This document shows positions 1 to 64,000 of a stretch of DNA of 64,000 nucleotides, piece after piece; position 1 is the stretch's first letter, and the number at the start of each line of letters is the position of its first letter. Location of the stretch: contig NC_135766.1 of the NCBI RefSeq assembly GCF_052425735.1, positions 25,172,001 to 25,236,000 of the forward strand, written 5' to 3'. Made by a program: the position numbers and the translations under genes. The DNA comes from Oculina patagonica. Taxonomy: Eukaryota. Below the pieces are notes generated by a model. It worked only from the letters and a program-made list of their open reading frames with translations, searched no databases and was not told where the DNA came from.

Positions 1-544
1 TGTAGTGTTTGTATGTGGTTGGGGACCACTTGACAAAGTGTCCACTTAGAGGAGGTGTTTGTATGTGGCTGGGAACGATGAAAAGGTGTCTTCTTATGGG
101 AGGAGGGTCTATAAAATTGTCAAGAAGGATCAGGAGGGACTATTAAATTGTCAAACACTTTTATCTTGACCCTCTGCCTCGGGAGATTGGGAGACCACTT
201 CCTGTGTATTTGACACATAACCTTCACCTTTACCTCCACCCGTGGGAGGTGTGTGTTAGGAGGGATCAACAGTATTTCTACTCTTGATGCCACTGAAAGC
301 TGTCAGACACGTCGCTAAGCAACAAAAGAAATCCTTATGTTACAACATTTTTTTTGACGGTTTTATTTTCAATGTTGTTACAAATATCGTGTAATACCTA
401 TACTACTGTTACATTTTCAATATTACATCAATACCAGTACCAATACAAATTACAGTCCTATATGTATTACAAGTTTATCATAATTAATAATTGTTACAAG
501 TAAATTACAAATTCTGATTGCAAACAACTAATGAATTAATGCCA

Positions 545-870
545 GTAGACAATCTAAGGTCTACTGGCATGCCCTTATTGGACCATCCCAAGGGAAAGAT
601 GCTGTCAACATTGGGAGCTAGATCATTTTCAGTAGCAGCCCCGTAACTCTGGAATGGCCTACCTGTGGAGCTTCGTCAAGCAACATCACTTGACTGTTTT
701 AAATCTCGACTTAAAACTTATCTCTTTAAGAAGTACTTTTATAATTTATAACTTTATTTTATTTTCATGGTGATGTAATTTTTAATTTTCTCTTAAATAT
801 GCAAAGCGCTATTGATCAGAATATGGAAATATGCGCTATATAAATTAGCAAATTATTATTATTATTATTA
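545..870 (+). mobile_element. 3' fragment of L2/CR1-type LINE
   Basis: Decayed ORF2 end (GARSFSVAAP*LWNGLPVELRQATSLDCFKSRLKTYLFK), followed by a 3' UTR ending in (ATT)n tail. Confidence 0.7.
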
Positions 871-879
871 ACAAAAAAA

Positions 880-1130
880 GAAACCCGTCACACGAAAACA
901 CACAAACACAATAGGTACATAGATATATATATTTATCTATCTATATAAAGAGAACAAGGCTAAACAATACCAATATCTATAGAAATTTAGCAAGAATTGC
1001 TTCCCATCTTTTCCTGAAACTTGCAAACGTCCCATTTTTGTTTGCTATATACTTCTCGGTTTCAAACTTATTTTTTAACTTTTCTAAGAAGTTTTCTGAG
1101 AATTATAAGATAGTTTATAATATCGGTCAA
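880..1130 (-). mobile_element. 3' fragment of L1/Tx1-type LINE
   Basis: Minus strand reads KNKFETEKYIANKNGTFASFRKRWEAI, resembling the Tx1/L1 ORF2 C-terminus. Confidence 0.45.
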
Positions 1131-1169
1131 TTTAAATAAAACCTTATGTTACAACATGCTTTCACATAC

Positions 1170-4100
1170 CTTTTAAGTGGATGAGATTTGAAACACGGCT
1201 TGACAGCCCCTGTTAGTATACTTGAAGTTGGACACACCTGACAGTGAAAGAAATTAACGTATGTTAATAAATTGTATAGCGCGTTTTCACTTAATGAGTG
1301 TCAAAAGTAATTCGCATTTGCACTGGTTTTGTGAACTTTGCCAACTGCAGGTTAAAAGAGAAACTCGCGCCACTTTCTAAACCAGTCACAAGTAAAACCA
1401 AAACCAATCCTGACTTGCTCATGCACGTTTTCCTGTGTTTTGCGCTAGCTACAATATTTGCATCAAGTTTTTAAAAACTAAATTGTTTGTGTCGTGATTA
1501 TTGGCCAGAGTACGTACTTGGGTTTTGGTTTTATGACACTCAATGATATTGAAAACTTCTCTTACTGATAATCATGAAATAGTAATAATAACGGTTCAAT
1601 AGCAGTTTTTCCACAAAGGGGTAAATCTTCAACTGCTAACTAACTAAAATAAAAACAAGTGAGCCAGAAAATTAACAAAAATGTGAAGCCAACGAAAGAT
1701 AAAGTCAGCAATTATGAAATTTGCATATTCAATGCTAACAGCCATTTAGTGTACTTCAATTTGCTCACCTCCAGGTGAATCCCCTCATCGATCACTCTCT
1801 TGTAGAGTGCAATGTCTTCCAGCACATGGTATCCATGACCTATTCTCTCAGCGTGAAGAATATCTAATGCCTGAAAACAATCACAATGAATCTTTGAGTC
1901 ACATGTGCTGTGAAAATTGTGCGGTTCAGAAGGAAGGCCATTGGAATTTGGAGGAGAGACGAGGTTTTAAAATCTAAAGTTTTTTGAAGAAGCAAAACCA
2001 GAATTTCCAGTGAGATTGGAGGAAGGGGGGGGGAGGGGTAGGTTTAACCAAAAGTCTTACCATGGGAGAGATATGTATACTTCCTGGGGAGAAGGGGATA
2101 GCCTGCAAGGGACAAGCATCTCAATGTAGCGTGAGAAGCGATACTCTTGACTTAGTTGAACCATTATTATAACACGACTCAAACTTGAAATCAGCTGCTG
2201 CACTGAGTGGTGAGCCACCTAGTTGATCCTTTTTTTTTATTCTCATCACCTATCTGCTTAACAATGTATTGACAATGTAAGGAGAAAATAGATTTTAACT
2301 TCTTACTTCTTTTACACTGGCAGCTGGAGCAGCCTCCCCAGCATGAACTGTTCTGTGTATGTTCAGTCTTCTGGCTTCCTACAACAAGACAACATCATCT
2401 GCATTCTTATTACAACACACTAGATTTTGAGACAGCATCACACAACATTGGGTACCAAAGGTTCACAAATGTCTGATCGTCTGTTTGATCATTCCAAGTT
2501 GTCCATTTGACCATTTTCAGACCATCTGACTGACTGACTGACTGACTGACTGACTGACTGACTGACTGACTGACTGACTGACTGACTGACTGACTGACCA
2601 TAAGAGACTTGGGATCACTATAATATTAGTAAATTAAGTCACCTGAAGAGTGTTAACTATTTTTCTCAAAATGTTCCAAAGAAACAAAATTATTACACAA
2701 ACTGCTAAAGAGATGGAACCAAACCTTAAAAGCAAAAACATGTCCTTTCATGGCTGGAATCTCGCCAAGCGATTCATCACCTGCGAGATCAATTCCGACA
2801 ACTCCATCATTTGCAAACTCCTGACAGAGGGAAAGGATTTCTAATGACCAATCTAAGGAAAAGAGAATACAAATTAATTACAGATGTGATGTGACCAGTA
2901 TCTTGTGGAAGGGGACAGGGGGTGGGAGTCCCAGAGTATAGGGGTGGGAGGGGTAGAGGAGGTGGGAGAAATGAGGGGGAGGAGTGGGATATCCAAGGTG
3001 GCTGGAACTGGGAGAAATTGAGAAAAATTTTGCAACATTTCATAATATTTTGCAATAGAAAAAGCACAAAGAGGCAGGTACCACTAATGAAAGGAGTGAA
3101 AGTTCACCTGAATGCAATCTGTTTTAATCTTCTTGAATTTTGCCCAGCCATGCCCCTTTTTGGCCTTTTCATGTTGTTTTTTTAGTTCTTCTACAGTTTT
3201 AAGCCATTATTGTGATATTTCAGTTAATTCTATGATCAACCAGTTGGTCAGAGCCGAAATTGTCTAAAATTGTGTAACATAGCCCCTTTAACGGGAAAGG
3301 CAGCACTTCACCACAGAATTAATACATGCTGGAACGCTGGTGGATGCTGGGTCTTATTGGCAGCCCTAACCTTCTTTCAAGAATAAAGTAAAACATTTTT
3401 TTACCAGGTGCGTGTCTCATACAGCAGAGAATGGAACGTGCTATAACTCCAAAATCGCGCTCTCCTTTTTTAAGACCTCTATTCACAGCTTCTACTATAT
3501 CTCTTGGTGAAACGCCATTTTCCTCCAGTTGATCGGCATCTGTTGTACATAGCAAGTGAGGGCTGTAACGAACTTCAAAGTACATTACACCTGAAGATGA
3601 CTGGTCCTCACAAAATTCATAAGCAATTCTTTCAACTGCTGCAGTATCATCACTGAAAACAAATGATAATTGTAATAAATGATACAGAAAAGCACACTTT
3701 AAAATCTAGGTGCCACTTATAGAGGAAATATATCTTGCCATGATTTGCAATGACTTGAACTGAACAGTGAGCTTTAACCTATATCTCAGTTGCTATAGGC
3801 ATATATAGTTGGTCTCCTCCACAAACTATGCTATAGGCAACTGTATGACCCACAATGCTATACCTGCCAACTCTCACGCCTGCGAGTTGAAAACTTCGAT
3901 CTCACGCCAACTCATGCTTACGAACCAAACCACAAACGACACACTTTCCAAAATATGTAAACTCAAACCATTGTAAGAAAAGAAAACTCCATGTAAAATG
4001 AGTAAATGGCAATACTTTCCCCGAAATCTCAGAGTTTTGACAAAAAAGCGTTGGAATGAGGTTGTGTTTAAAAAACATGTCCATGCACTGAGATCAGGAT

Positions 4101-7100
4101 ATGTTCGGAACTTCTTCGGAATACTTTGGACATTATTGTATTGTCTTCGGAAATCCTGGCACTCTCAGGATAAAAATCTCACGCCTTTGATCCAGAAAAA
4201 GTTGGCAGTGGGATCGAAGGTTATCAGTGAGAAAATGTCTGTTATGTAAAGGCCTAGCTAGCAAAAACAGTCGCCTCTCATTGCTTCCTGACTACTTTGT
4301 GCATGACGTGAAATGACGTGATGTAAATCTGTCCGAATCTGGTCATGAACCCTGATTGATCAGTTATATATATATATATAGTAGTTTATTTACATAATGT
4401 TAATTCATAATTTATAATCATTACACGAACAGGAAAAAACAGATGTTTTTGCGGACTTAAAGTTGACCTGAAGAAAGATGGTAAATGATGATAAATTGTA
4501 TTACTAAATTCAATTTTAGTACTTACACAATAACAGGTAAGAAAATATGGAAACATCCTAAAAAGCCTCTCAGAGATAATGGTTTATCCAAACTGACAGA
4601 CACAAGATCTTGTAAATGTTCCTCATCATAAGCAGGTAACTTGAAGTGTTTCTTCCTGCAATTAAAAAGTTTAACCACAGCTGGTATCTCACAAGATAAT
4701 CTAGCAATTACTGACAAAACCCTTATTAAGTGGGCACATTTGGGGAAATGGTAAGCGACTGCTTAATAGGAGTTAGTCAGAAATTAGCAAAGGGCGTGTT
4801 TGAAACCACTTAATAGAGGTAGTTGCTAAATAAGGGTTTTATTTTATTTAAAGTATTAAAACCAGCCATAATTTTGCGTCTTCGATTTATAGGGGCGGCT
4901 GGTGGCTGCTTAACAGGGGTGTGACTGTAAAGTCAATCAAGCCTCAAAGGTTTTTAGATAAAAACATGGGTCTTGTAAACATTGACAAAACACATTCAAA
5001 AGAGCTAGGGGTGCTTTATATTAGAAAGGGGACAGTCTTATGGGAAAGTAAAAAAGTAAAGTCTGCTTCGAGCCTAGTGGCCCATACAGGCCGGAGCTTA
5101 TCCCGATTTCCGTAGCATTAAGCGACTAGGAGTATTGCTACTCCCCCCTGGATGGGATGCTAGTTCATCGCAGGGTCACCCCCCAGCAGTAAATTCGCCG
5201 ATACCCATTTATACACCTGGGTGGAGAATGGCACTGTGAGAGCAAAGTGTCTTGCCCAAGAACACAACGCAGCGCCCCGGCCAGGCCTCGAACCCAGGCC
5301 ATTCGACTCGGAGGCGAGTGCGCTAACCATTAGGCCACCGCGCCTCCCGCAGTCTTATGGGAAGGAGAGCCCTAAATTTATCAATCATGATGGAACCTAC
5401 AATCATGGAAACACTGGGAACTATATTAAATGAGTAACTTCAATGATAGATTTGGCAAAAGTAGCATTTGTCCCCCCCCCCCCAATCAAGTATTGGTATT
5501 CATACTTGGCCAAGTCAATAATGGTCTGTATCCTCACAGCACCATCAAGGTGAACATGAAGCTCTACCTGGAAATTAAGAATAAAATTATAAGAAAAAAT
5601 GCAGACAAATGTAGTAAAGAATTAATAATAACAATAATTCATCCGTCTGGCTCCTGAGTCTTGATTAATATTTTAACTAGGGGTGTCAAATGTATAATGC
5701 AACACTTTATGAGACTGATATCTTTTCTGGGAGCCCGAGACCTTTTCAGCCTTGCAAAAGAAATGGAGCCTCCAAGAAGGCGTTAAATTTATTTATTTTG
5801 CCACACAAACAAAAAATATAATTATGAAAAAAATAGATAATACAAAATCAATATACAAGATAATAATTGATACACAGGACTACAATATAATATAAAATTA
5901 GAAACAAAATGGCGAGGGAACCTAATAAAAAACCACGGGGCTTGTAAGCTTAGGTTCCCTCACAAGAAAAACAGATGACTAGTTAAGGTACTGAAGTAAT
6001 GACAAGATTTGATAGAAGACGGAGTTAATAGTTATCAATAATATATGTTTTAAGTTTTCTTTTAAAAGATGCCAGTGATGAAGAGCTTGAAATTTCAGGT
6101 GGAAGTGGATTAAAAAATTTAGGACCTTGAAAAGAAAAAAGAAAAATTAAAGAAAAATTTGAGATGACAGACCCCTGAAATTTGGCTAAAATTTTGTGAG
6201 ACACATTTTTCCAGGGACCATTCACCACCCCTTTAACTATTATATTATCAGTAGGCATATACCACACCTGTAGGCTTTTGTACATATACCACATGGGGTG
6301 CTCGTTGGGCTGTAAGGGGCCAGGGATGGACACTCTTGGATTTGACTTATGCATAATATTAAAATAATATTAAAAAGTGTGTGCACGTGGAGGGGGAGTA
6401 CTTCCCATGTTCCCTTTCCATACCTTTTACTCTCATTTTACACCTTTTTTTCTGTGCTATTTATTTTGCAAAATAATACAAAATTTTATGACATTTTCCT
6501 AATTTTTATTGGTTTTTGCCACCTTGGGAATAATTCCACCTCCTGCCCTCTCTTCTTAAGGAGACTAAAGCTAATTATTATAAAACCAATATTGACTCAA
6601 ACTCTGGCAACCCTCGTGCAATCTGGAAAACATTAAATGAATTAATGGGTCGTAATGCCAAAAGCAGCGGTATTAATAGCATTAAGATTGATAGTGTTGC
6701 AGTCACCGACTCTCAACAAATTTGTGAGCTAATGAACTCTCATTTCACTTCTGTTGGAACTAAGCTTGTTTCATCGTTGTCCAACTCTGATTATAGCTTT
6801 GTTGACTATCTAAAGTCAGTTGACTGTGATTTTAAATTAAAGTCCATTACAGCTAAGTGCGTTTTCGACCTAATAAACAAATTAGATGTTGCCAAGGCAA
6901 CTGGATTAGATGGCATAACAAGTAAATTATTAAAGGAGGCTGCTCCTGTAATATCGCATTCTTTATGCTTAATTTTCAATGCTTCTATAACGAGTGGTAT
7001 CTTCCCTGATCAGTGGAAGTATGCTAAAGTCTCCCCAATACATAAGAAAGATAACACTGATGATCTCAACAATTATAGACCTATATCGGTCATTTCTGTT

Positions 7101-9093
7101 ATTGCTAAGCTTTTTGAAAGAATCATCTATAATCAGCTACCGGTATATGACTACCTTAAGGTAAATTCCCTTTTATCAAATTGCCAGTCTGGGTTTCGTT
7201 CCCTGTATTCTACTCTTACTTCGTTATTAGATGCTACTAATGAATGGTTCTTCTGATCAATATTGACAATGGTCTCTTAAACTCTGTTGTCTTTCTTGAT
7301 TTAGCCAAGGCATTTGACACAGTTGACCACAGCATTTTGCTTGCCAAATTAGAGATGTATGGTATCTCTGGAACAGCACATCAATGGTTTCATTCATATC
7401 TTTCTAATCGCAAGCAAAAATGCTACTTAAATGGCTGTCTATCAGAGTTCTCAGATATCCCTTGTGGTGTTCCTCAAGGATCTATCCTCGGCCCTCTGTT
7501 GTTTTTATTATACATCAATGATTTACCCAAATGCTTAAATTTCTCAGCCCCAAGAATGTTTGCAGATGACACTAATTTAACCATTTCTGGTAAAAATTAT
7601 TTTGAATTACAGAATGGTACAAATCATGATTTGGAAAATATTAGACAGTGGCTCTTAGCAAACAAACTGAGTTTAAACACCACTAAAACAGAATTTTTAA
7701 TTATTGGCTCTAATTACAATCTTGCCAACCTAGGCTATTCTCCTGAGATCAGGTTAGGTGATACAAGTATAAAACGTGTCTACTCTGCTAAATCTCTTGG
7801 TGTTTATATCGATGATCGTTTATCATGGTCCACTCATATTAACCATGTGGCAAAAAAGGTCTCATCTGCAATCAGGGGCTTGAGACAAATAAGGCAATTC
7901 GTTAATGATGATACTCTTATAACTATTTATAATTCCCTTATCCAGCCATCTTTTGACTATTGTGATTTGGTATGGGATAATTTATCTAAAGGTCTAGCAA
8001 CCAGATTACAAAAATTACAGAATAGGGCTGGTAGGGTTATTTTAAGGGCTACCTATGATGTAAGCTCAAAGGATGTTTTAAAGGAACTTGGGTGGTCTGA
8101 TCTAAAAACCCGAAGAGCTAAGCATAAGGCCACTCAAATGTTTAAAATTTCTACTGGTGAAGCCCCATCCTATTTAACTGACAGATTTTGCAAAGTCGAG
8201 GCAAGAAATCCTTACAACATTAGGAACAGTGAATTAAATATTAATTTACCATTACCGAAAACTGATTTTTTAAAAAAAAGTTTTCTTTATGCTGGTCCTA
8301 AATTGTGGAATTCCTTGCCTAATTCAATTAAGTCAGCTAAATCTCTTGCAGCCTTTAAAAGAGGACTGGAAGATATTGACTTTGATATGTTACTATCTTC
8401 TTATTGATAGCTTGTCCCACTCTAATATTTATGTGTTATTTAACTCTATTTAAATTTTTAAATCTCACTCGGCTTTCATGAAAACCAATGTAATTGATGG
8501 AATTCCGAGGTTAAATAAAGTATCACTCACTCACTCACTCTTGCATCCCTACTCTGCACCCCTATTTTCCCAGGCTCCCCCCCCCCACCCAGTACTTTTC
8601 AATAGTCTCCATTATCAGGATTACAAACCTGAACTTACTTGTTATTCAAATTAGCCAACCATTAAACAAAATAATACTTTGTGATCTCTAGTGCACATTA
8701 ACAACAACACTCCGCTATTAATTTATAGATGTTTCGCCTTATCTCGGCACCAGAACATTAACTGGCGTAATTTATTCTGAGAAACATGAGATTTTAGAGT
8801 TACGTGCGTGTCACGTCGCCAATATCTTTGCTTTTGTTTATAGAGTAAAACGATATTTTATGGTTTACAGATTGCTCACATAAACATATAGGCAAGCTTA
8901 ATACTACGACTTACTCGTCTTAGTGAGTGAGGAAGGTTTCTTGTACTAGAATCAGAGTTAAAAAACAAATAATTCGACTGAAATCACATGCAAAGACTGT
9001 TCAAAGACAGCTCAGCTAATTCGCCGGCAACATGGAAAATCAAGGTCACACAAAATACGCACTTACTTTTGACTTAGGTACTTTTAGCGCCAT
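1170..9093 (-). CDS. ADA: Adenosine deaminase, multi-exon; 3' exons lie left of the window
   Basis: GT-AG bounded, phase-compatible exons: 9067-9093 (MALKVPKSK), 5506-5567 (VELHVHLDG), 4527-4655, 3405-3652 (YFEVRYSPH...ARSILCCMRH), 2725-2852 (GIDLAGDE), 2307-2378 (HRTVHAGE), 1769-1870 (ERIGHGYH), 1170-1237 (VCPTSS). The motifs are the hallmark ADA zinc/catalytic motifs. The first exon is less certain. Confidence 0.95.
2526..2598 (+). repeat. (CTGA)n microsatellite in ADA intron
   Basis: About 18 perfect tetranucleotide units. Confidence 0.95.
5047..5349 (-). mobile_element. tRNA-derived SINE with 14-bp TSD
   Basis: Minus-strand head has A box (TGGCCTAATGG) and B box (GGTTCGAGGCC). Flanked by direct repeat CAGTCTTATGGGAA at 5033-5046 and 5350-5363. 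Confidence 0.85.
5785..6135 (-). mobile_element. 3' fragment of CR1/L2-type LINE
   Basis: FSFQGPKFFNPLPPEISSSSSLASFKRKLKTYII ORF2 end, plus (TAAA)n tail. Confidence 0.65.
6575..8540 (+). mobile_element. 5'-truncated CR1/L2-clade LINE (RT) in ADA intron 1, frameshifted near 7250
   Basis: ORFs 6645-7256 and 7244-8407 carry NYRPIS, QSGFR, FLDLAKAFDTVDH, GVPQGSILGP and FADD motifs. Ends with AATAAA and (TCAC)n tail. Confidence 0.93.
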
Positions 9094-9943
9094 CACTCTC
9101 CACCATACAGATCTTTCTAACTACAAAGAACTACTGTTCCAATGTATAAATTTGTCATTTTCCGGCTTATTACTGCAAAACTTCGATCGGCACCACAGAG
9201 GTTGGCCAAGGTCAGTTGTCGTACCCAGCGCCCACTCGTACTTTGTTCCACTGGCCTGGAGGGGGAGGGGTGGTGGGCGTGATTAGGGCTGGGGTGGGGG
9301 TTGGGGGTACACTTAGTGTACACTGGGAATGCGAATCTTTTAGCCGAATGGAACAAGAAGTTCATGAGGCAAAACGATATTGAAATATTTCATTTTTAAT
9401 ATTTATGAGTCATTTGTAAATAATTGTATATATTTTATAACTTTTTGCTCATTTTTAAATAAATTTTAATCAATATCTAAACCTTTCACTCATAGTAGCT
9501 AATAGTACTTACGTTTCCTCATTCATGCGTCCGCAAATATTTTAAAGTTTGAAGAATATTTTTTCTTTGTGGCTCACCTGTAAACTAGCTGGTGTGTTCC
9601 CCGAACTTTGCTGGTTATATCTGCGGGGCGCATCGAAATCATAGCTAAGTGTAATGATCACATTAAACGTTGTATTGTATTGTATTGCAGTTGTATGATT
9701 GTATGATGGCCCGAACCACCGTGGTTTTTCAATGTCACAAAATGTGTATCTGGTTAAATTTTAAGTTGCTAATTTTCTTGCAAAAGTTGTTAAAATTCCT
9801 TGTACACAGCTGGAGTCGTTTATTTAAAAAACAAATCCATTAAATTCCGAGAAATCAAACTCTAAATACCCTACAACAAAGAATTAAAGTGAAAGTGACC
9901 TGATATAGCGGAAGCTCCGGTGACTGAACCGTGTCACCGGAAG

Positions 9944-11293
9944 TCATAAACTTTTCTGTTTCTCCTCTGACTGTTGCTCTTGCAAAGAAGCAGCAATGTT
10001 AGCCATTGCCATCCAGTCCCCATAAGACATAGAAGGAGTTTCCACAACATGTGGGATGAATTTCTGAACTCGATCCAGAATAGGATGCGCGATATCTGTA
10101 CCTTCAACAAGTCCTAGCTTGTCCTTTTGGTAATAGAGGGGCGTTCCTCGGAGCAACATCAACGGGAAGGCTACCAGCGATCCATCCGTTTTCTCCTGGA
10201 TCTTTTGAATGGTTTGTTGAAAGCTCGTCACGGTCTGCAAAGGCAGGCCAAAAATAAGACTGATTTCGTGTTTGATCTTGCGCTGATGAACAAGCGCCAA
10301 CTTTTCTATAACTTTCTTAGCTAAGCTGTGCGGATTGGCGTTTCTGACGCGTTCGATGTACAACAGTTCCATTGCGTCCAATGTTTGCACGCCAAATTCC
10401 AAAACTACTTCAGCTCCTGTGGTTCTGCTCAGCGATTCTACTTGATCTAAAAATGCAGGGGTGACCCTCTCAGGACGGCACTGCAGACTAATTTTCCCTG
10501 AAAATCTAAGCCGCTCTAATAAATCAAGCACCATGTATCCGTTCGTTGTATTGAACGTCGGATCCAATACAGCCAAGTCTCTGACGTGATTATCAACAAA
10601 CCATTCAATCTCCGATATTATACGATCTTTCTGTGAGTGCTGAATTTTTGTCCAGCTTTTATTTTGAGACGATGAAGAGGCTGGGTCTCTATGTTGGCAA
10701 AATGAGCAACTGTATGGACAGCCTCGAGTTGTCTCCCACCTCATGAAGTACTGAGGTTGGAGGGTGCCATCCAAGAAAGGGGAAGCGAGCTCGGACAGTG
10801 TGGTAGAAGTGTGAAGACCCTTGTCTTGGGAGTTCGCTAAGTGGACTCCTAGGATATCTTCCTTTCCTTCTGCTAATTCTGACACAGCGTGTTCTGCATA
10901 CCCACGGATGAACACATCTACTTCTGGATAGTATTTCTCTAACTGGCCTTTCTCGATGTACGAGACCTGAGGACCTGCCATAACAACTCGACCACGATAA
11001 TTGTACTTTTTCAGCTCCTTAAGGATTGTCTTGAGAAAAGGCTCGTTCCAGACAAAGCCACCAAACATGAGATCATATTTCGAGTCGTTGTACTGTCTCC
11101 AAATGGTATCAAGGATGTTTCTTGCTAACGAATACACCTGCGTTTCTTCTGCAATGTTATAACTATGAGCATTGTATTCGATTTTCTTCTGCTTTAAATG
11201 ACTCACAATACTCGCTACTCCAAGCGATAGTCTTGGATCTTTCGGTCGAATATGATCCAGACTAATCAAAATTGGAATTTTGGATCGTAGCAT
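9944..11293 (-). CDS. Cobalamin(B12)-binding-domain radical SAM protein, intronless, 449 aa
   Basis: CxxxCxxC cluster motif (ETTRGCPYSCSFC). N-terminal B12-binding-like segment (SLGVASIVSHLK...FVWN...VVMAGPQVS). Downstream DPTFN, EFGVQT, LIFGLPLQT and LMLLRGTPLY motifs typical of class B radical SAM enzymes. Confidence 0.88.
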   Translation of the reverse strand: MLRSKIPILISLDHIRPKDPRLSLGVASIVSHLKQKKIEYNAHSYNIAEETQVYSLARNILDTIWRQYNDSKYDLMFGGFVWNEPFLKTILKELKKYNYRGRVVMAGPQVSYIEKGQLEKYYPEVDVFIRGYAEHAVSELAEGKEDILGVHLANSQDKGLHTSTTLSELASPFLDGTLQPQYFMRWETTRGCPYSCSFCQHRDPASSSSQNKSWTKIQHSQKDRIISEIEWFVDNHVRDLAVLDPTFNTTNGYMVLDLLERLRFSGKISLQCRPERVTPAFLDQVESLSRTTGAEVVLEFGVQTLDAMELLYIERVRNANPHSLAKKVIEKLALVHQRKIKHEISLIFGLPLQTVTSFQQTIQKIQEKTDGSLVAFPLMLLRGTPLYYQKDKLGLVEGTDIAHPILDRVQKFIPHVVETPSMSYGDWMAMANIAASLQEQQSEEKQKSL

Positions 11294-11304
11294 TTTGATT
11301 TTGT

Positions 11305-11420
11305 TTTCCTTGAAACGAAATGAACTTTTATAGTACCAAGAAAACTGTTTATTTTTATGGCGTCATATAAACTCGTTTCTCGGAAAAAGCGGAAGTCACG
11401 TGCTGCAGGCAACTTTTCCC
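11305..11420 (-). promoter_or_regulatory. Putative proximal promoter of radical SAM gene
   Basis: GAAACGAAA (IRF-like, ~11312-11320), TTCTCGGAA (GAS-like, 11377-11385), CGGAAGT (ETS-like, 11390-11396), CACGTG (11397-11402). The block is largely conserved upstream of the paralog. Confidence 0.4.
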
Positions 11421-11544
11421 ATGCCCGTCTCCGAGGAGTTCTCCAAGGTCCACCAACCTCGTCCCCAGGATTTCAAAATCATCGCGGAGAATACCATGAT
11501 ATTACTTCTCCGATCCACCCCCTTACCCCAATGTGCAGTTCAAA

Positions 11545-12860
11545 TAGTATGAACCAGCAGGAGACTCGACTCGAACATATGCAGCGAACAAAACCAAGAG
11601 AAAATAAGGGTTGACAAAACTGAATGTTGTCTTTGACTGAGACGCGGTCAGCTGGATGTTTCTTGAGTATACTGGTTTGTTGGACAGTTAAGGTCAGGTT
11701 AGATTTCCTTATCAGTTTCTAATTTGTTACTCCAAGTGCAAATTGTGGCTGGCATCGTAGGCACGAGAGTCCATTATATATAGTGAAAACTTTTTGCAGC
11801 TTTCTATAGTTGGTGCCAGTATTGCGGCGCGTGTACGAAACTCAGTGAAAACCCGACGCTTATTGTAATTTCTGTCAGTCTTATTGCTCATGAACAGAAG
11901 GCAAAATTGATGATATTATTTTCACTGTATTTTCCCCTTGCCAGCTAGCTTCAGAGAGTAACGCAACCTGAAGGTGTGTTGGCAAGATTGTACCTTTAAA
12001 TCGAGGCATGTACTTAAACCCGAAACAACGAAACGAAACCACTGAAACTAAACCGCTGAAACAACCGAAACGGCCCAAACGAGCGAAATGAAACAAAATT
12101 AATCACCGAAGCAAGCAAACCTTTACCCTTTGGATCGATAATCAATACCGGAATTTTAATTTAAATCGTAACCTTCATCATTCTGTGTTCCTTGAAGCGA
12201 ATCGTTTATCAGTGTCATGTGTTTCTCGGAAAAAATGGAAGCGTTTTAAAACCGCGATCTCGTCCCCGGTCCGGTGGTTTGTGGCTTGGATAAATACTGA
12301 TAGGTAACTCGTTTAGTAAAGTAAAGAAGGAGGTAGTATGCCTACCTTCTCTTGTTGTTCTATCGTCGCTCAACGCATTAATTAATTATTATAACTGAAT
12401 AGCAGATCGATAGAGTAAAACTTGGCCCGGTATGAAATTTTCAATACTCTTTCAGTTACATTATAGGAAACGTGGGCACTTTCTTTTCCCCAGCCCCACC
12501 ATGTCTCCCCTACCCCCACCAGCACCAGCACCACCACCATCCCCATGTGAGTTAAGTACGTAGTATAAACCAGCAGGAGACTCGACTAGAACATATGCAG
12601 CAAACAAACTGAATGGTGTCTTTGAAGACGCGGTCGGCTGGATGTTTCTGAAGTATACTGGGTTTGTCGGACAGTTAAAGTCAGGTTAGATTTCCTTATC
12701 AGTTTCTAATTTGTCACTTCAAGTGTAAATTATAGCTGACACGCGAGAGTCTATTACAATGAAATATTGTTGGAGCTTGTTCCAATTGTAAGCTAAGTTA
12801 CGTTTCAATAAGTTCAGGAGTTAAGGCCACTGTAGCGACGTGTGTACGTAACTCATTGAG
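11545..12860. repeat. Diverged ~1 kb-spaced direct duplication upstream of radical SAM gene
   Basis: 11548-11750 matches 12563-12740 (ccagcaggagactcgact...gtcaggttagatttccttatcagtttctaatttg). A relic of the promoter block also occurs at 12180-12243. Confidence 0.8.
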
Positions 12861-13269
12861 GGGCCCTTTTAGGATTAGATTCCGACAGGCGACACGGCTC
12901 TGAAACGGCGACATGAAAGAACTGAAATGACGACGAACGACAAGAAAGCTGTCGTGAAATTACGACAGCGACGAACTGAGATATAAGCAAATTAAAGTGG
13001 ACGGCGACATTGACTCTTTTTTTAATTAGACATGATTGAATGGTATTGTCTTGTTAAGACATTTTGCAACGAAAAATCGCAATCAAGTTTTCCCGGAAAA
13101 CACGCATAGAATCGGATGTGCAGTTTCAAGGTACCAAAGTTTGGGTTTGTTTCAAGTTTTGCAATTTCAAATCACTGGAGCATTTATTAACTATCAATGT
13201 AGCGTATTATTTATTCATAAATATAAAGAAAAAGAATATTCCAGAATATTAGAAGAGAAGAATACTTAA

Positions 13270-14217
13270 GGTCGCGGGGGACACCTTAGGCTCATCATTA
13301 TGCATTTATTTAAAGCGTATGCACGAAGTACAACGACTGACATCGACAACTTTACGAGATATTTATGACTGGATAAAAATATGGGCGCGTGCGCGTGATT
13401 TGTAAAAAATTCCTGTTTCTTTGATATATTAACCAATTTAAACAACACTTAGCGATATACGTTCATATAGATTGTAGGAAGTCTTTGAGCTTATTTTCAT
13501 TTTAATTTGAATATTTCTGCAACTCAGAGTAACTGTCACAAAATATTCGGCATAAACAATCGTGTCCTATTAAAAACGCATTGTTCTCGCCGTAAAAGCG
13601 TGGAATATAATTACCATAATTACATCTCTCCTTGGCAAAATGATCGTATTTAGGTCGGGACACCTTCGGAAATCTCAAACTTTTGACTTTTCCGACAATT
13701 TTGTGGCAGAGAATACAGCACGGATACAGAACTTCATGACTTGCCACTGCAGATAGATAAACTATGAATACTGTAGTGTGTCATAACAGAAGCGGAATTT
13801 TAAAAGAGCGCTTTTAGAAAGAGGTAGAAGACATTAAATTCAAATTTGCGCACTTAAACCGCCGTAATTTGCTGGCAAACTTTAAATTTAAAAATCCGCT
13901 TCTGTTATGACACTCTAGAGGTATTGACTGATTAGTTTTTGACAAGATCCCAGTGTGCTGTCTTCTACTCGTTCCGCAAACTCTGCCACAAAATCATGTT
14001 TTTCCCAATTGGCACTCACGAGGCTATAACATCGACGTTAAATGCAATCTACCAGATAAAAGACGACATTCACAATCTTTCATCAATTCTTTATGTCTCT
14101 GTAAAATTTGAGCTTAATCGCACCCATAACAGCTGAGAAATATGCGTTTTAAAAGATGCAGGTCAAGCAAAATTTCCCTTCATGAATTTATTCATGCAGT
14201 TGGTATCCCCCGCGACC
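13270..14217. mobile_element. Non-autonomous DNA transposon, Kolobok-like, with nested ~145-bp MITE at ~13773-13917
   Basis: 16-bp TIR GGTCGCGGGGGA(C/T)ACC with TTAA TSD on both sides and RR termini. Inner element has TIR TAG(T/A)GTGTCATAACAGAAGCGGA. Confidence 0.75.
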
Positions 14218-17200
14218 TTAAATAAGGGTAAATGGGTAAATCACTTCACGTTTTCCCACCCTTGAGTCCTGACTAAACCAACAGGAAGGTAAGCATTCAG
14301 TCTAACTGCGGGCCTGTAGCACGAAAGACATCGTCAAATAATGAAACGCGGGTGTTTGATTGACCTCGTAGCTTTGTGTACAAACGGAAATTTTCGCTTC
14401 AACGCGTTTCAAAATAAAATGGGTTTTTCCAAACTTCGTTTTTTCCGTCGACCACAAAAATATGGCTCGGAGCCTGTATTGTGTTCATTGTGGATCTTAA
14501 TATTCCCATCAACAACCAACTGCAATCTGGTACAGTAAATAAATCCTTTATTAAACCTGAGGTCAATTTGATAGTAAAGTTTCATGTGAATAACAGTTCT
14601 GCATCTACAGTTTGAATTCAGTGGGATTTTTTCATGCATCATCCTAAACTTAAGATCTAGATGCCAAAATAATCTGCACATCGGTTAATAACCCAGTGAA
14701 AAACTAAGCTGATTTAGGCAGAAAACTAATTAATCATGCAAAAATTCTGCCTCTTGTTGATCTCAGCATTTATTAAATTTCTCTTACGTATTTGATGGTA
14801 ATAAGACAATATAAATCTAATGGTTTTCCCATGATTCAATGTACGTCTGCTTGAAATTTATTGATATTGTTAAGAGAAATGAGACGTGGATCACTCTTGG
14901 AAGTTAAAAATGTTCGAACAGGGGGTAGCTATATAGTATAACCTCCCACCCAGGGGCGATCGCCCCTAAAAACGACTGAGGCTAGAGGTAGCTGGTAGCA
15001 TCAATCTTAATAATATACATAAAAAAAATTCTCGAATCTGATTGGCTAAGAAAAATGAAGTTTTTAGCAAATCCGATGCAGAAATGAGTTAATTTAGTGC
15101 AGAAATAAGGAAATTCAGTGCAAAAAAGAGAAATAAACAGAGCATTTTGATTGGTTAATAAAAAAGGAACGCTTCCACGCGATCTGAATGGCGCGAAGTT
15201 TGGATCTGCACAGTGTTACGAGCAAAATTTAAATTTTAGGTTTTAAGGTTTTCTTTCCCGACCGAAACAATATACCGTTATAGAGGACCTGAAAACAGCT
15301 CTAAAAACAATAAAATTTAAAACTGAAAAGCACTGCTTTTTGGTTGTGTGTTTGGAATTAGTGGTTTCCCAAGAAGGGAATTGCTGACGAAACCGAAACT
15401 ACGAGCCGACTGAGCAAAACTCGACAAGTGTCAGAAGAAGAAGTAACTCGGTGGTAAACATCCAGAAACTTTTATTCAGACAAGTCATTGAACTGTTTAG
15501 CTGGATTTTTCGGGTTAACAACTTTTAAAACATTAAGAAACCTGTTGTTTGACCTTATTTGACTGAACCAGTGATGATATTTGCAGAGTTTGAATAAATT
15601 ATTTTTGTACGAGATTCGCCCATGTTGCTTTCTCGCAACTTTTTCATGAATATTATCAATAATAAGCACTTGATTTATCTCATGCAACTTGGGATAAATA
15701 AGCACTCGTAAATTTCAAAGACTAGTGGGCCTTTCAAAAATTTACTCGTGCCTATTTATCCCAAATTGCAGACTAAATCTTGTGATTACCTGCACAAATA
15801 TGTATTCTTTTTTGTTTGCTTTTATTGACAGAAGTCCTAATAATTTGGTGCAGTTATGGATGGCTTGTTGGGATGGGTTGACGTAAGAAAGGTCGAGGGT
15901 AGTGAACTGTTTCTGTTCATGTATTGGTATCATCAGCCCCCATGGCCAGTTCCAAATAATCGTGTGTCACGCTCCAGCCGCAGGGAAAGGATGATACTAA
16001 ATGAGCTGTTGAAGTAAGTTACAATCATGAATAGGCTTACATTTTGTAAAAAAAAAAAACATCAAAAGGCTTAGGATGTAAGATAGCTACAGCATAATTC
16101 GTGAACGCAGGTTAGAAATTATATAAATAAATAGACCCGCTATGCGCACGTGACTACCTCTTTACTAGTACTGTCTGTAATTCCTGATCTGCCTATTCCA
16201 GGATAACTGCTTTAGAAAACTCTCCGTGAAATCATGAGCTATATGATAAATGGATTTCGACTAACAAAAAGCAAATTAGTTCCACAAATGGGTAACCAAG
16301 CGTTTTGAACAGAGAGGTCTTGGATGCTAAAATATAGACAAGGAGTTCCAGTGCCCACTCCCCGAAAACAAACAGCATTTTCTTTGGGGGTGACCGGACT
16401 TTACCGGGGTTCGTCTGCAAGGCAAGCTAACTCTTACAAGTTTCATTTATTTTTTCGCCATATAGTGACGTTTCAATATTAAGAGAAGTAGCGAGTGAAG
16501 GAAATATATTTTTTCGGCTACATTCCAGAAACGTTACACGATCAGTCTGATGTCAAACTTGCACGCCCTGTGTAAACAATTATATAGAGCGTTTTCACGT
16601 TACGTCGTCAAAATTCTAAATTCGAAACTATTGAACCTACAAAGCTGTTCTTTCAGTATATTCTAGACATCAGTGTCACTAATTGCTGGAGAAAAGTTTG
16701 TGCCAGGAGAGTGCTTTGTTTTGGAGATAAAGGGTTTCGAAATTTGAGACAACCCAACTCAACGTGATCTCAAATGTTACAGAAAACAGTATTTCCGCAC
16801 TTTTAAAATGCTTTCAGATATGCTTATAAGTTAAAAATGATAATCAAAGCATTTCGAAGTGCACCGCATGACTTTGGTATCAAAATCTTTCTTCTTGCAG
16901 ACAGGTTTGGCCGCCATATTGGTGTACCAAAGTGGAACATGTACACCAGTATGGGGGTCTTATACAACGCTCTGTAATTTTCCAAAGTTTGTTTTCCCAA
17001 TAACTTGGCTGCAATGAACACTTCCAGGTTAACATTTGAGGAATATATTCCTTTACACCTACTCCACAATCTTTGAGTTTGTTGATGTTTTTGACGCTCT
17101 ATTCTATACATTATACTACTTGTGAGCAAACAAACATACACACGCATAGAATTGCAGCAACGGTAGAAGTTTTTCCTACCCAGTGTTTTCTAATTTGGCA

Positions 17201-17452
17201 CTTCGCGCTATAACACCGAATGCAAATTAGTTTAGCATCCAGGACTTCTCGGTTCAATAAAGCCTTGGTTACCCATAAGTTGTGGAACTTATTCGAACGC
17301 GAAAAAGTAAAAGACGACATTATTTGTAAGAAATCTGCTTTTATTTAGTCGAAATTGACTTATTCTGTAGCTCATGGTGAAATTGTAATTAAACGATCCT
17401 CAAATTTGATTATATGGTATTGATAGTATGCATACAGCAGTCCAGTGATAAT

Positions 17453-18098
17453 AGGGACTTTAAGATACCTGGACGGCTAACCTCGAGGACGGTAGAATTT
17501 CGCGAGGAGGACTGGGCTGATGTCGACGTCCTTGGCGGGAACTTCCAATGTTAAGAGCCAGCGTGTGTGAACGGAGGACGGCTTCGTTAGTGGATCAATA
17601 ATTCCTTAGACCAAAACATTCGAAGAAAAACATTTGGCGCTTTTAGCTCAAAGTGTGGGACCAGAAAGCACTATTTTCATTCACAGGGTACAAATTCCAA
17701 GTGAAATTTTTGTAGAAACACAAGCAAGAAAGTTCATGATATCACGCACGTGGCTTCGCCGTCAGCGTTTATGCAAAGCACAGCAAATATATTCGCAACC
17801 GCAAATAAAACTTGACTTCTAAACTTTTTATCAGTACCAAACCAAGAATACCATAAAGGACCACCTAACAAAGTAACAGAATTAAAAAAAATAATGAGAT
17901 TTTTAAACGAAATCTTACAAAAAGCACTCCCGTTCACTGGTGGACGGCAAAACTCTACTTCTCACGTCCTCGACAACAGCTGGACGGAGCTGGACGGCAA
18001 TGTGCGTGGAGCGGGCATGCGCAATATAGGCTACACGCGAAAAATTACTTCCGGTCAGCCGTCCTCGAGGTCAGCCGTTCAGGTATCTTAAAGTCCCT
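17453..18098. mobile_element. MITE (PIF/Harbinger-like), complete copy
   Basis: ~40-bp TIR AGGGACTTTAAGATACCTG(G/A)ACGGCT(A/G)ACCTCGAGGACGG with 3-bp AAT TSD. Confidence 0.8.
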
Positions 18099-18374
18099 AA
18101 TAGGGACTCTGGACGGCTGACCTCGAGGACGGTAGAATTTCGCGAGGAGGACTGGGCCGATGTCGACGTTCAACAATCCTACATCAAGGATACTACCGAT
18201 TTTATTAACTTTGTGAAAAAAACTAAGATACGCCAGAATACAATTCTATTATCTATGGATGTCACAAGCTTGTATACAAATATGCCACACGAGGAGGGAA
18301 TAGAAACTGTATGCCAGGCATACGAAACGTTTCACAATAAAAAAACCCCTATCCCGACAAAATATCTCAGGGAT

Positions 18375-18885
18375 AATCAATGTAAAAGGAAAAATAAATT
18401 TCCTTGTACTGCGTGGCACTTGTAAAAGTACAAAAATATACGTATAAAATTCTCACTTAATGAGTTTTAAGTGCCTAATAAATTTAAAGTTCCAGACGTT
18501 TCGGGCTTAGCCCTTCATCAGTGGAAAGTCAGGATTTCGGTTAAAAAACGCTCGCTTGCGCCATGAAAACAAATTTGAGTTCAAAGGCGCGCGCGCAATA
18601 AGAGCGCGCGACACCCTAAAGATAACGAAAATCTGAATTCAGACCATGTGGCTGACTGGTGCCCAGCTGGAAAATAAGGCGCATTTCCTGGCGCATTTCC
18701 TGGCGTTTGCGGAGTTTAGTTTATTTCCGCCACAGGGCATGACGCCCCGGACTTGTGCGTCTTGCAGGGCGTGTCCGTTTGCATTAAAATGCTCTGCGAC
18801 AGGAAATCCCGGCAGGTTCTTCTCGATGCTGCTGCTCACCGAAGCGTTCTCTTAATGTCCGGCCTGTCTCGCCGATGTAGATGGC
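18375..18885 (-). mobile_element. 3' end of a second Penelope-like element (GIY-YIG endonuclease fragment plus pLTR)
   Basis: IYIGETGRTLRERF and PVAEHFNANGH motifs, followed by a hammerhead ribozyme. Confidence 0.8.
18490..18526 (-). ncRNA. Minimal type I hammerhead ribozyme in Penelope pLTR
   Basis: Minus strand UUCCA-CUGAUGA-A-GGGC-UAA-GCCC-GAAA-CGUC-UGGAA: conserved core, stem I UUCCA/UGGAA, stem II GGGC/GCCC, palindromic ACGU stem III. Confidence 0.85.
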
Positions 18886-19192
18886 GATAACTATCTCCAA
18901 ACCCACGGAACCGCAATGGGTACAAAAATGGCGGTTGCCTTTGCCAACATCTTTATGGAAAAATTTGAAACACAACTCATTCGCCAAAGCAATATCAAGC
19001 CAAGAGAATGGAGACGTTATATCGATGACATCTTCTCTTTGTGGGATCAAGATAAACAGGACATTTCTCTGTTTATTGAACAAGCAAACAAATTCCACCC
19101 TACGATAAAATTCACAGCTGAAATTTCAGAGAACGAATTAACTTTCCTCGACACAGTGGTATACAAAAGAGATAGATTTAAAACGGAATCTA

Positions 19193-20538
19193 TGAATGAA
19201 TGAATGACTTTATTAACGTGTCTAAAATGTTTAGCTGAGGGGAAAAGTCCCCTCTACTAATTGTGGACACCTGACTAAGAAAAAACTTTAAAAAACTTTA
19301 ACCTATCATTATACAACTATTAATAATTTAAAGTTAAAATAAGTTAAAAAAGAAGCTATTTACATAATAAAAACGGGTAAAAAAAAGTAAATCTATTTAT
19401 ATGATAAAAAAAGACTATATACATGGCTAGCTATTTACATAATAAAAACAGGTAAAAAAGTAAATCTATTTATGTGATAAAAAAGACTATATACAGGGCT
19501 AGTATTAATAGTCACAGAGGCGGCAATTGCAACGTTCATTGTTTAAAAAGTTATTGAAGTCACGTTTCCGAATCGTTTTTTTAAATGTCTTAAGTGACTG
19601 GCAGTTTCTTTCATCCGTCGTCAGGTGGCCCCAGAGCTTCGGCCCCAGGTATCTAATAGAATGCTTTCCGTACGTAACTGTAGTGAAGCGGGGCATCGAA
19701 AAGTCTGATTGTCTCAGCTGGTAGGACGACTGATGAGGCTTAAATAGCTGACGGATCGGATTTGGACTAAGCCCATTTTTAACCTTATACATCAGTATGC
19801 ATATATCTTGCAATCGCCTATTTTTTAAAGTAGGTAGTTCTGCCCTCTTTAGTAAAACTTCGTAGCTTGATCGATCATCTTTAAAAACTGCTCTTAATCC
19901 TCTTTCCTGTATCCTCTCCAATCTACGTGTATCACTTGCACGACAGAAATGCCAGACTAGATGACAAAATATTAAGTGAGGTAGGATAGCTGCTTTATAA
20001 AGCTGTAATTTGGCTTTTGTTGGGATAAGATTTTTTAGTCTCATAATGACTCCTATTCTTTGGCTCGCCTTTTTGCATACAGTAGTGATATGGTCTCTAA
20101 AACTTAGTTTATCATCTATTGTTACTCCCAAAAGATTCAGGCTGTTCGATGGACTGATTTCAGTATTTTTTATCTTAATCACATCTGTGTGATACTGGTT
20201 GGCACCATTGCTACAGATGTTCATAGTCTGATACTTTTTGAGATTTCCTTCCAATAAGTTGGAGTCGTACCACTCGGTAGCGAGAGCAGCGCTTTCCTTT
20301 AATTTTGTGGTGACAGAATGTAAGTCTGCCCCCATTTCGTAGATCTGGTGGTCATCAGCATACATCGATAGGGATGAGGTTATATTATGCGTCATATCGT
20401 TTTGGAAAATATTCCAAAGAAGGGGTCCCAGTGCGGATCCTTGCGGACATCCTCGACTTGTACATCTAAACGAGCTTGTAAGGGATCCTATTCTCACCCG
20501 ATTGTATCGATCACATAGGTAGCTACGCAATAGGTTCT
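19193..20538 (-). mobile_element. 5'-truncated CR1/L2-type LINE inserted into Penelope RT
   Basis: ORF 19505-20530 has GCPQGSALGP and YADD motifs. AATAAA plus (TTCA)n tail at 19193-19214. Removing it restores ACG GAA TCT ATC CTA GAC in the Penelope frame. Confidence 0.9.
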
Positions 20539-21987
20539 GATATCCTAGACATCAGAACCCACTATAAGCCGACTGAAACCTTTCAGTATACACATTACAC
20601 CTCGTGTCACCCGCCGGGTGTTAAAAGAGGTTTCATTAAAGGCGAAGCAATAAGACTCCTTAGAACAAACTCTTCAGAAAAAACATTTGAAGAGTGTCTC
20701 TCTAACTTCAAATCGCGCCTAAGAGCGCGTGGCTATCCACAAACCTTTATAGAGAGATCACTAGCGGAGGTGAACTTTGCCGGAAGAAAGTCGGCTCTCA
20801 AACAAAATAAAAAGACTCACAAGAAAATATTGCCATTTGTCACTACATATCACCCATCAGTGCGCGACCTTAAACAAATATTAATGGAAAACTGGGGTTT
20901 AATACAAAATCAGCCATTGCTGAAAAAAATCTACACAAAGCCTGCAATTATATCATATAAGAGGGGTAAATCCCTCAAAGATACGCTCGTTAGAGCGAAA
21001 CTTTGACCCAAGGCTCAAATGCGTCGCGATTAAAGGTCACGGAGTTTATTCCTGTTTATTCTAACGATAAGACATGTTAAGAGCCGGCGTGTGTGAACGG
21101 AGGACGGCTTCGTTAGTGGATCAATAATTCCTTTGCCCAAAACATGCGAAGAAAAACATTTGGCGCTTCTAGCCCAAAGTCTGGGACCAGAAAGCACTAT
21201 TTTCATTCACAGGGTACAAATTCCAAGTGAAATTTTTGTAGAAACACAAGCAAGAAAGTTCATAATTTCACGCGCGTGGCTTCGCCATCAGCGTTTATGC
21301 AAAGCACAGCAAATATATTCGCAACCGCAAATAAAACGTGACTTCTTAACTTTTTATCAGTAACAAAAAGCACTCCCGTTCACTGATGGACGGCAAAACT
21401 CTACTTCTCACGTCCCCGACATCAGCTGGACGGGGCTGGACGGCAATGTGCGTGGAGCGGGCATGCGCAATATAGGCTACACGCGAAAAATTACTTCCGG
21501 TCAGCCGTCCGCGAGTTCAGTCGTCCAGGTATCTTAAAGTGTTTTGTTCGCTGAACACATTATTCATTTAGCCCTGTACCCAGTGTGCAGTAGGTGAAAT
21601 GGTTGAAAATTTAAGTGATTAAGACACCCCATTTAAGGCCTTGAGGATGACACTCAGGTGTCACGGCTTCCTATAGGGATGCCCTGTTCTCAAAAGAAGC
21701 TAAGGGGCTTCAAACGCAGTATATGTTTGTATGAATTAGATTGTATCGGGACAAATATCATCACGAGAGACATGACGTATAAAGAGTCAGTCTGTGGGAA
21801 GGCCAAACCCTGCCACGCCTCTACGGTTGATTAAGAACCCTGTTAACGTTGATATTTTTTTTTATTTTACTCTCGATTTTAGTCAGTGTTAGCTGTTACA
21901 TACTAATACTAAATAATATGATTGTTTAAATAAAGTTTTATTGTTATTGTTATTGTTATACTAATGCACTTTCCTTGTCCCTCTTAG

Positions 21988-22870
21988 TGAGCTACTAAAT
22001 GACCCACTGATAACAGTTCAGTACCTCAAGTTAAGGCCGAACAAAAGCAGTACCAAAGTATCACACCCCCAAGGTTCTTACCGCATCGACTCTCAAACCC
22101 CCTACGCTTACTATGACCACACTCGTGACATTGCCAATCTTCAGTATCAATTTACCAATAGAAAGACGAATCGCCAGGATACTTATGCTAACACTGTTAT
22201 AAAATACAAACCAAGTATAGTAGTACCTGCTGACCTGTCTTATCAACTTATTAATGAAAGAGCCGTTGAAATTGATGACCCTGAATATGGATTCACAAAT
22301 GCAGATATCAAAAGGTTGTTTCACGCTGCAATGCAGCAAAGTGCAGAGCACCAAAGCATCAATCGGATGTGTTGGGTGATTATATCATTGGACCCGCAAA
22401 AAAAGAAAAACCCATCTTGGCGTTATCGTTCAAAGTGCGCTATTATGGAATTAAAGACGAGTCTGAGCGGAGTTCGAGGCGTCGAACAGTATATCACACA
22501 AGTGGAAAACATTTTCAAGAATGGAGGGAATTCAGAAGATCCAAACATAATTTTTCCAATGCCAGTAAGTGCCTCTAACTCAAGTGCTTTAAGAAAAGCC
22601 ACAACCAGAGGTGCAGAAACTGTTTTGAAGGAAATATCTTTAGATGGCCTTCGCGTTGTTGGATTGCTGCGTGCAGCTGAAATAAGATTTCGAAAGAGTG
22701 ATTATTTTGGTGCCCTCTGTGAAGTTGTAGCTGCAGCTGCATCCATGGTTCCATTCTATGTCTTCTATGGCAGAGCTATTTCCTTTACAATCACAACTGG
22801 CCTGCTATATAGAGATATCAGTGCTAGGGATGAGTTTTCTCAGAGGTCTGAACTTGGAACAGAAGCATAA
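21988..22870 (+). CDS. Long terminal exon of an uncharacterised gene
   Basis: The frame of ORF 22316-22870 stays open back to 21965, with a pyrimidine tract and AG acceptor at 21987 (~294 codons). Hydrophobic C-terminus. No recognisable family. Confidence 0.45.
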
Positions 22871-23079
22871 TACCTGGAATGGCGAGGGAAAATAGGTGAA
22901 CGGATACTTGTTTGCAATTGCCTAGTCAGACTGTACAGACTTGTTCACGTAATTATTTCTTCTTGACGATCGCCTGTCCAAACAATTTTTTATAGTAGTT
23001 CCTTAGTATTGCACTGCACAGTCTTATTGCGCATAATTGCACGAGTGGTTAGCACAGTGCGCAATTAAAATATGGCAGT

Positions 23080-23312
23080 TTTCTCTCTCCTCCGCAGAGG
23101 CCTCTTTCGTGTTTCGAACGGGCTGGGAAATGGGGAGAGGAACGGGAAGAGGTGAAAAGTAAGTGCGCGGAGACTGGAGAGAATCGAAACGAAAGCGCGC
23201 GGGGTCGTCTCCCGCGATCCCCCAACTTTTCATTTTTCGTGTTTTTCGCCTTCCTCCCCCCGTGTTTTTCGCCTTCCCCCACTAAAGGAGCCTCTGCGGA
23301 GGAGAGAGGCAG
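23080..23312. mobile_element. Short MITE-like inverted-repeat element
   Basis: TCTCTCCTCCGCAGAGG at the left end and CCTCTGCGGAGGAGAGA at the right end. Confidence 0.6.
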
Positions 23313-23867
23313 TTTTTACTTTATGGCTGGAGTTGGCCAATGCATGTTAAGAGGGGTTAATCGTTATTTTCGCATAAACGCGGAGTATGTTGACCTATCT
23401 GGATTTCTCTTGTGTTTTGAATTGAGCAAAACTTTTTTTTCTGAATAATAAACATGGACCAATCACCAGTGAAGAAAATAAAACAATAATCGGGAACTGA
23501 ATTTAGCAGACCTTAGCGGGCAATCGTAAATATATTGATGATGTTATAAGGAATTATTGCACGTATACAAAAGGTGCTGTTGCTCCCAAACGAGTATGGG
23601 AACCACCCATTTTGATTTCAAACTTTAAGATTCTATAAGATAAAGAACAAATGGGGAAAGTATGAAAAAAGTCTTGGGAAGGTTCTATTTCAAAGAATTA
23701 AATGCTTTAATACTTGTAAATGAATAGTTAGTTAGTTCTTATCAGTTAGCATTTTAACTGAACTTAGTATTTTTTAATACCTTATAATAGGTACACTGTA
23801 ACACGATCCCACAAGCGAAAGCTTTAATTTTTTCACGTATAAATAAAGGTTTTGTATTGCAATTTTT

Positions 23868-24560
23868 ACTTTATCTCCGATGTGATACTCTCTCTTTCTG
23901 TGAGCGCTGAATTTTTGTCCAGCTTTTTATTTAGCGACGATGAGGAGGCTGGGTCTCTATGCTGGCAAAATGAGCAACTGTAAGGACAGCCTCGAGTTGT
24001 CTCCCAGCGCATGAAGTCCTGAGGTTGGAGGGTGCCATCCAAGAAAGGGGAAGCGAGCTCGGACAGTGTGGTAGAAGTGTGAAGACCCTTGTCTTGGGAT
24101 CTCGCTAAGTGGACTCCCAGGATATCTTCCTTCCCTTCTGCTAATTCTGACACAGCGTGTTCTGCATACCCACGGATGAACACATCTACTTCTGGATAGT
24201 ATTTCTCTAACTGGCCTTTCTCGACGTACGAGACCTGAGGACCTGCCATAACAACTCGACCGCGGAAATTGTATTTTTTCAGCTCCTTAAGGATTGTCTT
24301 GAGAAAAGGCTCGTTCCAGACAAAACCAACCAAACATGAGATCATATTTCGAGTCGTTGTACTGTCTCCAGATGGTATCGAGGATGTTTCTTGCTAGCGA
24401 ATACACCTGCGTTTCTTCTGCAATGTTATAAGTATGAGCATTGTATTCGATTTTCTTCTGCTTTAAATGACTCACAATACTCGCTACTCCCAGAGATAGT
24501 CTTGGATCTTTCGGTCGAATATGATCCAGACTAATCAAAATTGGAATTTTGGATCGTAGC
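23868..24560 (-). pseudogene. Truncated, frameshifted paralog of the B12 radical SAM gene
   Basis: Near-identical to the 5' half of 9944-11293. Frameshift near 24325 (caaaaccaaccaaac vs caaagccaccaaac). Homology stops shortly after the CxxxCxxC motif. Confidence 0.9.
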
Positions 24561-25393
24561 ATTTTGATTTTGTTTTCCTTGAAGCGAAATGAACTTGTAA
24601 TATTTCCTAGAAAACTGTTTATTTTTATGGCGTCATATAATTTCGTTTCTCGGAAAAAGCGGAAGTCACGTGTTGCAGGAATTTTACATGATTCATTCTC
24701 CGTCTCCAATAAGTTGTCTCAGGGTCTCAAAATCATCGCAGAGAAGACCCTGTGATAGGCTCTTATCGATAGTGCTCCTAAAAAGGCATTTAATGCTTAA
24801 TTAAAGCAGTGATTGTTTTTTGCCAAAAAAAGTGCTAAAATAATGCTATTTTTTTTTTAAAAAAAGTGCTCGTGGGTTACATAAAAATGCTCACTTTTTC
24901 CCATTTTTTTTTAAACATAGACTATTACATTTTTCAGATTTTCAGTTACATTTTTCATTTTCTGCCTTGGCTGGCTGACTTCCATTGTTCCTCGATGACA
25001 ACGTGGATGACGTCATCTTTGGAACGAGTGTGACGGACTTTGTTTCTGGATCTAGAAGGCAACTAGACTGCTAACCTATCAAACCTATTCCCCAGGCCTC
25101 TTCTCGGCTCCTTTGACCAAAATGAGGGCAAAATGCATCTGGGAGGCTTTAGATAAATAAAGTCAGATTGTGCTTTTTAACACAAAACTATACAAATAAT
25201 CAGTCGAAAATCCAAAATAATGCTAGCAGTGCTTTTTGGGATAAAATGTAAAAGAAAAAGCTCTCGAAGCCAAATAATGCCAAAAACAACTATCGGCAAG
25301 AGCCCTAACCCTGGGAACCAAATTGCAAGGTCCATAGTCCGATCCTAGGACTCTCAGCTAGACTTCTTTACAGATTGTGCTTGGCAAAAACGA

Positions 25394-25395
25394 TA

Positions 25396-25452
<57 letters not shown>
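25394..25452 (+). repeat. (AAT)n microsatellite
   Basis: Direct observation. Confidence 0.9.
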
Positions 25453-25464
<12 letters not shown>

Positions 25465-27391
25465 ACCTATTCTGGCTTTTTCAAACTACCATTTATTACT
25501 GTATCACTTGAGGTTATGTCAGGGGCATGCAGGTTATGTTCATGACGCAGAAAAACTTGTGTGACGCCTCACTTACCGTCAGCGTCACATGAACATATAC
25601 AAAAAGCCGGGTCGCGGGACCCTTTTACCGCGTGATCCCGGCCGCGCGTTCTCCCCTAATATACGAGCGAAACAAGATTTGCCGAAACTAACCTGAGTAT
25701 AAGGCCTTCCTAAGGGGAGGGGGCTACCCCCGGCTTAGAAAAGCCTGATACTCAGGTTATGCCAAAAGGCTCTGTGACGTGTGACGGGTTGTGACAGGTA
25801 ACAAAATCTCCATAGTTCACTTTCTAAATCAGGTACCAAATGTGCTGCATCATAAAACGACAACAAATTTTATGCCTCGTGAGAGATAGGAATGTTTCAG
25901 GAAAAAAGCGCTTGAGGGTCGCATCGACATGACGCAGACGGTAGTGAGAGGATGGCTTTTATAACCTAAACTAGAAACTGACGGTATATTCAGTAATATC
26001 TCAAATATGACTGTAAACAGTGGTTAAAATTAGTTATACAAGGGTATATCTAAAGATCACTGAATACACCACTAGCCACGTCATGTCGTATGGACATGAC
26101 GCATGATTCCTGTCCCCACTGAGGCGTTAATTATTGCTTGTCATTATGATGCAAATTGCAAGTTATGACGCAAATGCGCGCTGCGCCGAGCCATGTCATT
26201 AGCATTTCACAATACGAACAAGTCGATCGGGCGATAGAACTGTGTAGCAAGCAACGAGTAAGGGCTAAAGATCTCAAAGCTGCTGGCGGAAATGGTATTA
26301 AGGCTACCTTTACGAGCTTGGAGATGGTATATGCAGTGTCTGGAAACACATCCATGGAAAACACAACTCATTTCGACAGGTTCGACTTTGAACTTTGAAT
26401 TCACACTAGTTATTAATTATTCAAACTTTTAGAGCCTCTCGCAGTACAGTATGCTGAGCAGAAGATCAAACATCTATCTTTAATGTGATACACTACTAAG
26501 ATCAAGAAGCCATACAGGCGAGATTTCCATTCTGATCTACAGAAAATCAGGCTTTAATTTTAAGTGCAACTCGCGTACACTATTCAAGCTTCCTTTGCAA
26601 TATTTAAAGAGCTTTAAAGTTATATTTTCAAGCCAATCGTGGCCATAAAACTTTACATAAGCTTACATTGTACACACCATTTTGCTGCCAATTTTTGGAG
26701 TAAGCTCCAGGTGTCAACTGTAGCCGTAGCTGATTTATTTGGCTTCTTATGACCTGTGATTGCGTCTATAGATAACTTCGATGTTGATCTTTCGATGTAA
26801 ATTTACATAAATACGATTGACAGAGGCCGGCGCGAACCCGAAAAGTAAGGATGGGCCAAATCCAATCGTCAGCTTGTCTCTGATACTGACATTCTAGGTT
26901 AACGTTTAAATCCTCAATTTCCACTGAAAAAAAAAACTTTTGAGCCTTCTTGTCTCAACGTTTGTTCGATGCGAAGATGCCGCTGTTACGCAGTGTTGCA
27001 GGTTTTTGTAGACTCCTTTTGTTTTGGGGGCTAGGAGCATTGTCCCTGTTGTTTGTTCTGTTGTTCTTTCGAAAGACGGCGAGCCAGCCATGTTAGGCCA
27101 CTCGTAGGAAAATTTCACATCCTTTAAAGAAGAGTTTGCATAACGTTTTGTAATACTAGTAGCTACTAGTGCTGTACATACAGCGTTTTCATGCTTTCAA
27201 ACGAGAATAGTAACGCTATGTAACGCAATACAATTCACTTAGGTAACGCAATACACTGGAAAATTCCTCTGCGCAATCTGTCAAGCACACTGGAAAGGGT
27301 GCTTGACAGATTGCGCAGTTTCTTGAAGGGAATGCTGTTCGAACAATTGTGCATTTGCAAGTATTTCAATGTATTTTCGTTTTATTTGCAG

Positions 27392-27885
27392 GGGCCCTTC
27401 TCGGAGCCGGAGATTTTATTGCGCAACAGTTTGTCGAAAAAGTCCCATTGCGAGATCACGATTTCGTGCGGACAGCTCGCATGACAGCCATCGGAACTGT
27501 GGTAATCGGCCCAATATTCCACGTTTGGTATTCCAAACTCGACAAACGTTTTGTTCACAAAACTCCAGGAAATGCAATGAAGAAAATGACAGTTGATCAG
27601 AGCATTCTAGCACCAGTGTTTCTCGTTTTATTTTACGGAGCTGTAGGTGTTGTGGAACGGCGCACGATCAAACAAATTGGCGACAAGATCTACGAGGAAT
27701 TTTATCCCAACATGGTAGTAAACTACAAGGTCTGGCCTGCTATACAGTTCTTGAACTTCTATCTGTTTCCAGCGCATCTACGGGTATTGGTTGTAAATTT
27801 TGCGTCACTTTTTTGGAACACTTACCTGTCATGGACTTCGCATAAGGAACTGCCGGAACATTTGACGCAGTCCTGTACGGAGTAG
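27392..27885 (+). CDS. MPV17: Mpv17/PMP22-family mitochondrial inner-membrane protein, main exon; first coding exon not located
   Basis: GDFIAQQFVE, RTARM, KKMTVDQ, NYKVWPAIQFLNFYLFP and WNTYLSW motifs. Phase-1 acceptor ttttatttgcag at 27391. Confidence 0.85.
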
Positions 27886-30244
27886 TGATTAGTAGTTACG
27901 TGGTATCATCCTCGTCCCTCGGGACGCGTACCCGCCCAGTGTTGGTTCTTCGCTGTCAATTTTCAGCGCGAAGCTGAATCAAACAGAAAACCATTGATTT
28001 AAGAAAAGATAGTGAGAATGGGGATGGATTGAGACATGGACAAATGTAAATGCCGAACATGATATTTCTTTAAGAAATTTACTCTGACCTTTCTCTCTTT
28101 CTGCCTCCGTTTTTCTCACCACCACCCCCCCCCCCCCCCCCCCCTCTCCACCGCCGAGGAGGACCGGGAAGGAACCCATCCTCAGGCCAAACTGACTGGC
28201 ACGAAAACTAAGGCGGGGGACGTGATCGTGAGTCGAACCTGGATGACAGAACCGCCCCCGGTATCTTCGGATGCAGTCTTATGTATGCAGTGTTTCAACA
28301 AGCCATATAAAAATGTATATGACTGTATAATTTTATGACTTTTATGCCTTTGTTTATTTTATTTATCGCTGGAAATAAAGAACATTTTGAGTTTATGTGC
28401 GTTTAGTTCGTTTTATTTTTTCAACATGACAGTAAAACGTCAACCAGACTCGTCTCTGGCACGAGGGCTCAAAAGAATTTTCGGGCAGTTGCCGGTCATG
28501 TTGACCGGCCATACAAATTTAAGCTCAGTCACATGTCGGTTGTTTCTGACCGAACAAAATATTGGAAATATTAATTACAGTACAATAGAATAGAACACAA
28601 TATTTTTTTTTACCCGCGCAGCATTTAGGAGCGTGACGCTCGTTAAAATTAAAAAAAATATCCTGTCACATCTTTCCTTTTCAACGAGGAAAATTCCGAG
28701 TTGTATTGAGCGGAGTCAATTTCACTATCATTTCCTGTTCAACATAGGCAAGCAATGCGTGCAAGAGTTTGAACGCCTCTAATTAGACCTGTCCGGTAAC
28801 GTGTGTGTGTTGAAGTGTTGAAGCGATACTTTTTTCTTTCTGGAACTGAGTGAATCGAAGTGAAATGAAGTGTGTAAAGTTCAAAATGATTTGTTTTGGC
28901 AAATCTTAATTTGTCAGTTTGCGGTTTTCTATTTTCGTTTCATATTTTCCGGGTTCAGTGCCTAATATCCACATGTGCACTTTTTTGTTTGATGTGAGAT
29001 CAAATTAGGTCCCTTGAACACGGACCAATGCATTCTCCTTTTTTTTGCGTTGAACGCCCTAATATTTTGCAGGTTTGGGAACGAATTTGCGCTATATTTT
29101 CCCCTATTTTATTTTTTTTTATTTATTTTTAAATACAATTTACCTGTCACCTGTTCTTTTTCCGTGATGGCGAAGTGAAAACCCAAGCCACAGGCGAAGG
29201 TTCTAGAAGTCATTCGAGGAAGCAAAATACTAGCCTGCGTTGCAGTACGAACAAAAATTCGGTATAGTGCACGCACTATACCGAAGTTTTATTTCTTTTA
29301 CAAAATAAAAAAACGGGGGGACTATTTTATTTGCGCGCGCATAAACATTTTTTCGCGTTATGTAACACGTACTGCTAACCGATATGTGGAATTTATTCCG
29401 TACTTTGAAAATAACATCTTTTTTATGAGAATGATACTAGCGCTAGAATATCAGATATTGTATGACCTCTTTTCTTTCCGTTTTAACAATCTGTAAGTAT
29501 TTCAAAATTGAGTTTTCGTTAAAAAAATAATATTAGTCCTTAAGTTTACAGCATCAAAAAATATGGTGAAGCTTCAAGTTGCCTCTGCGTTCATATTGCA
29601 ACGAGAGACAATTTAAGACAATAGAGAGATAGATGAAAATGCATACCGATATATAAAGAAACCTACGCCTGGGGATTAAAAATTCGCTTCGGGTACCCGC
29701 ATTTAAAGTCAGGAGACCTGTTATGAATAATAGGTAGAATTGAGCCATGCGCCAATGTGGGAATTTCGTAATAACGTAGTATTTAAGCTTTGCTGCACGT
29801 TCGGAATTTGCAAGTTTGATTATAATTCAGAATTAATTAGACCATTTTTATTCGTCCATGCGCACCTTGGCCAACTTGTAATTTAAAATTTCGCAACCGA
29901 CTTTTAGTTCGCTTAAAGTGAAACCTTTGGACAAAGTTAGATCCATTTTCGTTAACTTCACGGATCTTCCGCCAACCACGAGTAAACGAATCCGCTTTTA
30001 GAGGACTCAGCGAGTTTAGCTTGGACATTGAGCATGCAAGAACTCCGCTTTCAGAAACAAGCTTCTTAACTGAAGTTGCATGTTTACCCGATGAAACCGA
30101 AACTTTGCTTGGCAGGTAAGAGAACGTTCTTTTAACGGCGTAATTTACGCAATGTGGTTTTCAGAGCTGTCCGGCATTTCAGCTAGTAACTGTACCATTC
30201 CTAAGTGGTTGCCGAAAACCGCTCTGAAGGACAAATACATTTTA

Positions 30245-33070
30245 CTTTATTTTCAGAAAATCTTTGGATGTTTGGAAACACTTTGGATGTAGCCAGCAAG
30301 TTAAGGACAGGAAAGGCCAATGTTCACCTTATTGAGGTAGCTTAATAAACGGAAGAATTTAGAACTCTTGCATGTCTTATATAATAACCAAATAGATTAA
30401 ATTTTGTTTTGAGCGAGTAAGAACAGGACTATTTCTGAACATTTTTACGTGGTCTACACAAAGTTATCGGTAAAGCTATTTAAAGAGCCAGTAAAGGAAA
30501 CAATCTTTCTTCTTTTCAAAGCCGTCGACGTCCTTTCTTCGTGTTGTTCCCAGAATCACTTTAGCTACCGAACTGCACCATTAGACAATAGACATTTCTC
30601 TTATTTTTTCAGACCTTTAGATACACGGTTGCCAAATTTAAAGAATGTGGCCACATGCTCAGATAGGACAGGAAATGCAATGGAACATTCCCGTCTTTTG
30701 GAAGTAAAGTAAGTGTAGCTTATTAGCATTTAGCTCAAGTAAAATTTTATTTGAGAATTTAGAAAAGGACTATTTTGGAACATTTTTACGTGCACAAACA
30801 ATAACTTGATAAACACAATCTTAGAAACGTAACTGTGGCTCTTATTTAAAGCGCCAGCGAAAACTCGATCGCCCGACATCTACTCGTGTGGTTCTCAGAA
30901 TCGTCAGCATTTACGCTCCTGAACTGCCGGCCATTTTGACAACTGTTCGTAAAAAAAGAAGAACTTTTTTTAGCAGTTTTGCGTGTCTAAACAATACGTT
31001 TAAGCTTACTTCAGAATAATAACTAAAAGCTGTACAGTAATAGAAATGCCAAGCAAAACCCCAACATTTCCACCTTTAATAAAGCGTGTCATTTCTTCGA
31101 GTGGTTCTCAGAATCCTCAGCATTTTAGCTAGTGAACTGCACTATTCCTAATCGGGACCCGATAATTTTTGGTGTACAGGAGATATCTCTGATCTCCTAT
31201 ATTTTTTTATTTTTCAGAAAGTCTTTGGATAAAGCATAGTTAACTATGGATAAAGTTATCAAGTTCAAGAATGGGGTCACAGATAAGACAGCAATGGCAA
31301 AGACAAAATGAATGCCCGCTTTTTGAGGTAGCAGAATTTAAAACTCTTATCTTATATAATCACAAATAGATTAAATTGTGTTTTGAGTTTTAAGAACTGG
31401 ACTATTTCTGAACATTCATTCGTTTCTACACAATATATAGGTAAAGCTAAACTTAAAATAGCAACTTGGGCTCTACAATAATTTAACCCTCGGACGTACA
31501 AGCAAATTAATACCCCCGCCATCACACAAAGGGGGGAGGGGGGGGGGGGTTACTAAGGGTTAAATAAAGGGTCACGCCAAAAATGTGCTGTTGCGCTGTC
31601 GTTGCCGTAGTCTGATTACTCACCTTCTGATAAGGTAGGATCATATCCGCGGATGATCGGCTGCACTGTTCCGCATTGTGCGTAGTGACATGAATGCATT
31701 AGCGTAGCAAATTACGATTGTGCAGCGAATTGCATGGTCAGGATTGTCATGAAACTTCCTGATACAAAACTTAGAGCTCTGAGGCTTATTTGCTAAGTTT
31801 AGGAGAAATCTGTCGTCGGGTTTAAATTTATGGACATTTTTTGCAAAAACTAGATTTTAAAAAATGTTCATCCAAGCTTTATTCCGACTAAAAATCGAAT
31901 GCCATTTTCCGAAAAATTCGAACATTTTTCATTCAGGACGCAAAAATTCGAAAAATCCGTGAAATCTTTCCTGCCAAAAAGGGCGATTCAAAAATTCAAC
32001 TATCACGTAAATAAATAGGTTCGGGCCACCTTAACCGCAGAACCGTCAGCATTTCATCGCTATAAAGTGCACCAAATTTTGGTGGACAATTCTTGGTTTT
32101 CATGTTACGTCATAAAATTCTGAAATCAAAATTCACTAGGTGTACTAAATTTTACTAAATTGTCATTAAACGTAAGATAAACTAAAAAAATATCTTTTTG
32201 CAAATTTCCAGATCGATAGTGTCATTCGTTTTTTTAAACAGGCCATTTTGAATATTTGAGTTCTCCGTCGTATGTGACATCAAGCTGAGTGCCGCGACAA
32301 AGCTGTTTTGTTTGAAAAAGGCCTTTCCTTTCCATCAGTTCAGCAGATTGAACATTTTAGATATAATAAGTTGTGTTTATGTGAAACTGTACTAGCTCAT
32401 AAGCCAAAGATTGCCGCTGTTGTAAACAGAATTGAGTTCCAGATGGTTTCTCCGACATCACAGCGGCCATATTTGTGTCCCTCGAAAGGACACAGGTATG
32501 GCATCTCCATACTAAGCTTTACAAATTTGCGTGGAAAGGTTCGGCGAATAACACGCGAATGGTACACCGCACAGACCTGAAACTTAAAGAAATTGTTTAT
32601 CTATTTATCGTCTTTAATATTAAAAATTCATAGCTTCTGTAGTTGAATGGTTTCGAATTTATTTTTTGATTGCGTAACAGTGAAAACCAGCAATAGACAT
32701 TTTCAAGAGAATATTATCGTGACATTTCTCTTATTTTTTCAGAAGATCTCTGGATACAGTCTGTACCAAGTTCAAGTATGTGGCCAGAGATAAGACAGGA
32801 AAGGCAATGAAAAATGTCCGCATAGCTCATATAGAGGTAAGTTAACATTAAGCACTCTTGTCTTATATAGCGGCTTTAATATATAATGATCAAATAGATT
32901 AAATTTATCTTGAAACTTAATAACAGGACTATATTAATTATTGTTTTTGCGTGTCTAAATAAAAACACTGTAAAGCTTATTTCAGAATAGTAACTAGGTC
33001 TCTTCTCTCATTTTTTTCAGGAGATCTTTGGCGACAGTCACCAAGTGCAAGACTGATGCTCAGGTAACAA
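30245..33070 (+). repeat. Five diverged exon-intron-like repeat units
   Basis: Recurrent ttattttttcag-[..TCTTTGGAT..GACAGGAAAGGC..GAG]-gta units near 30250, 30605, 31210, 32735 and 33015. Confidence 0.55.
32092..32695. mobile_element. MITE-like element; related sequence at ~16585-17000
   Basis: Imperfect TIR TGGTTTTCA-TGTTACGTCATAAAA / TTTTGATTGCGTAACAGTGAAAACCA. Confidence 0.5.
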
Positions 33071-33499
33071 CTCGTTTTTGTAAAATCCTGGATCAATGCC
33101 AAAACAAGCTAAGCTAAGAACGTAATCCCAAGCTGGGTGAAGGGTTTCGTGCGTTCCACTTGGTGCTTGTCTACCTGCACGCTCCCGAGGAGGTTGCAGG
33201 TGGGGGCAAGCTGCTATGCCACCTTCCTGGAATCCCACCCTTTGCGATTGCACGTGGGTGCGCGAGTCAGGTCTACGAGTCAACTCAGATCTGGGTAGCA
33301 GAGTGGTGGTTAAGGCTGATAATTATTTTTCAGTTGGTGGCAGTGACCATTGCAGTCACTCACTGTCTGTAACCTCCAGAGGACTGCCTGTAGTTTAAGC
33401 CGGGATTACATATTGTCTGTCTAGTCGTTGCATCCAATTATCTTAACGAAATGAATGATCTGGGTTTTTTGAGAACGGGTTGTAAATATATTGTAAGAA

Positions 33500-36100
33500 C
33501 ATTGTGGGATTCAAACCCACAAGCTTCAGGTTATAAGTCCACTGCTCTACCATCTAAGCTACAGAGATATGATGGGAATAGAGCGTGAGTGATTTCCAGT
33601 TGATTCACTCAGAAAAATGCCTGTAGATGATTCTAAAATGAAAGTAAAAACAGATGGGGTTCGAACCCACGAACTACAGGTTCACTGCTCTACCATCTGA
33701 GCTACAATGCCATGATGGGAATAGAGCGTGAGTGATTCCCAGTTGTTTCACTCAGAACTATGCCTGAAGATGACTCTAAACCATATAGATTGTAGATCCT
33801 GACCACTGAAAGAATTTAATAGCTTAGTGGCGTGGGATTCCAACCCACGAACTTCACATTACAGGTCCACTGCTCTACCATCTGAGCTACAATGCCACGA
33901 TGGGAATAGAGCGTAAGTGATTCCCAGTTGTTTCACTCATTTATATGCCTGAGGATAATTTTAAATTAAAATACACAATTAATCCTGACCGCATAAAAAA
34001 ATTCAGTCGCTTAGCTGGGATTCGAACCCACACCACATCAGGTTTACTGCTCTACCATCTAAGCTACAGCGCTACGATGGGAAAAGCGCATGAGTGAATC
34101 TCATTCGATTCACTCATTTGTATGCCACAGAATGGTTATGAACTTAAATACACTGTTAAATCTGACCATTGACAAGAAAGCGACCTTAGGTGGGGTTTAA
34201 AGGCGTTTGATCGCTCTATTAATAAACAATTATTCCACTCGCGCTTCTTGGATGTGAAACGACCATAGTCGGTCATCTCACATTCAAGAGTTTGCGCGTT
34301 TGTGGAATAATTGTTAAGGATACTAACTTGTTAGTTATGAATTACATCAGACAGGAAAAAGACCGTGGCTGCCCGCCAAACTGTTATGAAGGGTAAAGTA
34401 TAAATGTATAAATGACTATGAAGTGTGATTGTAAGTTCATTGTGGGATTCCAACCCACAAGCTTCAGGTTGTAGGTCCACTGCTCTACCATCTAAGCTAC
34501 CGTGCTATTATGGGAATAGAGTGTGAGTGATTCCCAGTTGTTTCACTCAGAACTATGCCTGAAGATGACTCTAAACCATATAGATTGTAGATCCTGACCA
34601 CTGAAAGAATTTAACAGCTTAGTGGCGTGGGATTCCAACCCACGAACTTCACATTACAGGTCCACTGCTCTACCATCTGAGCTACAGTGCCATGATGGGA
34701 ATAGAGCGTGAGTGATTCCCAGTTGTTTCACTCATTTATATGCCTGAGGATAATTCTAAATTAAAATACACAATTAATCCTGACCGCTTAAAAAAATTCA
34801 GTCGCTTAGGTGGGATTCGAACCCACACCACATCAGGTTTACTGCTCTACCATCTAAGCTACAGAGCTACGATGGGAAAAGTACATGAGTGAATCTCATT
34901 CGATGCACTCATTTGTATGCCATAGAATTGTTATGAACTTAAATATACTGTTAAATCTGGCCACTGAAAAGAAAGGGGTTTAAAGGCGTTTGATCGCTCT
35001 ATTAATAAACAATTATTCCACTCGCGCTTCTTGGATGTGAAACGACCATAGTCGGTCATCTCACATTCAAGAGATTGTGCGTTTATGGAATAATTGTAAG
35101 GTATACTAACTTGTTAGTTATGAATTATTAGGACAGGAAAAAGACCGTGGCTTCCCTCCAGACTGTTATGGTAAAGTATGAATGTAAATGACTAAGTAGT
35201 TTGAATGAAGTTGTTTTTTGGGTTTTTCTCCAACATTTTCAAATTCCAATTCGATCTGGATAGAGGACCCGCATGAAAACCAGTTATGTCTGATGTGGCT
35301 TCCTCTCTAAATTGCGGCCTTTGTTTCTTCCGTCTGACCTCATGGCACAGAGCCAGTGCCAGTGTGACTGCCATGCGAGTGCTTGTGAAGACATGAACCC
35401 CTGCCAGTGCTAACGCACGAACCTGAGCGTGTGCCTGTGTCCATTTGGTCAGAGAACGAACTGGCTTTATGTCAGTTGGACTGAAGTATCAAAATAAGAA
35501 TACAAAATACTAGATATGGCTAAATAACGTATTTAGATAAGATCAGATCAACGGGTTATACTTATCAGTGAAAAAGAAAGGCTGGGATTCGAACCCATAA
35601 CCATCAGGTTACAGGTCCATTGCCTTACCATGGCGTGATTAAATTCCATCATGAGTGATTCACTCATTTATATTTAATACTTAACTTAAAACACTGCAGT
35701 GACCACTGAAAAATGTTCAGTGGCTTACCGTAGGTGGGATTCCAACCCACGATACTTGGGTTACAGGTCCACTGCTCTACCATCTGAGCTACAGAGCCAT
35801 GATGGGAATAGAGCGTGAGTGATTCGCAGTTGATTAACTCATTTATAAATGTGTGATGATGTCTCTGAACTAAAATACCCTGTAAATCCTGACCACTGAA
35901 AAGAAAGCGACTTAGGTGGGATTGAAGGCGTTCGATTGCTTTAGTAAAACAATTATTCCACTTACGTTGTTCAGTGTTGGATATGAGATGATTATATATA
36001 GCCGGCCTTCTCTTATTGAACGCGCGCTCTTGTGGAATAATTGTTAGGAATACTAACTCGTTTTTTTATTATTGTTTACATTAGACAGGAAGACCGTGAT
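33500..36100 (-). repeat. Tandem array of tRNA-derived units with ~795-bp higher-order duplication
   Basis: At least nine units read on the minus strand as TAGCTCAGATGGTAGAGCAGTGGACCTGTAA...GTGGGTT(C/G)GAATCCCAC. 33715-34420 is repeated at 34510-35190. Confidence 0.85.
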
Positions 36101-36117
36101 ACAACAACCATGTTAAA

Positions 36118-36172
36118 AGTTCTATTCTATTCTATTCTATTCTATTCTATTCTATTCTATTCTATTCTATTC
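36118..36172 (+). repeat. (TTCTA)n microsatellite
   Basis: Direct observation. Confidence 0.9.
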
Positions 36173-37148
36173 CAGAAAGTATGGCCATGTTAGACCATGG
36201 TAGAATAAAATAAAAATCTAGAAAATAATGGTCATGTATTAATTGAGGTTATGTAGGTTCATGTATGACTATGTCAGGCAGAAACAGGGTAAAATTAAAA
36301 TCTGGTAATCATGTAAGGGTCATGTATCACTCCGCAAGGTTATATATGTAGGTCCATGTATGACAATGAATGGCTATGCAACTCGTCTATAAATAACGTT
36401 CATGTAAGACTCTTCATGTGTCACCATGATTCACGCCTTCCCTTCTATCAATTCGGTGCTGGGTCTTGTTTTAGTTTTTTTTCAGATCCTGTTCAGAGAA
36501 TTGGTATCGTTTATGTTATTAACATATTTCATACAATTCGTTTTCTCAGATTTATTGTTGAATTGTTATCCATTTTATTTTATAGTTTGTTGTCGCTGTT
36601 GTTGTTGTCGTTGCTGCTGCTGCTGCTGTTTGCCATGGGTGTATAAATTTTACAGATATTAATGTAGATAAATAGGACTTTTATTTCCAGGCTTGAGTTT
36701 ATTTCGGCGAGCTTCACTTCCTATGATAAAAAATAAGCAAACTTATTTCCGTTAGAGAAACTACTGGAAGCGGACATTACTTGTGTTCCAACAATGGTTT
36801 ACGCCTTAATTTTTGCCCCTGAATCGCTTGCTACGCTCGCGCGGGAATCGCTCTTTTCATGTGGCCGTCCCTAAATTATGGAACGATCTTCCAAGTGGAA
36901 TAAGAAACATAGCATCTGTACAAAGTTTCAAGAAAGCTATCTGAAGACCATTTTATTTTCGGAAGCTTTTTAAATGTACATTTTTTTTTATATCTATATA
37001 CATTTTACGCCTATCATTTTTCTACCTTGTGAATTTAGCTTTATATATGTTGTGAATTTAAAATTTTAACTTTAGCTCTTTTTTTCCAATGATATTGTAA
37101 TGCGCAATTGAAAATTCCTGAATTGATAATTGCTCAATAGAAGTTAAC

Positions 37149-37194
<46 letters not shown>

Positions 37195-40100
37195 AACATT
37201 ACTTATCATATAGTCTCACATTTGCACATCTACTCATTAAAAACGCGTTAATCACATTTACATACAATGCCTACTTACAAATCCGAACTACTAGCATCAA
37301 GCAGCATGTTTGTTTATTCGATTAAATTGCGAGAAAGCAATTATAAATGATCGAATCCTCCGATCCAAGTCCAGACACATTGGGACTAGGAAAGAAGCGG
37401 ACTTTAAAATCGTCGCCACCAAGCAATCTTCGGAAAGCTTCGAAAATATTCGGCAGCATCCGTAAATGGTATTACTAAACAGCTCTGAATATATTCAAAC
37501 CTCGAAAAAATCTTTGGACTTCCGGTGTCTCTGACTTCGGAAAGCTTCGGACGTTTACCGAACATCTTCGAAAATCTCAGAACATATTCGATTACGTCGG
37601 AGACATCTTCGGTGTTCCGGTTTCTCTGACTTCGGAAAGCTTCGGACATCGTTTGTATCGAACATCTCAGAATATATTTTAAAAAAGTTAGAAAACTTTT
37701 TTGTGTGCTCTAAAGACAAAAACAAATACTCATGTATCACTTTATTAGGAAATGTAGGTCTATTTATCACAATGTATGGCTATGTAACTCATGTATAACT
37801 GTAAATGATTATGTAGGTCTGTGTTTGGTATAGTGATTATGATTTGCTGACAAAACCACGGGTGCATACATGCCTTTGTTTTTATCTTTCTTTCTTTCTT
37901 TTTTTAGATCTTTTTCAGGTCTGGTTCAGGAAACTGGTATACTTTATTTTATTTTGTAACTTCATTCAGTCTCAGTTTTCTTGTTGTTAATAGCCCAATT
38001 TCGATATATTAAAATTCAGCCTAAAACAATAGACCTCAGGACGAGGCTGCGGGGACTAAAGTATAGAGTTTGTGGAGAGTTTGCGGAGCCTCGTTGTGAT
38101 GTCTATTGTTTTAGGCTGAATTTTAAAATATCGAAATTGGGCTATTGTTATTCATTAAATAGTTTCAGTGTTTTCGCTGTTGTTGTTGCTGCTGTTTGCC
38201 AGGAGTTAATTTTAAAATACATCATCTTAACGTTGCATAGGACGGAAGGCATGATATACAAGTACACTTATTGGGTAGATTACACTTTCTCAAAGTCCTT
38301 CGACGCGCGGTTTAGGTATGTCACACGACGCTTTGTTCGGTACGCTCCGGGGGTACGCTTCCCTAAGAGGGCGACTTGGTGCAAGTCTATGGGTAGATGA
38401 AAAGCATTTTTACTTTTCCAGGATACAGTCCATAAGTAATCTTACTTATCTGAAGAAATCGTTCACAGAGTCTCACATGACCCACATGCAGTGCACATCT
38501 GCTAATTGTAAACGTCTACAACACTAGTTTGCACAAGCCAACTTCCAACGCCTGTCTCACAAATCCAAACTACTAGCTCCTTAACTTAGCAGCATGTTTG
38601 TTTATTCGATTTAATTTAGAGAAAAAAATCTATAGATAATCGAATCCTCCAAACCGAGTACAGATGCAATGTGGGGCTGGGCACGATCATTGCCAAAGCA
38701 ATCTTCGGAAAGCTTCGGACACCTTCGGCAGCGTCCGAACATCGTATACGTAAACTGAGCATCTCAGAATTGCATCCGAAAAACGTTGGAAACATCTTCG
38801 GAATTCCTGGTACTCTGAGGGGTATCGAGTGGTCTTTGCGAGCATTGACAAGCATGCGAGCAGAGCGTTTTTCTTTGCGAGCACGAGCATTGAAAAAAGT
38901 TAACCTTGCGAACAACGAGCACTTTTCAAAAAGCTACCTCCACTAAAAACCGAGCATGCGAGCGCTTGTAAAAATTTGTGACCACGAGCAAACGAGACCT
39001 CACTAAAATTTTGCGAGCATTGCGAGTAGAAGCCTAATTTTGCAAGCACTGCGAAATTTTGATGCACCATTCAAAAAAGGCTTGTGCAACCATTTTGCAA
39101 CAATCCAACTTTAACGTACATATCAAATTTTAATTTCAAATTATTTAAATTCAATATTACTCACGGTTTATTATTTCTTGGTAGGAACTGATACATAAAA
39201 ACAATGATATTGTAAATGGTGCCAATATGGACTCTTAAGGACAAGCGAATGTTAGTTCAAGTACAAACGGAAATGTCATTATAGCGGTCTGTCTGTGACT
39301 GAAATTCATACATTTTGTATTGAGTCATGATAGGTGTTGGTGTTTTTTATGAACTGTTCTTGTTTGTAAAAGTTATTTTATAATTAACTCATGTAACCCT
39401 GAAACTCTCATTATTATCGTTGACAACGCTGATTGCTCTAAAAAAATAAAAACAGTATCTGATAAACTCAGAAAAGACGTGATGATCTTGAAAGACGAAA
39501 TGATAACGAAACTTGCGTCTGTTCAATATCGAAAACTGAAAAAATGTCAATCGGCATTTTGAAAAAAAAAGTATATTGCGCTTTAAGTTGTCGAGTGTTA
39601 ATATTTGTTCACAAAACGGCGAATAACACGCACATACATCTATTGAAAACAAAATGTTATTGTTGTACTTTCCTGCTCAATTTCTTTGTGATAACAGCCT
39701 GATATTATGCCTCTAGCTATAACCGATGTTAGTCTTTGCAGGCACAGTAAAACCCCATGAGTGTAAATTTGTGCGAGATAACCACTCCCTTGAGTCTTCT
39801 TCGTTGTATACCAACGAGATTAGTGCTACACTGATGGTCAGAAGACGAATTACGTATCTGTGAAGCTATAGTACCGAGTGTTGTTTGGGAGCCAGAAATA
39901 TAATCTTCCCTTTCTCTTATCTCCCGAAACCGCTTATTTTCCTTTCCCGTCAGGGATCGTACTGAGCGGGAAGATCAGTGAAAGTAACTTCTCGCGATTC
40001 ATTATAATTACTATTTAGTTAGAGTCAAATTGTACAGTGAAGAAAGCTAGCACTTTAGAAACAAAACGAGAGCAAAGGTTTCACTGCTATAAGAGACCAA

Positions 40101-50340: not shown

Positions 50341-50869
50341 ACAGTAAAACGGACAAAGTTTTCTTGTCGGATTACAGCTCTTTTCAAGAAGGATATAAGC
50401 TTTAAGGTGAGCTAATGTCTCCATACTCTACTGTACAAGACGAAGAGCGTTTGATAAATTGTATTTACTGCGAAAAATAAATTTGGTTACGTTGTAAATC
50501 TTGACAAGTGGTTTGTTTTTGTTCGTGCGGCCATCATGAACCGTGCATAGTAAAGAAGAAGAAGGTTTTAGACCCGTTCATTTCGTTCAAGGTTTTTTGG
50601 TCTAGTTGTGTTTATGGTCAAAAAAAAAAGGAGGAAGAAACCGAACTTTACGAATGAACAAGTCGTTTTTGGTGGACTGAATTATTCTTTTAAGCGAAAT
50701 TGCTCGCGCAGTTGTCGTTTTCTTTCGTAAACAACAACAACTTCAAACGCCTTCATCTTTTCTTTTCGCGGTCTCAAAATATCGAGGGAACATCCCACTA
50801 TGATTCAGAAAAAAAAAATAAAACCTAGCCACCTAGAAGTGAAGCTTAAACGTTTTTTAAGAAACCTAA

Positions 50870-51790
50870 ACAAATGTGTCAACGACTTTGTTGTGATTTT
50901 TCACCGCTCGCGAAAAAATATAATTGTAGCGAGCGGTTCATTTGACCGTTGTTCAAATGCATTATTCTCGAGGAAAATTTTTGTTTCGGCCCTTAAATCA
51001 AAGAGACCTCCAACCATGAATGGTATTAATTTAGTAAAACGCAAAGCAAGTCATTGAGCCGACTCTTTTACATTTTTAGGCTCTAAACAAGTGTGTCAAC
51101 GACTTTGTTGTGATTTTTACCGTTCGCGAAAAAATATAATTTTAGCGTGCGGTTCGTTTGGCCGTTGTTCAAATGCATTTTTCTCGAAGAAAAAATATTT
51201 TTTGCGGCCCTTATATCAAAGGGACGTCTAACCATGAATGATATTATTTCGATGAATGTTATTGAGCCGAAAATTTCATATTTTTGGACTCTAAGCACAA
51301 GTGTCATCGACTTTGTTGTGATTTTCACCGTTCGCGAAAAAATATAATTTAGCGTACGGTGTTTGTTGTTGTTTAAATGCGTTTGTTTGTTTGTTTTTGC
51401 GGCCGTTAAATCAAAGAGATGTCCAACCATGAATGATATTAATTTAGTAAAACGCAAAGCAAGTCATTGAGCCGGATCTTCACATTTTTAGACTCTAAAC
51501 AAGTGTGTCAACGAGTTTGTTGTGATTTTTCACCGGTCGCTAAAAAATATAATTGTTGTAGGCGGTTCATTCGGCCGTTGTTAAATGCTTTTTTTAATTT
51601 CGAAAAAATGTTTTTTGCCGCCCTTAAATCTAAAAGACGACCAAACATGAAAAATATTATTTCGATGTAAGTTATTGAGCCGACTCTTTCGCATTTTTTA
51701 GACTCTAAACACAAGTGTGTCAACGAGTTTGTTGTGATTTTTACCGCTCGCGAAAAAATATAATTTAGCGTGCGGTATTTGTTGTTGTTG
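50870..51790. repeat. Internal AT-rich tandem array, ~210-bp unit, about 4.5 copies
   Basis: GTGTCAACGACTTTGTTGTGATTTTTCACCG(C/T)TCGCGAAAAAATATAATT recurs near 50875, 51092, 51300, 51503 and 51716. Confidence 0.9.
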
Positions 51791-51850
51791 TTTTAGCGAT
51801 TGAATCCCATACTCTCGTAATTCAGTTTCGGCATGGAGCAATTCTTAAAT

Positions 51851-52372
51851 TTATTTCACAACAAAAGTCTGGTACCATAACCAGAAAGCATGACATTCGG
51901 TCATTGGACAATGTCCTTCGTATAGATGAAAACCGCAACTAGGTAAAGGCTGTACAATGGTCTCTTTCAGCACGTCGTATTTCGGACATCCGTACAGTTC
52001 TAAATTCATGCTAGGAATGTTCAGTTTGTTCAACAAGTCTCTTTCGACGTGACCTCCCTTGTAAGCCACCACGGTTCTCTCGGGGGTTTTGGTCTCCTCG
52101 TACAAATCTGTCATCACCTCCTCCACCCTGTCATACTCGTAGGCCTTTTCTTCCTTTCTGGGTTGATACGTCAGTCCGTGCACGTTGTATTTGACGTAAG
52201 ACACGGTTTTTTTGTCTCTGGAAGATAAGTTGCACCACGACATTCTCATGTAGAAAGCATGGCGTCCGAACTTTTCTTGCCAAGTGTAATAACCCAACTC
52301 GCGTACTCGAAACGTCTTCTCCACAAAGTAACCTTCCAAGTCCAAGATCATGCACACGTTTTCCGGAGTCAT
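51851..52372 (-). CDS. DEDD/DnaQ-like exonuclease-fold accessory protein
   Basis: N-terminal ILDLEGY...VRELG (ExoI-like), HGL, YKGGHVERDLL, C-terminal HCPMTEC. Confidence 0.6.
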   Translation of the reverse strand: MTPENVCMILDLEGYFVEKTFRVRELGYYTWQEKFGRHAFYMRMSWCNLSSRDKKTVSYVKYNVHGLTYQPRKEEKAYEYDRVEEVMTDLYEETKTPERTVVAYKGGHVERDLLNKLNIPSMNLELYGCPKYDVLKETIVQPLPSCGFHLYEGHCPMTECHAFWLWYQTFVVK

Positions 52373-52437
52373 GCCAGAGCCAACTGCACTCTGATGCTTG
52401 ACGTAGAAAATATATGAAAATGTTTAAACTGTAAATC

Positions 52438-53349
52438 TCAATGATCCAAATTAGGATATTGTTTCTGGGAAATGCATCTCAGATACAGTTGATTTCTCAG
52501 CATTTTCTCTTCATCCGAGTCGTACTTCACGCCAGCCAATTCCGGGGGGAGAATAATTTTCCCTTCTCCATCCACCCAAAACTTTTGCTCTTGACACTGT
52601 TTGACCAACGACTCGTCCAAGGGAAGATCACCAATCCAATCCTTGACCGGGGGTGGGTAGTGTTGTACTTTGAAGGCGGGTCTCCCATCCAGAATTCGTT
52701 GCGGTCTATCCACCACGTCTTGTCCTCTTCTGGGGTATCCAAATTCGTCCCTAGAGTCCAGTCCAGACCTTCTCGAGTAGAGGGGATCCTCGTTTCCCAC
52801 ATATTCCTTTCCTTCCAGCCAGGCTTTGATCTTGCCAAACGGAAGACTGTCTGCCCATTGGAAGAACCGGCATTTCCCCTTTCTGCACTTGAGGTAGATC
52901 CTGTTCGGGTTGCTCTCTGATTTCGACATGCTCAGAATGAGACTCTCGTTGCAGTAACATTTCATCTTATCCATGTTCCAATAATAGTAAGCCGGTAATT
53001 GTTGATTGACCGCCACCACGTACTGGTCAATGTGGGCGCTACCGGTGCAAATGAAACAGATGGTGCCTTCGCTCGTGTGGGGGCAAAAGTAGAACTCCCA
53101 TCCCCCGTCCGTCATTCTCTTGGTCAGCGGTTCTTTGTGGACGGGGCAAACCGGGTCGCGCTCCGTGTCGTCAAAGGTCTGTTGTAGGAACTGGTCGGGG
53201 TCGAAAATTTCACCCTCCTCCAACACTTCCTCTTTCAACTCCATCTTCTTCTTCTTTGTAGGATGTCTCTTTTTACGGGGGACTTTGGGTTTCTTGGGGT
53301 TTCCAGGCCCTCTCCTCTGTCGCTTTTTTTGGGGTTCTGCTACGTCCAT
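52438..53349 (-). CDS. GRF-type zinc-finger protein with basic NLS-like N-terminus
   Basis: CYC...SKSESNPNRIYLKCRKGKCRFFQWAD matches the GRF ZnF pattern. A second Cys/His cluster reads CPVH...FCP. Confidence 0.75.
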   Translation of the reverse strand: MDVAEPQKKRQRRGPGNPKKPKVPRKKRHPTKKKKMELKEEVLEEGEIFDPDQFLQQTFDDTERDPVCPVHKEPLTKRMTDGGWEFYFCPHTSEGTICFICTGSAHIDQYVVAVNQQLPAYYYWNMDKMKCYCNESLILSMSKSESNPNRIYLKCRKGKCRFFQWADSLPFGKIKAWLEGKEYVGNEDPLYSRRSGLDSRDEFGYPRRGQDVVDRPQRILDGRPAFKVQHYPPPVKDWIGDLPLDESLVKQCQEQKFWVDGEGKIILPPELAGVKYDSDEEKMLRNQLYLRCISQKQYPNLDH

Positions 53350-53359
53350 GGTGCTCTCG

Positions 53360-53545
53360 ATGCTCCAACTGAGGACTAACAGGAGACAACACGGCGCTTT
53401 TATACTCTACTCTCGGATGACGTCAATACGCACGAACCAACCAGAGAGGTAACACGTGACCTCTTCCGACCAACCGGCAATGACCCAGGTGACGTCATCC
53501 AACGTATAAAAAGAGCTGCGCGTCCATTTGTCGACTCAGTTGTAG
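53360..53545. promoter_or_regulatory. Symmetric bidirectional promoter
   Basis: Minus TATAAAA 53398-53404, TGACGTCA 53418, CACGTG 53453, TGACGTCA 53490, plus TATAAAA 53505. TCAGTT initiator-like motif downstream on each side. Confidence 0.7.
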
Positions 53546-53547
53546 CG

Positions 53548-53823
53548 ATGGAAAGCACAGAGAGCGATTCCAGCCAAACTCAAACTCAAACCCCACAAGT
53601 CAACGGTGTCTTTGTACAAGGAGATCCCAAGGACTGGGAACCATTGCCTTACTATAGGGATCTAAAAAGGGGCGATTATCAATCGGACGAAGATTACCTA
53701 TTGGAGCGCGCGAAACGTGGCATGGAAGCAGGCTACACGTTTATGCAGTGTCAAGAGCATTGGATGTGCGATCTGGAGAGTGCATTACACAAAGGTTCGG
53801 CCGAAGCAAGCCAAGAGCAGTGA
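53548..53823 (+). CDS. Hypothetical acidic viral protein (91 aa)
   Basis: ATG ORF directly downstream of TATA/Inr. Confidence 0.65.
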   Translation: MESTESDSSQTQTQTPQVNGVFVQGDPKDWEPLPYYRDLKRGDYQSDEDYLLERAKRGMEAGYTFMQCQEHWMCDLESALHKGSAEASQEQ

Positions 53824-53824
53824 C

Positions 53825-54598
53825 ATGGGTACGAGAGAAAACTGGATGGACCTGGAACAACGACTCTTCTACACCAATTGTACAAAGCTAGAAAAAAAGA
53901 TCCAGACCGACACGGGAATGAGTATGTTGTCGTTAGACTTTCCCACCACCACCATACCCGAAAACATTCCAAGGAGAGTCTACGTCTTCGAGGACATGGT
54001 GAAAGAGCGCGGGTGTGCCAAAAACCGCGTCACCGAAAGTGAATGGCTCAAAGAGAACCCTCACTGGAAGGGAGCCGTGATGGCGACCCTCAAAGACATT
54101 GGGCACGGTTATCTCTGGGATAGACATTGGAATGAATTTGTTTACGTGCCATTGCAGCGAGCCTTTTTCTTCATGACGTCTCGCAAACCGCCGCCCATTG
54201 GCAACGGCGTCTCGTTCTGGTTAAACGCGAACGTCTTCGACTTTGACGAACGGAGTGGTTTAGAAGATCTCATCGCCCCGTTGAGAGCGAGTGTAGCCCT
54301 AAGCCAGACATTGTCTGCTTACTTGAAACAACCTATCACGGTCGACGCAAACACGTACGAAGAACTGTGCAACCAACTGGCAACTCAAGTAAAATTGCAA
54401 CGCCTAGAAAGCAATCGTTGGCAAGAAATAGCGGATAGATTGTTAGACAGAGATCTCTGCAACCGTTGCGCCATGCAAAAAGACGAAGCTTACCTGGGCG
54501 ACGACTACCAAAAAGCCAAGCTGTGGAGACCTAGAAGTTGCGAAACATGTACAAAATCTTTTGATAACATATTTATTGATGCAGGCTATTTAAATTGA
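53825..54598 (+). CDS. Hypothetical viral protein with C-terminal CxxC...CxxC
   Basis: ATG 2 nt after the previous stop; CNRC and CETC pairs; AATAAA at ~54607. Confidence 0.7.
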   Translation: MGTRENWMDLEQRLFYTNCTKLEKKIQTDTGMSMLSLDFPTTTIPENIPRRVYVFEDMVKERGCAKNRVTESEWLKENPHWKGAVMATLKDIGHGYLWDRHWNEFVYVPLQRAFFFMTSRKPPPIGNGVSFWLNANVFDFDERSGLEDLIAPLRASVALSQTLSAYLKQPITVDANTYEELCNQLATQVKLQRLESNRWQEIADRLLDRDLCNRCAMQKDEAYLGDDYQKAKLWRPRSCETCTKSFDNIFIDAGYLN

Positions 54599-54624
54599 TA
54601 TTTTGAAATAAAAGTTCATTTGTC

Positions 54625-54936
54625 ATGGATCTGTATGGAAAGTGGGAGTGGTTGAAACGATTGTGCGAGAAAGCGTATGCTGAATTTGGGAGGGGTATAG
54701 ATATACCGGAAGATACAAGTGACTCCCCCTTGAGAGTGTTCGAAGCCACCCACATAGAACAAAACTATTTCAGATTGATACCGTTTATATTATGGTTGAG
54801 ACATTTCAAGGATCCAGCCGAGCTGTTTGCTTCTATTTACAAACTTCATCCGACCACGATCGAAGAGGCAGCTCATAAATTACACGTCACTTATATGAGG
54901 GTGGTCAGAGCGTCGTCGACATGCCAAAGAAGCTGA
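54625..54936 (+). CDS. Hypothetical viral protein (103 aa)
   Basis: ATG ORF tiling between the upstream polyA signal and the integrase. Confidence 0.55.
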   Translation: MDLYGKWEWLKRLCEKAYAEFGRGIDIPEDTSDSPLRVFEATHIEQNYFRLIPFILWLRHFKDPAELFASIYKLHPTTIEEAAHKLHVTYMRVVRASSTCQRS

Positions 54937-56008
54937 AGAAAAGAAAAAGGATGAGAAGATACTTTTGGACTACCACGATCCCAGTCAACCGGGTAGCTTG
55001 GGCGGGATAACAAGATTCGCCAAAACGCACAAGATATCTGTCGACACAGCCAAAAAAGTATTGGAGCGCGATTTGGGTTATACCCTTCACAAACCGCGCA
55101 GACGTCGTTTCGCCACGTTACCGGTCCTGGTGTTTAATGTCGACCAACAGTGGGTAGCCGATTTAGTGGAAACGCAACCGTTGTCCAAATACAACAAGGG
55201 TCACAGATATCTACTCAACGTGATCGACGTCTTGTCTAAATATGCCTGGGTGGAACCCCTAAAAGACAAGACGGGAAAAACGGTGTCGGACGCCTTTGCC
55301 AAGATTTTGAAACGAGCCGATGGACGCAAACCTCAGAACCTACAGACCGACGACGGGAAAGAATTTTACAACAAGACGTTTGCCGCGTTGATGAAACGGG
55401 AAGGCATCCACCACTTTTCCACGGCCGGAGATACCAAAGCCAGCATCGTGGAACGCTTCAACCGCACTCTCAAGGAACGCATGTACCGATACTTTACCGC
55501 CAAGAACACGCTCAGTTACCTACCTGTACTCCAGGCCTTGGTGAGAGGTTACAACGGATCCCACCATCGTAGCATCGGCACTAGCCCCGAGACAGTGAAT
55601 GCGAGCAACGAAGGAAAAGTGTGGGAACGTCTGTACGCGAAGAGATTGTCGTCGGGTAAAAGAGAACGAAAAACCCCGCTAAAAGTAGGAGAACGCGTGA
55701 GATTGAACAAGAAATTTCGCACGTTCGAGAAAGGGTATTTACCCGGCTGGACCGAAGAAGTGTTTGTGATACGAGAGGTGCGTCGGGGACCACCCGTCAC
55801 GACTTACAAGATCCAAGAGTTGGACGACACCCCCCTTCGCGGTACGTTTTACAAGGAAGATCTACAAAAAGTCGCAGTGTCCGACGACGATGTCTTCAGG
55901 GTGGACAAGATCGTCAAACGAAAAGGAAATAAAGTCTTGGTGCACTGGAAAGGCTGGCCAGACAAGTACGACAGCTGGATCGAGAAGACGGCTCTAAAAA
56001 AATCATGA
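54921..56008 (+). CDS. Retroviral-type (RVE) integrase with C-terminal chromodomain; start ATG apparently out of frame
   Basis: QWVADL / QTDDGKEF / VERFNRTLK DDE triad; VHWKGWPDKYDSWI chromodomain. The ATG at 54921 needs a 1-nt shift in the A-run at ~54944-54948 to join the 54965-56008 frame. Confidence 0.93.
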
Positions 56009-57036
56009 GCCACGAGGAAGGATTTTACGTCACGTTACCCAGTCACAGCAGCGGAACCGAGTTTCCAGAGAATAGAGCAAACTCTTTCAAGGTGCGATTA
56101 CCTCACCCGCTACGATTGGAAGGAACCGGTTGGAAAGTGGGATTGAGTAGCATTTCCGTGCCAGATGCCAGCATCGACTTAACTCGCTTTAAGTCGTTCA
56201 AGTTTCCTCTCTTGAGTGCTCAGTGGATGCTCAAGCGCAAAGACAATGAGGGTCGCGTGCAAAGCAAGTCGGTGACCACCGATCTGACGTTCCAGGACAT
56301 TCTATATGACGACAACATCGTGGATGGCCTCAGTTTCATGAAAGCCCTGGTCTTCAAGTTCGATCAAGTCAAAGAATACAAGCGTATCGTGGGAGACTTG
56401 ACCAAGTCGCCCGATAATGGAAAGCAGTGGGAATATACGTTCAAGTGGGAAGGTGAAGAACTAGTCCTCGACAACTCGAACTTGGACGTCTCGGAAGTGA
56501 AAACTGAAGGCGTCCCATACTACATGTCTTTCAACGAGGATTTGGCCTTTGACATGGGATGGGTAAAAAAGGACGAGAAAGAAAACGTGTTTCTCGGGCC
56601 GAACCTGAAGCCGGAATGCCACCACGCTACGATACCCGATCCCATAGACGTGGATGATTTTGGAGAGGGCAAGAAAAATTTCTGGGTTGTTGAGAATGGA
56701 CAGCTTTTCTTGAGTTGCTATTGTAACTGGCGCTTTGTGAAACTCAACAGAGCCTTCCAAAAAGTGATTGGAGATGCATCGCGTACGCTTTTCGTTTACT
56801 CAGATGTGGGTGGTAGTTCCGTTGTGGGAAATCAAGTCACGGATCTGTTGCGGGAAATTCACTTTCAACGTGAAGGAAAAGGTATCAAGTACTTTGAACC
56901 TCTCCACATACAATATATTCCACTCCGCAACCAGATTGTGGACATTATTGAAACGCAAGTGAGCGAGACTACAGGTAAACTGGTGGATTTTGGCGAAGGC
57001 AACACGATCGTGACCTTACATATCAAGCGAACATGA
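56005..57036 (+). CDS. Minor capsid protein (penton, PX)
   Basis: FYVTLPS.SS...FPENRANSFKVRLP..L.L...WKVGL N-terminus and FVYSDV...VGNQVTDLLR...YIPL C-terminus, typical of Polinton PX. Confidence 0.85.
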   Translation: MSHEEGFYVTLPSHSSGTEFPENRANSFKVRLPHPLRLEGTGWKVGLSSISVPDASIDLTRFKSFKFPLLSAQWMLKRKDNEGRVQSKSVTTDLTFQDILYDDNIVDGLSFMKALVFKFDQVKEYKRIVGDLTKSPDNGKQWEYTFKWEGEELVLDNSNLDVSEVKTEGVPYYMSFNEDLAFDMGWVKKDEKENVFLGPNLKPECHHATIPDPIDVDDFGEGKKNFWVVENGQLFLSCYCNWRFVKLNRAFQKVIGDASRTLFVYSDVGGSSVVGNQVTDLLREIHFQREGKGIKYFEPLHIQYIPLRNQIVDIIETQVSETTGKLVDFGEGNTIVTLHIKRT

Positions 57037-57290
57037 GAGGCGGTGCCCTGACGCGTTTCACACCGGATCCTCCACCTCAAGAGGGGAACGGATTTTTGGC
57101 CGACATCGTGAGAGAGTCTCTGGGTGGAGCCGTGAGAGGATTTAAGAGTGGGCGCGGCGTCGCGGACCGCATTCGTAAAGCGGGTCAAGGAGCCAAGAGT
57201 GGTCCTAAACGAGTCGTGAAACGCCAACTGAAAAACGTCATAGAACGAAACGTCAAGAGAAAACTGAACGACATCTTTGGCGAAAAATGA
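57033..57290 (+). CDS. Small basic virion core/membrane-lytic-like protein
   Basis: MRGG and QEGNG protease-site-like motifs, followed by amphipathic GFLADIVRESL; ATGA overlap with the upstream stop. Confidence 0.7.
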   Translation: MRGGALTRFTPDPPPQEGNGFLADIVRESLGGAVRGFKSGRGVADRIRKAGQGAKSGPKRVVKRQLKNVIERNVKRKLNDIFGEK

Positions 57291-57523
57291 ATCCCGTTTA
57301 CTCGCGATCGTCCAGACTGGTCCGATCCAAACGCGCCCCCGTCAGACAGCGGGGAGAAGGATTCTCACTGGCACTTTTGAACCAGGCCTTGTTGGGACAA
57401 AAGAGGCGACGACGAAAAGTACAAAAGGGCGGGTGGATAGGTCCCGAGGTCAGAAAGCCTCCTGGCTACGACTGGATACAGACCTTACGGAAGCGCAGTG
57501 GAAGAAGGAAGAGAAGACGATGA
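57287..57523 (+). CDS. Arg-rich core-like protein
   Basis: QRGEG and QKGG motifs, poly-R tracts, ATGA overlaps at both ends. Confidence 0.7.
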   Translation: MNPVYSRSSRLVRSKRAPVRQRGEGFSLALLNQALLGQKRRRRKVQKGGWIGPEVRKPPGYDWIQTLRKRSGRRKRRR

Positions 57524-58923
57524 CCGAAACCATCTCGAGCGCCTACCCGCAGTCGAGACGCGAGGCCAATCCTCGATTGGATCTATTCGCCGTACCACCG
57601 ACAGACGTCAGCGTCTCGTCGTATCGGATGGTCCCCGTTCAGACCTACACCACAGGCATCAATCCGGTGGAGTTTCAGATCGACCCCCAAGAAGATTACA
57701 TCGATCTCAGCCGTAGCTTTTTCGAGGTAGAATTGCAACTGAAGAAAGACAACGATGAGAACGTGGCAGCTGCCGACAAGCTGTGGCCCGTCAACAATCT
57801 AGCCCATTCTCTGTTCAAGCAAATCAGCGTGCGTCTCAACGGTACTCTCATCAGTCCCCAGACGGACACGTACCATTACAGAGCCTTCTTGGAAACGTTG
57901 CTGAATTACGACAGACGTGATGGAGAAACCATCTTGAAACCTCAAGGATGGTACAATCATATCGATTTCCCAGCCACGTGGACGGACAATAACACGAACA
58001 CTGCAGCCAACGCTGGAGCTGGACACGCAGACTATGTAGCCCTGACCGCCAATCACAAGGAGGCTCTCAAGAACTCTAAAGCAGAACAAGCCAATTACAC
58101 GGAAGGCAAGCGACACGTGTTGCGTTTCAAACCCCTCATCGAAGTGTTTCATCTGAGCAAGTTGTTGGTACCCAGAGTGCAGATAGGAATACAGATGTAC
58201 TTCAATTCTCCCGACGTGTTCTTGAACGGAGTGGGTCTGGCAGGAAAGTTGACGGCCGAGGAAGTCAAAGTTCGAATGTACCTGTGTCAAGTGCGTCTCA
58301 ATCCCACGACGTACAGGAGACTGATGGATGAGATGACCACCAAGAGTCAAGTGGTGAGTTACCCGACCGTGAGAAGCGAGATTCGGACCTTCAACATGCA
58401 GGGAGATCAACGACGGTACGAATGCACCAACTTGTTCCAAGGAAGAATTCCCAACCGCGTGATCGTGGGTATGGTACTGTCCACAGCCTTCACCGGGAAC
58501 GTGGTCAACGATCCCTTCTGTTTTCAGAAGTTTGGAATGAGCAGCATAAAACAACTCGTGGGAGGAGAAGAGTATCCTTACGAGACGCTAGAGTTGGTCC
58601 ACAACGATGGCACCAAAGATCTCAGAGGGTACCACCGTTTCTTGCAAGCCACCGGATGCCTGTGCAAGCAGCAAGGAAACATGGTGAGAGGTGACGATTG
58701 GGGACAAGGAAAGAATTGCACGTTGTTCGTGTTCGACAACGTGGCCAATGGATGCGTGGACAGTTACAGGATGAACCCCAAGCAAGCCGGAAATCTACTA
58801 ATAGAGCTGAACTTTGGAGCCAACCCAGCTGTGAACTTGACCATCATCGTGTACGGAGAGTTTGAGAATCTCTTGGAGATAGACAAGAACAAAGCCGTGT
58901 TGTACGACGTGTACCAGCGTTAG
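57520..58923 (+). CDS. Major capsid protein (double jelly-roll, PY), 467 aa
   Basis: LDLFAVPPT, YIDLSRS, PVNNLAHSLFKQI, YHYRAFLETLLNY, IPNRVIVGMV, PFCFQKF and YGEFENLLEID motifs. True start is likely ATG 57520, not TTG 57277. Confidence 0.92.
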   Translation: MTETISSAYPQSRREANPRLDLFAVPPTDVSVSSYRMVPVQTYTTGINPVEFQIDPQEDYIDLSRSFFEVELQLKKDNDENVAAADKLWPVNNLAHSLFKQISVRLNGTLISPQTDTYHYRAFLETLLNYDRRDGETILKPQGWYNHIDFPATWTDNNTNTAANAGAGHADYVALTANHKEALKNSKAEQANYTEGKRHVLRFKPLIEVFHLSKLLVPRVQIGIQMYFNSPDVFLNGVGLAGKLTAEEVKVRMYLCQVRLNPTTYRRLMDEMTTKSQVVSYPTVRSEIRTFNMQGDQRRYECTNLFQGRIPNRVIVGMVLSTAFTGNVVNDPFCFQKFGMSSIKQLVGGEEYPYETLELVHNDGTKDLRGYHRFLQATGCLCKQQGNMVRGDDWGQGKNCTLFVFDNVANGCVDSYRMNPKQAGNLLIELNFGANPAVNLTIIVYGEFENLLEIDKNKAVLYDVYQR

Positions 58924-58925
58924 TG

Positions 58926-59495
58926 ATGGAGAAAGTGACTTTGAATAACGTGCAGTTGGATCAGTTGGCCAGACATCACCCGTCGTTGAAACCTTACTTT
59001 TACGGGACAGTGGCCTGCGATCGATTACCTCGCAAACCATTCAAGACGGAAGCCCGCGGGTACATCGTCAACACCGATCCTCACTACATGCGCGGTCGGC
59101 ATTGGATCGCGCTGTGGACGAATGGAAACGTGTGCGAAGTGTTGGACAGTTACGCCTTACCCCTGGAGGTGTACCAGACGGCGCAACCGTTGCAAGATTG
59201 GTTGGACGCTCATTGGAAGTACGTGGAGCGCAACGGACAGAGTCTACAATCGTTGTTCAGTCAGAGCTGCGGCGATTACGCGTTGATGTATCTCATCGAT
59301 AGGGCCGAAGGACGTAGCATGAGTCAATTCGAAGCAAGATTCAAGAAACACGATTACGTGTACAATGATCATAAAGTTGGGCAAATGTTGAAGCAATTGA
59401 TCTCGAAGGAAAGGTCGTGGCACAAAATTTGTAAGATGGAATACCATCAGGATTGTGAACCGTCTCTCTGCGGTGTAAGACACTTGTTGTTGTGA
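58926..59495 (+). CDS. Adenain-like cysteine maturation protease
   Basis: IVNTDP...GRHWIA (His), LDSY (Asp), QSLFSQSCG (Gln/Cys); AATAAA at ~59503. Confidence 0.92.
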   Translation: MEKVTLNNVQLDQLARHHPSLKPYFYGTVACDRLPRKPFKTEARGYIVNTDPHYMRGRHWIALWTNGNVCEVLDSYALPLEVYQTAQPLQDWLDAHWKYVERNGQSLQSLFSQSCGDYALMYLIDRAEGRSMSQFEARFKKHDYVYNDHKVGQMLKQLISKERSWHKICKMEYHQDCEPSLCGVRHLLL

Positions 59496-59627
59496 GATGA
59501 CAAATAAAAACGTTGAAATGAATAAGGTGTGTGTCGTCTGTCGCTCGGGAGATCGGGATTCGTTGCAGACTTTTTTTCTGCAACATGCTTATATCATTGC
59601 TCGTTTTTTGACGAATGTCATTTCGCC

Positions 59628-60293
59628 ATGGAGCGCGGTGAAGCCTTTAGCTTTCGGATGCCCTCTAGCATTTTGATCGTGGGCCCCTCTAGCTGCGGAA
59701 AGACTTGTTTTACCGAGTCGGTACTTTTGAATCACTCAAAAGAGTTGTTTAGTACACCCCCTGAGACCATTCATTACTGTTTTGGGGCTTGGCAAGACGG
59801 TTTCGCGAACATGAAAAAGCGAGGCGTGAAATTTCACGAAGGGATTCCCGAAGAAGTAGATTTGACCAAATGGTTTCCCCGTGGAGGGGTGATGGTATTG
59901 GACGATCTGATGGAAGAAGGAGGAAACGACAAGAGAGTATTGGATCTGTTCACCAAACTTTCCCACCACAGGAACATCACCGTCCTGTACTTGTGTCAAG
60001 ACATGTTTCCGCCGGGAAAATACGCCAAGAGCATTTCTCGAAATGCGCATTACATCGTGGCTTTCAAGAACCCTCGCGATCAATTGGGCATGAGGAATTT
60101 ACTGTTACAAGCGTTTCCCTCCCGATGGCAAGATGTGATGGACGTCTACACCAAGACGACGGAAAGACCCTTTGGTTACATGGTATTGGATCTACACCCT
60201 GCCAGTGGCGACGACAGACGGATTTTTAGCCACCTCTTAAAAGGCGAGGGATGCATGAGATGTTACAGATTCGTTCGAGATGTTCGTACGTAA
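59628..60293 (+). CDS. A32/FtsK-like genome packaging ATPase
   Basis: Walker A GPSSCGKT, Walker B VLDD, SHHRNITV.YLCQ, ISRNAHYIVAFKNPRD. Confidence 0.93.
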   Translation: MERGEAFSFRMPSSILIVGPSSCGKTCFTESVLLNHSKELFSTPPETIHYCFGAWQDGFANMKKRGVKFHEGIPEEVDLTKWFPRGGVMVLDDLMEEGGNDKRVLDLFTKLSHHRNITVLYLCQDMFPPGKYAKSISRNAHYIVAFKNPRDQLGMRNLLLQAFPSRWQDVMDVYTKTTERPFGYMVLDLHPASGDDRRIFSHLLKGEGCMRCYRFVRDVRT

Positions 60294-60519
60294 CGATCAC
60301 GTGTGGCTCGCGTTCTTGGACCTGTGCAGTCGTCATTTCGAGCGTATGAGAGAAGAGGACATGGACTACGAGGCCATGCAAACCGTGCTACATTTGGCCG
60401 AAAAGCGACAGATGTGGAAATTCGTGAGAGAATATAACGAGACTTACTTCAGCGAATTGATCCAGACACTAGAAGAGAGAGCTAGAAAAACATGTCAAGA
60501 CATTCGCCAGCAGGAGTAG
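60280..60519 (+). CDS. Hypothetical viral protein (79 aa)
   Basis: ATG ORF tiling the late gene block with short overlaps. Confidence 0.55.
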   Translation: MFVRNDHVWLAFLDLCSRHFERMREEDMDYEAMQTVLHLAEKRQMWKFVREYNETYFSELIQTLEERARKTCQDIRQQE

Positions 60520-60893
60520 GAACCAGTCCTAGTGCCATTCCGATCGTCAACGTCAACCGAGGGGGATTGGAACAGACATTGGATCGAATCGACCCCATAG
60601 TCCTAAGACGGTACTTGGATCAATTACCGTCTCCTGCAGTGGGTACGGGGACTTTGAGACCTTCTTCCTCGAGGTCCAACGTACCTGCAGGTCAAGGAAC
60701 GCTAACGGGTGGTCCACACCGATTGAATCAAGACGACATGCAACGTCAATTGCAAATGCTGTTCAACGATCAACGTCAAGTGGCGGCTGGACGTCGCATC
60801 GCAGGCATCACCACGACAAACACCATCACTACGACCTATAAAGACGGGGGACGACCGACCGTTCGTCGTACCTCGACGAGAGTGAGCCATTAA
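60492..60893 (+). CDS. Hypothetical viral protein (133 aa)
   Basis: ATG ORF tiling the block; T-rich C-terminus. Confidence 0.55.
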   Translation: MSRHSPAGVGTSPSAIPIVNVNRGGLEQTLDRIDPIVLRRYLDQLPSPAVGTGTLRPSSSRSNVPAGQGTLTGGPHRLNQDDMQRQLQMLFNDQRQVAAGRRIAGITTTNTITTTYKDGGRPTVRRTSTRVSH

Positions 60894-60895
60894 AG

Positions 60896-61393
60896 ATGTC
60901 CCTACTAAACGGGTCAAAGACGAACTTGGATCCAGACCTGTTACACAGATTGGACGGATTGTATACCTTTTACCACAAAAAGTGGTGGTGTCATCGTCAA
61001 ATGTTTTACCATTTTAAGTGGTGTCATGCTTCATTGAACGCTTTGGCTTTATTCATCGTGGCAGCGGGTATCATTGCGGGTTCCCTTACAGAAAATAGTG
61101 TTATTGTGGCATGCCTAACTTCAGCTGGGACTGTGGTCAAGGGCTGGAACGATTTCAAGAAATATTCGTTCAAAGTGGACGTATGTCGTTTTGCCTACAC
61201 CAGCTACGACAAGACGTTGATCGAATTGAGAACGTACGCGCGCGGTCTTCCGATGGACGAACTAGAAGGATTCTTGATCAAGATGCAAACTCTAGATGAC
61301 ACGATCACCGATTTCACGCCGCCCGTGGCCGACAAGTACGTGCAAGCGTACGAACGACAATTTCACGATAAATCCGAAGGTACCCCCGTCTGA
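60896..61393 (+). CDS. Two-transmembrane-helix viral protein
   Basis: Hydrophobic hairpin LNALALFIVAAGIIAGSL / VIVACLTSAGTVV flanked by helical soluble segments. Confidence 0.7.
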   Translation: MSLLNGSKTNLDPDLLHRLDGLYTFYHKKWWCHRQMFYHFKWCHASLNALALFIVAAGIIAGSLTENSVIVACLTSAGTVVKGWNDFKKYSFKVDVCRFAYTSYDKTLIELRTYARGLPMDELEGFLIKMQTLDDTITDFTPPVADKYVQAYERQFHDKSEGTPV

Positions 61394-61411
61394 AGTGACA
61401 GTTATGGTAGG

Positions 61412-61633
61412 ATGGGAAGAACGAAACGTAAGGCCAGAAGAAGGAGGCAGCGAGGTGGGGCTCTCGCGAGACGTAAACATCGTTTGGTGGACAAGATAGC
61501 CGAGGGGGCCAGCATGTTTCTCTCGGGTCCTTCACCCACATTCTTCACGTTGGGCGGTAAATTGGCCAGTCAAGGATTTAAAGGGATAATGGATAATGTA
61601 AATCATTATAGCCGTAGACCGCGACGACGATAG
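61412..61633 (+). CDS. Arg-rich core-like protein
   Basis: RRRRQRGG motif. Confidence 0.65.
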   Translation: MGRTKRKARRRRQRGGALARRKHRLVDKIAEGASMFLSGPSPTFFTLGGKLASQGFKGIMDNVNHYSRRPRRR

Positions 61634-61637
61634 GACC

Positions 61638-61844
61638 ATGAGGAGAAAGAAACGTGTGACGCAAAGGCGGAGACGTGCTGGCAGGAGAAGAATAGGACAG
61701 AAGGGTGGTATTTTACCCTTAGCAGCCTTGATACCAGCTTTGATCGCGGGTGGAAAAGCAATCGCTTTGGGTGCTGCATCGGGTGCTGCAGGTTGGGGTG
61801 CAAAGAAAGCCTTGGATGCAGCCACTCGAAAGAAAAAGAGATAA
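61638..61844 (+). CDS. Adenovirus pX/mu-like core protein
   Basis: Arg-rich N-terminus, then QKGGILPLAALIPALIA, resembling adenovirus pX RGGILPLLIPLIAAAI. Confidence 0.75.
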   Translation: MRRKKRVTQRRRRAGRRRIGQKGGILPLAALIPALIAGGKAIALGAASGAAGWGAKKALDAATRKKKR

Positions 61845-61912
61845 AAACACTATAAGAGGATGGGGGCATTGGGCGTCACCGGTAGTTACAACAGACTGCA
61901 TTCTGTGACAAG

Positions 61913-62116
61913 ATGGTGCGAGGAAGAAAGATAGTAAGGAGAAGACGAAAACAACCTAAAAGAGGACCCGTGTGGAGAGGAGAGGGTTTATTGGACATAC
62001 TCAAGTTTGCCGGCAAGTTGGGTTATAAATTGGGAAAGGACAAGCGCTATAAGAGGATGGGGGCAAAGGGCGTCACCGGTAGTTACAACAGACGTCCAGC
62101 CCCGTGGGAAGTATGA
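61913..62116 (+). CDS. Basic protein with amphipathic lytic-peptide-like segment
   Basis: WRGEG followed by LLDILKFAGKLGYKLGK. Confidence 0.65.
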   Translation: MVRGRKIVRRRRKQPKRGPVWRGEGLLDILKFAGKLGYKLGKDKRYKRMGAKGVTGSYNRRPAPWEV

Positions 62117-62448
62117 ATCGATTACGTCGACAGCGTCCGTTCTTGGAGAGCATTCTGAGAGAAGCCAATCGGTTCAAGCGAGAAGAGATGTTACAGCACG
62201 CCAACGCCGATCAGATCAACGCCGTGAGTGAGATGGTATTGAATTTGCTCAAGAACCGCATTCCGCTCAGTCCACCGATCACCGCCAAGCTGCGACGATA
62301 TAAGAAGGTCTTGCGCGAACTGGGTAAGCGCAGAAACTCGTTGAAGAGAAGGCGAGAAGGTCTCCTGTCACAGAAGGGTAGCGGGTTTTGGAAAGGACTG
62401 CAACAGATCTACCAAGCATGTCTCTGCAAAACACCCTCCAGACAATGA
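62113..62448 (+). CDS. Conserved-looking basic Polinton protein
   Basis: INAVSEMVLNLLKNRIPLS...KLRRYKKVLREL...LLSQKGSGF; ATGA overlaps. Confidence 0.75.
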   Translation: MNRLRRQRPFLESILREANRFKREEMLQHANADQINAVSEMVLNLLKNRIPLSPPITAKLRRYKKVLRELGKRRNSLKRRREGLLSQKGSGFWKGLQQIYQACLCKTPSRQ

Positions 62449-62780
62449 TGAAAATGTTACGCGAATCGGCGGACAGAGAAGCAGAGTGGGAAAAAAGAGC
62501 AGACCATTGGCACAAAGCCTACGCCCGCGTCAATCATGACTATTTGGCTTTAAAATACGACGCAGAGTGCGAAGATTGCATTCGAGAGAGGCAAGAGACT
62601 CCGGAAGGAAAGACCCTAGTACTGTGCAAGGAGTGTAGCGACAAGTGTACATCGAGAAGCGACTTGAAAAGGCGCATAGACAAGTTAGAAGAGGAAGTTC
62701 GTTACTGGCAAGGGTGTTACGAAAGCTTGTTGGAAGAATACTTCAAAGATGACCGAGGAAGTCGTGATGGTTCCCGCTAA
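62445..62780 (+). CDS. Coiled-coil protein with CxxC...CxxC
   Basis: CEDC and CKEC pairs between heptad-like segments; start ATG uncertain (62418 or 62445). Confidence 0.6.
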   Translation: MMKMLRESADREAEWEKRADHWHKAYARVNHDYLALKYDAECEDCIRERQETPEGKTLVLCKECSDKCTSRSDLKRRIDKLEEEVRYWQGCYESLLEEYFKDDRGSRDGSR

Positions 62781-63348
62781 AGACTTGAATCGTTTGGTGC
62801 AATATTACAAAGGCGAAATCACGGACAATGCATTGTTGAACAAAGCGGCTCGCATAGCAGCCGAAAGTCACTTGCTGTTAAAAGATAAATCCGTTCCCGA
62901 TGGTATCGCCGTGGCACGAGTGAAACCTCTCGCTCGCGAACGGGCTCGTTTGACCAAACGGATACGTCAATTTCCCATGGGAGGAGTAACAGCCAGACGG
63001 CCGGGCGAAGAAGCGGAGGAGGAGGAGGAGGAGTTGGAGAATGTAGGTTTGGTGACGGGACCCGTGGAGACCATGTTGAAACAACTCATAAAAGGGAGTG
63101 CCAAGAAATCACCTCCCACAGTCACCCCGAAGGCGACAAAGAAAGCAAAAACGGCACCTGCGGGCAAACCGACATTGGCAGAGAGATTCAAGAGTTTAGA
63201 AGAGAAACTAAAGACGAGGAAAAAGCCAGCTGTGCGAAAAACGGAAGCCGAGAAACTGAAACCATTACCCGGTTGGGAAGATTGGGCCAAAGGCAAAAAG
63301 TTGAGACGAAAATTGGAGTATGACGAAGACCAAGAAGAAGAGGACTGA
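62749..63348 (+). CDS. Hypothetical viral protein with acidic and basic tracts (199 aa)
   Basis: ATG ORF tiling the block; poly-E and K/P-rich regions. Confidence 0.7.
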   Translation: MTEEVVMVPAKDLNRLVQYYKGEITDNALLNKAARIAAESHLLLKDKSVPDGIAVARVKPLARERARLTKRIRQFPMGGVTARRPGEEAEEEEEELENVGLVTGPVETMLKQLIKGSAKKSPPTVTPKATKKAKTAPAGKPTLAERFKSLEEKLKTRKKPAVRKTEAEKLKPLPGWEDWAKGKKLRRKLEYDEDQEEED

Positions 63349-63685
63349 AAAAAAGACGACACGGCGACGACAACGCGGACGTGGGATCGACATTCAGAAG
63401 TGGCTCGGGAAGACTGGAATCGAATTTCACTGGCCCGGTTATCAGTACATGGGTCCCGGAACCAAATTGGCAAAGCGATTGAAACGCGGGGACCCGGGCA
63501 TCAATCGATTAGACAAGATCGCCAAACAGCACGACATCGATTACAGTCACGCCAAGAATCTAAGGGACAAGTGGAAAGCCGACGAGAAAATGATTAAAGC
63601 CATCAACAAATTACCTGGAAGTAAAACCATGACGGAACGCATTGTCAAACGAATCATGCAAGCCAAGAAAAAGTTGAAACTTTAA
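63320..63685 (+). CDS. Parvovirus-VP1-like phospholipase A2 protein
   Basis: Ca-binding loop PGYQYMGPGT and catalytic LDKIAKQHDIDY, preceded by a basic leader and QRGRG; AATAAA at ~63699. Confidence 0.88.
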   Translation: MTKTKKKRTEKKTTRRRQRGRGIDIQKWLGKTGIEFHWPGYQYMGPGTKLAKRLKRGDPGINRLDKIAKQHDIDYSHAKNLRDKWKADEKMIKAINKLPGSKTMTERIVKRIMQAKKKLKL

Positions 63686-63774
63686 TGTTGTTGAACACAA
63701 TAAAGACGTGGTTAAACGTTTACATGTTGTCGTATGTGCATTCGATCACCGACTTGAGCAAACAAACAAAACTC

Positions 63775-64000
63775 TCGTACTCGTTCCCAGTACACCCGAG
63801 AAAGGGGGATACCCCCATCCCCCCTCTCTCACGTGATTTTTTAAAAAATAGCTTCACAAGCGTGCGTTTTCTCAGAATCGCCGACCTAGAAAAAGCAATT
63901 TTGGTGGGTAGACTCATCTGCGCATGCGTTTAGTGCAAAGTATTGAGTTCCAGATACCACAAGGACAGTATGGCACTTTGTGAACCATATCTATAGGATG
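63775..64000 (-). repeat. Inner part of right terminal inverted repeat
   Basis: Reverse complement of 45030-45122 joined to 45251-45375. Confidence 0.9.

Follow-up and report, generated by a model that had tools for sequence, protein, structure and literature searches.

An intron-free cobalamin-type radical SAM gene of stony corals belongs to the family of a predicted bacterial phage-defence component

The window analysed here, 64,000 nucleotides of the Oculina patagonica genome, covers positions 25172001-25236000 of a chromosome-scale contig in an assembly of 529 Mb, and the gene discussed below lies about 25 Mb into that contig. It is a single-exon coding sequence of 449 amino acids on the minus strand (9944..11293), uninterrupted and delineated by its open reading frame, Pfam, alignment and a structure model, and the genome holds one full copy of it plus one fragment. 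Its upstream neighbour is a divergently oriented gene of the Mpv17/PMP22 family (26298..27885, plus strand), recognised as a conserved neighbour by comparison with other coral loci. Downstream, on the same strand as the radical SAM gene, lies an intron-rich ADA gene. ADA exon 1 (9067..9192) and the small exon 2 (8912..8945), both on the minus strand, are defined by RNA assembly X1, where the joint 8945/9067 has CT..AC ends, equivalent to GT..AG on the minus strand; exon 2 is skipped in one X1 contig. From exon 2 the X1 contigs continue to 5539-5564, within an exon that ends at 5564 and encodes the ADA signature ELHVHLDG, and the further ADA exons (2304..5564, minus strand) are supported by X1 contigs, by conservation with Pocillopora (~4532-4663, 3403-3675, 2722-2853 and 2304-2378) and by the Pfam A_deaminase match of the Pocillopora gene. 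The original prediction had placed the radical SAM gene 850 bp from the first exon of an intron-rich ADA gene; the neighbour was named correctly, but the distance from the stop codon to ADA exon 1 is ~750 bp.

The same order of Mpv17-like, radical SAM and ADA genes, again with a single-exon radical SAM gene, is found in Pocillopora damicornis (loci L004-L006) and in a 92%-identical relative (L095). The Desmophyllum locus, which has neither Mpv17 nor ADA within ±10 kb, is uninformative on synteny. The gene's place next to ADA may simply reflect a gene order that was inherited. The host repeats that had been reported around the gene are found as reverse-transcriptase open reading frames, those at 6645..8407 (plus strand) belonging to a retroelement inside an ADA intron, identified from the list of open reading frames and protein matches, and a second lying at 19505-20530. 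Base composition is close to that of the neighbouring gene, with 44.1% GC in the radical SAM reading frame vs 44.3% in the Mpv17 exon.

A truncated pseudogene copy lies at 23873..24679 on the minus strand and comprises 116 bp of upstream sequence and codons 1-230. Over its 807 bp it is 94.8% identical to 10608-11409 of the intact copy, and an insertion of 1 bp puts it out of frame beyond about residue 78, just ahead of the conserved W-N-E motif. The local duplication that had been claimed is therefore real in that a second copy exists, but that copy is partial and frameshifted. The proximal upstream region of the intact gene (11294..11409, minus strand), which contains A/T-rich TATA-like motifs, is the sole upstream sequence common to the intact gene, the truncated copy and the relative's locus L095, and we infer that it serves as a putative promoter. 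Between the intact gene and L095, only ~110 bp upstream of the ATG are held in common; the truncated copy is ~1.6 kb from the Mpv17-like gene, and the intact gene now lies ~15 kb from it. From this short stretch of shared upstream sequence and the difference in spacing, it follows that ~12.5 kb, including a reverse-transcriptase open reading frame, was inserted in this lineage.

Assembly X1 also contains an unspliced, transcript-like contig of 1928 nt over the gene (9413..11330, assigned to the minus strand, the contig itself being strandless) at a depth of 19.7, vs depths of 0-3 outside those bounds. From its limits, the transcript would have a 3' UTR of ~530 nt with only a short leader at the 5' end, and the spliced ADA exons begin ~220 bp below the contig. 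X1 can be taken as RNA because the same run yields spliced ADA contigs; the RNA evidence consists of this single run, and its recorded type is a guess. Poly-A tag runs X20-X22, at ~3 M reads each, placed zero reads on the gene and are too shallow to weigh against expression. Elsewhere, coral orthologues are present on many Logan contigs of 1.6-5 kb, a transcript-like size. Overall, we consider the gene very probably functional and expressed.

Full-length orthologues with 79-92% identity occur in Montipora capricornis, Pocillopora damicornis, Desmophyllum pertusum and many further assemblies. Montipora belongs to the Complexa, and Pocillopora and Desmophyllum to the Robusta; because orthologues are present in both clades, the gene predates the split between them. 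The dN/dS comparison among coral orthologues, suggested with the original prediction, gave values of 0.05-0.10. The ratio is 0.10 for the closest relative (dS 0.44) and 0.055-0.07 for corals further removed, where dS is near or past saturation. These ratios indicate that the gene, already present when Complexa and Robusta diverged, has been under strong purifying selection from then on.

In the encoded protein, a Rossmann-like domain of the cobalamin-binding type (residues ~1-155) is followed by a radical SAM partial TIM barrel (~183-380) and a short C-terminal extension. Pfam Radical_SAM (PF04055) matches residues 187-364 at 41.1 bits against a cutoff of 29.5, and B12-binding (PF02310) matches residues 62-140 at 25.4 bits, under the cutoff of 32.1, which the Gigaspora homologue passes with 35.2 bits. 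In NCBIfam, many families of cobalamin-type radical SAM enzymes match, but only weakly and under their cutoffs, KedN5 and TIGR04013 being the best. The cluster motif CxxxCxxC is present as C192-x3-C196-x2-C199, and all three cysteines are invariant in the 20 aligned members. There are four cysteines in all, the N-terminal domain being cysteine-free, and since C272 is the only one outside the motif, the protein has no auxiliary cluster; by the same count, the second, N-terminal three-cysteine cluster of MiaB and RimO is absent. Isoelectric points are approximately neutral and give no pointer to nucleic-acid binding, and the longer homologues, when checked for fused extra domains, had none. The predicted architecture, an uninterrupted 449-residue frame with a B12-binding-like domain and a CxxxCxxC radical SAM domain, is thus borne out by an intact frame, a Radical_SAM match above cutoff and a fold that agrees, alongside the sub-cutoff B12-binding match.

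An AF2 model built from a 20-sequence alignment has a mean pLDDT of 90.5. Residues 183-377 form the alternating strands and helices of a partial TIM-barrel core, and residues 6-152 form strand/helix repeats that superpose on the cobalamin domains of TokK, CysS and TsrM. The best solved structure retrieved by Foldseek is TokK (E 4e-25, TM 0.70), with CysS next, then TsrM, MgmA, AprD4 and OxsB; MiaB, RimO and Elp3 are also among the matches, and a structural search of Swiss-Prot models gave the same picture. At the level of sequence, the family profile matches CysS and TokK with E 1.5e-30, and in that profile alignment W82, within the motif 'FVWNE', pairs with W75 of CysS and W76 of TokK. This W-N tryptophan is invariant in 20 of 20 aligned members. 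AprD4 is not known to need cobalamin, and because it has the same two-domain architecture, the fold by itself is no proof of cobalamin binding. In CysS and TokK the paired tryptophan covers the lower axial face of cobalamin, at 3.8 Å from the cobalt above it (PMC12846815). With an N-terminal domain that is Rossmann-like alpha/beta, that superposes on the TokK and CysS cobalamin domains, and that keeps the sub-cobalt tryptophan, we think it likely, on sequence and modelled structure, that the coral protein binds cobalamin. The B12-dependent chemistry that had been proposed accordingly keeps a class B fold and the tryptophan on its side, with use of the cofactor a deduction from sequence and fold. 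The coral protein lacks the C-terminal domain of ~200 residues that helps to form the substrate pocket in TokK and CysS.

The coral gene is an animal member of a known family, the class B radical SAM enzymes represented by PADLOC M51A. The PDC-M51A model matches the coral protein with E 7.4e-113, aligning residues 1-442 with positions 1-416 of its 420. Across corals, protists, fungi and bacteria the family has a mean column identity of 47% and ~80 invariant positions, and its invariant motifs, RPKDP, GPQVS, FIRGYAE, the CxxxCxxC block and PLMLLRGT, are all found in the coral protein. PDC-M51 is a two-gene phage-defence candidate, consisting of the M51A radical SAM protein and the M51B kinase, from a guilt-by-embedding set of systems predicted from their location among known defence systems and mostly unvalidated, PDC-M51 included (bioRxiv 10.1101/2024.01.29.577857); a figure legend in the same preprint gives a radical SAM + dNK example.

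Gene neighbourhoods at 80 bacterial and archaeal loci from GTDB genomes show where the kinase travels with the radical SAM gene. Their commonest neighbour is a protein of ~200 residues encoded directly downstream on the same strand, which matches Pfam Thymidylate_kin and dNK, PADLOC PDC-M51B (E 3.5e-58) and also the PADLOC 'VakA' model (E 1.5e-17). It lies 36-234 bp downstream in 24 of the 54 Myxococcota/Planctomycetota-type loci with room to show it, and in none of the 15 loci from the clade nearest the corals; Legionellales-type loci have no conserved operon partners at all. No kinase lies beside the coral gene, whose neighbours are ADA and Mpv17, and the whole coral genome gave no match for an M51B-like kinase in a search that is blunt on intron-split genes. 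With the M51B model, 13 of 14 control genomes also yield thymidylate kinases of the ordinary kind. Look-alikes in the ESM Atlas were the bacterial family again and nothing further. The branch of the family to which the coral gene belongs has no kinase and is represented in scattered eukaryotes and intracellular bacteria.

The position of that branch is given by an IQ-TREE analysis of 69 sequences (LG+C20+F+G4, PMSF), rooted on the kinase-linked bacterial group. The near clade (100/100) divides into two subclades, a split also recovered in a 187-row FastTree. Subclade a (100/100) contains seven coral sequences, themselves monophyletic (100/99), together with Anaeramoeba flamelloides plus two metagenome sequences and eleven other unlabelled sequences. 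In subclade b (99/93), Legionellales, Coxiellaceae, Rickettsiaceae and other proteobacterial MAGs are interleaved with eukaryotes, namely Tieghemostelium, Paraglomus, Gigaspora, Attheya, a Panagrolaimus record and EukProt entries. Among the unlabelled members of subclade a, the largest group derives from marine metagenomes of the Tara Oceans type, and its source is probably a eukaryote, because the contigs are gene-sparse, have 33% GC and carry an exon-like LicD fragment. The 80 relatives from GTDB genomes that were retained and given a place in the tree all lie outside subclade a.

Outside stony corals, the best matches have 41-49% identity and come from a dictyostelid, Anaeramoeba, two glomeromycete fungi, a diatom, one nematode record and MAGs of Legionellales, Coxiellaceae and Rickettsiaceae. 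Searches of 5.8 billion proteins gave no full-length match at 50-75% identity, the range expected for orthologues from other cnidarians or animals; two matches at 71% are truncated copies of 280 and 285 residues, and the one that was checked (P0109) lies at a different locus. Scattered relatives at such distances are not what a widespread, vertically inherited eukaryotic family would leave, and they support the original proposal that the gene was either acquired horizontally or retained patchily. The accompanying description of the architecture as typically prokaryotic calls for a refinement, as the nearest relatives of the coral protein are eukaryote-associated rather than typical free-living prokaryotes. 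A giant-virus or other viral source, which had been put forward for comparison, was rejected after a scan of IMG/VR returned no relative. Recent transfer from free-living bacteria was likewise rejected, as the best matches from bacteria reach no more than 40-46% identity and belong to another subclade.

These distributions, read from sequence comparison, fit an old transfer or patchy retention before stony corals diversified. Between the two, we favour an ancient transfer from a eukaryote-associated source, which we consider probable. That the gene is instead an ancient eukaryotic one, kept in stony corals and lost many times elsewhere, we regard as somewhat improbable. It would explain why the closest labelled relative is a eukaryote, Anaeramoeba, why the contigs of at least one unlabelled sister group are poor in genes and bear an exon-like piece of LicD, why no genome of the GTDB species set appears in subclade a, and why base composition is fully host-like. 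However, it also demands independent losses in nearly all animal lineages, other cnidarians included, and it is at odds with the empty range of full-length matches at 50-75% identity and with an intron-free gene in an intron-rich genome. In addition, the interleaving of eukaryotes and intracellular bacteria in subclade b implies that this family moves between hosts.

Taken together, the evidence moderately favours the view that this is a genuine, functional, expressed and intron-free coral nuclear gene for a cobalamin-domain radical SAM enzyme of the PDC-M51A family with a mechanism like that of TokK and CysS. Such an enzyme of ~450 residues would combine an N-terminal cobalamin-binding Rossmann domain with one [4Fe-4S]/SAM radical core. 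On the model of TokK and CysS, cob(I)alamin would be methylated by SAM, a second SAM would be cleaved at the cluster to give a 5'-deoxyadenosyl radical, that radical would take a hydrogen from an unactivated carbon, and the methyl group would then be handed over by methylcobalamin in a ping-pong reaction. Whether the coral enzyme is in fact a methyltransferase is, on this analogy, an evenly balanced proposition. If pressed, we would guess that the enzyme uses B12 for the radical methylation of a conserved small molecule, perhaps a nucleotide. The very high conservation across kingdoms, together with the kinase partner in the bacterial sister group, suggests a substrate that is small and universal, for instance a nucleoside or nucleotide, and a substrate of nucleotide type is a tentative suggestion to which we would give rather less than even weight. 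An antiviral role, argued from the parallel with viperin and CMPK2, seems to us unlikely. The boldest version, in which stony corals took over the catalytic half of a bacterial system against viruses as a B12-dependent counterpart of viperin, making a modified (for example C-methylated) nucleotide that would act against viral replication, is a speculation from analogy that we consider decidedly unlikely. Tight conservation is commoner in housekeeping modification enzymes than in immune effectors.

The enzyme might instead modify a macromolecule (tRNA, rRNA or protein) as a housekeeping function, with no immune role and with the PADLOC listing of its bacterial cousins incidental. A mean column identity of 47% and ~80 invariant residues from corals to bacteria, dN/dS of 0.05-0.10, structural neighbours that include the protein methylase MgmA and the RNA- and protein-modifying MiaB, RimO and Elp3, and the lack of any conserved operon partner beside the gene in the near bacterial clade are all in keeping with such a role. 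Nonetheless, a housekeeping modifier would not be expected to have so patchy a spread, with a single nematode record as the only named animal match outside stony corals, nor to share an operon with a gene for a protein resembling a nucleotide kinase, as it does in 24 of 54 Myxococcota-type loci, and the near-neutral isoelectric points bear no sign of nucleic-acid binding. We therefore judge macromolecule modification somewhat unlikely, and keep a small, possibly nucleotide-type substrate as the working proposal.

Less probable again, and in our estimation quite unlikely, is that the N-terminal domain is a degenerate, cobalamin-free Rossmann module and that the enzyme carries out non-methylating radical chemistry, such as dehydration, rearrangement or C-C bond formation. 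The sub-threshold Pfam B12-binding match would be explained in this way, as would the NCBIfam matches to named methylase families, all of them far under their cutoffs, and the presence among the structural matches of AprD4 and of OxsB, the latter not a methylase. Against this, the W-N motif aligned with the sub-cobalt tryptophan of TokK and CysS is invariant in all 20 members, and the best matches in both sequence and fold are true cobalamin enzymes, which is why a cobalamin-binding domain remains the preferred reading. Finally, the idea that the reading frame is bacterial or protist contamination or an assembly chimera, a hazard that the original prediction had itself raised as a chimeric join, could appeal to a single exon and a prokaryote-typical domain architecture, but it is rejected as exceedingly improbable by synteny with two host genes kept in three coral assemblies, host retroelements and a decayed partial duplicate nearby, host-like GC, and a single RNA run that covers both the gene and spliced ADA exons, so that we regard the radical SAM reading frame as almost certainly a real host gene.

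Two cobalamin enzymes are taught for animals, methionine synthase and methylmalonyl-CoA mutase, and of the roughly eight animal radical SAM enzymes we know of none with a cobalamin domain. The coral gene would thus represent a third B12-type enzyme in animals, apparently conserved and expressed in reef-builders since before the split of their two major clades; stony corals have it, and other sequenced animals appear to be without it. If the cofactor assignment is right, an uncharacterised reaction is added to coral metabolism, and with it a new reason for dependence on bacterial B12. If the antiviral reading were also true, coral antiviral defence would be tied to a vitamin supplied by microbes, through a third kind of animal B12-dependent enzyme. 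Regardless of its function, the gene ties a bacterial defence candidate to eukaryotes, as was earlier the case with viperin, cGAS and gasdermins, and because the family is so conserved, chemistry solved in one member, bacterial or coral, would explain all. Full-text literature searches found no paper describing the coral gene or PDC-M51, and nothing on VakA with viperin or on pdam_00010362; the main text of the eLife 2016 survey of coral horizontal gene transfer mentions neither radical SAM nor B12.

Viperin (RSAD2) neighbours CMPK2, and prokaryotic viperins are found with nucleotide kinases; viperin itself is not known to have a cobalamin domain and belongs to a different branch of the superfamily. 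Its likeness to the system described here is one of logic only, in that a nucleotide kinase accompanies a radical SAM enzyme whose family spans bacterial defence and animals, and viperin is not among the family or fold matches of the coral protein. With PDC-M51, the coral protein shares an end-to-end match to the M51A model and the invariant motifs. PDC-M51 differs in having the M51B kinase, of which there is no sign beside the coral gene, among coral genome matches or next to the gene in the nearest bacterial clade. The coral gene is that of a eukaryote, is transcribed singly and occupies a branch of its own with strong support. The defence role of the bacterial system is a prediction.

TokK/ThnK and CysS (PDB 7kdx, 9n1b), which are C-methyltransferases, share with the coral protein the Rossmann cobalamin domain and radical SAM barrel (TM 0.70, E ~1e-24) and the sub-cobalt tryptophan. 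Unlike the coral protein of 449 residues, they have 645-681 residues, including the C-terminal substrate-pocket domain; identity is ~20%, and their substrates are pantetheinylated antibiotic intermediates, which are not expected in a coral. Likewise, the coral protein scores 58.8 bits against the KedN5-family model NF033712, vs a cutoff of 700. OxsB acts on a deoxyadenosine phosphate, carrying out a ring contraction with an HD-domain partner. This cobalamin-dependent radical SAM enzyme of oxetanocin A synthesis (PDB 5ul4), a structural match with E 3e-14, differs from the coral protein in length and composition, with 744 residues, extra domains and an identity of 12-13%. Its substrate would provide a precedent for this architecture acting on nucleotides.

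Partial copies of the radical SAM gene have arisen more than once, since a second coral assembly carries a truncated relative of 285 aa, 71% identical to the window protein, at a different locus (L094:10001-10858), where genes for a short-chain dehydrogenase and a CDI-domain protein lie nearby. In the window itself, a roughly 260-bp element occurs twice (11545-11802 and 12561-12778, 75% identical to each other) a short way upstream of the intact gene, within the insert that separates this gene from its truncated copy. There is also a piece of about 36 nt, at 12005-12042, on which read depth in the RNA assembly X1 is very high (260-350), and to which a few reads from the poly-A runs map, fitting only partly; this piece is probably a repeat or a fragment of an abundant small RNA.

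At the 5' end of the neighboring ADA gene, contigs in X1 join exon 1 (9067-9192) either to a small exon of 34 nt (8912-8945, minus strand) or straight to the exon at 5564 that encodes ELHVHLDG (letters at 5539-5564), and these two alternative joins indicate that the small exon is alternatively skipped. The ADA intron between 8911 and 5565 harbors a retroelement.

Among the members of subclade b in the tree is a nematode record, the UniRef entry P0148 from Panagrolaimus sp. JU765. Its partner is a sequence from a proteobacterial MAG, a pairing with weak support (90/69), and the record could reflect contamination or an independent transfer.

GC content is raised to 48-54% across 45537-64000, a block that holds several unassigned ORFs besides those named here. 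A 1296-aa ORF (45537-49427, minus strand) encodes a type-B DNA polymerase domain of viral/organellar type, and an rve integrase with a chromodomain lies at 54965-56008 within the same higher-GC block. The block has the look of a Polinton/Maverick-like element that has integrated, or of an endogenous virus.
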